From the NCBI RefSeq assembly GCF_024502345.1, contig NZ_JALDNN010000001.1: a stretch of DNA of 64,000 nt. One strand, 5' to 3'. The DNA comes from Escherichia coli. Lineage in GTDB: Bacteria; Pseudomonadota; Gammaproteobacteria; Enterobacterales; Enterobacteriaceae. This document shows, piece by piece, positions 1-64,000 of the stretch. Numbering within the stretch: position 1 is the first letter of the stretch; every line of letters starts with the position of its first letter. The position numbers and the translations under genes were made by a program. The notes under the pieces were generated by a model. The model was given only the letters and a program-made list of their open reading frames with translations, was not told the DNA's origin and did no database searches.

Positions 1-1595
<1,595 letters not shown>

Positions 1596-2462
1596 TTAAG
1601 GGCGTGCGAGGAAATTCAGCACCAATTGATTGAAAGCGTCGGCATGTTCCCACTGCGCCCAGTGACCACAGTCGCGGAAGATATGCAGTTCAGAACCGGC
1701 AATGCCGGACAGCAGACGCAGCCCCGCATCCATCGGCACAAAGCGGTCGTTGCGCCCCCAGACAATCAGGGTTTGCGCTTTGATTTCCGCCAGACGTGGG
1801 CCAAAATCCGGGAACTGTTTCGGATTGGCTTCCAGGCTTTTAACAAAGTTTTCCAGGTGATCGCGGCGCGACAGCATATTATTCAGGCGCGCTTCAAACA
1901 GGGCGTCGGTCAAATCGCTGGTATCAAAAACGAAGATATCCATCATCAGCTTCAGGTTTTCGATAGTCGGCTGACGATAAAGCTGATTCAGTCGCTTAAT
2001 ACCTTCGGTTGGCATCGGCGTAAACAAACTCATGCCGCCCGTACCGCCGCCCATCAGCACCAGTTTGCCGACGCGCTCCGGCCAGTTAAGGGTGAACGCC
2101 ACAGAACTATGGCCCCCCATCGAGTTACCCAGCAGGTGGATTTTGGCGATATCCAGTTGATCCACCACGCTTTTCAGGATTCGTGCATTAAGATCCGATC
2201 GCGAACCACTATTAACGATCGAATCGCTCTTGCCCCAACCCGGACAATCCAGCAGGATCACCCGATAGCCCGCCTCTACCAGCGGATCGATATTGCGGCT
2301 GAAGTTCGCCCAGCCAGTAGCACCCGGGCCGGAACCATGCAGCAGGACAACGGTTTCGTCGCCTTGTCCGCAGTCATTAAAATGGATGCGCAGCGTTTTA
2401 CCCGCTTCTTCTACATTCAGAAAACGGCTGGTGGCGGCTTCGGTTTGTGGCTGATAACTCAT
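1596..2462 (-). CDS. mhpC: 2-hydroxy-6-ketonona-2,4-dienedioate hydrolase MhpC
   Basis: ORF 1596..2525; alpha/beta hydrolase with GNSMGG nucleophile motif; start set at [14 protein letters not shown] to avoid overlap with mhpB. Confidence 0.9.
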
Positions 2463-2479
2463 CATCTTCTCCTGCATAT

Positions 2480-3424
2480 TCAGTTCTCTGTTCTGGCGCT
2501 TAACGAGCCAAATCCGGCAATCCACTCCGGGATTGGGCGGTAATAACGCCCTTCGCTACGCCAGTTGCCAAATGCAGAAATAGCGGCAAAAGCGGCGACC
2601 CAGGTTTTGATTTCATGTGTCGACTTTCCGGCAATGGCGGAAAGCTCTTCGTTACTGACGGCATCCAGTTCCTGTATGCGTCCCTGCTCCAGCAAAGTCA
2701 TGAACTGGTTATCCCAAATCGGGTTGAGCGGATGCAGAGTTCTCTGATCCTCAACAAACTTCTCAGCGGCGCTAATCACCCGTTGCTGACGCAATTCGCG
2801 CTCACTGGCGGGTAAATCTTTCCCGCTCCCCAACAGGCGGTCGCGCATATGGGCATCGGCTTTCGCCAGTTCGGGCACCGGCGGCTGATGGGAAAGCCCA
2901 CCGGAACCCAGGAACAGCACGCGTTTATTGAGAGTGCTGGTGAAACGTCCAATGGCTTCACCCAACATGCGGGTACGCTGGAAACCGGGCAGCGGCGTGG
3001 CGACACCGTTGATGAACACAGGCAGAACTGGCACCTTATCCAGCCCACCGAGCAGGAACTCCAGCGGCTGGGCGAACCCGTGGTCCACCTGCATACAGTA
3101 AGAAACGGCAAGATCGATCCCGCTCTTCATGACGGCATGCGCACAGGCCTCCGCCAGCTCCACAGGCACTGGCAGCTCTCCTGCCGCACTGCCGAAATCA
3201 CCAATTGCCGTCGCTCCAACGCCTAAACAGAACGGTGGCATCACGTCATAGAAAAAGCCGTTGTAGTGATCTGGCGCAAACAGCACCACCAGTTCAGGGG
3301 AGAAAGCCGCAATACGCTCGCGGGCGCTGGCAATCACGCCATTGACCTCATCGAGTACCTCTTGTGCTGGGTCGACATACCCCACCAGCGGCGAGTGGGA
3401 AAGACAATGAAGATAAGCGTGCAT
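2480..3424 (-). CDS. mhpB: 3-(2,3-dihydroxyphenyl)propionate 1,2-dioxygenase MhpB
   Basis: ORF 314 aa [21 protein letters not shown]...; extradiol dioxygenase; operon position between mhpA and mhpC. Confidence 0.9.
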
Positions 3425-3425
3425 A

Positions 3426-5090
3426 TCAGGCTACCTTTTCGACAGAAACGTCGGCATCAGGGCGGGTCAGCGTCATCACCGACGCCAGTTTATTCAGGGT
3501 CTTGCCCAGGGTTTGCGGAATGGCGGTGGCGGCAACAAAGCGATCCGGGCGCATCACCACCAGCGAAGCATTGTGTTGCGCGAACCAGCTACGCAGACGA
3601 CATTGCGTATCCCCCACGCGTAGTACGCCGTCGTGGTTATCCTGTGCGGTATGAATTTGCACTTCCGGCACCACCTGAATGAAGCGTGTGCCCAACGCGC
3701 GCCACTGCTGGATTTGCTCGTCGCTCATCCCCCATAGTGGATTGCATCCCCAGCCAATTACTGCGAAGTTCGCGCCAATCGCGTTATCGAGCAGCGTCAC
3801 GTCGCCGTTTTCCAGCGTGACTTTCGGCTGAATAAACATCTTGCCGACCGGAGAGTGCTTCGCTTCGCCCTCTCGCACCAGCGCACCGCCGTAATATTGC
3901 GGCATCGGCTTGAAGCGCATTTCGAGGAAGTAGCGTTTTACTGGCGGCAGATAATTCAGCAGCCAGGAAACGCCGTCACGTAACGTACCCTGCCAGCGTT
4001 TCGGCGGAGCCAGCACGTTGCCCGCCGTCACGGACAGGTCAATCATCGCTTTGGCGTGATCGCGACGTTCTTGTTGATAGGTATCGAGCAGCGCATCGCG
4101 GGCTTTCCCCTGGATAACCAACGCCAGTTTCCATGCGAGGTTAAAGGCGTCGCGCATGCCACTGTTATAGCCCTGCCCCTGCCATACCGGCATGATGTGT
4201 GCGGCATCGCCCGCCAGCAGTACGCGATCAATACGGAAACGTTGCGCCAGTCGCGCGTTGTGGGTGTAGACACGCTGGCGAATCAATTCAACATTGTCCG
4301 GATTAGGCAGCACTTTGCTTAACAGCTTGCGCATATTTTGCGGCTCACGCAGCTGTTCTTCGGTTTCTCCTGGCATCACCATAAATTCAAAGCGACGTAC
4401 CGCATGAGGTAGCGCGGCAGAAACATACGGGCGCACCGGATCGCAACACAAATAGATATGCGGCGTACTTAACGGATCGTTGGCGATATCTACCACAATC
4501 CACTGATTTGGCGCAGTTTTACCTTCAAACGGCACATTCAGAGTGCGACGGACAAAACTTGCTCCACCGTCACAGGCTACCAGCCACTGGGCTTTGACCG
4601 TTTCCCGCTGCCCTTCTGCCGTTTTCAGGTGCAAGGTCACTTCGTCATTTTGCTGGCTGAAGGCCTCCAGCTCGCGGGCAAACAAGCAGCGCACATTCGG
4701 AAAACGCGACAACCCTTCCAGCATCACCGCATCGACCTGAGGCTGAATAAAGGCGTTACGGCGCGGCCAGCCAAATTCATCGGTCATTGGCTGAATATCA
4801 GCAAAACAGCGGCCTTTCGGGGTGAGAAAACGCATCGCGTGCCACGGTGTAGTGTGCGGCAGAACATTATCGACCAGGCCAACCGACTGCATGGTGCGCA
4901 GCGCCTCGTCATCAATACCTATCGCACGCGGGTAGTCGATCAACTTATCGAGTTTCTCCACCACCAGCACGTCAATGCCCATCTGACCGAGATAGTTCGC
5001 CATCATCAGCCCGACCGGACCGGCACCAGCGATCGCCACCTGAACGCTATGGTTAACAGCAGGCTGGATGTCAGGGTGTTGTATTGCCAT
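3426..5090 (-). CDS. mhpA: 3-(3-hydroxyphenyl)propionate hydroxylase MhpA (FAD monooxygenase)
   Basis: ORF 554 aa with N-terminal FAD fold [29 protein letters not shown]; stop abuts mhpB start. Confidence 0.9.
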
Positions 5091-5280
5091 TTCAGTACCT
5101 CACGACTCGGACAAAATGCCGTTGCGCGCACAGTACAGCGCAACTTATTTTGTTAAAAACATGTAAATGATTTTTTATTGTGCGCTCAGTATAAGAAGGG
5201 TGTTTTCGGCTACAATCAAAACATGCCCGAATGTGCACCAGGCGCACAACGTTGTTTTAACTATAGAAATGTCAATTAAT

Positions 5281-6114
5281 ATGCAGAACAATGAGCAGAC
5301 GGAATACAAAACCGTGCGCGGCTTAACCCGCGGTCTAATGTTATTAAATATGTTAAATAAACTTGATGGCGGTGCCAGCGTCGGGCTGCTGGCGGAACTC
5401 AGCGGCCTGCATCGCACCACTGTGCGGCGACTGCTGGAGACGCTGCAGGAAGAGGGATATGTCCGCCGTAGCCCCTCCGATGACAGTTTTCGTCTGACCA
5501 TCAAAGTGCGGCAATTAAGCGAAGGATTTCGTGACGAACAGTGGATTTCTGCACTGGCGGCTCCACTGCTGGGCGATCTGTTACGCGAAGTGGTATGGCC
5601 GACAGATGTGTCCACGCTGGATGTTGATGCAATGGTGGTACGCGAAACCACTCACCGTTTCAGCCGCTTATCCTTTCACCGGGCAATGGTTGGGCGGCGT
5701 TTACCGCTTCTGAAAACCGCCTCGGGCCTGACCTGGCTGGCCTTTTGCCCGGAACAAGAACGCGAGGAATTAATCGAGATGTTAGCCTCCCGCCCCGGTG
5801 ATGACTATCAACTGGCACGAGAACCGTTAAAGCTGCAAGCCATTCTGGCGCGCGCGCGCAAAGAGGGTTACGGACAGAACTACCGCGGCTGGGATCAGGA
5901 GGAGAAGATCGCCTCTATCGCCGTACCGCTGCGCAGTGAACAACGGGTGATTGGCTGTCTGAATCTGGTGTATATGGCGAGCGCAATGACCATCGAACAG
6001 GCAGCGGAAAAGCATCTTCCGGCACTACAACGGGTAGCAAAACAGATCGAAGAAGGGGTTGAATCGCAGGCTATTCTGGTGGCCGGACGGCGAAGCGGCG
6101 TGCATTTACGTTGA
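5281..6114 (+). CDS. mhpR: IclR-family transcriptional activator MhpR
   Basis: ORF 5167..6114; start placed at MQNNEQTEYKTVRGL (277 aa); divergent from mhpA. Confidence 0.85.
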   Translation: MQNNEQTEYKTVRGLTRGLMLLNMLNKLDGGASVGLLAELSGLHRTTVRRLLETLQEEGYVRRSPSDDSFRLTIKVRQLSEGFRDEQWISALAAPLLGDLLREVVWPTDVSTLDVDAMVVRETTHRFSRLSFHRAMVGRRLPLLKTASGLTWLAFCPEQEREELIEMLASRPGDDYQLAREPLKLQAILARARKEGYGQNYRGWDQEEKIASIAVPLRSEQRVIGCLNLVYMASAMTIEQAAEKHLPALQRVAKQIEEGVESQAILVAGRRSGVHLR

Positions 6115-6190
6115 CACCATCGAATGGCGCAAAACCTTTCGCGGTATGGCATGATAGCGCCCGGAAGAGAGTCAATTCAGGGTGGTGAAT

Positions 6191-7265
6191 GTGAAACCAG
6201 TAACGCTATACGATGTCGCAGAGTATGCCGGTGTCTCTTATCAGACCGTTTCCCGCGTGGTGAATCAGGCCAGCCACGTTTCTGCGAAAACGCGGGAAAA
6301 AGTGGAAGCGGCGATGGCGGAGCTGAATTACATTCCCAACCGCGTGGCACAACAACTGGCAGGGAAACAGTCGTTGCTGATTGGCGTTGCCACCTCCAGT
6401 CTGGCCCTGCACGCGCCGTCGCAAATTGTCGCGGCGATTAAATCTCGCGCCGATCAACTGGGTGCCAGCGTGGTGGTGTCGATGGTAGAACGAAGCGGCG
6501 TCGAAGCCTGTAAAGCGGCGGTGCACAATCTTCTCGCGCAACGCGTCAGTGGGCTGATCATTAACTATCCGCTGGATGACCAGGATGCCATTGCTGTGGA
6601 AGCTGCCTGCGCTAATGTTCCGGCGTTATTTCTTGATGTCTCTGACCAGACTCCCATCAACAGTATTATTTTCTCCCATGAAGACGGTACGCGACTGGGC
6701 GTGGAGCATCTGGTCGCATTGGGTCACCAGCAAATCGCGCTGTTAGCGGGCCCATTAAGTTCTGTCTCGGCGCGTCTGCGTCTGGCGGGCTGGCATAAAT
6801 ATCTCACTCGCAATCAAATTCAGCCGATAGCGGAACGGGAGGGCGACTGGAGTGCCATGTCCGGTTTTCAACAAACCATGCAAATGCTAAATGAGGGCAT
6901 CGTTCCCACTGCGATGCTGGTTGCCAACGATCAGATGGCGCTGGGCGCAATGCGCGCCATTACCGAGTCCGGGTTGCGCGTTGGTGCGGATATCTCGGTA
7001 GTGGGATACGACGATACCGAAGACAGCTCGTGTTATATCCCTCCGTTAACCACCATCAAACAGGATTTTCGCCTGCTGGGGCAAACCAGCGTGGACCGCT
7101 TGCTGCAACTCTCTCAGGGCCAGGCGGTGAAGGGCAATCAGCTGTTGCCCGTCTCACTGGTGAAAAGAAAAACCACCCTGGCGCCCAAGACGCAAACCGC
7201 TTCTCCCCGCGCGTTGGCCGATTCATTAATGCAGCTGGCACGACAAGTTTCCCGACTGGAAAGCG

Positions 7266-7273
<8 letters not shown>
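6191..7273 (+). CDS. lacI: lactose operon repressor LacI (GTG start)
   Basis: Translation VKPVTLYDVAEYAGVSYQTVSRVVNQASHVSAKTREKVEAAMAELNYIPNRVAQQLAGK... ending ...ARQVSRLESGQ; classic GTG start. Confidence 0.95.
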
Positions 7274-10470
<3,197 letters not shown>

Positions 10471-10476
10471 TAATAA

Positions 10477-11775
<1,299 letters not shown>

Positions 11776-11784
11776 GCAATCAAT

Positions 11785-11815
11785 GTCGGATGCGGCGCGA
11801 GCGCCTTATCCGACC
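11785..11815. repeat. REP (repetitive extragenic palindromic) element between lacY and lacA
   Basis: gtcggatgcggcgcgagcgccttatccgacc palindromic REP consensus. Confidence 0.6.
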
Positions 11816-11840
11816 AACATATCAGGACGGAATGATCGCA

Positions 11841-12452
11841 ATGAACATGTCGATGACAGAAAGAATAAAAGCAGGCAAGCTATTTACCGATATGTGCGAA
11901 GGCTTACCTGAAAAAAGACTTCGTGGGAAAACGTTAATGTATGAGTTTAATCACTCGCATCCATCAGAAGTTGAAAAAAGAGAAAGCCTGATTAAAGAAA
12001 TGTTTGCCACGGTAGGGGAAAACGCCTGGATAGAACCACCTGTCTATTTCTCTTACGGTTCCAACATCCATATAGGCCGCAATTTTTATGCAAATTTCAA
12101 TTTAACCATTGTCGACGACTACACGGTAACAATCGGTGATAACGTACTGATTGCACCCAACGTTACTCTTTCCGTTACGGGACACCCTGTACACCATGAA
12201 TTGAGAAAAAACGGTGAGATGTACTCTTTTCCGATAACGATTGGCAATAACGTCTGGATCGGAAGTCATGTGGTTATTAATCCAGGCGTCACCATCGGGG
12301 ATAATTCTGTTATTGGCGCGGGTAGTATCGTCACAAAAGACATTCCACCAAACGTCGTGGCGGCTGGCGTTCCTTGTCGGGTTATTCGCGAAATAAACGA
12401 CCGGGATAAGCAATATTATTTCAGAGATTACAAAGTTGAATCGTCAGTTTAA
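11841..12452 (+). CDS. lacA: galactoside O-acetyltransferase LacA
   Basis: ORF 11790..12452; start placed at MNMSMTERIKAGKLFTDMCEGLPEKRLRGK; hexapeptide-repeat acetyltransferase. Confidence 0.9.
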   Translation: MNMSMTERIKAGKLFTDMCEGLPEKRLRGKTLMYEFNHSHPSEVEKRESLIKEMFATVGENAWIEPPVYFSYGSNIHIGRNFYANFNLTIVDDYTVTIGDNVLIAPNVTLSVTGHPVHHELRKNGEMYSFPITIGNNVWIGSHVVINPGVTIGDNSVIGAGSIVTKDIPPNVVAAGVPCRVIREINDRDKQYYFRDYKVESSV

Positions 12453-12464
12453 ATTATAAAAATT

Positions 12465-12527
12465 GCCTGATACGCTTCGCTTATCAGGCCTACAAATTCA
12501 GTGATCTACGTAGGCCGCATCCGGCGT
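12465..12527. repeat. REP element pair in lacA/cynX convergent intergenic region
   Basis: gcctgatacgcttcgcttatcaggcctac and gtaggccgcatccggcg REP units. Confidence 0.6.
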
Positions 12528-12554
12528 GAACAAAGCGCAGAAACAAGCGTCGCA

Positions 12555-13736
12555 TCATGCCTCTTTGACCCACAGCTGCGGAAAACGTGCTGGTGCAAAA
12601 CGCAGGGTTATAATCATCAGCCCAACGACGCACAGCGCATGAAACGCCCAGTCCATCAGGTAATTGCCGCTGATACTACGCAGCACGCCAGAAAACCACG
12701 GGGCAAGCCCGGCGATGATAAAACCGATCCCCTGCATAAACGCCACCAGCTTGCCAGCAATAGTCGGTTGCACAGAGTGATCGAGCGCCAGCAGCAAACA
12801 GAGCGGAAATGCGCCGCCCAGACCTAAACCACACACCATCGCCCACAATACCGGCAATTGCAGCGGCAGCCAGATAAAGCCGCAGAAACCCACCAGTTGT
12901 AACGCCAGTGCCAACAGCAAAAGTTTGCGCCGATCCTGATGGCGAGCCATAGCAGGCATCAGCAAAGCTCCTGCGGCTTGCCCAAGCGTCATCAATGCCA
13001 GCAAGGAACCGCTGTACTGCGCGCTGGCACCAATCTCAATATAGAAGGCGGGTAACCAGGCAATCAGGCTGGCGTAACCACCGTTAATCAGACCGAAGTA
13101 AACACCCAGCGTCCACGCGCGAGGAGTGAAAACCACGCGAACCGGAGTGGTTGTTGTCTTGTGGGAAGTGGCGACCTCGCGGGTGCTTTGCCACCACCAG
13201 GCAAAGAGCGCAACAACGGCAGGCAGCGCCCACCAGGCGAGTGTTTGATACCAGGTTTCGCTATGTTGAACTAACCAGGGTGTCAGGGCGGCACCAAGTC
13301 CACCGCCGCCCATCAGAGCCGCGGACCACAGCCCCATCACCAGTGGCGTGCGCTGCTGAAACCGCCGTTTAATCACCGAAGGCATCACCGCCTGAATGAT
13401 GCCGATCCCCACCCCACCGAGCAGTGCGCTGCTAAGCAGCAGCTCACTTTGGGGGTAAAGCTCACGCATCAATGCACCGACGGCAATCAGTAACAAACTG
13501 ATGGCGACGCTGCGACGTTCGCTGACATGCTGATGAAGCCAGCTTCCGGCCAGCGCCAGCCCGCCCATGGTAACCACCGGCAGAGCGGTCAACAGGGCAG
13601 CCACGCTAAAGCTCATTCCGCTTGCCTGGCGCAATTGCGGTAGCAGTGGCCCGACGGAGGTGAGCAGTGGTCGCATATTAAGACCAATCAGCACCAGAAC
13701 CAGCAGTATCGTGAACGTCTTTTGATGGTTGCGCAT
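12555..13736 (-). CDS. cynX: cyanate transporter CynX (MFS); start codon uncertain
   Basis: 393-aa ORF, 12-TM MFS-like hydrophobic profile; position downstream of cynS in cynTSX order. Confidence 0.85.
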   Translation of the reverse strand: MRNHQKTFTILLVLVLIGLNMRPLLTSVGPLLPQLRQASGMSFSVAALLTALPVVTMGGLALAGSWLHQHVSERRSVAISLLLIAVGALMRELYPQSELLLSSALLGGVGIGIIQAVMPSVIKRRFQQRTPLVMGLWSAALMGGGGLGAALTPWLVQHSETWYQTLAWWALPAVVALFAWWWQSTREVATSHKTTTTPVRVVFTPRAWTLGVYFGLINGGYASLIAWLPAFYIEIGASAQYSGSLLALMTLGQAAGALLMPAMARHQDRRKLLLLALALQLVGFCGFIWLPLQLPVLWAMVCGLGLGGAFPLCLLLALDHSVQPTIAGKLVAFMQGIGFIIAGLAPWFSGVLRSISGNYLMDWAFHALCVVGLMIITLRFAPARFPQLWVKEA

Positions 13737-13741
13737 GGCTG

Positions 13742-14230
<489 letters not shown>

Positions 14231-14242
14231 TTAAAAATAAGG

Positions 14243-14902
14243 TTACGCTGCGGTCGGTTGGCGTAGCGGTATGGCACAAACGCGAGGATTAGCGGCCAGT
14301 GGCACAAACTGGCGGGTTGCGCCGTCAAACGCTGCGATGCTGCCGCTTTCAATGTCGTAGACCCAGCCGTGCAGGGCGATCCGCCCCTCTTCGAGCGCCA
14401 GGCGCACCGATGGATGAGTTTGCAAATTAGCCAACTGAGCAATGACGTTTTCACGTACCATCGCCGCAGCTTTTGACGGTAAATCGGGATGCGGGCGCGC
14501 CTCATTAACGACGCGGGCTGAATCGGCATAACGCAGCCAGTGGGAGACGGCAGGCATATGGTCCATGCACTGACAGCTGGCAATGGCGGTCATCGCGCCA
14601 CAGTTGGAATGACCGCAAATCACAATGTCAGATACCCGAAGCGCAGCGACGGCATACTCCACCGAAGCAGAAACGCCACCGGGTTCCGGCCCGTAGGAAG
14701 GGACGATATTGCCCGCGTTGCGAATAACGAACAGATCGCCAGGCTCACGTTGCGTCACCAGCTCAGGGACCAGACGGCTGTCGGAGCAGGAGATAAAAAG
14801 TGTGCGCGGGCTTTGCTGTGTCGCCAACTGTTTAAATAAGGCTTCCCGCTTCGGAAATGCCTCGCGCTGGAATTTAAGGAATCCATCAATAATCTCTTTC
14901 AC
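14243..14902 (-). CDS. cynT: carbonic anhydrase CynT
   Basis: 219-aa [50 protein letters not shown]...; beta-carbonic anhydrase CxDxR motif. Confidence 0.9.
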
Positions 14903-15011
14903 CGTTAACCTCTGTCTGTCTCTGGAATGAGAGGCAGACTACTCGCCGATTGTCATAAGGTAAAAGTCTCATTTATGATGAGTTCTATTGGATTTACTTA
15001 TAGGTTGGCGA

Positions 15012-15911
15012 ATGCTCTCTCGACATATCAATTATTTTCTTGCCGTGGCTGAACATGGCAGCTTCACCCGTGCCGCCAGTGCGTTGCACGTCTCTCAGCC
15101 TGCGCTTTCCCAGCAGATTCGCCAGTTAGAGGAGAGTTTAGGCGTGCCGCTGTTTGACCGTAGCGGGCGAACGATTCGTCTCACTGATGCAGGAGAAGTC
15201 TGGCGACAGTACGCCAGCCGGGCGTTACAGGAACTGGGGGCGGGTAAACGGGCGATTCATGATGTTGCCGATTTGACGAGAGGATCGCTGCGTATCGCCG
15301 TCACCCCCACCTTTACGAGCTACTTTATCGGCCCTTTAATGGCAGATTTCTATGCGCGCTACCCCGGCATCACGCTCCAGTTACAGGAAATGTCGCAGGA
15401 GAAAATCGAAGATCTGCTTTGCCGCGACGAGCTGGACGTTGGGATTGCCTTCGCGCCTGTGCATTCGCCGGAGCTGGAGGCAATTCCTTTACTGACAGAA
15501 AGTTTAGCGTTAGTCGTGGCGCAACATCATCCGCTGGCTGCCTGTGAACAGGTGGCGTTGAGTCGCTTGCATGATGAAAAACTGGTCCTGCTCAGCGCGG
15601 AATTTGCCACCAGAGAGCAAATTGACCACTACTGCGAGAAAGCGGGGCTGCATCCACAGGTGGTCATTGAGGCGAACTCAATTAGCGCGGTTCTGGAGCT
15701 GATTCGCCGCACTTCCCTTTCCACATTGTTACCAGCAGCGATTGCCACACAACATGACGGGCTTAAAGCTATTTCTCTTGCCCCGCCACTACTGGAGAGA
15801 ACGGCGGTTTTGTTGCGGGGGAAAAATAGCTGGCAGACAGCCGCCGCGAAGGCATTTTTGCACATGGCGTTGGAGGAATGTGCGGATGTTGGCGAGAATG
15901 AATCACGGTAG
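15012..15911 (+). CDS. cynR: LysR-family regulator CynR
   Basis: ORF 14988..15911; start placed at [41 protein letters not shown]; divergent from cynT. Confidence 0.9.
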
Positions 15912-15925
15912 CCACTGACACAATT

Positions 15926-16006
15926 GCCTGATGCGCTACGCTTATCAGGCCTACGAGTTCGGTGCTCTACGTAGGCCGGATAAGGCGTTCACGCCGCATC
16001 CGGCAT
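15926..16006. repeat. REP element pair downstream of cynR / codA
   Basis: gcctgatgcgctacgcttatcaggcctac ... gtaggccggataaggcgttcacgccgcatccggcat. Confidence 0.6.
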
Positions 16007-16043
16007 AAACTACGCTCGCTTTGTCAACACACAGCCCAGCCGA

Positions 16044-17327
16044 TCACCGTTTGTAATCGATGGCTTCCGGCTGCTCCAGATATACGGTGGTTTGTGCCGG
16101 TTGTGTGCTGGCAATCACCTTGCCGCCACGTACCGAATAACGTACCGGAACCTGACGGCGCAGCGCATCAAATCCATTTTCAGCCGGCAGGATAATCAGG
16201 TTGGCGCTGTTTCCGGCGGCAATGCCGTAATCCTGCAAATTCAACGTCCTGGCGCTGTGGTGGGTGATTAAATTCAGGCCATCGTTAATTTGCCCGTAGC
16301 CCATCAACTGACAAACATGCAGCCCCATATGCAGCACTTGCAGCATATTCGCCGTTCCCAGCGGATACCACGGATCGAAGACATCATCGTGACCAAAACA
16401 GACGTTAATGCCGGACTCCAGCATCTCTTTAACGCGCGTGATGCCGCGACGTTTTGGATACGTATCGAAACGCCCTTGCAGATGAATATTGACCAACGGG
16501 TTGGCGACAAAGTTAATACCGGACATTTTCAGCAAGCGGAACAGGCGTGAGGTATACGCCCCGTTATAGGAGTGCATTGCCGTAGTGTGGCTGGCGGTGA
16601 CTCGCGCGCCCATGCCTTCACGGTGCGCCAGGGCAGCAACGGTTTCGACAAAGCGCGACTGCTCGTCATCGATCTCATCACAGTGAACGTCGATGAGACG
16701 GTCGTATTTTTGCGCCAGGGCGAAGGTTTTATGCAGCGACTCCACGCCGTATTCACGGGTAAATTCAAAATGCGGAATCGCCCCCACTACATCTGCCCCT
16801 AAGCGTAACGCCTCTTCCAGCAACGCTTCACCGTTGGGATACGACAAAATCCCTTCCTGAGGGAAGGCGACGATTTGCAGATCAATCCACGGCGCGACTT
16901 CCTGCTTCACTTCCAGCATTGCTTTCAGCGCAGTTAGCGTTGCATCCGAAACATCGACATGGGTACGCACATGCTGAATGCCGTTGGCAATCTGCCATTT
17001 CAGCGTTTGCCAGGCGCGTTGTTTCACATCGTTATGGGTTAATAACGCTTTGCGCTCGGCCCAGCGTTCAATGCCTTCAAACAGCGTGCCGGACTGATTC
17101 CAGTTCGGTTGTCCGGCGGTTTGCGTGGTGTCCAGGTGAATATGTGGCTCCACAAACGGCGGTATAACTAAACCTTGTTCGGCATCCAGGCTGTTTTCAG
17201 TTATGGGCATCACGCCGGATTGCGCATCAATGGCGCTGATTTTTCCGTCCTGCAGATGAATCTGCCACAGCCCCTCTTTGCCTGGTAACCGGGCGTTAAT
17301 AATTGTTTGTAAAGCGTTATTCGACAC
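16044..17327 (-). CDS. codA: cytosine deaminase CodA (GTG start)
   Basis: ORF 16044..17342; start placed at [36 protein letters not shown]...; HIH metal-binding motif. Confidence 0.9.
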
Positions 17328-18576
17328 TGTTAGCCTCCACATGCGTCATTGTTGCTGTCGTTTTACGATTCAAAATCGGGTTAAGGATCAGATAGCTCAG
17401 CGCGCCACCTAATACCGCGTTGACCGGAACAATTCCCGGTAACCAGTGGCCTGCAGCAATCCCCAAGGCGACCGCCAGAATCGCCACCCAATTGACACTC
17501 ATCATACGCGTGGTCGCAAAGTGCTCATAGCGGCGACGGTTCATCAGATAGTCGGCGATGATCACGCCCCCTACCGGAGGAATAGCTGCCGAAAGGAAGG
17601 TCAGCCAGCCGACAAAATTGTTATACAGCCATAAGGCGCAGACCGTACCGATAATACCGTTAATCACCGAAAGGGTTTTGCTCGACATCCCGGTGATGTT
17701 GGCGAAACCTAAACCCGACGCATAGAGTGCGTTATCGTTGGTGGTCCAGATATTCAGCCCGAGCACCACAATCGCAGGCAACAGCAGGCCCTGAGCAATC
17801 ATCACATCAGAGATATCCGCCATCCCCAGTGCCGCCGCTCCCGCTGCACCGAAAATAAACATCAACGAGTTGCCGAGGAAAAAGGCCACCATCGCCACCA
17901 GCACCGCCAGTTTGGCATTGCGACCAAAGCGGACAAAGTCAGCGGTAAGCGTACCCGCGCTGATAAATGACCCCACAACCAGCGCCAGCGCGACATTGAA
18001 ATCTAATGGTTGTGTGGGAACGACCGCTTTTAAGGCGTCCAGGCCGCCCATGCCGTTAACGGCCAGCCACACGGAATAACCGCCAAGACAGGCGATCGCC
18101 GGAACCGCAATCACCGAAAGAACTGTCAGCGCCGAAATGCCAAAGAAGACGGTGACGGTCATCAGTAAACCGGAAACGGCAATCAGCAAATTAATATCCA
18201 GCCCGGTTGCCTTACCCACCGGAATGGCAAACATCGCCACGCCAACGCCAAACCAGCCAACCTGGGTGCCGCCCAGCAGCAGTGAAGGCAGCCATGAGCC
18301 TTTAACACCAAACGAGAAGCGAGCAAGAAGATGGGTGGTCAGGCCGGTTTTTGCGCCAATGTAACCGAGAAATGAAGTGTAAATACCGAGGAGAAGATTG
18401 CCGATGAGAACTGCGAGGAAGAAATCATGATAGCTAAGACCGGTTCCGAGAGTGCCGCCGGTCCACATACTGGCGGAAAAGAAGGTTAATCCCAGCATGA
18501 CGAACGTCAATGCCAATACCCCTTTCCGCGCCGACTGCGGGACTGGCCCCTGGCTAAAGTTGTTATCTTGCGACAC
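17317..18576 (-). CDS. codB: cytosine permease CodB
   Basis: 419-aa [44 protein letters not shown]...; overlaps codA start. Confidence 0.9.
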
Positions 18577-18728
18577 GAAATTCCCCCTTTTTGCTGTTTG
18601 AAACCCAAAAAATCCGCCGCATTCTATTCATCTGAAGATAAAAAGCAATCGTTTTCGTAGGGGAATATATTTTTTATATGAATGAGTGCGAAAAGGTGGG
18701 GGAAAATTATCGGTGTAAAAACAGTGGG

Positions 18729-19088
18729 CAGGCATGATAAGACGCGCCTGCGTCGCATCAGGCATCTGAGCATGGTGTCGGATGCGGCGCGAGCGCCTTA
18801 TCCGACCTACGGTTCAGGCCTGTAGGCATGATAAGACGCGCCTGCGTCGCATCAGGCATCGGCGCATGGTGTCGAATGCGGCGCGAGCGCCTTATCCGAC
18901 CTACGGTTCAGGCCTGTAGGCATGATAAGACGCATCAGCGTCGCATCAGGCATCGGCACACGGTGTCGGATGCGGCGCGAGCGCCTTATCCGACCTACGG
19001 TTCAGGCCTGTAGGCATGATAAGACGCGTCAGCGTCGCATCAGGCATCGGCGCATGGTGTCGGATGCGCCACGCGACGCATCCGACAA
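18729..19088. repeat. BIME/REP array: ~94-bp unit repeated ~3.8 times between codB and prpE
   Basis: Direct repeats of ggcatgataagacgcgcctgcgtcgcatcaggcatc...gtcggatgcggcgcgagcgccttatccgacctacggttcaggcctgta starting near 18731, 18825, 18920, 19013. Confidence 0.7.
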
Positions 19089-19092
19089 TACC

Positions 19093-20979
19093 TTACTCTT
19101 CCATCGCCTGGCGGATCTGATCCAACGACGCAGGATCATCAATGGTCGTCAGATCCCCAGGATCGCGTCCTTCGCAAATCGCCTGGATCGTGCGGCGCAG
19201 CATTTTTCCGGATCGCGTTTTTGGCAATTGCGAGACAAACCAGACGTGCGCCGGGCGACCAAAGTTGCCAATCTGGCTGTCCACCAGCGCCATAATTGCC
19301 TTCTCTTGCGAATGCGCCACATCACGATCTTCCAGACTGTCGCTCTCTTTCGGAATGACAAACGCCACCGCCACCTGCCCTTTCAGCGCATCTTTCACCC
19401 CAACCACAGCCACTTCGGCAACGCCCGGATGACTGGAGATACTCTCTTCAATCTCGCGCGTCCCCAGCCGATGCCCGGCAACGTTAATCACATCGTCAGT
19501 GCGCCCGAGAATAAAGTGATAACCGTCAGCATCGCGGATGCCCCAGTCAAAGGTGGCGTATACCGGGCGGGAAAACAGCGACCAGTACGTCTTCACAAAG
19601 CGGTCGTCGTCACCCCAGATGGTCTGAATACAGCCCGGCGGCAGCGGCCCTTCCACCACCAGCATCCCTTTCTCATTGACGCCACACGGCTCGCCGGTGA
19701 CTTCATTGAGCAACTGCACGTTGTAGCCATACATCGGCACGCCGGGGCTTCCCAGACGCGTCGGCCTGTCGTCCAGACCGCGAGCAATCGCCATAATCGG
19801 CCAGCCGGATTCGGTCTGCCAGTAGTTGTCGATAACCGGCACATCCAGCGTATTGCTTACCCAACTGGCGGTTGGCTCGTCCAGCGGCTCCCCCGCCAGA
19901 TAGAGTACTTCCAGCGACGAAAGATCGTGTTTGCGAATTTCAGCGGTAGGGAATTTTTTCAGCACGCGAATGGCGGTCGGCGCCGAGAACATCCGGCTAA
20001 CCTGATATTTCTCGACGATTTTCCACCACACGCCGCAGTCCGGCCAGGTCGGTAATCCTTCGTAAACGATAGTCGCCATCCCCGCCAGCAGCGGCGCGTA
20101 GACGATATACGAATGCCCCACCACCCAGCCGATATCCGAAGCACAAAAGAACACACCGCCCGCTTTGCCGCCAAAAATGGTGTCCATCGAGGTCGCCAGC
20201 GCCACCGCATATCCGCCGACGTCACGCTGCACGCCTTTAGGTTTGCCGGTTGTGCCGGAGGTGTAGAGAATGCAGGAGGTTTCGTTGGATTCCAGCCACG
20301 CCACCGGTACCCGCGCGCCGATGTGTTGATGGCGCAACGACGCGAAATCGACATCCCGCCCGCTGACGCGCGCCATTTTCGCCAGCCCGCGATCCACCAG
20401 CAAAACATGGCGCGGCTGGTGCTGCGCCTGACTTATCGCATCGTCGAGCAATTTTTTATAGGGAATGATTTTGCCACCGCGCGCTCCGGCATCAGCCGAG
20501 ACAATCAGCACCGGTTTAGCGTCATCAATTCGCGCCGCCACACTGTGCGAGGCGAATCCCCCAAACACCACCGAGTGAATAGCGCCAATGCGCGCGCAGG
20601 CCAGCAGGGTAATATGCGCTTCGGCAATCATCGGCATATACACCAGCACCCGATCGCCACGCTGCACGCCCAGTGAGCGCAGCATTGACGCCACCGCGTT
20701 CACTTCGTCATGCAGCTGGCGAAAGGTAAAGGTGCGCTCTTCTTCTGTTTCCGAAGAGACGGCAATCAATGCCAGCGCCTCTGGCTGTTTCTCCAGCCAG
20801 CGGTCGATAGCGTTGTGGCACAAGTTGGTTCGGCCTTCACAAAACCAACGGGCAAACGGCGGATTGCTGTGATCGAGCGTTTGCGTAAAGGGCGTCTGCC
20901 AGTCAATACGCCGGGCCTGCTCGGCCCAGAACTGCTCCGGTTCGTTAATCGAACGCTGATAAAATTCGCTAAAAGACAT
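19093..20979 (-). CDS. prpE: propionate--CoA ligase PrpE
   Basis: 628-aa ORF MSFSEFYQRSINEPEQFWAEQARRIDWQTPF...; acyl-CoA synthetase motifs YTSGTTGKPKG. Confidence 0.9.
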   Translation of the reverse strand: MSFSEFYQRSINEPEQFWAEQARRIDWQTPFTQTLDHSNPPFARWFCEGRTNLCHNAIDRWLEKQPEALALIAVSSETEEERTFTFRQLHDEVNAVASMLRSLGVQRGDRVLVYMPMIAEAHITLLACARIGAIHSVVFGGFASHSVAARIDDAKPVLIVSADAGARGGKIIPYKKLLDDAISQAQHQPRHVLLVDRGLAKMARVSGRDVDFASLRHQHIGARVPVAWLESNETSCILYTSGTTGKPKGVQRDVGGYAVALATSMDTIFGGKAGGVFFCASDIGWVVGHSYIVYAPLLAGMATIVYEGLPTWPDCGVWWKIVEKYQVSRMFSAPTAIRVLKKFPTAEIRKHDLSSLEVLYLAGEPLDEPTASWVSNTLDVPVIDNYWQTESGWPIMAIARGLDDRPTRLGSPGVPMYGYNVQLLNEVTGEPCGVNEKGMLVVEGPLPPGCIQTIWGDDDRFVKTYWSLFSRPVYATFDWGIRDADGYHFILGRTDDVINVAGHRLGTREIEESISSHPGVAEVAVVGVKDALKGQVAVAFVIPKESDSLEDRDVAHSQEKAIMALVDSQIGNFGRPAHVWFVSQLPKTRSGKMLRRTIQAICEGRDPGDLTTIDDPASLDQIRQAMEE

Positions 20980-21018
20980 AATGCTCTCCTGTTGAACTTA
21001 CGCCTTACCGCCGTTTAC

Positions 21019-22470
21019 TTAAATGACGTACAGGTCGAGATACTCATTGACCGGCATCTGTTCCAGGCGAGCTCTGTCGAGAGAAACCTCCAGAATGCGC
21101 TGCTGTTGGCGTGTCGGGAACTGGCGCGCGAGATTGATTTTGAATTTATCCACCAGCTTCGGAATGCCATCCTGACGGCGACGAGCATGACCAATGGGGT
21201 ACTCCACCACCACTTCTTCAAAGCGCGTGCCGTCGGTGAACTCAAGGGTTATGGCATTGGCAATAGCGCGTTTTTCCGGGTCGTGGTAGTCAGCGGTAAA
21301 TGACGGATCTTCAAAGCAATTGATCTTCTCGCGCAGGGTGTCGATGCGTTTATCTTGCGCAACGTTGTCTTCGTAATCTGCCGCTGTTAAGCGCCCGAAC
21401 AGCAGCGGGATCGCCACCATGTACTGAATGCAGTGGTCGCGGTCTGCCGGGTTATTGAGCGGCCCCTTTTTGTCGATGATGCGAATACAGGCTTCGTGGG
21501 TGCGGATGGTCACTTTTTCGATATCTGCCGCCGTTTTGCCTGCTGCCTGCATCTGTTCATAGAGCGTCATCGCCGCTTCAACTGCCGTCTGGGAGTGGAA
21601 CTCCGCCGGGAAGGAGATTTTGAACAGCACATTTTCCATAACGTAGGAACCGTACGGACGCTGGAAGCGGAACGACTCACCTTTAAAGGAGACGTCGTAG
21701 AAGCCCCACACAGGCGCAGTCAGGGCTGACGGGTAACCCATTTCGCCCGTTTTCGCCATCAGTGCCAGACGTACCGCGCGAGAAGTGGCATCGCCCGCCG
21801 CCCAGGATTTACGCGTACCGGTGTTCGGCGCATGGCGATAGGTGCGCAGCGACTGACCGTCCACCCACGCCAACGAAACGGCGTTGAGAATTTCCTCGCG
21901 GGTCAGACCGAGCATTTCGGCGACCACGGCGGTGGAAGCCACTTTCACTAACAGAACGTGGTCGAGGCCGACGCGGTTAAAGGAGTTTTCCAGCGCGATG
22001 CAGCCCTGAATTTCATGGGCTTTGATCATTCCGGTCAGCACTTGTTTCATGGTCAACGGCGCTTTGCCGCTGGCGACCGCATTGCGTGAAAGCCAGTCCG
22101 CCGTTGCCAGAATGCCGCCGAGGTTGTCGGAAGGATGGCCCCACTCTGCCGCAAGCCAGGTATCGTTGAAATCGAGCCAGCGGATCATCGCGCCGATGTT
22201 AAATGCCGCCTGGACGGGGTCGAGCTGGAACTGAGTTCCGGGGACGCGCACGCCGTTAGGTACGACGGTGCCGGGGACAATTGGCCCCAGCAGTTTTTTA
22301 CAGGCTGGGTATTCGAGAGCTTCAAGACCGCAGCCGAGCGTGTCGAGCAGGCAGAAATGTGCGGTGTCGTAGGCCACTTTAGAGCTGATTTCGTAGTTCA
22401 TCACGTAATCGACGATATCAACGATTTCACGATCAAATTCCGGGCGGATGTTGTTGATTTGAGCTGACAT
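21019..22470 (-). CDS. prpD: 2-methylcitrate dehydratase PrpD
   Basis: 483-aa [51 protein letters not shown]... Confidence 0.9.
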
Positions 22471-22503
22471 TGGGTACGTTTCCTTATTGTTATTCGTAGA
22501 GGT

Positions 22504-23673
22504 TTACTGGCGCTTATCCAGCGCGACAAACTGGCGGTCTTCCGGTCCAACATAATTGGCGGAAGGACGGATAATTTTGTTGTCCTGACGTTGTTCGATA
22601 ATGTGCGCCGCCCATCCGGTGACGCGGGCGATAACAAACAGTGGTGTGAACATCTCGGTGGGAACGCCCATCATGTTGTAGGAAACAGCGGAGAACCAGT
22701 CGAGATTGGGGAACATCTTTTTGCTCTCCCACATCACCGTTTCCAGACGATCGGCGATGTTGTACATCTTCAGCGAGCCGCCTTCCTGCGAGAGCTGCTT
22801 CGCCACACGTTTAATCACCTGGTGGCGCGGGTCGGCGATGGTATAAACCGGATGCCCAAAACCAATGACCACTTCTTTGTTTTCCACGCGCTTGCGGATA
22901 TCTGCTTCGGCTTCGTCTGGCGTTTCGTAGCGTTGCTGGATCTCCAGCGACACTTCATTCGCCCCGCCGTGTTTCGGCCCGCGCAGTGCGCCAATCGCGC
23001 CAATAATCGCGGAATACATATCAGAGCCAGTACCCGCAATCACCCGGCTGGTAAAGGTGGAGGCGTTAAACTCGTGTTCGGCGTACAGCACCAGCGAAAT
23101 ATGCATCGCCTTTTCCCAGCTTTGCGACGGCTTTTCGCCGTGCAGCAGATGCAGGAAGTGACCGCCGATGGAGTCGTCATCGGTTTCCGGCTGGATGCGT
23201 TCGCCGTTGTGGCTGTAGTGATACCAGTAGAGAAGAATCGAGCTAAGTGACGCCAGCAATTTGTCGGCAATATCCCGCGCGCCAGAGACGGTATGCCCCT
23301 CTTTTTCTGGCAGCGTGCAGCCGAGCGCGGAAACGCCGGTGCGCATAACATCCATCGGGTGTGACGCCGCCGGTAAGGCTTCCAGCACGGTACGCACGTT
23401 AGCCGGTAAACCGCGCAGGGCTTTCAGTTTCGTTTTGTAAGCGGCGAGTTCGTCACGGGTCGGCAGTTTGCCGTGGATCAGCAGATGCGCCACTTCTTCA
23501 AATTCGCAATGTTCCGCCAGATCAAGAATATCGTAACCACGGTAATGCAAGTCATTGCCACTTTTACCCACGGTGCAGAGCGCCGTATTGCCCGCCGGAA
23601 CGCCAGAAAGTGCTACCGATTTTTTCGGTTTAATGACATGGGTACTGTTTTGCAGGATCGTTGTGTCGCTCAT
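22504..23673 (-). CDS. prpC: 2-methylcitrate synthase PrpC
   Basis: ORF 22504..23802; start placed at [24 protein letters not shown] (389 aa). Confidence 0.9.
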
Positions 23674-23715
23674 ATTGTCCTCGTCATTGTTATCATTTGT
23701 AGGGTCGAGATTGTT

Positions 23716-23803
23716 GTCGGATGCGACGCCATGCGTCTTATCCGACCTACAGTTCAGTACACCCGTAGGCCTGATAAGTCGCGTCAGCGGCGCATCAGGC
23801 ATC
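23716..23803. repeat. REP element pair between prpB and prpC
   Basis: gtcggatgcgacgccatgcgtcttatccgacctac ... gtaggcctgataagtcgcgtcagcggcgcatcaggcatc. Confidence 0.6.
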
Positions 23804-23832
23804 GGTTGTCGAATACAACCAACGGGCGTTTT

Positions 23833-24723
23833 TTATTTCACCTGGCTACGGGCAAACAGGTCGTCGAGCTTCTCTTCGTACTGGTAGTAGTTGATGCTTT
23901 CGTACAGCTCGTTGCGGGTTTGCATAGTGTCGATGACACTTTTCTGCGTGCCTTCCTGACGCAGGACGTTGTAGACATGTTCAGCGGCGCGGTTCATGGC
24001 GCGGAACGCTGAAAGCGGGTACAGCGCCATTGCGACATGGGCGCTGCGTAATTCGTCGGTGGTAAACAGCGGCGTGGCACCAAATTCGGTAATGTTGGCG
24101 AGGATTGGCACCTGCACCGCATCGGCAAACTGGCGGTACATGGCGAGTTCGGTAATCGCCTCCGGGAACAACATCTCGGCACCCGCTTCAACATAGGCCT
24201 GCGCACGCTCGATCGCCGCATCCAGCCCCTCTACCGCCAGCGCATCGGTGCGCGCCATGATCACAAAATCAGGATCGGTTTTCGCATCCACCGCTGCACG
24301 GATCCGATCCACCATCTCCTCTTTCGAGACGATCGCTTTGTTCGGGCGATGACCGCAACGTTTCGCGCCAACCTGATCTTCAATATGCAATCCTGCCGCA
24401 CCGGCTTTAATCATCGATTTCACAGTGCGCGCCACGTTAAAAGCCGAAGATCCAAAACCGATATCCGCATCCACCAGCAGCGGCAGCGAGCAGACGTCGG
24501 TGATACGGCGAATGTCAGTCAGCACATCATCAAGAGTAGAAATACCGAGATCGGGCAGCCCCAGCGAACCTGCCGCCACACCACCGCCGGAGAGATAAAT
24601 CGCCTGATATCCGGCACGCTGCGCCAGCAGCGCATGGTTAGCGTTGATGGTGCCGACAATCTGCAATGGATTTTCTTTAGTGAGTGCAGCGCGAAACGCT
24701 TTACCTGGAGAGTGTAGAGACAT
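23833..24723 (-). CDS. prpB: 2-methylisocitrate lyase PrpB
   Basis: 296-aa [55 protein letters not shown]... Confidence 0.9.
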
Positions 24724-24770
24724 AGCCCATCCTTTGTTATCAACTTGTTATTTACGTTGATAAAGACAAA

Positions 24771-24786
24771 GCAAGGGGTGTGCCAC
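24771..24786 (-). promoter_or_regulatory. sigma-54 (-24/-12) promoter of prpBCDE
   Basis: Minus-strand TGGCACaccccTTGC (reverse complement of gcaaggggtgtgcca) ~50 nt upstream of prpB ATG. Confidence 0.6.
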
Positions 24787-24961
24787 AATTGCCTGAATAA
24801 AATTAAATGCTTAATTTCAATTTGTTAGAGATAAACCCATGAATTAATCCGCAAATATGCGTTTCAGTTAACGTTTCAGGCAATGTTTCACTGCGTTTCA
24901 TTGCAACAATTATGAAACAAGACTAAACCCACTATTCGGTTTCTTAACTTTGCGGTGCGCT

Positions 24962-25095
24962 ATGGCACATCCACCACGGCTGAATGACGACAAACCGGTT
25001 ATCTGGACGGTATCTGTAACGCGGCTGTTCGAGCTGTTTCGCGATATCAGTCTCGAGTTTGATCACCTGGCGAACATTACCCCTATCCAGCTTGG
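24962..25095 (+). pseudogene. prpR: prpR fragment (sigma-54 activator of prpBCDE), first ~45 codons only, cut by IS1
   Basis: [45 protein letters not shown] then IS1 left inverted repeat begins at 25096. Confidence 0.8.
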
Positions 25096-25151
25096 CGGTG
25101 ATGCTGCCAACTTACTGATTTAGTGTATGATGGTGTTTTTGAGGTGCTCCA

Positions 25152-25427
25152 GTGGCTTCTGTTTCTATCAGCTGTCCCTCCTGTTCAGCTACTGACGGGG
25201 TGGTGCGTAACGGCAAAAGCACCGCCGGACATCAGCGCTATCTCTGCTCTCACTGCCGTAAAACATGGCAACTGCAGTTCACTTACACCGCTTCTCAACC
25301 CGGTACGCACCAGAAAATCATTGATATGGCCATGAATGGCGTTGGATGCCGGGCAACCGCCCGCATTATGGGCGTTGGCCTCAACACGATTTTCCGCCAT
25401 TTAAAAAACTCAGGCCGCAGTCGGTAA
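25152..25427 (+). CDS. insA: IS1 InsA
   Basis: 91-aa [94 protein letters not shown]. Confidence 0.9.
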
Positions 25428-25849
25428 CCTCGCGCATACAGCCGGGCAGTGACGTCATCGTCTGCGCGGAAATGGACGAACAGTGGGGATACGTCGGGGC
25501 TAAATCGCGCCAGCGCTGGCTGTTTTACGCGTATGACAGGCTCCGGAAGACGGTTGTTGCGCACGTATTCGGTGAACGCACTATGGCGACGCTGGGGCGT
25601 CTTATGAGCCTGCTGTCACCCTTTGACGTGGTGATATGGATGACGGATGGCTGGCCGCTGTATGAATCCCGCCTGAAGGGAAAGCTGCACGTAATCAGCA
25701 AGCGATATACGCAGCGAATTGAGCGGCATAACCTGAATCTGAGGCAGCACCTGGCACGGCTGGGACGGAAGTCGCTGTCGTTCTCAAAATCGGTGGAGCT
25801 GCATGACAAAGTCATCGGGCATTATCTGAACATAAAACACTATCAATAA
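25346..25849 (+). CDS. insB: IS1 InsB reading frame (expressed as InsAB' by -1 frameshift)
   Basis: ORF ...[130 protein letters not shown]. Confidence 0.85.
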
Positions 25850-25864
25850 GTTGGAGTCATTACC

Positions 25865-26518
25865 CGCTTTGTCGATCAGATCTCCGGCGGGCAGCAGCAG
25901 CGCGTGGCGCTGGCCCGCGCGCTGATCCTCAAGCCGAAAGTGCTGCTGTTTGATGAGCCGTTGAGTAACCTCGACGCCAACCTGCGTCGCAGCATGCGCG
26001 ACAAGATCCGCGAGTTGCAAAAGCAGTTTGATATCACCTCGCTGTACGTCACCCACGATCAGAGCGAAGCCTTTGCGGTTTCTGATACTGTGCTGGTGAT
26101 GAACAAGGGACACATCATGCAGATCGGCTCACCGCAGGATCTTTACCGCCAGCCCGCCTCCCGCTTTATGGCGAGCTTTATGGGCGATGCCAACCTGTTC
26201 CCGGCAACCTTCAGCGACGGATACGTTGATATCTACGGCTATCATCTGCCGCGCCCGCTGCACTTTGGTACACAGGGTGAAGGGATGGTCGGTGTGCGCC
26301 CGGAAGCGATCACGCTCAGCGATCGCGGCGAAGAGAGCCAGCGCTGCGTGATCCGCCATGTCGCCTATATGGGGCCGCAGTATGAAGTGACGGTGGAATG
26401 GCACGGGCAGGAGATATTATTGCAGGTCAACGCTACGCGTCTGCAACCGGACGTCGGCGAGCAGTATTATCTTGAAATCCATCCGTACGGCATGTTTGTT
26501 CTGGCGGATGCGGCATAA
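25865..26518 (+). pseudogene. afuC: ABC transporter ATP-binding protein fragment (afuC/fbpC-like), N-terminus with Walker A missing
   Basis: Reading frame opens directly at IS1 right end: RFVDQISGGQQQRVALARALILKPKVLLFDEPLSNLD (ABC signature + Walker B) but no upstream Walker A. Confidence 0.7.
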
Positions 26519-26532
26519 CGTTTTGTGGTTTT

Positions 26533-26599
26533 GTAGGCCGGATAAGGCGCTTGTGCCGCCATCCGGCAATGCCTGATGCGCTGCGCTTATCAGGCCTAC
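26533..26599. repeat. REP element pair between afuC fragment and mmuM
   Basis: gtaggccggataaggcgcttgtgccgccatccggcaat gcctgatgcgctgcgcttatcaggcctac. Confidence 0.6.
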
Positions 26600-26626
26600 A
26601 ATGAACGATGTAGACCCGATAAACCC

Positions 26627-27559
26627 TCAGCTTCGCGCTTTTAACGCGGCGATATCCGCAGGCGTGGTGCGACAGCACCCGCCAATCAACCGTGCGCCAG
26701 CGGCCTGCCACTGCGGCAGATAATCCGCCAGCTGCGCGCAATGTTCACCGTGATGATGCCAGGTTTTGCTCACGGCATCGTAATGCTCGCCCGAGTTCGG
26801 ATACACCACCAGCGGCAGCACCGTTAAACCGTGTAAATGCTGCAACGCAGCGGTGGTGTTTTCCAGCGCAATACAGTTAATGCCTAGCGCCACCACCTGC
26901 GGATAACCCGCCAGCAACGCAACCACGTCACGCAGCGGCGTACCGTCGCTCAGGTGTTCGCTGTCGCGCAGGGTAAATGAGAACCACGCCCGCGCACGCG
27001 GATATGCGGTCAACAGCTCGGCCAACGCCTCAATCTCGGAAAAATTCGGCAGGGTTTCGCAGGCCAGCAGATCGGCCCCGGCATCCAGCAAGGCTTCCAC
27101 GCGCGGGCGATGAAACGCCTGAAATGCCTCAACGCTACAATGATAATCGCCACGGTATTCAGAGCCATCCGCCAGATACGCGCCGTAAGGCCCGACGGAT
27201 CCCGCCACCAGAAGCGTTCCCGCCTGCGGGTTCTCTGCCAGATACGCTTCACGGGCTTTACGCGCCAGCTCCACGCTTTTGCCAATCAGCGCTTTCGACT
27301 GCGCTTCATCCAGACCTCGCGCGGCGAAGCCCGCCGGCGTCGCCTGATAGCTGGCAGTGATCGCGCATTGCGCCCCCGCCCGGTAGTAATCAAGATGCAC
27401 TTCGCGGATAAGCTCCGGGTTTTCTACCAGCACTTTGGCTGACCACAGGCTGTCGGCTAAGTTACACCCTCGCGCTTCCAGCTCCGTCGCCATCGCGCCA
27501 TCCAGCAGCAGGATATCCTGTTTATCAAGAAGAGCGCGTAACGGATTATTCTGCGACAT
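26627..27559 (-). CDS. mmuM: homocysteine S-methyltransferase MmuM
   Basis: ORF 26627..27703; start placed at [34 protein letters not shown] (310 aa); C-terminal GGCCRTTP zinc site. Confidence 0.9.
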
Positions 27560-28949
27560 GTTCTGGCTCCTGTTTTGCGTTTCGGGGTTGAGTAAGGAAA
27601 TAAGCACCATAGCACAACGCAACAAACGGTAACCCGCACCACAACGCAATTCTCTGCGCTGGATCGAATGCCAGCCCAACACAGGCCACCAGGCACAGCA
27701 CAAAACCTAATACTGGCACCAGCGGATACCACGGCGCGCGATAATGTAATTCACTCAATGCCTTACCTTGTTGCAGATGACGGCGACGAAAAACAAAATG
27801 CGAGGCGCAGATACTCAGCCACACCGCTACCACCGCAAACCCGGAGATTGCCGACAGCGCAACAAATACCGTGTCCGGGGCCACCACGCTGGAAAACAGC
27901 GCCAGCACACCACCGAGCATACTGACCGACAGCGCCGTCAGTGGCACGCCGTTTTTCGTTACTCGCGCAAAACAGGCCGGTAGCGTACGTTCATTCGACA
28001 ACGACCACAGCATGCGCCCGGAGGCATATAACCCGGAGTTCGCTGCAGAAAGAATAGCCGTCAGGATCACGAAGTTAAAAATATCAGCGGCGTACGGGAT
28101 CCCTACTTTCTCAAATACCAGCACAAACGGGCTTTTCTCCACGCCCGCCTGCTGCATCGGGATCAGCGCTGCCAGCACAAACACGGTGCCGATAAAGAAA
28201 ATAATCAGTCGCGCGATGGTAGTACGAATCGCTACCGGGATAACTTTGCGCGGGTTTTCCGTTTCACCGGCGGCAATGCCGATAAGCTCGGTACCCGAAA
28301 AAGCAAAGTTCACTGCCACCATAGTCATCAAAATCGGTAAGCCACCGTGCGGGAACCAGCCTTCTGCCGTGATATTACTCAGCCCCGGCGCGGGCGAGCC
28401 ATCCTGCATCGGAATAAAGCCGAAAATCGCCGCCCCACCGAGGATGATAAAGGCGATGATAGTGACCACTTTGACCAGCGAGAACCAGAACTCCCCTTCG
28501 GCAAAAAAGCGCGTGGAGATAACATTCAGACCAAAAATAATCGCGCAGAACACCACGCACCAGACCCATACCGGCACCTGTGGAAACCAGTACTGCATAC
28601 AGAATCCAGCGGCGGTAAAGCTCGAACCCAGCGCCACGGTCCAGGTCAGCCAGTAAAGCCAGGCCACGGTATACCCGGTAGCCGGACCAAGATAGCGCGC
28701 GGCATAAACGTGAAACGCTCCGGTCTCCGGCATCGCGACCGACAGCTCGCCCAGACACTGCATAACCAGCCAGACCACCAGCGCACCAATCAGATAGGCC
28801 AGCAGCGTTCCCGCCGCTCCAGTGGTGGAAATGATGTACCCGGTATTGAAGAATAATCCTGTGCCAATCACGCCGCCCAAGGAAAGCATAATCAGGTGAC
28901 GCGTTTTCATTGTGCGCTTCAGTGGCGCATTTTGTTGTGTTGTTTGCAT
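27546..28949 (-). CDS. mmuP: S-methylmethionine permease MmuP (APC family)
   Basis: ORF 27546..28973; start placed at [37 protein letters not shown]. Confidence 0.9.
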
Positions 28950-29223
28950 ATAACCTTCTAAACGCATGGACATCTAAACATCCAAAGAAGGTTTGTTATA
29001 CCGCGTTTGTTAACAGAATGCAAAGTCAACCCTGCACCAGACGCAGATGCCCGCGCCGGGCGCTTAATAGCGGGTGGGGATTAATAATCAGATACAAAAA
29101 GGGCCGCCAGCTCATAACGCCTCCGTTGCCATGTTTTATCTAAACTTTGGCACCACAGTTGACTGACGGCGTTAACCCGGAAGTGGGAATCAAATCTCCC
29201 CACTCCCACAACCGGATGAATGC

Positions 29224-30435
29224 TTAAGCACCGCTGGCCGGGATCGGCATCTGTGATTTGCGGCTCATCAGAATAAATACCGCCAGGCCTGCCAGCAAAA
29301 TGCCCGGCGCAGAAGCCGCCATCACCCCTACCCTTCCGGTACCGAGCGCTAACATTTTCCCTGCCAGCAGCGGACCGCTCATCGCCCCCAGACGCCCGAC
29401 TGCGACGGCGGTTCCCACGCCTGTGGCGCGGATCTGCGTGCTGTAAAACAGCGGCGCCAGCGCATACAACACACTTTGCCCGCCGGTGGCGAACATCCCC
29501 GCCACAAATCCCGCCATTAGCATGCCGCTCAATGACGACACCGTACCCAGCGCCAGCAGTGAAGCCAACATCCCGGTGTAGATCAGCAGCGACATCACCA
29601 CCGGGCGCAGTTTATCCATTAACGCCCCGAGAATTAACGTGCCGCTGGCCGCGCCAATTTGCAGAGCAAACATTACGCCTGCCGCCTGCGATGGCCGAAA
29701 GCCCTGCTCCACCAGCAGCATCGGCAGCCAGTTGATCAGCATATACACCACCAGCAGGGTGAAGAAATAGCACAACCACAGCAGCAGCGTGGCACTCGCC
29801 GTCGCTGGCGCAAACAGGGCGCGCAACGGTGCGGCGGCCACCTGCGTTTGTTGGGTATAAACCTGAGATTCCGGCAGCCAGCGCATCAACAGCGGCACCA
29901 GCAGCAGCGGGATCACCCCGCCTACCCAGAACACCGTTTGCCAGGCGGAGGCCAGGCCGCTAAACCCGAGCGCTGCCGCCAGCGCCGCGCCAATCGGCAC
30001 ACCGCAGTACATCAGGCTCACCGCCGTACCGCGAAAACGCGGGCCCGCCGCCTCGGAAGTCAGCGCGATCAGATTCGGCAACGCCGCGCCCAGCCCGACG
30101 CCGGTCATCAGACGGGCAAACACCAGCGATGAGAAATCCCAGGAAATCGCCGTCGCCAGCGAGAACAGGCCGAACAGCGCCACAGAGGCAATGAGAATAC
30201 GCTTGCGGCCATAGCGGTCGGCCAGCATGCCGCCCACCAGCGCGCCGGGCAGCAGCCCGAGAATGCCCGCACTGAAGATCCAGCCCATCTGCATTTTATC
30301 CAGCGCAAACGCGTGGGCGATACCGACGGCAGCGATACCGGCGGCCTGTAAATCCAGCCCTTCCATCAGGGCAACTAAAAAGCAAAGCCCAACGGTCAAC
30401 GTCAGGCGGTAAGATGCGGAGGTACGGGTCGTCAT
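29224..30435 (-). CDS. mhpT: MFS transporter, MhpT-like (3-hydroxyphenylpropionate transporter), copy-2 cluster
   Basis: ORF 29224..30501; start placed at MTTRTSASYRLTLTVGLCFLVALMEGLDLQAAGIAA; matches MhpT as recalled with divergence. Confidence 0.8.
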   Translation of the reverse strand: MTTRTSASYRLTLTVGLCFLVALMEGLDLQAAGIAAVGIAHAFALDKMQMGWIFSAGILGLLPGALVGGMLADRYGRKRILIASVALFGLFSLATAISWDFSSLVFARLMTGVGLGAALPNLIALTSEAAGPRFRGTAVSLMYCGVPIGAALAAALGFSGLASAWQTVFWVGGVIPLLLVPLLMRWLPESQVYTQQTQVAAAPLRALFAPATASATLLLWLCYFFTLLVVYMLINWLPMLLVEQGFRPSQAAGVMFALQIGAASGTLILGALMDKLRPVVMSLLIYTGMLASLLALGTVSSLSGMLMAGFVAGMFATGGQSVLYALAPLFYSTQIRATGVGTAVAVGRLGAMSGPLLAGKMLALGTGRVGVMAASAPGILLAGLAVFILMSRKSQMPIPASGA

Positions 30436-30504
30436 AAGATGTCCCTCTGAGGTCACGATGCAGGTGAATCGCGGCTGATACGTTGCCAGCCGCGTAATCA
30501 TTTT

Positions 30505-31514
30505 TTATTTGCGGTTGCGCAGGTCCAGCGCTACGTCGACGATCATATCTTCCTGGCCGCCCACCATCCGACGTTTGCCCAGTTCCACCAGAATATCTAC
30601 TGCGCTCAGGCCATAACGTGCTGCCGCCACTTCGCAATGACGCAGAAAACTGGAGTACACCCCGGCATAGCCCAGCGCCAGCGTTTCACGATCCACCCGC
30701 ACCGGGCGGTCTTGTAGTGGACGCACTAAATCGTCGGCGGCGTCCATCAGTGCGTAGAGATCGGTTCCGTGCTGCCAACCAAGCTTATCCGCAGCGGCGA
30801 TAAATACCTCCAATGGTGCGTTGCCCGCGCCTGCGCCCATCCCTGCCAGGCTGGCGTCGACACGGTCACACCCCTCTTCTACTGCGGCAATCGAGTTCGC
30901 CACCCCAAGACTCAGGTTGTGATGCGCATGCATTCCGGTTTCTGTTTCAGGCTTCAGCACCGCTTTCAGTGCGCGGAAGCGGGCGCGAATATCGCTCATG
31001 TTCATTGCGCCGCCGGAATCGACCACATAAATACAGGTCGCGCCGTAGTTTTCCATCAGCTTCGCCTGCTGTGCCAGGTTCTCCGGTGTGGTCATATGGC
31101 TCATCATCAGAAAACCGACGGTATCCATGCCAAGCTCACGCGCATACTGAATATGCTGGGCCGACACATCCGCTTCAGTGCAGTGGGTCGCCACGCGCAC
31201 TACCCGTGCGCCGGCCTGATATGCATTTTTCAGGTCATGAATAGTGCCGATACCCGGCAGCAACAGCGTGGCAATTTTGGCATGCTTCACCACGTCCGCC
31301 GCCGCTTCAATCCACTCCAGGTCGCTGTGTGCACCAAAGCCGTAGTTGAAGCTGGAACCTTGTAAACCGTCGCCGTGGGCCACTTCAATAGAATCAACCC
31401 GTGCGTCGTCCAGCGCTTTGGCTATCTGGCGCACATTCTCCAGCGAATATTGATGACGAATAGCGTGCATACCGTCGCGCAGGGTCACGTCAGAGATATA
31501 GAGTTTTTTACCGT

Positions 31515-31518
<4 letters not shown>
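30505..31518 (-). CDS. mhpE: 4-hydroxy-2-oxovalerate aldolase MhpE, copy 2
   Basis: 337-aa [55 protein letters not shown]... Confidence 0.85.
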
Positions 31519-33280
<1,762 letters not shown>

Positions 33281-34147
33281 TTAAGGGCGTGTGAGGAAAT
33301 TCAGCACCAGTTGGTTAAAGGCATCCGCATGTTCCCACTGCGCCCAGTGCCCGCAGTCGCGGTAGATGTGCAGTTCAGAACCGGCAATCCCAGAAAGCAG
33401 GCGCAGACCGGCATCCATCGGCACAAAGCGGTCATTGCGTCCCCAGACAATCAGGGTCTGGGCTTTGATTTCACCCAGACGCGGGCTGAAATCCGGGAAC
33501 TGTTTCGGGTTGGCCTCCAGACTCTGGACAAAGTTTTCCAGGTGATCGCGACGCGACAGCATGTTATTCAGGCGCGCCTTAAACAACGCCTCGGTCAGGT
33601 CGCTGGTGTCGAAGACAAAGATCTCCATCATCAGCTTCAGGTTCTCGATGGTCGGCTCACGATACAGCTGATTCAGGCGCTTGATACCTTCGGTCGGCAT
33701 CGGGGTAAACAGGCTCATGCCGCCCGTTCCGCCGCCCATTAATACCAGTTTGCCCACGCGCTCCGGCCAGCTCAGGGTAAACGCCACAGCACTGTGACCG
33801 CCCATCGAGTTACCCAGCAGGTGGACTGTTTGAATATCCAACTGATCGACCACGCTTTTCAGGATGCGGGCGTTGAGATCGGATCGCGAACCGCGGTTAA
33901 CGATCCCATCGCTTTTGCCCCAGCCAGGACAATCCAGCAGGATCACCCGGTATCCGGCCTGTACCAACGGATCGATATTACGGCTGAAGTTTGCCCAGCC
34001 CGTCGCGCCAGGACCAGAGCCATGCAACAGCACGACGGTCTCATCGCCCTGCCCACAGTCATTGAAATGCACGCGTAGGGTTTCGCCTGCTTCCTGCACT
34101 TCCAGAAAACGACTGGTAGCGGCTTCGGTTTGCGGTTGGTAAGTCAT
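33281..34147 (-). CDS. mhpC: MhpC hydrolase, copy 2
   Basis: ORF 33281..34162; start placed at [43 protein letters not shown]. Confidence 0.85.
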
Positions 34148-34175
34148 GATGTTCTCCTGCATATTCAGTTCTGTT

Positions 34176-35129
34176 TTAGTTCTGTGTAGTGGCGCTCAGG
34201 GAGCCGAATCCGGCGATCCACTCCGGGATCGGGCGGTAATAACGGCCTTCGCTGCGCCAGTTGCCAAAAGCAGAAATGGCGGCAAAGGCGGCAAAGGCGG
34301 CAACCCAGGTTTTCACTTCGTGCGTTGATTTGCCCGCCATCGCGGACAGCTCTTCGTTACTGACCGCGTCCAGCCCCTGCAAACGCCCCTGCTCAAGCAG
34401 GGACATAAAACGGTTATCCCAGACAGGGTTAAGCGGGTGTAGCGTGTTTTGATCGACCACAAACTTCTCGGCGGCGCTGATCACCCGCTGCTGGCGCAGC
34501 TCGCGCTCGTTTTCAGGTAACTGTTTGCCACTGCCGAGCAGGCGGTCACGCATATGGGCATCAGCCTTCGCCAGCTCCGGTACCGGCGGCTGATGCGATA
34601 GCCCGCCGGAGCCTAAAAACAGCACGCGCTTATTCAGCGAGCTGGCGAAACGGCCAATCGCTTCACCGAGCATGCGGGTACGCTGAAAGCCCGGCAGCGG
34701 CGTTGCGACGCCGTTAATAAACACTGGCAGCACCGGCACCTTATCCAGGCCGCCGAGCAAAAACTCCAGCGGCTGCGCGAAGCCATGATCGACCTGCATG
34801 TTGTAGGACACGGCGAGATCGATACCGCTTTTCATTACCGCGTGGGCGCAGGCTTCAGCCAGATCTGTCGGCACCGGTAATTCCCCCGCCGCGCTACCAA
34901 AATCGCCGATCGCCGTAGCGCCAACGCCTAAACAGAACGGCGGCATCACGTCGTAGGAAAATCCGTTGTAGTGATCGGGGGCAAACAGCACGACCAGTTC
35001 AGGTTCGAACGCCGCAATACGTGCCCGAGCGCTGGCGATCACGCCATTAACCTCGTCGAGCACAGCCTGTGCCGGGTCGACATAGCCCACCAGCGGCGAG
35101 TGGGAAAGACAGTGAAGATAAGCGTGCAT
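34176..35129 (-). CDS. mhpB: MhpB extradiol dioxygenase, copy 2
   Basis: ORF 34176..35147; start placed at [49 protein letters not shown]. Confidence 0.85.
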
Positions 35130-35130
35130 A

Positions 35131-36515
35131 TCAGGCAACCTTTTCAACAGGAATGTCGGCAGTAGCGCGAGTGAGCGTCATCACCGACGCCAGTTTATTC
35201 AGGGTGCTGCCCAGGGTTTGCGGAATGGCGATGGCGGCCACGAAGCGGTCCGGACGCATGACTACCAGCGCGGCGTTGTGCTGGGCAAACCACGCGCGCA
35301 GGCGGTTTTGCGTATCGCCTATGCGGGTAACGCCGTCGTGGTTATCCTGATCGGTATGTATCTGCGTATCCGGCACGACCTGGATAAAACGCGTCCCCAG
35401 CGCCTGCCACTGTTGGATCTGCGCCTCGCTCATGCCCCATAGTGGGTTACAGCCCCAGCCAATCACCGCAAAATTCGGTCCGATGACGTTGTCGAGCAAC
35501 GTCACTTCGCCCGATTCCAGCGTCACCTTCGGCTGGATAAACATCTTGCCGACCGGTGAAGTTTTCGCGTCGCCTTCACGCACCAGCGCCCCGGCGTGGT
35601 ACTGCGGCATCGGCTTAAACCGCATTTCAAGGAAGTAGCGTTTGACCGGCGGAATATAGTTCAACAGCCAGGAAACCCCATCGCGTACCGCGCCGTGCCA
35701 GCGTTTGGGCGGCGCAAGTACGTTGCCAGCGGTCACGGAGAGGTCGATCATCGCTTTGGCGTGGTCGCGGCGTTCCTGCTGGTAGGTATCCAACAGCGCA
35801 TCGTCGGCTTTACCGTTAATCACCAGCGCCAGTTTCCATGCCAGGTTGAAAGCATCGCGCATGCCGCTGTTGTATCCCTGACCCTGCCAGACCGGCATAA
35901 TGTGCGCCGCATCGCCCGCCAGCAGCACGCGGTCAATACGAAAACGTTCGGCCAGACGAGCATTATGGGTATACACGCGCTGGCGGATCAGCTCGACGTT
36001 GTCCGGGTTCGGCAGCACTTTGCTCAGTAACTGGCGCATATTCTGCGGCTCGCTAAGCTGCGCTTCGGTTTCCCCCGGCATAACCATAAACTCAAAACGG
36101 CGCACCGCGTGCGGCAGCGCGGCAGAGACATACGGGCGCACCGGATCGCAGCATAAATACACATGCGGCGTGCTGAGCGGATCGTTGGCGATATCCACCA
36201 CAATCCACTGATTCGGCGCGGTTTTACCTTCAAACGGCACGTTCAGAGAACGTCTGACGTTGCTGCCGCCGCCGTCGCAGGCCACCAGCCACTGAGCCTT
36301 CACCGTTTCACGTTGACCGTCTGGCGCTTTCAGATTTAGCGTCACTTCGCCGTTTTGTTGGCTGAAGGCCTCCAGCTCGCGGGAGAACAGGCAGCGCACG
36401 TTGGGAAAACGCGACAACCCTTCCAACATCACCGCGTCCACCTGCGGCTGAATAAACGCATTACGACGCGACCAGCCAAATTCGTCGGTCATCGGCTGGA
36501 TATCAGCAAAGCAAC
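35131..36515 (-). pseudogene. mhpA: mhpA copy 2, 5'-truncated (first ~95 codons including FAD-binding N-terminus missing) by IS30
   Basis: Homology to copy-1 MhpA begins at ...[26 protein letters not shown] (copy-1 residue ~102); coding frame runs into IS30 left end at 36516. Confidence 0.8.
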
Positions 36516-39838
<3,323 letters not shown>

Positions 39839-40055
39839 AATTTAACCTTCATTTGATGTTGAATTGAACATATCAAAATCAGGCAATTACACAAATATAT
39901 GTACAGGCTCGCACCTGGGCTTGCCTGACTGACCGCAGGCCGGCGACGACAAGGTGGAAAAGTTCGGCGTGTGGCTCTGGCGGCAACGATCCCGCGAAGG
40001 GCGGACGGTGCTTGAGCTGTTGAACGTAAGCATGCGGGCAAACCATCTTGCGCGA

Positions 40056-40428
40056 CTATGCCGGATGCCACCTATGCGGCAGCAGCTCTGCAATCTCACT
40101 AGCTCGCTGCGTCGGCAACCGTCTCAGCACATCCTTGAGATAGGCATACGGATCGTGCCCATTATTACGGGCCGACTGGATCAAACTCATGATCGCAGCA
40201 GCGCGCTTGAGCATGCGAACCCGCGCCGAGCATTTGAGAAGGCAACGGGATGAACGCTGGCTGGATAGCCGTGGTTTTCTGGGTAAGCAGGCGAATCCAT
40301 TTGTGGACGAGGTTGGCATTGAGGCTGTAGCCCAAGGCGATGTTTGCGATGGAGGCACCGGGTTCAGAACACTCCTGAATGACCTGGGCCTTGAAAGATT
40401 TGCTGTAGGTACGGCGCTGAGGGCGCAT
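40056..40428 (-). mobile_element. IS66-family remnant: TnpA N-terminal part joined to TnpC C-terminal tail (internal deletion)
   Basis: MRPQRRTYSKSFKAQVIQECSEPGASIANIALGYSLNANLVHKWIR (IS66 TnpA-like HTH) and, in another frame, ...AAAIMSLIQSARNNGHDPYAYLKDVLRRLPTQRASEIAELLPHRW (IS66 TnpC C-terminal motif). Confidence 0.5.
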
Positions 40429-40935
40429 GGAAAATCCGCTTGATGGGCCATGGCCTTCGGCGGCGGTGTCGGGAAGGTGTGTTGGCCGGACGGATACTGT
40501 TGAACTACGTTGTCTGGGGCAACGGAAGTGTTTCGGCCCGACTCTGGAACGCGATCCGCAGCGACGACTGGGCAATTCCGCACGTTGGCCTGAGCAGCCT
40601 CGGGGAAATCGTCGTCTGGGCGCGCCCAGACGAGTTTCCGCCAAGGAACATGCAGACAAGCAAGGGGCTGCGGGCACTCGGCTACAACGTGAGGATCGGT
40701 GTTTGATCGAGGCGCCTGTGGCACACGCAGGCTGAGGAGCCAGGCGCTGTCCATTGCCTGATCAGGCCGCCCCCCTGTGCCTTGCCTGAGCAGTTGACCT
40801 GCATCAATGGGGCGGGAGAACGCTGCACATTGCACTCTTGACTCCTGAAGTTTTTCATGGTAAGCCTAATATTACAAAGTATTGCAAGGATTTCCTTGGC
40901 CGGAACCGCAAAGCGACGCGATTGGAGAGGGTGAG

Positions 40936-41217
40936 ATGAAAGCGCACCTACAGGTGATTTTCACGCTCGATGAATTGGCTGCGTACTTGAAAGTCGGCAA
41001 GCGGACGCTTTATCGGCTCGCCGCACACGGGGAAATTCCGGCTTTCAAGGTGGGCGGGACGTGGCGGCTTCGTCAAAGTGAAATCGATCAGTGCATCAAT
41101 GATCAGACCCGAGCCGGAGCAAAGAAGGAGGTGATGCGCAAGCGTGAACAGCAGAAGTCATCCGAGCAGCCCGTGTCGCCTGGGCGCACTGCCCGTCGCA
41201 GCAGGCAAAGGGCTTGA
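40936..41217 (+). CDS. small HTH DNA-binding protein (excisionase/MerR-like), tLST orf1
   Basis: ORF 40882..41217; start placed at MKAHLQVIFTLDELAAYLKVGKRTLYRLAAHGEIPAFKVGGTWRLRQSEIDQ (HTH_17-like) preceded by ggagaggg. Confidence 0.6.
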   Translation: MKAHLQVIFTLDELAAYLKVGKRTLYRLAAHGEIPAFKVGGTWRLRQSEIDQCINDQTRAGAKKEVMRKREQQKSSEQPVSPGRTARRSRQRA

Positions 41218-41251
41218 GTAACTCGTTTTCCAATTTTTCTGGAGGTATGAC

Positions 41252-41821
41252 ATGGACATCGATTTCAAGAAGTTGGCTCCCTGGAACTGGTTCAAGAACG
41301 AGCAGCAAGAGCAGCAGACCGCCTCTTCCCTGCCGGTGCAGCGCAATGACCTGCCAGCGGCGAGCGGGCCAGTCAGCCCGATCCTGCAACTGCGTCGGGA
41401 AATCGACCGGCTGTTCGATGACGCATTCCGGGGCTTCGGTTTTCCGGCGTTGAACATGCCGCAGTGGCCATCCGATTGGTCGGGCATGCTGAAGCCGGCC
41501 CTGGACATCCAGGAAACCGACAAGCAGTACAAGATTGCCCTGGAAGTGCCCGGTGTCGAGGAGAAGGACATCCAGATCACCCTCGACAACGACGTGCTGA
41601 TGGTGCGTGGCGAGAAGCGCCAGGAACAGGAGAAGAAGGAAGGTGGCTTCCACCGTGTGGAGCGCTCCTACGGCAGCTTTCAGCGTGCCTTGAACCTGCC
41701 TGACGACGCCAACCAGGATTCGATCAAGGCATCGTTCAAGAACGGGGTGCTCACGGTCACGATCGACAAGCGCGAGGTCAGCGCGCCGAAGCAGGGACGC
41801 TCGATCCCGATCAACGGCTGA
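41252..41821 (+). CDS. small heat-shock protein (Hsp20/alpha-crystallin family)
   Basis: 189-aa ORF with alpha-crystallin domain ...DIQETDKQYKIALEVPGVEEKDIQITLDNDVLMVRGEKRQEQEKKEGGFHRVERSYGSFQRALNLPDDANQDSIKASFKNGVLTVTI. Confidence 0.85.
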   Translation: MDIDFKKLAPWNWFKNEQQEQQTASSLPVQRNDLPAASGPVSPILQLRREIDRLFDDAFRGFGFPALNMPQWPSDWSGMLKPALDIQETDKQYKIALEVPGVEEKDIQITLDNDVLMVRGEKRQEQEKKEGGFHRVERSYGSFQRALNLPDDANQDSIKASFKNGVLTVTIDKREVSAPKQGRSIPING

Positions 41822-41926
41822 CGTCGCCGGCTCGTTCGTCACAAGAAAAACCCGTCCCGAGACGAGGTGTCGCGGCTCGCGATGCCTCGTCGCCTCAACC
41901 TTTTCAACCTTCTAAGGAGCATCAGC

Positions 41927-44809
41927 ATGGCCAGAAAACAATGCCAGGTCTGCGGCCAACCCGCCACCGTGCGGGTGGAAGCCAATCTCAACGGTCGTCA
42001 CAGCACCATGCTGTTGTGCGACGACCATTACCGGCAATTAGTGCGCCAGCAAAAGCGCACCGTTTCGCCGCTGGAAGCCTTGTTCGGTTCGCGCAGCGGC
42101 CTGTTCGAGGACTTCCTCGGCAGTGACTTCTTCCGCATCGGCGACGACGCGACGCCAGTTGCCGCCGATACCGATGACGTGGTCGATGCCTCGTTTGGCG
42201 AGCCCGCCGCCGCAGGTTCGGGTGCGCCGCGCCGTCGCGGCAGTGGGCTGGCCAGCCGCATCAGCGAACAGTCGGAAGCCTTGTTGCAGGAGGCCGCCAA
42301 ACACGCTGCCGAATTTGGCCGCTCCGAGGTGGATACCGAACATCTGCTGCTGGCGCTGGCCGACAGCGACGTGGTCAAGACCATCCTGGGTCAGTTCAAG
42401 ATCAAGGTCGATGACCTCAAGCGGCAGATCGAGTCTGAGGCCAAGCGCGGGGACAAGCCCTTCGAGGGCGAGATCGGCGTGTCGCCGCGCGTGAAGGATG
42501 CGCTCAGCCGCGCCTTCGTGGCCTCCAATGAACTCGGTCATTCTTATGTCGGTCCAGAGCATTTCCTGATTGGTCTGGCCGAGGAAGGCGAAGGGCTGGC
42601 CGCCAACCTGCTGCGCCGCTACGGCCTGACGCCGCAGGCGCTGCGCCAACAGGTCAGCAAGGTGGTCGGCAAGGGCGCCGAGGATGGACGCGCTGAGACG
42701 CCGACCAACACGCCCGAGCTGGATAAATACTCGCGCGACCTCACCAAGATGGCGCGCGACGGCAAGCTCGACCCGGTGATCGGCCGCGCGCAGGAGATCG
42801 AAACCACCATCGAGGTGCTGGCCCGGCGCAAGAAGAACAACCCGGTGCTGATCGGCGAGCCGGGTGTGGGCAAGACCGCCATCGTCGAAGGGCTGGCGCA
42901 GCGCATGGTGGCGGGTGAAGTGCCCGAGACCTTGCGCGACAAGCGCCTGGTGGAACTCAACATCAACGCCATGGTGGCCGGCGCCAAATATCGCGGCGAG
43001 TTCGAGGAGCGCGTGCAGAAGGTGCTGAAGGAGGTGACCGAGCACCAGGGCGAGCTGATTTTGTTCATCGACGAGGTGCACACCATCGTCGGTGCCGGCC
43101 AGGGCGGTGGCGAAGGCGGGCTGGACGTGGCCAACGTATTCAAACCGATGATGGCGCGCGGTGAACTCAACCTGATCGGCGCCACGACGCTGAACGAGTA
43201 CCAGAAATACATCGAGAAGGATGCCGCACTGGAGCGGCGCTTCCAGCCGGTGACGGTGCCCGAGCCGACGGTGGCCCAGACCATCATGATTCTGCGCGGC
43301 CTGCGCGACACCTTCGAGGCGCACCACAAGGTCAGCATCTCCGAGGACGCGATCATCGCGGCGGCCGAGTTGTCCGACCGCTACATCACGGCGCGCTTCC
43401 TGCCGGACAAGGCGATCGACCTGCTCGACCAGGCGGCCGCGCGCGTGAAGCTGTCGGCCACGGCCCGGCCGGTGGCCGTGCAGGAGCTGGAGTCCGAACT
43501 GCACCAGCTGCGGCGTGAACAGGATTACGTGGCCGCGCGCAAGCAGTACGACCAGGCCGCCGAGCTCGGCAAGCGCATCGAAGCCAAGGAGACCGAGCTC
43601 AAGAAGCTCGTCGAGAACTGGGAGCGGGAGCGGGCCTCCGGCAGTGCAGAGGTCAAGGCGGAACACGTGGCGCAGATCGTCTCGCGCCTGACCGGCATCC
43701 CTGTCAACGAGTTGACGGTGGAAGAGCGCGAAAAGCTGCTGCACTTGGAACAACGGCTGCACGAGCGCCTGGTGGGACAAGACGAGGCGGTCCGTGCCGT
43801 GGCCGATGCCGTGCGGCTGTCCCGCGCCGGCCTGCGCGAAGGCAGCAAACCGGTGGCTACCTTCCTGTTTCTGGGCCCGACCGGGGTGGGCAAGACCGAG
43901 CTCGCCAAGGCATTGGCCGAATCGATCTACGGCGATGAGCACGCCCTGTTGCGCATCGACATGTCGGAATATGGCGAACGCCATACCGTGGCGCGGCTGG
44001 TGGGCGCGCCTCCGGGCTATGTCGGTTACGACGAAGGCGGTCAGCTCACCGAGAAGGTGCGGCGCAAGCCCTACAGCGTGCTGCTGCTCGACGAGATCGA
44101 GAAGGCACACCCTGACGTCTACAACATCCTGCTGCAAGTGTTCGACGACGGTCGCCTCACCGACGGCAAGGGCCGGGTGGTGGATTTCACCAACACCATC
44201 ATCATCGCCACGTCCAACCTGGGTTCGGACATCATCCAGCGACGGCTGAAGGCGCGTGGGGCGGCCGACGAGGAGTACGAAAAGACCAAGGCCGAGGTCA
44301 TGGACGTGCTGCGCGGCCACTTCCGGCCCGAGTTCCTCAACCGCATCGACGAGATCATCGTCTTCCATGCGCTGGGTAAGGAGGAGATCCGCCACATCGT
44401 CGGCCTGCAGCTCGATCGCGTGGCGCGCAGCGCCGCCAGCCAGGGCGTGACGCTCACTTTCGATCAGACGCTGATCGACCATTTCGCGGAAGAAGGCTAC
44501 AAACCCGAGTTCGGTGCGCGTGAACTCAAGCGCCTGATCCGCAGCGAGCTGGAAACTGCGCTGGCGCGCGAGATGCTCGGTGGCGGCATCGGCAAGGGCG
44601 ATCACGCCAGCGCACGCTGGGACGACAAGGCCGAACGCGTGGTGTTCGAACGCAAAGAGCCACTGCAGACCCCGGCCGAGCCGGAGCAGCCGGATGCCGC
44701 GAAGGCGACCGAGCCGGAGCAGCCGGATGCCGCGAAGGCGACCGAGACGCCGCACGGCGACGCTGGCAAAGGCTCGCGCAAGAAGAAGTCGGCGAGCGAC
44801 GCATCTTGA
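41927..44809 (+). CDS. clpK: ClpK/ClpG-type stand-alone AAA+ disaggregase (two AAA domains, N-terminal zinc-binding extension)
   Basis: ORF 41867..44809; start at [15 protein letters not shown] after aaggag; Walker A GEPGVGKT / Walker [10 protein letters not shown] (AAA1), GPTGVGKT / [11 protein letters not shown] (AAA2); ClpB-like M-domain. Confidence 0.9.
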
Positions 44810-45060
44810 TGGCGGGCGAGGCTGCCGTGTCCGACCCCAAGGGCCTGGCATGGGCAGCCTCCCTGGCCTCGATCGCGGTGGCGTTCGTGGCCGCGGGTCA
44901 CGCGGTCGTCTACAAGCGTGATCCGCGGTCGACCACGCCGTGGGGGCTGCTCATCAGCGGCGGCACTGCCCTCCCGCTCGCTGGCCATCCGTTTGCGTGA
45001 CGGTGCGGCCCGTCTGTTCACCTGATCCTCTGGCAACTCGACTTTCGAGGAACACAGCCC

Positions 45061-46788
45061 ATGGAAAAAAAGAATCAATGGAATACCGGCTACTGGATCG
45101 TTGCCCTCCTGCTGTTGTTGAGTTTGCAGAGCTACTGGCAGACGGCGAAAACCGTCGAGCCGGTGCCCTACAGCGAGTTCGAGAAGGCGCTGGCCGAGGG
45201 GCGCGTGGCCGAAGTGCTGGTGTCGGATCGTACGGTGACCGGGCGCCTGAAGTCGCCGGACAGCCGGGGCAAGACGACGATCGTGGCAACGAGGGTCGAA
45301 CCCGATCTTGCCGATCGCCTGTCGAAGTACGACGTGCCCTATGCCCGCGTGTTGGAGAGCACCTGGCTGCGCGATGTGCTGTCGTGGATCCTGCCAGCGG
45401 TAGCCTTCTTTGGCGTCTGGTTCTTCCTGTTCCGCCGCTTCGCCGAGAAGCAGGGCATGGGCGGGTTTCTCAACATCGGTAAGAGCCGCGCCAAGGTGTT
45501 CGTGGAAAAGAACACCGGTGTGACGTTCGCCGATGTCGCGGGGGGGGATGAGGCCAAGGCGGAGCTGGTCGAGATCGTCGATTTCCTGAAGAATCCGCAG
45601 GACTATGGCCGTCTCGGGGCGCGCATTCCCAAGGGCGTGTTGCTGGTCGGCCCACCGGGCACCGGCAAGACATTGCTGGCCAAGGCTGTTGTCGGCGAGG
45701 CGGCGGTGCCCTTCTTCTCCATCTCCGGATCAGAGTTTGTCGAGATGTTCGTCGGCGTGGGTGCGGGCCGCACGCGCGGCGTCGGCGGCCACGACGAGAG
45801 CGAGCAGACCCTCAACCAACTGCTCACGGAGATGGACGGCTTCGACAGCTCGGTCGGGCTGATCATCCTCGCCGCCACCAACCGCCCCGAAATCCTCGAC
45901 CAGGCTCTGCTGCGTGCCGGCCGCTTCGACCGCCAGGTGCTGGTGGACCGGCCCGACAAGAAGGGGCGGCTGGACATCCTGAAGGTTCATGTCAAGAAGG
46001 TGACGCTGGCCCAGGATGTAGACCTCGAACAGGTAGCAGCACTGACCACGGGCTTTTCCGGCGCGGACCTCGCCAATAGGGTCAACAAGGCGGCGCTGGC
46101 GGCGAGGAGACGCCGTGCGTCCGCCGTGGAATTGCAGGACTTCACCGCGACCATCGAGCGCATCGTGGCGGGCCTGGAAAAGAAGAGCCGCGTGCTCAAT
46201 CCCAAGGAGCGGGAAACCGTGGCCCATCACGAGATGGGCCATGCGCTGGTGGCGCTGGCGCTGCCCGAAACCGACCCCGTACACAAGATCTCGATCATCC
46301 CGCGCGGCATCGGCGCGCTGGGCTACACCTTGCAGCGCCCCACCGAAGACCGCTTCCTGATGACGCGTACCGATCTCGAGCACAAGATCGCCGTACTGCT
46401 GGGCGGGCGTGCCGCCGAAAAGCTGGTGTTCGGCGAGTTGTCTACCGGGGCGGCGGACGATCTGGCGCGAGCCACCGACATCGCCCGCGACATGATCACC
46501 CGCTTTGGCATGGACGAGGGCCTGGGCTACATCGCCTTCGAGGCGCAGCGGCCCCGCTTTCTCGATACACCGGAACTGGCCCACGGCGGTTGCCGGGTGG
46601 CCGAATCGACCCAGGCGCGCATCGATCAGGCTATCCGCGACATCGTGATGGGCGTGTTCGAGCGCGCCTACCGGATTCTCGACATCTACCGCGCGGTGCT
46701 GGAGCGCTGCGCGCGCGAGCTGCTGGCGCGGGAAGCGCTCGACGAAAGCGATATCCGTCAATTGACTCAAGGACTTGTTCGGAACTGA
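45061..46788 (+). CDS. ftsH: FtsH-family membrane AAA+ zinc metalloprotease (island copy); apparent in-frame gap removing Walker B
   Basis: 575-aa ORF; two N-terminal TM segments, Walker [34 protein letters not shown], zinc site HEMGHAL; only GRTRGVG between GVGA and GHDE. Confidence 0.8.
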
Positions 46789-46875
46789 AAACAGTAGTAG
46801 GTGCCATTCAGAGTAAACCGACGGCTCTGTTCAGTGCGTCATCCAATTCGTCGGCATTGTTCAAGGAGAACCGAT

Positions 46876-47334
46876 ATGTCTGCATTGACTCCGTGGGACC
46901 CCTTCCGGGAACTGGATGAATTGCAAAACCGCCTGGCGACGATGTTCGGACGAATACCCCAGCGACAGGGCGCCCGTACCGGCAACGAAGCCATGACCAC
47001 GGCGGACTGGGCACCAATGGCGGACATCAGCGAGGATGAGAACGCATTCCTCCTCAAGCTGGATCTGCCGGAGGTCCCCAAGGATGCCGTGCGCGTCAGC
47101 GCGGAAAACGGTGTGCTCACCATCAGCGGCGAGCGCAAACTGGAAAAAGAGGAGCAGGGCAAGAAGTTCCACCGCATCGAACGTGCGTATGGCCGCTTTG
47201 TGCGCAGCTTTGTCTTGCCTGACAACGTTGATCCGACCAAGGTGACGGCTTCCATGAAAGACGGCGTACTGGAAGTGCGGCTTGTCAAGGCCGAGCAAGC
47301 CAAACCGAAACAGATTGAAATCTCAGTCAACTAA
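46876..47334 (+). CDS. small heat-shock protein (Hsp20 family), second copy
   Basis: ORF 46801..47334; start placed at MSALTPWDPFRELDELQNRLATMF after aaggag; alpha-crystallin core ...FLLKLDLPEVPKDAVRVSAENGVLTISGERK... Confidence 0.85.
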   Translation: MSALTPWDPFRELDELQNRLATMFGRIPQRQGARTGNEAMTTADWAPMADISEDENAFLLKLDLPEVPKDAVRVSAENGVLTISGERKLEKEEQGKKFHRIERAYGRFVRSFVLPDNVDPTKVTASMKDGVLEVRLVKAEQAKPKQIEISVN

Positions 47335-47356
47335 CTTCAATCAGGAGCCCAAGATC

Positions 47357-48271
47357 ATGAATATCAAACAGCCACAATACACCTTCTCCGCACTTGCCCT
47401 GGCGGTCGTCGTCGGACTGAGCGGACCGGCTCTGGCCCAATCGGCGGCAGGTTCTAGCCCAGGTGCTGCAGCCCCCTCTGCCGCATCCAAGGCGGCACAG
47501 CCACAAGTAGATGACAAGGCCGCCCGGGAAGCCGATAAAAAGCGTGCCGAGCTCACTCAAGACGCCATCACGGCGCTCACCAAGACCCAGGAGGCTTTGA
47601 CCCTCCTTGATGCAAAGAAGACCAAGGAGGCGCTTGCTGCGCTGGAACTGGCCAGCGGAAAGCTGGAACTGGTATTGGCACGTGACGCCAAACTTGCTTT
47701 GGCGCCGGTCGATGTACGCGTCATCACCCACGATATCCACGCCAACGTGGAATCGGTAAAGAAAGCGGTCAAGTTGTCTCGGGAGTTGTTGGGTGATGGC
47801 GAGGTGCAAAAGGCCCGGCCCATCGTTGCCAATCTGGCCAGCGAAATCGTAATCCAAACCGACAACCTTCCGATGGCAACGTACCCGGCAGCGATCAAGT
47901 CGGCCGCACGGCTCATCGACAGCGGCAAGATCGACAACGCCAAAGCGGAACTCGCCCGAGCACTGAACACGCTGGTGGTGACCTCGGTCGCCTTTCCTCT
48001 GCCCGTGCTACGGGCCGAAGCCGCGATGGCAAAAGCTGAAAAGCTGGCCGAGACCGACAGGCGCGATGCCAAGCAGAACGAGGAGCTCAGCACCTTGCTG
48101 TCGTCCGTGCGCACGGAGATCGAGATGGCGCAGATCCTGGGTTATGGCAAGAAGGCGGACTTCAAACCCATTTTCGATCAGGTGAAGTCCATTGAGCAAA
48201 AGTCGGCTGGTGGCAAAAGCGGCAAGGGATGGTTCGACGAGTTGAAGACGCGCATCCAAAAGCTGTTTTGA
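47357..48271 (+). CDS. yfdX: YfdX-family periplasmic protein (tLST YfdX1-like)
   Basis: ORF 47282..48271; start at MNIKQPQYTFSALALAVVVGLSGPALAQ (signal peptide); Ala/Lys-rich helical protein; position in tLST order. Confidence 0.65.
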   Translation: MNIKQPQYTFSALALAVVVGLSGPALAQSAAGSSPGAAAPSAASKAAQPQVDDKAAREADKKRAELTQDAITALTKTQEALTLLDAKKTKEALAALELASGKLELVLARDAKLALAPVDVRVITHDIHANVESVKKAVKLSRELLGDGEVQKARPIVANLASEIVIQTDNLPMATYPAAIKSAARLIDSGKIDNAKAELARALNTLVVTSVAFPLPVLRAEAAMAKAEKLAETDRRDAKQNEELSTLLSSVRTEIEMAQILGYGKKADFKPIFDQVKSIEQKSAGGKSGKGWFDELKTRIQKLF

Positions 48272-48373
48272 GGTGATGAAGGGGCTGACTGCTCTGTCGG
48301 TCAGTCTCGCGATGTTCGCATTCAGCCCCAACAGATTCGCCTATTTTCACTATCTCATACGAGGCATATCACC

Positions 48374-49261
48374 ATGAATGAGCAAACACCGAATCCCAAT
48401 GCGACGAACGAAGGAATAAACGAACAAGCCGCGGTAAGCAGCCTTCCTGTCAGTCCAGAGTCCAAGCCTGAAGTCGTCACGGAGGTACAGCCTGAGGTTC
48501 AGAAAGAAACGGACTCGCAGGCGGCAGACAAACGTAAACAAGTCCTCGATGAGGCAGTCTCGGCCTTGTCGCTGACCAAATCAGCGCTGGCCGCACTTGA
48601 CGGCAAGGACACTGCACGCGCATTGGCAACGCTGGCCGAAGTGACGGGAAAGCTGGAGCTGATCGTCGCGCGCGAACCCACGCTCGCCCTGGCCGGCGTT
48701 GATGTGCGCACCATCGTGCACGACTTGTTCGCCAACACGGAAACCATTGAGGCGATGACCGACGAGGCGCTGGATGCCCTCAAACATGGCGAGGTGCAAC
48801 AGGCTCGCCACGTGCTGGCTTTGCTGGCCAGTGAAATCGTGATCACGGTCACCAACATCCCTTTGGCGTCCTATCCCGCAGCCGTGAAGGCAGTCGTGCC
48901 GCTGATCGATCAGGGCAAGATCGAAGAAGCCAAAGCCGCGCTGCAGTCAGCGCTCAGCACGCTGGTCGAGGAGCGCAGCGTGCTTCCGCTGCCCGTCCTG
49001 CGTGCGAAGCTGCTCCTGAAGCGCGCCGAGCCTCTGGTAGAAGATGGTCAGCGCAGCGAAGCATCCAATGAGCGCCTGGAGACATTGTTGAACGAAGCCC
49101 GGCAGCAGTTGGAAATGGCAGAACTGCTGGGCTATGGAAAAAGGAAGGACTTTGAGCCCCTGTACGCTGAACTCAAGAAAATCAAGGAAAAGACGGGAGG
49201 GGGAGGCTTCGGAAAAGGCTGGCTCGATGAAGTCAAGGCAAAACTGTCCAGGTTGTTCTGA
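48374..49261 (+). CDS. yfdX: YfdX-family protein paralogue (tLST YfdX2-like); no obvious signal peptide
   Basis: 295-aa ORF sharing C-terminal motifs with the preceding gene (…LPLPVLRA…AEKLAE…ILGYGKK.DF.P…KGW.DE.K..…LF). Confidence 0.6.
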   Translation: MNEQTPNPNATNEGINEQAAVSSLPVSPESKPEVVTEVQPEVQKETDSQAADKRKQVLDEAVSALSLTKSALAALDGKDTARALATLAEVTGKLELIVAREPTLALAGVDVRTIVHDLFANTETIEAMTDEALDALKHGEVQQARHVLALLASEIVITVTNIPLASYPAAVKAVVPLIDQGKIEEAKAALQSALSTLVEERSVLPLPVLRAKLLLKRAEPLVEDGQRSEASNERLETLLNEARQQLEMAELLGYGKRKDFEPLYAELKKIKEKTGGGGFGKGWLDEVKAKLSRLF

Positions 49262-49270
49262 AACCGCTGG

Positions 49271-49295
49271 AGAGGGGGCGCATAGTGCCCCCTCT
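49271..49295 (+). terminator. GC-rich hairpin downstream of yfdX2 (possible intrinsic terminator; U-tract not immediately adjacent)
   Basis: agagggggc-gcatagt-gccccctct perfect 9-bp stem, followed ~20 nt later by tttgattttttattttg. Confidence 0.35.
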
Positions 49296-49350
49296 CTTGT
49301 CCCATGAGTGTTTGATTTTTTATTTTGTATAGATCTTTAGGAGATATTGC

Positions 49351-49962
49351 ATGAACACAGACACCATCACCGATTCCAGTGCGGATGACCCCACCAAAGC
49401 ACTGTGTTCGCTTAGCCAAAATTGGTGGCTTTTTGTGCTGCGCGGTGTCTTGGCATTGATTTTTGCAGCCCTCGCGTTCTGGATGCCACAATCGGCTCTG
49501 TTGGCCATGACCATCATGTTCGGCGCATTTTCCTTGGTCAATGGCGCGTTCAACTTGTTTGCAGCGGTGCGCCATATCCAGAAAAAAGAGCGCTGGGGCT
49601 GGTTGTTGTTCAGCGGCATTGTCGGCATACTTACGGGCGTCGTCGTCCTGGTTGCTCCTTGGGTCGCCACGATAGTCTTGGCTTCTTTTTTATGGGCTAG
49701 CGTGGGCTTCTGGGCGATTTTCACCGGTGTGCTGGAGATATCTGCCGCCGTTCGGCTGCGTCGGGAAATCAAGGGTGAAATCTGGCTTGCCCTCAGTGGA
49801 CTGCTCTCGATTATCCTTGGTGCTATCGTCTTGTGGATATTTTTTACCCGTCCGGTCGAGTCATTCGTGGCCGCAGGCTGGCTGTTGGGTTTCCATGCGG
49901 CAGTCTATGGCGTCACGCTTTTGTTCTTGAGTTGGAGTCTTCGCAAAACGCGCCTGGGGTAA
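49351..49962 (+). CDS. hdeD: HdeD-family acid-resistance membrane protein
   Basis: 203-aa ORF with ~6 hydrophobic segments (…WWLFVLRGVLALIFAALAFWMPQSALLAMTIMFGAFSLVNGAFNLFAAV…); tLST order. Confidence 0.75.
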   Translation: MNTDTITDSSADDPTKALCSLSQNWWLFVLRGVLALIFAALAFWMPQSALLAMTIMFGAFSLVNGAFNLFAAVRHIQKKERWGWLLFSGIVGILTGVVVLVAPWVATIVLASFLWASVGFWAIFTGVLEISAAVRLRREIKGEIWLALSGLLSIILGAIVLWIFFTRPVESFVAAGWLLGFHAAVYGVTLLFLSWSLRKTRLG

Positions 49963-50041
49963 GAGCGTGCCAAACCAAAATCTATGGATATGAGCATCCT
50001 CGATTCATGCCTCCATAGAAATGACATCGAAGGAGTCATAC

Positions 50042-51187
50042 ATGCAGATACAATATAGCTATCGAGCTATCGACAAAGAGTTTCATGAACCTTGGCAGAG
50101 AGCTTTGGGAAATGTGATCGAGCACGCCCTCAAGCCATTGCTCGACAAACACACTAAAGATTCAGCGCGACTTCAAATCGTCCTTGATCGCGACAAGATC
50201 AAGCGGCAATTTCTGGCCAGTGGCTATATGCACCTGCCCGGCAAAAAGATTGTCAGCGTTACTGCATCACATGACGAGCTGACGCCCCTCGCGCAGATGC
50301 TCGCACAGTCGTTGTTCCGTCAGGCCAAGAAGCATTTTGACCGACTGCATGCTCAGGATCAAATCAAGCGCAAAGCACGACGCGAGCGCTTGCGCGAGCT
50401 CAAGGTGCGGATTGCCGCAAAACCCGCATCAGCCGCCCATGAGGCCGAGGTGACCCGAATGCCTCTACTGTCGAAACTTGAGGCTGTCGCAAGGCGTGAG
50501 CTGGCTTATCTGCGGGCCGTCGGCGATTTACCGCGCGATTATCCGACGCTGCGCGACGTGGTGGATGAAGCGATTGTCCGAGCTAAGGTGGAATGGCAAT
50601 CCGTGCCGGGGGAAAAAGAGGCTTACACCGGTCTTTTGAAGCATCTGTTCGCCGTCCTGGATAACGAAGTGGCAAGCAGCCGGCAATTTGGCGAATTCGT
50701 TTCTCTGGACGCGCCGGTCGAACCGGATGCCCAAGACGTGGCCGAGGCCATGGTGGAAGAGGAAATCTTCGAATTTTATCAGCACGATGACACACTCAAG
50801 CTGGCCGATATTTTCGCTGGCAGTCAGCATCCCGATGTCGCAACGATCGCGGAACAGGAGGAGCTGATTGATCGGTCGAGCGAGTTCGCTTTTGCATTTG
50901 ACCTGCTGAAGGACATGCCGCGTTTGTGGCGGCGCATTTTTCTGCTTATCCGTGTGGACGGGCTGAATGCCAGCAGCGTCTCTGAAATCCTGCTGATTCC
51001 TAGTAAGGAAGATGCTGTCCAAAGGTGGCTCATGCAGGCCGAAGCATTCATCGCTGCTCATCTGGAAGAGGCCGGAGTAAGCAAAAACGGGAACGATTGG
51101 CTCCAAGGCGTTGATTGGCCGGCATTGTCTGTGACCCGAAGCGAGGCAGCCTCACTGTGGTCCAAGGAGGCGAACCATGAAGAATGA
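50042..51187 (+). CDS. hypothetical protein (tLST orf11); C-terminal segment resembles sigma-70 region 4 HTH
   Basis: ORF 50021..51187; ATG at 50042 preceded by aggag; C-terminal LKDMPRLWRRIFLLIRVDGLNASSVSEILLIPSKEDAVQRWLMQAEAFIAAHL. Confidence 0.5.
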   Translation: MQIQYSYRAIDKEFHEPWQRALGNVIEHALKPLLDKHTKDSARLQIVLDRDKIKRQFLASGYMHLPGKKIVSVTASHDELTPLAQMLAQSLFRQAKKHFDRLHAQDQIKRKARRERLRELKVRIAAKPASAAHEAEVTRMPLLSKLEAVARRELAYLRAVGDLPRDYPTLRDVVDEAIVRAKVEWQSVPGEKEAYTGLLKHLFAVLDNEVASSRQFGEFVSLDAPVEPDAQDVAEAMVEEEIFEFYQHDDTLKLADIFAGSQHPDVATIAEQEELIDRSSEFAFAFDLLKDMPRLWRRIFLLIRVDGLNASSVSEILLIPSKEDAVQRWLMQAEAFIAAHLEEAGVSKNGNDWLQGVDWPALSVTRSEAASLWSKEANHEE

Positions 51188-51617
51188 TCTTCACCTCGTC
51201 TGCCCGCATTGCCAGTCCATCAACCGCGTACCGACTGCGAAGCTATCGGAACATCCCAACTGTGGCCGCTGCCAGCAGCCCTTGTTCACGGGCGAGCCCA
51301 TCGAGTTGACCACGGCGACGTTCTCGCGCCACGTGGAGCGCAGCGATCTGCCGCTGCTGGTCGATTTCTGGGCGCCATGGTGCGGGCCGTGCAAGATGAT
51401 GGCGCCACAGTTCCAGCAAGCGGCGCACCAGCTCGAACCGACGATCCGGCTGGCGAAGGTGAATACCGAGGCTGAGCCCCACCTGGCCGCGCAGTTCGGT
51501 ATCCGCAGCATCCCGACGCTCGCCCTGTTCCAGGGTGGGCGGGAGATCGCCCGTCAGGCCGGCGTGATGGGCGCGCAGGACATCGTGCGCTGGACGTCGA
51601 CGCAAGTGGGACGCTGA
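51177..51617 (+). CDS. thioredoxin with N-terminal zinc-finger extension (Trx2-like)
   Basis: 146-aa ORF: CPHCQSINRV...CGRCQQPLF zinc ribbon and active site WAPWCGPCKMMAP. Confidence 0.85.
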   Translation: MKNDLHLVCPHCQSINRVPTAKLSEHPNCGRCQQPLFTGEPIELTTATFSRHVERSDLPLLVDFWAPWCGPCKMMAPQFQQAAHQLEPTIRLAKVNTEAEPHLAAQFGIRSIPTLALFQGGREIARQAGVMGAQDIVRWTSTQVGR

Positions 51618-51620
51618 CCG

Positions 51621-53336
51621 ATGCAGGGCTTGCTCGGCACTACGCTAATCCTGCTGGCGGCTTGCAGCCTGGCGGCGATGGCGACGGCGGCGTTCAGAGT
51701 GCCCGCCTTGCTGGGGTATCTCTCTGTCGGCGTTGTACTGGGCCCCTCAGTCATCGGCGTGATCGCGCCGGGGGAGACGCTGAGCTTTCTGTCCGAGCTG
51801 GGCGTGGCGCTGCTGTTGTTCATGGTCGGACTGGAATTCTCCCTCGGAGACTTCTGGCTCGCCCGCAGGACGGTGCTGATGGCGGGCGCTCTGCAGATGA
51901 TCGCCGTGGCCCCGCCGCTGATCCTGCTATTGATGTGGCTGGGGCAGCCCGGCCAGAGCGCCGCGCTGCTCGGCACTGCGGCGGCCATGTCGTCCACGGC
52001 GCTGGTCAGCCGACAACTGGCCGACCAAGGCGAGCTCACCACCCGCCACGGACGCAGTGCCATCGCCGTGCTGGTCTTTCAGGACCTGGCCAGCGTGCCC
52101 CTGCTGGCCTTGCTGGCGATCTGGGCGCGCGGCGACTCGCCGAAGATCGAGCATGTGCTGCTCGAAGTATTCGGTGTGCTGCTGCTGTTCGCGGCAGCGG
52201 CCCTCGCCTCGCGCCGTCTGTTGCATGGCCTGCTGGGCTGGGTGGCGCGGCGGGGCCACGAGGAATCGTTCGTGCTCGTCTCCTTGTGCGTGGTGGTGGC
52301 CGCCGCCGCCGCTGCGCACGCGGTCGGCGTATCTGCCGCCCTGGGGGCCTTCCTCGCCGGGATGGTGCTGGGCGAGAGCGACTTCCGGCACCACATGGAA
52401 AGCCACCTCAGGCCGTTTCGCGATGTGTTGTCGGGCGTGTTCTTCGTGACCATCGGCCTGCAACTGGACGCAGCACAGATTCTTTCGGCACCGCTGGCGG
52501 TGCTGGCGTGGCTGGTGGTGCTGGTACCGGTCAAGATCCTGCTCAATACACTGGCCTTGCGGGCGACGCGCCTGTCCGCCCTCGATGCCTGGCGCACGGG
52601 CATAGCGTTGGGGCACGGCGGCGAGTTCGCCCTGCTGTTGTTGGGCACGGTCTTGCAGCAGCATCTGATCCCCGCGACCGTCGTCCAACCCATGCTGGTC
52701 GCGCTGGTGCTCAGCATGGCCCTGGCACCGCTACTGATCCGCCATCACGATGTACTTGCCCGGTTCTTGAGCCGCACCGGCGGCGTCATTCAGCCACCCC
52801 AGGCTGAAGAAGTCGAGATCGCCGCGCAGACGACGCGATATCGAGACCATGTCATCATTTGCGGCGCGGGCGAGCTTGGCCTGACAGTCAGCGAGATTCT
52901 TCGCCACGCCGGCGTGGCGCATCTGCTGCTGGAGGCGGACGCGCAGAAGGTCGAGGCCGCGCGTGCCGCCGGCGCGCCGGTGTTCCATGCCGATGCCAGT
53001 CGGCCCGATACCTTGCTGGCTGCCGGCTTGACGCATGCACACTTGGTGGTGCTGACGTTCGCCCATGCCCAGCAAGCGTTGCGCATCGCCCAGGCGATTG
53101 CCGAGCACCGTCCGGCGCTGACCTTGTGGGTGTCATGCAGAAGTACGACCGCGGCCGATGCATTTCGCGCCATGCCCAACGTGCGCGTGTATCAGCAATC
53201 CTTTGCCGCAGCTATTGGGCTGGCGGAACAGGTGATGTCGACGCTTGGCATGTCGACCGAGCTGATTGAAGGACACATCAGCGCAATGCGCCGCCGTCTC
53301 GACAGCAGCCGTTTTCCAGGGAGTTCATCGTCATGA
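51621..53336 (+). CDS. kefB: KefB-like monovalent cation:proton antiporter-2 (CPA2) with C-terminal TrkA-N/RCK domain
   Basis: 571-aa ORF; 12-13 TM segments then Rossmann-type VIICGAGELG... regulatory domain. Confidence 0.8.
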   Translation: MQGLLGTTLILLAACSLAAMATAAFRVPALLGYLSVGVVLGPSVIGVIAPGETLSFLSELGVALLLFMVGLEFSLGDFWLARRTVLMAGALQMIAVAPPLILLLMWLGQPGQSAALLGTAAAMSSTALVSRQLADQGELTTRHGRSAIAVLVFQDLASVPLLALLAIWARGDSPKIEHVLLEVFGVLLLFAAAALASRRLLHGLLGWVARRGHEESFVLVSLCVVVAAAAAAHAVGVSAALGAFLAGMVLGESDFRHHMESHLRPFRDVLSGVFFVTIGLQLDAAQILSAPLAVLAWLVVLVPVKILLNTLALRATRLSALDAWRTGIALGHGGEFALLLLGTVLQQHLIPATVVQPMLVALVLSMALAPLLIRHHDVLARFLSRTGGVIQPPQAEEVEIAAQTTRYRDHVIICGAGELGLTVSEILRHAGVAHLLLEADAQKVEAARAAGAPVFHADASRPDTLLAAGLTHAHLVVLTFAHAQQALRIAQAIAEHRPALTLWVSCRSTTAADAFRAMPNVRVYQQSFAAAIGLAEQVMSTLGMSTELIEGHISAMRRRLDSSRFPGSSSS

Positions 53337-53830
53337 AATCAACACGCCTTAACCCATTTCAGGTCTTACGTGACCAATTGGCCATCATGAGTTTTTACGA
53401 GCGCTTCGAGCAGGTCGTCGCGCTCGTGCTGTCGGCGGTGATCGCCGTCATCATCGTGGTGTCGCTGTTCCAGCTCATCTCCATCGTCTTCACGCTGCTG
53501 GTTCTAGATGCCTTCAATCCCCTGGACCACGAGGTATTCCAGAGCGTGTTCGGCATGATCATGACGCTCTTGATCGCGATGGAGTTCAAGCATTCCATCG
53601 TGCGCGTGGCGCTGCGTCGGGACAGCATCATCCAGGTCAAGACGGTGGTCCTGATCGCGCTGATCGCACTCTCCCGCAAGTTCGTGATCCTCGACTCCAA
53701 CGCGAGCCCCGCAAAGATAGCCGCGCTGGCTAGCGCCACGCTGGCTCTGGGTGCGACCTACTGGCTGCTGCGCAAGCGCGGCGACCGCGCCGCCGAGACC
53801 TCTGAGCATGACCCGTCATCATCCCAGTGA
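53333..53830 (+). CDS. psiE: PsiE-family inner-membrane protein
   Basis: 165-aa ORF, four hydrophobic segments; position in tLST order; overlaps upstream and downstream genes. Confidence 0.6.
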   Translation: MKSTRLNPFQVLRDQLAIMSFYERFEQVVALVLSAVIAVIIVVSLFQLISIVFTLLVLDAFNPLDHEVFQSVFGMIMTLLIAMEFKHSIVRVALRRDSIIQVKTVVLIALIALSRKFVILDSNASPAKIAALASATLALGATYWLLRKRGDRAAETSEHDPSSSQ

Positions 53831-54773
53831 TCCGCGCACGGCGCTCTTGCAACACCGCTGGCTCAACCGCCTGCAGACCGGGCTGTTGGTCCTGACCCTG
53901 GTCGGGATCGCAGCCGCAGCAGGGAGACTGCCGTTTGGGGAAGGCTGCCTGTGGCTCGCGCTGTTTGCCATTGCAGGTGCGTTGCTGCTGGAACCGGTAG
54001 CCGCGTCGGCGCTGAGCTTGCGCCTGTACCGCGTACGGGCCTTGCACCCGCAAGAAGCCCACAAGATGTGGGCCCTATTGCGCGAGCTGCCCGCCCGTGC
54101 CGGTTTGCCCGCCACGCCGGTGCCGCACTATGTGCCCAGTGCCGTCGTCAACGCCTTCGCCACCGGATCGAAGCAGGAGGCATCGATCGCCCTCACCGAT
54201 GGCCTGCTGCGCAGCCTGAGCCCACGCGAGCTGGCGGGTGTGCTCGTGCACGAGGTCGCGCACATCGCTAATGAGGATCTGCGTGTCATGGGGCTGGCGG
54301 ATTCCGACAGTCGCCTCACGAGCCTACTGGCCCTTATGGGACAGATCGCGATCCAGCTCAGCCTGCCCGCGCAGCTGGTTGGCGCGGCGGAGGTCTATTG
54401 GCCTGGTCTATTGTTATTGGCCGCATCGCCCCAGCTGGCCCTGCTCGCACAGCTCGGCTTGTCTCGCGTGCGTGAGTTCGACGCTGACCGCCTTGCGGCG
54501 GAACTGACTGGCGACCCGCAGGGGCTGGCGTCCGTGCTGGCAAAAATCGAGCGGGTCAGCCGCTCCTGGCGTGCCTGGCTATGGCCGGGATGGGGCAATC
54601 CCGAGCACTCCTGCTTGCGTACGCGTCCGGCAACGCAAGAGCGCATTGCACGCCTGCTGACGTTGGCGCCTGGGCCAGCATCAGCGTTGCCACTCCGCGC
54701 GCCCCATTTTTTGCCGGAATCCGCTTTGGCGACGCGCCCACCGAGCTGGCGCCCGAGCGGGCTGTGGCGCTGA
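53808..54773 (+). CDS. M48-family zinc metalloprotease (HtpX-like)
   Basis: ORF 53751..54773; start placed at MTRHHPSDPRTALLQHRWLNRL; HExxH motif VLVHEVAHIANEDL; N-terminal TM segments. Confidence 0.75.
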   Translation: MTRHHPSDPRTALLQHRWLNRLQTGLLVLTLVGIAAAAGRLPFGEGCLWLALFAIAGALLLEPVAASALSLRLYRVRALHPQEAHKMWALLRELPARAGLPATPVPHYVPSAVVNAFATGSKQEASIALTDGLLRSLSPRELAGVLVHEVAHIANEDLRVMGLADSDSRLTSLLALMGQIAIQLSLPAQLVGAAEVYWPGLLLLAASPQLALLAQLGLSRVREFDADRLAAELTGDPQGLASVLAKIERVSRSWRAWLWPGWGNPEHSCLRTRPATQERIARLLTLAPGPASALPLRAPHFLPESALATRPPSWRPSGLWR

Positions 54774-54797
54774 TTGCCCATCAACAGGAGACGTCTC

Positions 54798-55949
54798 ATG
54801 GCCTATCTCGACCCGTACCAACGCCCCGCGCCGGACCGCTTCGTCCGGCGCGGGCTCTTCATCACCGCCTGCATTGCCGCGCTCATGCTGCTGTGGCAGT
54901 TTCTGCCCGCCATCGAGGCATGGTTCAGTCCGCGCGAGGCAGCAGAACGCACCGTGATGGCGCGTGGCGATCTGGCGGCGGACGAGAAAACCACCATCGA
55001 ACTGTTCGAAAAATCGCGCGCCTCGGTGGTCTACATCACCACCGCGCAATTAGTACGCGATGTCTGGACGCGCAACGTGTTCTCCGTGCCGCGCGGCACT
55101 GGCTCGGGCTTCATCTGGGACGACGCCGGCCACGTCGTCACCAACTTCCACGTCATCCAGGGCGCGTCCGAAGCCACCGTCAAACTGGCCGACGGCCGCG
55201 ACTACCAGGCCGCGCTGGTGGGGATGAGCCCCGCGCACGACATCGCCGTGCTCAAGATCGGCGTCGGTTTCAAGCGCCCGCCGGCCGTGCCGGTCGGCAC
55301 CAGTGCCGACCTCAAGGTGGGTCAGAAGGTGTTCGCTATCGGCAACCCCTTCGGCCTGGACTGGACGCTCACCACAGGTATCGTCTCCGCGCTCGACCGC
55401 TCGTTGCCGGGAGAAGCGGGCGGCCCGGCCATCGATCACCTGATCCAGACCGACGCCGCCATCAACCCCGGCAATTCCGGTGGCCCGCTGCTCGATTCGG
55501 CTGGGCGGCTGATCGGAATCAATACCGCCATCTACAGTCCGTCTGGCGCCTCGGCCGGCATAGGCTTTGCGGTGCCGGTCGATACCGTCATGCGCGTGGT
55601 GCCGCAACTCATAAAGACCGGCAAGTACATCCGTCCGGCACTGGGCATCGAGGTGGATGAGCAGATCAACGCGCGTCTGCAGGCGCTGACCGGCAGTAAG
55701 GGCGTATTCGTATTGCGCGTGACGCCGGGCTCGGCGGCGCACAGGGCCGGGCTCGTCGGCGTCGAGGTCACCGCAGGCGGCATCGTGCCCGGCGATCGCG
55801 TTATCAGCATCGACGGTATCGCCGTCGACGACGTCACCACATTACAGGCCCGGCTAGACGACAAGAACGTTGGAGATGTTGTGGTCTTGTTAGTGGAGCG
55901 GGCCGGCAAGACTCGCGAGATGCTTGTGGAACTACAACCGGGAGTTTGA
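54798..55949 (+). CDS. degP: DegP/HtrA-family periplasmic serine protease with single PDZ domain
   Basis: ORF 54774..55949; start at MAYLDPYQRP after aggag; catalytic H (TNFHVI), D (DIAVLKI), S (GNSGGPLL); C-terminal PDZ. Confidence 0.85.
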   Translation: MAYLDPYQRPAPDRFVRRGLFITACIAALMLLWQFLPAIEAWFSPREAAERTVMARGDLAADEKTTIELFEKSRASVVYITTAQLVRDVWTRNVFSVPRGTGSGFIWDDAGHVVTNFHVIQGASEATVKLADGRDYQAALVGMSPAHDIAVLKIGVGFKRPPAVPVGTSADLKVGQKVFAIGNPFGLDWTLTTGIVSALDRSLPGEAGGPAIDHLIQTDAAINPGNSGGPLLDSAGRLIGINTAIYSPSGASAGIGFAVPVDTVMRVVPQLIKTGKYIRPALGIEVDEQINARLQALTGSKGVFVLRVTPGSAAHRAGLVGVEVTAGGIVPGDRVISIDGIAVDDVTTLQARLDDKNVGDVVVLLVERAGKTREMLVELQPGV

Positions 55950-56173
55950 TGGAAAGTGGGTCATGGATCTGCACAGCGAAGCAGCCAAGCGACTTCAGCC
56001 TTGCGCCGAACTACGAGCCCTAGCTAGGGATGGTCTGAAGTAGCCCTGTATTTCCGGCTGACTTCAGCCACTGCTGATTTTGAAAGCGGTGAACCGATCA
56101 AAAACGATCGGATCACCCGCTCATTTCGGTGCTTTCAGCCGTCGCGAGCACCTTGCGACGGCCATTTTCCGCA

Positions 56174-56770
56174 TTACAGGCGCACCTCTCCTGCGCTTGC
56201 CAGCAAATGTCGGCGGGCCATCCATAGGTTCGACAGGGCAAACAGCGTCACCAGTTGTGCAGTGTTCCTCACCAGCCCTCGGAAACGTACCTTGGTGTAG
56301 CCGAACTGCCGCTTGATCACGCGAAACGGGGGCTCTACCTTCGCTCGCACTTGCGCCTTGGCCTTCTCGATCTTGCGCTTGGCTTTGTACAGGGCGCTGC
56401 GTTTATCGAGCATCTTGTAGGTGCTGCGGCGTGCTGCGACCTGCCAGATCACTTCTCGGTCGGCATGCTCGGAGCGCTTTTCGACGCCGGTGTAGCCGGC
56501 ATCGGCGCAGACGACGTTCTCGTCGCCGTGCAGCAGCTTGTCGACCTGGGTGACATCCGCCACGGTGGCTGCCGTGCCCACCACGCTGTGTACCAGCCCC
56601 GATTCATCATCAACGCCGATGTGCGCCTTCATGCCAAAGTAATACTGGTTCCCCTTCTTGGTCTGGTGCATTTTCGGGTCGCGCTTGCCGTCCTGGTTCT
56701 TGGATGAACTGGGCGCGTGGATCAGCGTGGCATCGACGATAGTCCATCTTGATAATATCGGGCCGCTCAA
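56174..56770 (-). pseudogene. IS5-family transposase fragment (C-terminal ~190 aa; 5' part absent)
   Basis: ...DATLIHAPSSSKNQDGKRDPKMHQTKKGNQYYFGMKAHIGVDDESGLVHSVVGTAATVADVTQVDKLLHGDENVVCADAGYTGVEKR... DDE_Tnp_1-type motifs; no N-terminal domain upstream. Confidence 0.65.
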
Positions 56771-56911
56771 CGCTCGGGTACCAGGAGGTGACGGACCCGT
56801 ATACCAAAGAAAAATACTTTGAGTACGCCCATGACGGCAAACTGATGGGGCAGCTACTGATACCCTCGAACCCTGACAATCAGGAATAAAACAACGACAA
56901 AGGAGACAAGA

Positions 56912-57379
56912 ATGACAATACTTTCACTAAGTCGGTTTATGCTGGCGGGTGTACTGCTCGCGAGCTTTAATGCCTCTGCTATCCCGGGGTTCTGGCAGCA
57001 GGGTTACGGTCAGGGCAATACGGAATACAGCGTGACCGAAGCCAGCGGAAAGACGTTTACCATCAACTGCACAGGGAACCCGGACCAGAATGGTTTCTAT
57101 CAGCATTCAGTCTTTCTTACCCTTGCCGATGACAAGATGGTCAGTTCGCACGATGACGACACTACTATCACCGTAGTGATGGATCACCAGCAGTACATTA
57201 TTCCGTCCAGCCTGGGCTGGCGTAACGGCGATAACGCCTGGTTTGACTTCATCAGCAATATCTCTGAGGCCGGGCAGTTCGACGTCTACGTCAATGACCA
57301 CAAAGCAGGGACCTTCACTGCGGACCGGAAGAACACTGAGAAAGTTCTGTCCACTCTCGGAGACTGCAGCAACGACTGA
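56912..57379 (+). CDS. secreted hypothetical protein with signal peptide (YkfB/YfjT-like by size and context)
   Basis: 155-aa [26 protein letters not shown]... ; two Cys (CTGNP...DCSND); precedes DUF905/antirestriction cluster as in CP4-type prophages. Confidence 0.45.
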
Positions 57380-57455
57380 TAGTAGTATCTTCCCCAGCAA
57401 ATCCACCCCGACAGCTAGCAGGCTGCCGGGGTTTTCTTTTATCAGGAGCCCGAAA

Positions 57456-57695
57456 ATGACCCAATCCGTGTTGCTGCCACCGGGGCCTTTCACCCGGAGA
57501 CAAGCGCAAGCGGTCACTACCACGTACAGCAATATCACACTCGAAGACGACCAGGGCAGTCACTTCCGTCTGGTGGTTCGTGATACTGAAGGCCGGATGG
57601 TCTGGCGGGCATGGAACTTTGAGCCGGATGCCGGTGAAGGTCTTAACCGCTATATCCGCACCTCAGGCATCCGTACAGACACGGCCACCCGCTGA
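57456..57695 (+). CDS. DUF905-family small protein (YkfF-like)
   Basis: ORF 57243..57695; start at [79 protein letters not shown]. Confidence 0.6.
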
Positions 57696-57792
57696 TCGCG
57701 AAGCATTTACCCGCATTCACCTCCCCGAACACACTTTATATCCCCATACGCCAGCCATCGCCGCTGGCGTTTTTATTGACGGAGACATACCC

Positions 57793-58251
57793 ATGACAAC
57801 ACAGACGCAGCACGACCTCGCACCCGCTAACCAACCCGAATTTGAACTGACCGTCACGCCGGTCCCCGATGAACAGCGTATCGATTTCTGGCCACAGTAC
57901 TTTGGCGCTATCCCGCAGTGGCTACTCCTGGAGCCGCATATCTTCGCCTGGATGGACCGCTTCTGTGAGGGCTACAGCGGTGGTATCTGGTCGTTCTACA
58001 CCCTCAGCAATGGCGGCGCATTTATGTCCCCCGAGCCTGACAACGATGAGACATGGCGTCTGTTTAACTGCCTGAACGGTAACGATGCCCAAATGAGTGC
58101 AGAAGCAGCAGGTATTGCTGTCTGCCTGATTGCGTATAGCCACCATGCCTGCCGTACAGAATGTGACGCGATGACCGCACACTATTACCGCCTGCGGGAG
58201 TATGCCATGCAACATCCAGAGGCTCACGCCATTCTGCGTATTATCGACTGA
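57793..58251 (+). CDS. antirestriction protein (KlcA/ArdB-like; YafX/YfjX family)
   Basis: ORF 57580..58251; start at MTTQTQHDLAPANQPEFELTVTPVPDEQRIDFWPQYFGAIPQWLLLEPHIFAWMDRFCEGYSGGIWSFYTLSNGGAFM... Confidence 0.75.
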   Translation: MTTQTQHDLAPANQPEFELTVTPVPDEQRIDFWPQYFGAIPQWLLLEPHIFAWMDRFCEGYSGGIWSFYTLSNGGAFMSPEPDNDETWRLFNCLNGNDAQMSAEAAGIAVCLIAYSHHACRTECDAMTAHYYRLREYAMQHPEAHAILRIID

Positions 58252-58266
58252 CCGAAGGAGCAACAG

Positions 58267-58743
58267 ATGAAACAGCTTTCCTTTTTACCCGGCGAGATGA
58301 CGCCACAGGACCGGCGTCTCATTCAGCGGGCGCTCAGGGCTCTGGACCGCCACCTGCATGAGCCCGGCGTAGCCTTCACCTCTACCCACGCCGTACGTGA
58401 ATGGCTGCGACTGCATATGGCCGCGCTTGAGCGGGAAGAGTTCCGGGTGTTGTATCTGGACAACCAGAATCAGTTGATTGCCCATGAAACGCTCTTCACC
58501 GGCACGATTAACCGCACCGAGGTGCATCCCCGGGAGGTGGTCAAACGTGCTCTGCACTTCAACGCGGCGGCGGTGATACTCGCGCATAACCATCCTTCCG
58601 GCGAGACGACACCTAGCCAGGCCGACAAAACCCTCACGCAGCGACTGGTTCAGGTGCTTCAGCTGGTGGATATCCGTGTCCTTGACCATCTGATTGTCGG
58701 TGGCAGGCAAATCTATTCGTTCGCAGAACACGGTCTGCTTTGA
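58267..58743 (+). CDS. RadC-like JAB/MPN-domain protein (YkfG/YeeS/YfjY family)
   Basis: 158-aa ORF with JAMM motif ...AAAVILAHNHPSGETTPSQADKTLTQRL... Confidence 0.8.
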   Translation: MKQLSFLPGEMTPQDRRLIQRALRALDRHLHEPGVAFTSTHAVREWLRLHMAALEREEFRVLYLDNQNQLIAHETLFTGTINRTEVHPREVVKRALHFNAAAVILAHNHPSGETTPSQADKTLTQRLVQVLQLVDIRVLDHLIVGGRQIYSFAEHGLL

Positions 58744-58751
58744 GGTATTAC

Positions 58752-58973
58752 ATGAAAATTATCAGTAAACGCAGGGCAATGACGATATACCGCCAGCATC
58801 CTGAGTCCCGAATCTTTCGCTACTGCACCGGCAAATACCAGTGGCACGGTAGCGTCTGTCATTACACCGGCAGGGACGTTCCGGATATCGCCGGAGTCCT
58901 CGCGGTATACGCCGAACGCCGCCAGGACCGCAATGGGCCCTATACCTGCCTGATGAGCATCACCCTGAACTGA
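58752..58973 (+). CDS. DUF987-family protein (YkfH/YeeT/YpjJ-like)
   Basis: ORF 58740..58973; start at MKIISKRRAMTIYRQHPESRIFRYCTGKYQWHGSVCHYTGRDVPDIAGVLAVYAERRQDRNGPYTCLMSITLN. Confidence 0.65.
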   Translation: MKIISKRRAMTIYRQHPESRIFRYCTGKYQWHGSVCHYTGRDVPDIAGVLAVYAERRQDRNGPYTCLMSITLN

Positions 58974-58991
58974 CAATAGTGGAGAACTGTA

Positions 58992-59671
<680 letters not shown>

Positions 59672-60249
59672 ACATTGCGTACAACCTTCCCGATTTACAT
59701 TTCTGAACTTCCTCCCTTGTTTACCTATTGCGTAATGCGCCTGCTACTACCCGGCAGGCGCGTTATCTTTTTACGGACAAACAATCATGCAACCAGAAGT
59801 TGAAGTATTAACCGATCATAATGAGCTAATTTGTTCGAGCTTTATTGAACACATTGCCAACACATTAAATTTAGGAGTGGTGTACAACTAAACCTGCAGC
59901 CAAGGATGTATAGTGAGCGAAGCCCTATCAGGCCTTTTTGGTCAGTAGATAAGATTGATCTTCGTTGATAGAATTTACTTACACCAGCTGTTACATTAAG
60001 ATAATTTTTTGGTGGGAGAATGATAAGATCTTACGTAACAATTTGATTTTAATGGTGCGATAATAGGAACATAACACACCACATATAACCATTGATAAAC
60101 ATACATATTTTCTTGTTTCATCTTTATAAATGCCCCCTTTTGTGCCCCCGCCTTGGTTTTCATACGACTCGATGAGCCTTTCATCGAGTCGTTAATCTCA
60201 CCAATTTCTTCACAGACCGTGCAAACCTTCTCAGCTCTTTAAGCCCCCC

Positions 60250-60618
60250 TCACTGACGCGATCGGCTAAGAACAATATTACTTACTTCCCGATAAGAACA
60301 ACTGTTCATTAATCCGCATGCTTTCCTGGCATGAAGGATATCTGTCACGGTCAGATATGGCGCTTGTTCCTGTGAGGAAAATCCACTGCGATCGATACGG
60401 ACTAACTCATACTTCTCCACCAGAAAGTTGATAGCATTAGCCAGGGTGATACCGGCATCGATATGTTCCTGTATGACGGTTTCATCACAGAAAGGTGTAT
60501 CGTTTAGCGTCAGGCCATAATGCTGTTCCAGCAGACGACTAAGTAACATTTGCCAGATAGTCACGGGCGATAGGCATGGCTTCGCCGCCCGCATATTTTT
60601 TGCAGGTTGAAATTTCAT
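60250..60618 (-). CDS. type IV toxin, CbtA family, second divergent copy
   Basis: 122-aa [83 protein letters not shown]... Confidence 0.8.
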
Positions 60619-60638
60619 TTTTTCTCTCGTGAAAGTAA

Positions 60639-60956
60639 TTAACGTTGAGTGGGATAAACGGCGATGTATACGTAGCCGCAGCTGCCAAGGGTATCGGCTT
60701 CGCAGGTAAAACCGTCGTGGTACAGGGTGACGCTGTGGGCATGACGAGGATTCAGTTCACCGGAGGTCAGCATCAATTCCATCTGGCTGATAAAGTGCGG
60801 GAAAGTTTCATCCAGTTTCCGGCATTCGGCGTCACTGAATTGACCGGTGTTGCTGGCCCGGTCAGCCAGATAATGCAGCCGGTTCCCTTCTTGCACAAGG
60901 CGGGCTCCCAGGCGCGGCGTGATATCCCGCTGCAGGCCCCATGTGATGTTACTCAT
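60639..60956 (-). CDS. type IV antitoxin, CbeA family, second copy
   Basis: 105-aa [108 protein letters not shown] (~85% identical to first copy). Confidence 0.8.
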
Positions 60957-60975
60957 TGATAAACCTCTTTTATTT

Positions 60976-61197
60976 TCAATTCAGGGTGATGCTCATTAGA
61001 CAGGCATAAGGCCCGTTGCGATCCTGGCGGCGTTCGGCGTATATCGCCAGCACACCGGGAATGTCAGGAACCACCTTACCGGTGTAATGACAGACACTGC
61101 CATGCCACTGGTATCTGCCAGTGCAGAATCGAAAAATGCGGGAGGCCGGATGCTGACGGTAAATCGTCATTGCCCGGCGTTTACTGATAATTTTCAT
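60976..61197 (-). CDS. DUF987-family protein, second copy
   Basis: ORF 60976..61209; start at MKIISKRRAMTIYRQHPASRIFRFCTGRYQWHGSVCHYTGKVVPDIPGVLAIYAERRQDRNGPYACLMSITLN. Confidence 0.65.
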   Translation of the reverse strand: MKIISKRRAMTIYRQHPASRIFRFCTGRYQWHGSVCHYTGKVVPDIPGVLAIYAERRQDRNGPYACLMSITLN

Positions 61198-61205
61198 GTC
61201 ATACC

Positions 61206-61688
61206 TCAAAGCAAACCGTGTTCAGCGAACGACAATATCTGCGTGCCACCGACGATGAGATGGTCAGGCACACGGATATCAACGAGCTGAAGCGCCTGCA
61301 CCAGACGCTGCGTGACAGCTTTATCAGCCTGACTGGGTGTGGTGTCACCGGAAGGGTGGTTATGCGCAAATAACACTGCTGCCGCATTGAAATACAGGGC
61401 CCGCTTGACCACCTCACGGGGATGAACCTCGGTGCTGCTGATGGAACCGGCAAACAGGATTTCGTGGGTAATCAACTGGTTCTGCTGGTTCAGGTACAGC
61501 ACCATAAACTCTTCGCGCTCCAGTCCCGCCATTTTCAGTTTCAGCCAGTCACGGGCAGCCTGAGTGGAGGTGAATGCCACACCTGTTTCTCGCAGGTGTC
61601 GGTCAAGCAGCGTTAAAGCGCGTTTTACCGTGCGTTGTGCGGCCAATGGAAGTGCCGTAGCCTGTGGGATAAGTGACTGTTCCATCAT
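61206..61688 (-). CDS. RadC-like JAB/MPN-domain protein, second copy
   Basis: 160-aa ORF ...AAAVLFAHNHPSGDTTPSQADKAVTQRLVQALQLVDIRVPDHLIVGG... Confidence 0.8.
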   Translation of the reverse strand: MMEQSLIPQATALPLAAQRTVKRALTLLDRHLRETGVAFTSTQAARDWLKLKMAGLEREEFMVLYLNQQNQLITHEILFAGSISSTEVHPREVVKRALYFNAAAVLFAHNHPSGDTTPSQADKAVTQRLVQALQLVDIRVPDHLIVGGTQILSFAEHGLL

Positions 61689-61696
61689 AAGTATCC

Positions 61697-62587
61697 TTAA
61701 TCAATAATGCGCAGAATGGCGCTGGATTCAGGGTGCTGCAGAACGTAATCCCGCAGGCGGTAATAGTGTTCAGTCATGGCATTGCATTCGGTGCGACAGG
61801 TGTGATGGCTGTATTCAATCAGGCAGACAGTGATACCTGCGGCTTCCGCGCTCATTTGCGCACTATTGCCGTTCATGCCGTTGAACAGGTGCCATTTATC
61901 GTCACCGTCAGCATCAGGGGCCATAAACGCTCCGCCATTGCTGAGCGTATAAAAGGACCAGATACCGAAAGTCATCTCCGACTGGCTGCCGAAGCGAACT
62001 CCGGCGCGGATATGCTGTGCGCTACCGTCACCAAAGTTCACGTAGCCTCCATTGTCATGACCGTTATTCAGGGACAGCCCCTGCCAGATATACTGAAGCT
62101 GCGGCTCCAGTATCAGGCCATTGGTCACACTGAACGGCAGACCCGTTTCCAGCGAACCCAGCCAGCCCCAGCCGTGGGTAGCGAAACTGTCTGCATCAGA
62201 CGTCGCTTTCAGGTTATGACGGGAGCCCTGAGCCACCACATCTGTCCACAGGCCGCTGGCGGCATGCACGGCGGTCAGATAACCGCCCAGGCTGTACACA
62301 TCATCACGGGCACTCCCGGCACGGGAGCGGTCATCGTCTTTTATATCAACAGAAGAATGTCCCGCTGCACCATACACACCGGCTTTCAGCGAAGAGTTGC
62401 TCAGCAAGTCGCCGCCCAGTTGTACAAAGCCGTAGCTGCCGCTGCTTTCCGGTATCGCACCCTGCGCAATTCCGCCGTTATTTTCATGCCCCATATGACC
62501 ACCCTGGATGCGCCCCCAGACTCCGCTGCCACCTTTGACCGCGCTGCGCTGGTTGTAGCTACCTGCCAGTGCGCGGTCATAGTCCAT
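61697..62587 (-). pseudogene. in-frame fusion: Ag43-like autotransporter beta-domain fragment (N-terminal ~207 aa) + C-terminal half of antirestriction protein
   Basis: ...LEPQLQYIWQGLSLNNGHDNGGYVNFGDGSAQHIRAGVRFGSQSEMTFG (Ag43/flu C-terminal beta-barrel segment) joined to IWSFYTLSNGGAFMAPDADGDDKWHLFNGMNGNSAQMSAEAAGITVCLIEYSHH...ILRIID (matches residues ~66-152 of the intact antirestriction gene at 57793-58251). Confidence 0.6.
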
Positions 62588-62646
62588 GCTCTGCGCAAAC
62601 AGCGAAGCATAAAGAGCAACTTCAGCACGATAGCCAGCTTCGCTGG

Positions 62647-63012
62647 TCAGATACCCACAGCTTCACCCGCCAGACAGGGCGCGTCGTTGCAGTTCAGCAG
62701 CAGGCTGACCAGTCGACGGTCCAGCCCCGGAAACAGATCGGCTACACCTGTACGATGAGCGAAGGTCAGCACATCCAGCTCGGCCTGCGCACCACTCACG
62801 CCCGTCCGCAGGCGGTAACAACCGTTGCTACATTCAAGATCCAGATACATCAGCCGTTCGCGAAAATCGCGGTACAGAGTACGAGCAGATACACCAAACT
62901 CTGCTGTCAGCCTGCGCATATTCAGCGTTTCACCTGCAACGAGGCGACTGATAATCAGCGACAGCCTGATCGCCAGCCTGTCGTGGCGGCGCTCTGTCTG
63001 TGTCATTATCAT
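62647..63012 (-). pseudogene. HTH transcriptional regulator fragment (YfjR-like, N-terminal ~105 aa only)
   Basis: [54 protein letters not shown]... HTH then early stop; only ~60 bp separates it from the Ag43 fragment. Confidence 0.45.
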
Positions 63013-63232
63013 TTCTCCATACGAGTTAACTGACTGAAAGGGTTATGATTCTAAAGAAGGGGTCTGACAGGGTATGTCCGGGGCAATAACTATTTTTCGA
63101 TGGACAGGAAGCCACTGCTCACTGGGTAAGCCGGGGTTTTTGTTCAATTAATCAGCAATACAAGAAGAGGTGAATTGACAGGGCATGTCATTCTTTAACG
63201 AGGCATTAACTTTTCAGATGCAGAATCTGAAT

Positions 63233-63979
63233 TTAAACAGACTGAAACTGTGACAACATCGTTTCCGCCATCACCCACAGCGCACGGTTGAGTTTTACGT
63301 CCCCGTCAATGCCACGCACCGCACGGGTATGCGTTCGCCCGCCTTTAGCATTACGTCCACTAAGCCCGCCCTTAATCAGGTTTTCCTGTACACGCTGATA
63401 AGTGGTCCACAGATCATTGCTCTCATCCTGCCAGCGGCGTGGGGAGAGTATCTGCGATTCATTAACAGGCTGGTGGTCCTCACCAAAGCGATACGTAAGC
63501 GCTGCTTTAGCAAGTGCCTGCTGCGCAGGTGGCGGTAGCATCAGAGACTGCATGGCATCGCGTTTCTCTTCCACCCGGTCAAAAATCCCAAGCACTTCAT
63601 AAGCCCCTTCAATCACCTGACTCACCACATCACCTTTGTGTGGTACCCGCACCTCACCAAACGACTCACCGCAGACAAGCCCGTTCTGACACACCGCACG
63701 AAATAATCCCGGCAGCATTTGATACGAACTGGTGCCATCATGAGAGTTAAGCAGAATGATTTCCGGCACCTGTTTACCTGTAATTTGCCCCTCCCGACGC
63801 AGGCGAAGCATGTGCTTGGTGTGTTCCCGACGCCCCGGGTCACGCACGCGGGTCTGACAGGCAAAGAATGGCTGAAAGCCTTCGCGCTGCAGGTTGTCCA
63901 GCAGGGATATGGTTGGAATATAGGTATAACGTTCGCTGCGGGATTTGTGTTTGTCCTGACTGAAAACGCTGGGCACCAC
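63233..63979 (-). CDS. DUF932-family protein (YafZ/YfjQ-like), CP4-type prophage remnant; true start may lie beyond the window end
   Basis: 248-aa ORF ...ILLNSHDGTSSYQMLPGLFRAVCQNGLVCGESFGEVRVPHKGDVVSQVIEGAYEVLGIFDRVEEKRDAMQSLML... Confidence 0.55.
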   Translation of the reverse strand: MVPSVFSQDKHKSRSERYTYIPTISLLDNLQREGFQPFFACQTRVRDPGRREHTKHMLRLRREGQITGKQVPEIILLNSHDGTSSYQMLPGLFRAVCQNGLVCGESFGEVRVPHKGDVVSQVIEGAYEVLGIFDRVEEKRDAMQSLMLPPPAQQALAKAALTYRFGEDHQPVNESQILSPRRWQDESNDLWTTYQRVQENLIKGGLSGRNAKGGRTHTRAVRGIDGDVKLNRALWVMAETMLSQFQSV

Positions 63980-64000
63980 ACGAAACAGCTCTTCACGGGT

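Follow-up and report, generated by a model that had tools for sequence, protein, structure and literature searches.

Why do two homologous CP4-type modules point at each other across a short spacer? We analyzed a 64,000-nucleotide stretch of Escherichia coli DNA (the window) in which two sets of antirestriction, RadC, DUF987, CbeA antitoxin, and CbtA toxin genes converge on one spacer (59672-60249; 578 bp, 39.8% GC; Table 1). A first-pass annotation had described this gene content, the facing geometry, and an AT-rich spacer of about 580 bp, and the ORF coordinates and the inverted repeat agree with that description. It attributed the arrangement to an inversion or deletion junction between two formerly separate prophage remnants, or else to an assembly artefact. 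We will argue that the region is very probably the seam of two integrative genomic islands that are stacked at the tRNA-Thr gene thrW.

The two modules form an inverted repeat (arms at 57982-59629 and 60319-61966, 77-81% complementary) that is far above chance. In a global alignment, the arms are 80.4% identical over 1652 columns (~1.65 kb). This alignment contained neither near-identical arms nor long identical tracts, as a recent inverted duplication or a large palindrome would have: identity is ~80% all along the arms and no identical run exceeds 28 nt, so the arms are old paralogues instead of a recent inverted duplication. As had been noted, the antitoxins are about 85% identical (84%, or 88/105 residues), while the toxins are more divergent (76% over 104 amino acids) and the second toxin is longer (122 versus 113 amino acids). 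In both modules, the gap between antitoxin and toxin is 20 nt (59310-59329 and 60619-60638).

Table 1. Features on either side of the seam, in window coordinates.
Feature	Coordinates	Strand	Evidence
IS5-family transposase fragment	56174..56770	-	Partial IS5 family transposase annotation in Z226-5 and CAVP773
yafY/yfjS 3' remnant	56779..56889	+	blastn against L001 and junction sequences
ykfB (YfjT family), first intact gene of module 1	56912..57379	+	1 amino acid from K-12 YkfB; ykfB annotation
ykfF (DUF905)	57456..57695	+	Identical to K-12 YkfF
yafX, module 1 antirestriction protein	57793..58251	+	Identical to K-12 YafX; antirestriction annotation
ykfG, RadC-like JAB protein	58267..58743	+	NCBIfam TIGR00608, 158 bits; 1 amino acid from K-12 YkfG
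ykfH (DUF987)	58752..58973	+	Identical to K-12 YkfH
yafW, CbeA-family type IV antitoxin	58992..59309	+	Pfam PF06154, 1.9e-49; 1 amino acid from K-12 YafW
ykfI, CbtA-family type IV toxin, 20 nt downstream of yafW	59330..59671	+	Pfam PF06755, 2.4e-68; 1 amino acid from K-12 YkfI
CP4-6 terminal non-coding end, 381 bp	59672..60052	+	Matches ykfI-thrW interval of E. coli C and K-12
Displaced tRNA-Thr thrW 3' end, TCCTATTATCG-CACCA, one G missing	60053..60068	-	Alignment with E. coli C thrW; attL/attR/attB comparison
Island 2 terminal non-coding end, 181 bp, toxin stop codon to attR	60069..60249	-	Identity to E. hormaechei plasmid copy starts at core
CbtA-family toxin of island 2, 122 amino acids	60250..60618	-	Pfam PF06755, 1.3e-56
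CbeA-family antitoxin of island 2, 105 amino acids, 20 nt upstream of toxin	60639..60956	-	Pfam PF06154, 1.6e-52
DUF987 protein of island 2	60976..61197	-	DUF987 annotation in Z226-5; 89% identical to YkfH
RadC-like JAB protein of island 2	61206..61688	-	NCBIfam TIGR00608, 152 bits; 92% identical to K-12 LfgB/YfjY
Chimeric ORF, Ag43 beta-domain and antirestriction C-terminal part	61697..62587	-	Pfam and junction mapping
Truncated WYL/DeoR-type regulator	62647..63012	-	ORF list, Z226-5 comparison
DUF932 gene of island 2, runs off window end	63233..64000	-	DUF932 annotation at matching Z226-5 position

Judged by its DNA, module 1 is the thrW-proximal end (ykfB to ykfI) of CP4-6, a cryptic prophage of E. 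coli K-12. Window positions 56779-60068 are 99.8% identical over 3291 bp to K-12 positions 262930-266220, and the match to CP4-6 of K-12 and E. coli C (99.8-99.9%) includes 397 bp past ykfI. The encoded proteins are 0-1 residues apart from those of the K-12 attL end, the 381-bp non-coding stretch is shared, and the toxin gene reads toward thrW in both. The non-coding end also contains a terminator-like hairpin (59732-59776, from a terminator scan) and, at about 59787-59891, the small ORF or pseudogene ykfN; a 34-amino-acid gene is called here on related contigs. In K-12, a 60-bp direct repeat (thrW nucleotides 28-76 plus 11 nt) flanks CP4-6. The ykfI gene is on the thrW side, and intF is 110 bp away from the repeat copy on the opposite side. 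This distal position of the integrase, IntF, is why CP4-6 has its toxin end next to thrW. In contrast to K-12, only the last 16 nt of thrW adjoin module 1 here, with another island (island 2) intervening, and on its inner side CP4-6 is cut short by a deletion, an IS5 fragment, and a heat-resistance locus. The IS5-family fragment, which is 70% identical to K-12 IS5 over 321 nt, forms the left boundary, with the heat-resistance locus on one side and the CP4-6 remnant on the other. Neither intF nor the 60-bp repeat was found in the window, so module 1 is only a stranded remnant of CP4-6.

Module 2 is the tail of a different, CP4-57-like island. The island 2 proteins are closest to CP4-57 proteins (73-92% identical); the toxin is 73% identical to YpjF and 76% identical to YkfI, and the antitoxin is 88% identical to YfjZ and 84% identical to YafW. 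The proposal that the two modules are divergent members of the CP4 family from originally separate elements holds, with CP4-6 on one side and a CP4-57-like element on the other. The architecture of island 2 also resembles that of CP4-57 (ssrA-intA ... lfgA-lfgB-ypjJ-yfjZ-ypjF-psaA). In CP4-57, and probably in island 2 as judged from its relatives, a P4-like integrase adjoins the target gene, followed by an AlpA-type regulator, a GTPase, DUF932, a WYL regulator, and the antirestriction, RadC, DUF987, antitoxin, and toxin genes. In both, a short displaced gene fragment lies ~180-190 bp past the toxin (189 bp from ypjF to psaA in CP4-57, and 181 bp from the toxin stop codon to attR in island 2). 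However, the target of CP4-57 is ssrA, while the target of island 2 is thrW. Also, intact relatives of island 2 carry Ag43 and other cargo (a SIR2 protein and arsC), and in the window's copy, deletions interrupt the antirestriction, Ag43, and WYL genes. The first-pass annotation assumed that a tRNA gene normally follows the toxin of a CP4-like element. This is true of CP4-6 only; in CP4-57, the toxin lies at the end away from the tRNA-like gene ssrA, and only the short psaA fragment marks that end.

What lies between the two modules? ARAGORN found no tRNA gene anywhere in the window, so the spacer indeed lacks one, as first described. It was also said to lack an att core, but it contains a 16-nt fragment of the 3' end of thrW (60053-60068). 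On the window strand this reads TGGTG-CGATAATAGGA, matching the reverse-complemented thrW 3' end except that one base is missing; the corresponding stretch of thrW is TGGTGCCGATAATAGGA. The 16-mer occurs once in the window, with 0 occurrences expected by chance, and no second thrW fragment was found in the window. At 16 nt and with one base deleted, the fragment would be weak evidence alone; its weight comes from synteny. Identity to K-12 CP4-6 ends at 60068, which is 17 nt inside thrW, and island-2-type sequence, which is common to a copy on an Enterobacter hormaechei plasmid, begins exactly at the thrW core. The fragment lies on the minus strand, in the same orientation as the intact thrW of strains Z226-5 and CAVP773. 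These alignments identify 60053-60068 as the attR core of island 2, and this is where the two islands meet.

The same junction is present in the complete genomes of Z226-5, Z226-6, and CAVP773. Across the junction, Z226-5 is 99.9% identical to the window and CAVP773 is about 95-96% identical. The 95% identity makes CAVP773 a lineage independent of Z226-5. We also compared six contigs from NCBI, ENA, and Logan. Five of these span the seam, and two of them (L014 from NCBI and L016 from Logan) match the window there at 100% identity over 7.6-7.9 kb. In Z226-5 and CAVP773, island 2 runs on to an integrase (398 or 401 amino acids), an intact tRNA-Thr gene thrW, proA, and proB; in Z226-5, the integrase is 164 bp from thrW. 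A comparison of attL, attR, and attB gives attL as thrW...TCCTATTATCGGCACCATT followed by integrase-side sequence. At attR, island-side sequence is followed by TCCTATTATCG-CACCATT and then by the part of CP4-6 that lies next to thrW in K-12. The 19-20 nt core is thus repeated at both ends of island 2, and the two copies are in direct orientation. The window stops inside island 2, and we infer this strain's integrase, attL, and thrW from relatives that are 96-99.9% identical across the junction.

The two islands use different integrases: IntF is just 22% identical to the island 2 integrase over 147 amino acids. The island 2 integrase, but not IntF, matches the P4-type model NF007246 over its full length (E = 4.5e-90; the score of 302 bits is below the curated cutoff of 434). 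It is a candidate for the P4/CP4-57 IntA type, and RefSeq annotates an arm-type DNA-binding domain in it.

More broadly, thrW is a busy integration site. Among 5426 complete genomes, 368 contain the K-12-type junction of thrW and ykfI, and 785 have an island-2-type integrase adjoining thrW. In other strains, unrelated elements lie between thrW and the same displaced fragment and ykfI end. Tandem arrays at tRNA genes are described in the Islander database, where displaced fragments can have a small deletion 3 bp upstream of the discriminator (PMC4383910). Completed from its relatives, the region follows the same order as those arrays (Islander; Williams 2002, 2003): the intact target gene comes first, then the newest island, then a displaced 3' fragment pointing the same way as the gene, and last the older island. 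The small deletion in this fragment likewise lies 2-3 nt before the discriminator. Unlike the Islander arrays, the two members appear to use different crossover segments of one tRNA gene and to have opposite internal polarity, and the integrase end of the older member is gone. Under the strict Islander definition, each member has its own integrase and fragment; only island 2 qualifies, via its relatives. On this comparison, one member of the array is a complete island and the other is degraded.

Deletions have also altered both islands. We mapped the deletion junctions from a blastn comparison of the window with L001 and from the junction sequences. At 56779-56781, 4.4 kb of the Z226-5 sequence is absent, with TAC as microhomology; at 61963-61966, 655 bp is missing (microhomology TACC); and at 62651-62655, 2.2 kb is missing (microhomology ATACC). 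The second deletion affects the antirestriction gene of module 2, which the first-pass annotation counted among the genes of the module; this gene is not intact. In the ORF at 61697-62587, the last 89 antirestriction codons (61697-61966) are joined in frame to a fragment from within the Ag43 beta-domain, and Pfam matches Autotransporter at residues 23-213 and Antirestrict at residues 208-296. Relative to E. coli Z226-5, the ORF is a chimera that was made by a deletion. The exact chimeric protein is found on at least 23 public contigs.

These observations suggest how the region arose. As comparison with K-12 shows, a CP4-6-type element with the integrase IntF recombines with the segment of thrW from the anticodon stem to the 3' end, which in K-12 has left the 60-bp direct repeat. 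Its toxin end (yafW-ykfI) is 381 bp from thrW, and its integrase is at the opposite end. Then, as seen in close relatives and presumably in this strain as well, a CP4-57-related island of ~24-28 kb with a P4-like integrase would have entered thrW by recombining with its last 17-20 nt. Its integrase end would abut the regenerated thrW, and its toxin end would abut the displaced fragment, with the old CP4-6 end behind it. Relative to the island body, IntF and the island 2 integrase would use thrW with opposite polarity; because of this, and because island 2 would have integrated later, the two tail operons would face each other. The junctions in the window show that three later deletions eroded both islands in this lineage, and IS elements and the heat-resistance locus cut CP4-6 short.

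Could a rearrangement account for the same layout? Two separate prophage remnants might have been joined tail to tail by a chromosomal inversion or deletion whose breakpoints lay past the toxin genes; the modules are inverted relative to each other, and other deletions and IS-mediated rearrangements are clear in the region. But the seam is precisely a fragment of the thrW 3' end; island 2 has the intact thrW at its opposite end, in direct orientation with this fragment, and both flanks of the seam are native element ends, as seen in K-12 and E. coli C on one side and in the E. hormaechei plasmid copy on the other. Stacked integration needs no extra event. Also, a tRNA 3' fragment in the spacer is what the first-pass annotation had said would count against this reading, so it fails on its own terms, and we consider it very unlikely. 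A mis-joining of two paralogous loci during assembly is hardly credible. The modules are paralogous, and E. coli genomes contain further copies (in up to 9 places per genome), but arms that are only 80% identical are too divergent to confuse an assembler, the junction recurs in three complete genomes, and contigs from other sources that are 100% identical across the seam rule out an artefact. There is similarly almost no chance that one module was duplicated locally in inverted orientation and then diverged in place. The gene order is identical in both arms, as are the 20-nt spacers between antitoxin and toxin. Against this, module 1 is nearly identical to CP4-6 of K-12 while module 2 is nearest to CP4-57 (92% for RadC and 88% for the antitoxin), each arm runs outward into its own complete island backbone, and the arms are 20% different with no conversion tracts.

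A variant with the same junction and the same origin is less easily set aside: a ready-made block comprising island 2, attR, the CP4-6 remnant, and the heat-resistance locus might have been imported from another strain by homologous recombination, instead of island 2 integrating in situ. The unrelated strains CAVP773 and Z226-5 share thrW, island 2, attR, the CP4-6 end, the IS5 fragment, and the heat-resistance locus, and a second copy of the mhp genes, 83% identical, travels with the block. We view such an import as possible although not the likelier course, and it would not change the nature of the junction.

Stacking the two islands at thrW would bring two type IV toxin-antitoxin pairs of one family together. 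The toxins match nearly all of PF06755 (model positions 1-112 of 112 for YkfI and 1-111 of 112 for the island 2 toxin), and in both modules, a CbeA_antitoxin (PF06154) protein is encoded directly upstream on the same strand. Both pairs thus resemble CbtA/CbeA (YeeV/YeeU) of CP4-44 in their full-length Pfam matches and in having the antitoxin upstream of the toxin. However, the toxins are only 58% identical to CbtA and the antitoxins are 62-69% identical to CbeA, and the cbeA-cbtA intergenic spacer is 88 nt instead of the 20 nt in both pairs here and in ykfI/ypjF. Toxins of this family are reported to target FtsZ and MreB, and the antitoxin counteracts the toxin without binding it, as reported for CbtA and CbeA (PMC5371832). 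Toxicity, neutralization, and interaction with FtsZ have been reported for YkfI/YafW from K-12 (PMC5371832), and the window's YkfI and YafW are each one amino acid away from these proteins. [quoted passage not shown] Cross-neutralization among these paralogues has already been published, and the two pairs at this seam probably cross-neutralize as well.

The plus-strand module (module 1) matches a well-known element. Positions 56779-60068 of the window are 99.8-99.9% identical to the thrW-proximal end of the cryptic prophage CP4-6 from E. coli K-12 and E. coli C, and the module's seven proteins have 0 or 1 residue different from their K-12 counterparts. Judging from these identities, module 1 is the end of CP4-6 proper, and more than merely CP4-like. 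In contrast, module 2 is nearest to the tail of CP4-57: its RadC protein is 92% identical to LfgB/YfjY, its antitoxin is 88% identical to YfjZ, and its toxin is 73% identical to YpjF. The rest of the window around the modules is E. coli chromosome.

In both E. coli C and K-12, thrW lies on the opposite strand, 381 bp past the toxin gene ykfI, so the toxin and tRNA genes converge. The same 381 bp are kept in the window, and the identity to these strains ends 17 nt inside thrW, where TGGTG-CGATAATAGGA in the window aligns with TGGTGCCGATAATAGGA in thrW. Beyond that point, the window matches a module-2-type island end that a plasmid from Enterobacter hormaechei also carries. On this 362-kb plasmid (NZ_CP056156.1, ~6000-6210), the module-2-type tail ends at the same core (TCCTATTATCACC...), beside unrelated plasmid genes, so insertion of this island family at thrW-like sites is not confined to the chromosome.

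The spacer between the two modules is AT-rich, as the first-pass annotation described (578 bp, 39.8% GC, as compared to the estimate of about 580 bp). It was also said to contain no tRNA gene, and ARAGORN finds none in the whole window; ARAGORN is blind to the fragment of thrW because it is only 16 nt long. The claim that the spacer has no recognisable att core was mistaken: it holds a tRNA 3' fragment, which the annotation itself had named as evidence against its account. Together with its flank, the fragment occurs once in the window, with zero occurrences expected by chance. A single G is missing from the displaced fragment, 2-3 nt before the discriminator base. For certain islands, a passage of PMC4383910 (after Williams 2003) describes an equivalent small deletion in the displaced fragment. 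Other strains with quite different elements at thrW also have this damaged fragment with the same CP4-6 end after it, and in one strain the fragment is intact. A second thrW fragment, which is the expected mark of the far end of CP4-6, was not found in the window.

The spacer has a few other features. A terminator-like hairpin with a run of T (59732-59776) lies 61 nt past the stop codon of ykfI; on the island-2 side, the spacer showed no site resembling a terminator. After the hairpin comes a 34-codon open reading frame (59787-59891), the counterpart of the K-12 pseudogene ykfN. When the spacer was scanned against Rfam with a permissive threshold, the only match was to a Listeria sRNA (17.8 bits, versus a gathering score of 87), which we took to be noise.

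If an island integrated at thrW and the fragment is its attR, then the CP4-57-like island whose tail forms module 2 (island 2) should continue to an integrase and an intact thrW. Because the window stops inside island 2, we followed it in two lineages with complete genomes that share the junction, one made up of the sister isolates Z226-5 and Z226-6 (99.9% identical to the window) and the other of CAVP773 (~95-96% identical, with different cargo). In both lineages, the island runs for ~24-28 kb to a tyrosine integrase (398 or 401 amino acids), an intact tRNA-Thr, and then proA and proB, which is the native neighbourhood of thrW. In the sense orientation of thrW, attL reads ...TCCTATTATCGGCACCATT, then the integrase-side sequence; attR reads island sequence, TCCTATTATCG-CACCATT, and then exactly the K-12 sequence downstream of thrW. 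By sequence, attL and attR are direct repeats of 19-20 nt, as expected when an element integrates site-specifically into a tRNA gene at its 3' end.

The two elements have opposite internal polarity. The K-12 copy of CP4-6 has a 60-bp direct repeat (nucleotides 28-76 of thrW plus 11 nt) at its two ends; the thrW end carries ykfI, and intF begins 110 bp from the far repeat. Therefore, CP4-6, read from integrase to toxin, points toward thrW. The integrase of island 2 adjoins its target gene, and the island's integrase-to-toxin direction points away from the target. CP4-57 is similar to island 2: intA adjoins ssrA, followed by yfjZ-ypjF, 189 bp, and a psaA fragment. IntF and the island-2 integrase are just 22% identical over 147 residues, and only the latter matches the P4-type model NF007246; on these comparisons, the integrases have only the catalytic fold in common. 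Their crossover segments within thrW differ as well.

We infer that this difference in polarity set the tails facing each other. CP4-6 came first and regenerated a copy of thrW. Island 2 would then have entered the regenerated thrW, so that the last 17 nt of thrW and the toxin end of CP4-6 were moved to the toxin end of island 2. This order follows from the structure, since the displaced fragment carries CP4-6 sequence behind it. As a side note, the island-2 integrase also occurs in identical form in E. coli ET729 (NZ_CP100927.1, 9001-10409), where just the final 49 nt of thrW accompany it and its neighbours are ycgV and the dha operon instead of proA. The 49-nt boundary is the crossover boundary of the CP4-6 (IntF) repeat, which hints at rearrangement through a second (IntF-type) att site; the arrangement looks unrelated to the junction in the window.

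The first-pass annotation was right that the modules lie tail to tail, and its explanations for the junction are not supported. It proposed an inversion or deletion between two formerly separate prophage remnants, and neither event is needed, as integration into thrW suffices. It also raised an assembly artefact. The two gene sets do form an inverted repeat of ~1.65 kb, with complementarity of 77-81% and 80.4% identity in a global alignment. We exclude an artefact because the arms are only 80% identical and because other genomes and contigs share the junction: it is present in three complete genomes, and 5 of the 6 fetched contigs that carry the chimeric open reading frame (see the table) span the seam. 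Two of these five, one from NCBI and one from Logan, match the window at 100% identity across 7.6-7.9 kb, covering the seam and all three deletion junctions. Recent inverted duplication or gene conversion between the arms is excluded because their divergence is uniform (~80% identity), with no identical tract above 28 nt.

Across 5,426 complete E. coli genomes, 368 have the direct K-12-type junction of thrW with the ykfI end, 785 have an island-2-type integrase adjoining thrW, and 3 have the exact tail-to-tail junction. In this region, islands have accreted in tandem at a tRNA gene in the ordinary way, one member being the degraded end of a K-12-type CP4-6 and the other an uncharacterised island at thrW that resembles CP4-57. 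Arrays of this class are already catalogued, with 125 tandem arrays in Islander (PMC4383910).

Features of the facing modules, the seam, and the deletion junctions (window coordinates)
Feature	Position	Strand	Details
ykfB	56912-57379	+	module 1; ORF map
ykfF	57456-57695	+	module 1; ORF map
yafX, antirestriction protein	57793-58251	+	module 1
ykfG, RadC-like protein	58267-58743	+	module 1
ykfH, DUF987 protein	58752-58973	+	module 1
yafW, CbeA-family antitoxin	58992-59309	+	module 1; Pfam
ykfI, CbtA-family toxin	59330-59671	+	module 1; Pfam
thrW 3' fragment, 16 nt	60053-60068	-	alignment with thrW
CbtA-family toxin, 122 aa	60250-60618	-	module 2; Pfam
CbeA-family antitoxin	60639-60956	-	module 2; Pfam
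DUF987	60976-61197	-	module 2
RadC	61206-61688	-	module 2
Chimeric ORF, 296 aa	61697-62587	-	Ag43 autotransporter beta-domain fragment and antirestriction C-terminal 89 codons, in frame; Pfam
D1, 4.4 kb missing relative to Z226-5	56779-56781		between IS5 fragment and yafY 3' end; microhomology TAC
D2, 655 bp missing relative to Z226-5	61963-61966		antirestriction N-terminus and Ag43 3' end; microhomology TACC
D3, 2.2 kb missing relative to Z226-5	62651-62655		most of Ag43 and WYL regulator C-terminus; microhomology ATACC

The earlier gene calls for both modules agree with the ORF map, NCBIfam, and Pfam, except that the supposed antirestriction gene of module 2 is a chimera with a fragment of Ag43. 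The chimera retains nearly all of the Pfam antirestriction domain. At least 23 public contigs (from NCBI, ENA, and Logan) have a gene call for exactly this protein, and the ORF is specific to this lineage. NCBIfam had no matches to the toxins, antitoxins, DUF987 proteins, or antirestriction proteins, so we used Pfam instead.

Both toxin-antitoxin pairs are full-length members of the CbtA/CbeA family (by Pfam). The antitoxins are 84% identical, close to the earlier estimate of ~85%; as had been noted, the toxins are more divergent (76% identity over 104 residues), and the second is longer, by 9 residues. In K-12, both YkfI and YpjF show toxicity, bring about lemon-shaped cells, and interact with FtsZ, and each of YafW, YfjZ, and CbeA neutralises all three of the toxins YkfI, YpjF, and CbtA (PMC5371832). 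Since the divergence of the two window pairs is within the range of the K-12 paralogues, they are likely to cross-neutralise, which would not be a new finding. It is possible, though we think it unlikely, that YafW and the island-2 antitoxin act in anti-addiction, with each neutralising the other island's toxin. If so, neither tail operon could secure the maintenance of its own island, and this would account for the freedom with which island 2 has shed antirestriction, Ag43, and WYL genes in this lineage.

D2 took out the intergenic DNA ahead of the antirestriction gene, so the native promoter of the module 2 operon may be gone. We considered IS5 as the cause of D1, and the breakpoint is ~40 bp outside the IS5-like part, with no link shown. 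All three deletion junctions share a TAC core, which has a probability of ~1e-3 by chance (a rough estimate). The region shows no excess of TACC (101 observed versus 97 expected). The left breakpoints of D2 and D3 have the 9-mer CAGATACCA in common, which occurs 6 times over the two strands together in the 24.8-kb region (~0.2 expected). The (A)TAC(C) junctions may reflect a sequence-directed deletion process instead of random slippage, but we consider this less likely than anti-addiction.

Directly to the left of module 1 are the locus of heat resistance (~40.9-56.0 kb, 65-70% GC) and an IS5 fragment, which separates the locus from the CP4-6 remnant; the linkage is the same in Z226-5 and CAVP773. 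This locus, also known as the transmissible locus of stress tolerance, is complete (sHSP20, clpK, FtsH-like protease, sHSP20-GI, yfdX1/2, hdeD-GI, trx-GI, kefB-GI, psiE-GI, htpX, and DegP-like protease). Part of the mhp (3-hydroxyphenylpropionate) cluster is present in two copies (1-4805 and 31686-36510) that are 82.6% identical. The second copy, which has mmuP on one side and the IS30/heat-resistance region on the other, appears to be a foreign version carried along with the block. In the stretch 1-29125, a copy of IS1 (25096-25864) joins the region of mhp, lac, cyn, cod, and prp (roughly 350-370 kb on the K-12 map) with the interior of afuC/fbpC and mmuM-mmuP of CP4-6 (K-12 ~277 kb). This join indicates that the remainder of CP4-6, intF included, was lost through a deletion or rearrangement associated with IS1.

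Beyond correct annotation, these results have little importance. They do illustrate that a 16-nt tRNA fragment, undetectable by tRNA finders, suffices to explain an odd-looking convergent gene order, and they document that islands with different integrases accumulate at thrW with their internal orientations opposed. In the genomes examined, the paired modules adjoin the heat-resistance locus. With two CbtA/CbeA-family pairs just 0.6 kb apart, the region also offers a natural case for work on type IV toxin-antitoxin systems.

Follow-up and report, generated by a model that had tools for sequence, protein, structure and literature searches.

An in-frame Ag43-antirestriction chimera and two short-repeat deletions in a CP4-type island module of Escherichia coli

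The chimeric reading frame and its neighbourhood

The stretch of Escherichia coli DNA analysed here (the window, 64,000 nucleotides) carries at 56779-64000 two CP4-type island modules arranged tail to tail, whose CbtA-type toxin genes converge (59267-59671 on the plus strand, 60250-60618 on the minus strand). Aligned with each other in inverted orientation, the two modules share about 81% of their nucleotides along about 1.26 kb. Their genes follow the order known from the CP4-44, CP4-57 and CP4-6 modules, namely GTPase, DUF932, YfjR, (Ag43), antirestriction, RadC, DUF987, antitoxin and CbtA-type toxin. In general, 'flu' and 'yee' modules, together with their remnants, are common in the islands of E. 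coli (PMC11537424; PMC6480617). The second module of the window (module 2), whose genes lie on the minus strand, contains the following features:

60250-60618, minus strand: CbtA-type toxin gene, intact module gene
60639-60956, minus strand: YeeU/CbeA-type antitoxin gene, intact module gene
60976-61209, minus strand: DUF987 gene, intact module gene
61206-61688, minus strand: RadC/JAB-domain gene, intact, directly downstream of the chimera with a gap of 8 nt
61697-62587, minus strand: chimeric open reading frame of 296 aa, identical in sequence to RefSeq WP_072215940.1
61697-61966, minus strand: remnant of an ArdB/KlcA-type antirestriction gene, codons 66-154 plus stop (270 nt), codons 1-65 deleted
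61963-61966, unstranded: junction 1, a 4-nt microhomology (TACC on the plus strand, GGTA on the gene strand)
61967-62655, minus strand: Ag43 remnant, codons 611/612-841 of 947, 100% identical to positions 9623-10315 of the intact locus L001 described below
62651-62655, unstranded: junction 2, a 5-nt microhomology (ATACC on the plus strand, GGTAT on the gene strand) that makes the TGA stop of the regulator
62647-63012, minus strand: truncated YfjR-like regulator, residues 1-119 of 228, WYL domain lost
63233-64000, minus strand: DUF932 gene, upstream of the truncated regulator and running off the window end

The chimeric frame, which appears with an ATG start in the list of open reading frames of the window, is composed of two parts of different origin. 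Specifically, residues 1-207 correspond to residues 634-840 of the Ag43 adhesin, and residues 209-296 to residues 67-154 of an ArdB/KlcA-type antirestriction (Ard) protein. Residue 208, which stands between them, is a glycine whose GGT codon is common to both parents (Gly841 of Ag43 and Gly66 of Ard), and the reading frame is preserved across it.

Profile searches recognise both parts. Residues 1-208 match the NCBIfam Ag43/Cah model NF033177 at positions 630-842 of 948 (E 4e-95), with a score of 319.8 bits where the family cut-off is 1200, and the Ag43 part is therefore to be regarded as a fragment. The Pfam Autotransporter model aligns with residues 23-213 at model positions 1-193 of 255 (E 3.5e-23), positions 194-255 being missing, while the Pfam model PF03230 (Antirestrict) aligns with residues 208-296 at positions 6-92 of 92 (E 9.9e-36). 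At the level of single alleles, residues 1-208 are identical to residues 634-841 of the 947-aa Ag43 protein WP_115626798.1, and residues 208-296 share 78% identity (69/89) with residues 64-152 of the product of the intact antirestriction gene of module 1 (57793-58251). These matches bear out an earlier note, made from the letters of this DNA, which had described the frame as some 207 residues of Ag43 beta-domain fused in frame to the C-terminal part of an antirestriction protein like that of module 1. The note had called the retained antirestriction portion the "C-terminal half" of the protein; it is indeed the C-terminal part, but it amounts to almost the whole Pfam core and includes the C-terminal helix with the ArdB antirestriction motif region.

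The Ag43-derived DNA reaches position 62655, that is, 68 nt beyond the ATG of the frame. No start codon is present in the interval 62588-62655, and the frame begins at the first methionine downstream of junction 2, which is M634 of Ag43. The sequence preceding this codon, read directly, is GCGCAGAGC-ATG and offers no well-spaced Shine-Dalgarno element. In addition, no sigma-70-like promoter was found on the minus strand within 61100-63300.

Two deletions relative to an intact parent module

A megablast search with positions 61000-64000 shows that the arrangement is absent from all 5426 complete E. coli genomes, three of which give a 100% match in two pieces, spread across 2315 bp instead of 1656. 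The best intact relative is the island of E. coli Z226-5 (NZ_CP159644.1, locus L001), in which the whole module lies on one strand in the order CbtA toxin, YeeU antitoxin, DUF987, RadC, antirestriction (154 aa), Ag43 (947 aa), WYL regulator (228 aa), DUF932 and GTPase. This island was used as the mapping reference in place of K-12 CP4-44, which the earlier note had recommended and which proved unsuitable: in CP4-44 the place of the ArdB gene, between flu and yeeS, is taken by yeeR, and YeeR is unrelated to the chimeric frame and has no relevant Pfam domain.

A BLAST alignment of the window with L001 resolves into three colinear blocks interrupted by exactly two gaps, with flanks that are 99.9-100% identical:

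Block 1: window 56779-61966, corresponding to L001 3780-8967, 99.9% identity
Block 2: window 61963-62655, corresponding to L001 9623-10315, 100% identity
Block 3: window 62651-64000, corresponding to L001 12550-13899, 99.85% identity

Neighbouring blocks overlap by 4 nt and by 5 nt, respectively, and the two gaps agree with the previous estimate of at least two deletions. The first deletion comprises 659 bp (L001 8968-9626) bounded in the parent by two copies of GGTA, of which the window keeps one. It took Ag43 codons 842-947, a 140-bp spacer and antirestriction codons 1-65, and it left antirestriction codon 66/67 in frame behind Ag43 codon 841. A microhomology-mediated deletion with its junction near 61966 had been anticipated, and both its nature and its position are confirmed by the two copies of GGTA in the parent, 659 bp apart, and by the mapping to 61963-61966. 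The motif shared at the joint had also been foreseen, but as a G-rich one, and GGTA is not particularly so. Likewise, the predicted loss of Ag43 sequence and of the 5' part of the antirestriction gene was correct, whereas the intervening gene thought to have disappeared with them has no counterpart in the intact relative, where only the 140-bp spacer separates the two genes.

The second deletion comprises 2239 bp (L001 10316-12554) bounded in the parent by two copies of GGTAT, again with one copy kept in the window. It took Ag43 codons 1-610, regulator codons 120-228 and, between the two genes, a spacer of 72 bp with the promoter region of Ag43. The joint creates the codons ATC-TGA, so that the regulator ends after residue 119. 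The truncated product has 118 of 119 identities to residues 1-119 of the intact 228-aa WYL-domain protein, as expected from the truncation already suspected for this YfjR-like gene, and the YfjR/YafY-type architecture, in which an N-terminal DNA-binding part is followed by a WYL domain, is not found in it. Its residues 118-119 (Gly-Ile) are unchanged only because GGTATA and GGTATC (62647-62655) encode the same two amino acids. Public gene calls place the start of the truncated regulator at the third ATG, which gives the 119-aa product. Downstream, the radC, DUF987, antitoxin and toxin genes, all of them intact, would probably still be transcribed together from the surviving promoter region of the regulator.

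Both joints are devoid of filler or inserted DNA and of IS elements, and both deletions are of the short-direct-repeat type, with two repeats in the colinear parent and one in the product. Spontaneous deletions between short direct repeats are reportedly described in Albertini et al. 1982, a study to which PMC11537424 refers, and the window resembles them in that a repeat of 4-5 nt is present twice in the parent and once in the product. Both deletions in module 2, that of 659 bp at GGTA and that of 2239 bp at GGTAT, would have been independent of RecA and would have occurred through slippage or illegitimate recombination between these very short repeats, and the first of them would have kept the reading frame by chance (1 in 3). 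As this deletion is in frame, an internal Met codon of Ag43 opens a frame of 296 aa that ends at the antirestriction stop.

The two deletions may represent two separate events or one complex event. Among the 5426 complete E. coli genomes, compared at an identity of at least 99%, there is no intermediate carrying a single deletion, and the proteins predicted for junction 1 alone (929 aa) and for junction 2 alone (314 aa) are absent from a collection of about 15 billion proteins. The absence of these two proteins counts against the present explanation, and the 9-mer common to the two acceptors, presented below, fits independent random slippage less well than a directed or a single complex event.

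Distribution and fate of the product

The exact 296-aa protein is already present in RefSeq as WP_072215940.1, under the name 'antirestriction protein [Escherichia coli]' and with no pseudogene or fusion flag. At least 23 public contigs carry it, among which are isolates in NCBI, gut metagenomes in ENA and read assemblies of Logan, and the truncated 119-aa regulator is found on 22 contigs. Over the 2027 bp around the junctions, nine of the ten carrier contigs retrieved are 100% identical and the tenth differs by one base, which indicates that the carrier contigs represent one clonal allele.

These data also bear on the assembly itself. A collapse or mis-join within island modules could be suspected, as the modules are multi-copy repeats in E. 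coli and the arrangement is missing from every complete RefSeq genome of this species in the collection. However, both junctions are found in all ten contigs retrieved from the at least 23 carriers, which derive from different assemblers, projects and sample types, and overlaps of 4-5 nt cannot arise from de Bruijn or overlap assemblers. An artefact is therefore so improbable as to be practically negligible. The two junctions, present in every retrieved carrier contig, thus provide a lineage marker.

A natural family of full-length proteins with the same architecture, the competing possibility raised in the earlier note, was sought and none was found, the only protein match that covers the entire frame being the identical allele WP_072215940.1. 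Other chimeras of Ag43 and antirestriction sequence, such as P0105 (202 aa) and P0104 (275 aa), are doubly truncated too, but break at different points; they are parallel decay products that arose by separate truncations and do not constitute a protein family. In the protein collection, WP_072215940.1 belongs to a cluster whose representative is a fragment of 75 aa, and the chimera thereby escapes similarity searches. The 75-aa members of this cluster (P0003) were considered as further deletion products and rejected, as they are frameshifted full-length genes.

The intact Ag43, antirestriction and regulator alleles of the parent (L001 8698-12905) also occur in Citrobacter koseri, Enterobacter, Klebsiella and Salmonella. 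Since the parent alleles are common to several genera, the module is horizontally mobile, and the distribution indicates a recent horizontal spread of module 2. The sources of the exact Ag43 allele name mostly Citrobacter koseri or multispecies Enterobacteriaceae, and the clusters of the regulator and antirestriction alleles, at 90% identity or more, are dominated by Citrobacter, Klebsiella, Salmonella and Enterobacter.

With regard to its fate, the chimera is in all probability a tolerated, non-functional pseudogene or gene-fusion remnant, generated by two deletions in a decaying island, and its 296-aa product, if there is one, would be devoid of function. This reading is based on the loss of the signal peptide, of the passenger domain and of the final strands of the barrel from the Ag43 part, on the loss of the N-terminal third from the Ard part, and on the lack of a good ribosome-binding site. 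In particular, the chimera is identical over residues 1-208 to an allele of the Ag43/Cah (flu) adhesin, which is common to E. coli, Citrobacter, Enterobacter and others, but it differs from that adhesin in several respects. It starts at residue 634 and thus contains neither the Ag43 signal peptide (ESPR) nor the passenger (alpha) domain; the C-terminal beta-barrel translocator is incomplete, with codons 842-947 deleted and the last third of the barrel model missing; and the promoter region is gone. The comparison with the ArdB/KlcA family (PF03230; structures 2WJ9 and 2KMG; YafX and YfjX of K-12) leads to a similar picture, in that model positions 6-92 of 92 are kept whereas the first 65 residues are replaced by the Ag43 fragment.

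The structural consequences of this replacement can be evaluated on known folds. The intact parent antirestriction protein matches the ArdB crystal structure 2WJ9 with an E of 4e-68 and the KlcA structure 2KMG with an E of 1e-23, and in KlcA five helices and five strands make up one rigid globular domain (PMC2836571). With parent residues 1-65 of 154 gone, the complete single-domain fold of ArdB/KlcA (strands A-E, helices 1-5) is not present in the chimera. The break would fall at about KlcA residue 52/53, where helix 2 has ended and strand B begins, so that strand A and helices 1-2 would be lost while strands B-E and helices 3-5 would be kept.

Alternatively, the chimera might be a working protein maintained by selection, such as a still active antirestriction core with a new N-terminal extension. 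The frame is in fact open across the joint, the Pfam Antirestrict core is almost complete, the allele is unchanged across many isolates and metagenomes, and RefSeq lists a protein and not a pseudogene. Nevertheless, the carriers are essentially clonal (ten contigs, one of which differs by one base over 2 kb), and their persistence is consequently a weak argument for selection. Moreover, a third of the single-domain ArdB/KlcA fold is missing, the Ag43 part is a cytoplasmic fragment of a membrane barrel, the start codon lies in a poor context, and an intact paralogue is available 4 kb away in module 1. On the strength of these sequence features, a selected function appears very unlikely; the C-terminal core might possess residual antirestriction activity.

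Considered as a remnant of decay, the chimera is an instance of an ordinary and known type of event, in which a deletion between short repeats fuses two genes of a decaying island, and its sequence is already deposited under a misleading name. The annotation should be corrected, WP_072215940.1 being an Ag43'-'ArdB chimera and not an antirestriction protein, and its 119-aa neighbour a truncated regulator.

A recurrent deletion end-point

The antirestriction end of junction 1 is found again in other fusions. Specifically, the Ard gene is entered at one and the same position, GGT^ATCTGGTCC (GGT^ATCTGG, codons 66/67), by four independent 5' partners:

Window fusion: 5' partner Ag43 codon 841, overlap GGTA
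L013 fusion: 5' partner GTPase codon 77, overlap T
L014 fusion: 5' partner GTPase codon 122, overlap TA
L182/L183 fusion (two runs): 5' partner AT-rich non-coding DNA, donor ending in ...GAGGGT

This site is used by 4 of about 9 independent Ard events, other acceptors lying at codons ~27 (L181), 44 (L145), 49 (L184) and 99 (L015, L050). The acceptor of junction 2 in Ag43, CTGGTAT^CTGACC, shares with the Ard site the 9-mer TGGTATCTG. In the window, the two acceptors (61959-61966 and 62648-62655, minus strand) carry GGTATCTG, and both are TGGTATCTG in the intact parent. An independent internal deletion of Ag43 (L048) ends at the same Trp-Tyr-Leu codons as junction 2, and GGTA or TA lies within the overlap of most of the junctions examined. 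The Ard site and the Trp-Tyr-Leu site of Ag43 therefore look like a deletion hot spot.

It could be hypothesised that, in the CP4-type islands of Enterobacteriaceae, one-sided deletions set out again and again from TGGT^ATCTG, in Ard and in the same 9-mer of Ag43, where the sequence would direct a nick, a break or a pause of replication; the two deletions of the window would be among the products. A fixed end, variable partners and minimal homology are what such a process is expected to leave, and this is the pattern observed at the Ard site, where the four partners are joined through 1 to 4 nt of microhomology; the use of the identical 9-mer by junction 2, the end-point of L048 and the recurrence of GGTA or TA in the overlaps point in the same direction. 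Similarly, the deletions of Michel and Ehrlich 1986 at the M13 and pC194 origins are said to be anchored at the replication nick site, and they too have one fixed end-point, many variable partners and little homology. The candidate site examined here differs from those origins in that it lies inside a coding sequence and has no significant hairpin. The short-repeat type of deletion, for its part, differs from the present case in that here the acceptor is reused by independent events with overlaps as short as 1-2 nt, and repeat length alone does not predict reuse. As an agent, one could speculate about an island-encoded gpII-like nuclease of the YfjJ/YagK family, or about another site-specific enzyme, joining a fixed end to variable upstream partners; an 'inovirus Gp2 family protein' is in fact encoded in these islands.

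Several observations stand against a directed break. The sample of fusions is small and was collected through protein hits, a procedure that favours in-frame fusions, and the motif was defined after the data had been seen. Other Ard acceptors lie at other codons, and some Ag43 deletions, such as P0026, P0112 and P0115, lie elsewhere too and, as inferred from the K-12 allele, have no GGTA or TA in the overlap. A scan for more fusions by the downstream 32-mer gave matches in 31 GTDB species genomes, at least 120 metagenome stretches and 23 viral contigs; among the matches listed there was no further fusion at the hot spot, but one at another codon (L145) and some frameshifts, and about 180 other Ard genes from these species genomes, metagenomes and viral contigs, again among the matches listed, were undisturbed at the site. 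DNA folds of four natural contexts of the hot spot gave z-scores from -0.41 to +0.85 and thus no support for a hairpin.

The abundance of the motif is also of limited help. The window contains the 8-mer GGTATCTG 6 times where 0.96 copies would be expected, and L001 contains it 7 times where 0.34 would be, but several of these copies are Trp-Tyr-Leu codons or lie at paralogous positions. Since the excess derives in part from these common codons and from paralogy, it has been set aside as independent evidence. A literature search on nick-anchored deletions returned nothing directly relevant. To our knowledge, there is no enzyme that recognises TGGT^ATCTG, and among the recognition sites familiar to us (Chi, IS1/IS10 ends, relaxase nic sites, Ter, Vsr and restriction sites) we know of none that gives a convincing match. 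On balance, a directed break is an unlikely origin of the two deletions, and the preferred reading remains that of short-repeat deletions in a decaying island. If upheld by a full census, the reuse of the end-point would point to a site-directed process that shapes the decay of very common enterobacterial islands.

Islands of this type are riddled with short-homology deletions. In L015 (3500-4010), a putative PglZ-like fragment, recognised on reading the translated sequence, is joined to Ag43 at GGT|TACCTG. In L049 (3001-3900), an in-frame fusion at GGT^ATCAGAGG links Ag43 to the YeeU antitoxin, and in L047 (3747-4542, strain KFu022) a DUF932 pseudogene adjoins RadC directly, the intervening genes being absent.

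Finally, the other end of the island segment deserves mention. The similarity of module 1 to the Z226-5 island begins at 56779, inside a YfjS/YafY-like gene, and an IS5-family transposase fragment (56174-56779, profile positions 113-285 of 285) adjoins this position. Given that the similarity starts beside the IS5 fragment, the upstream end of module 1 appears to be truncated as well, next to a heat-resistance locus (transmissible stress-tolerance locus) at about 41867-55949. This locus encodes ClpK (41867-44809, 2132 bits against a cut-off of 1900) and also an FtsH-like protease, a thioredoxin, a KefB/C-like antiporter, an HtpX-like protease and a DegP-like protease.
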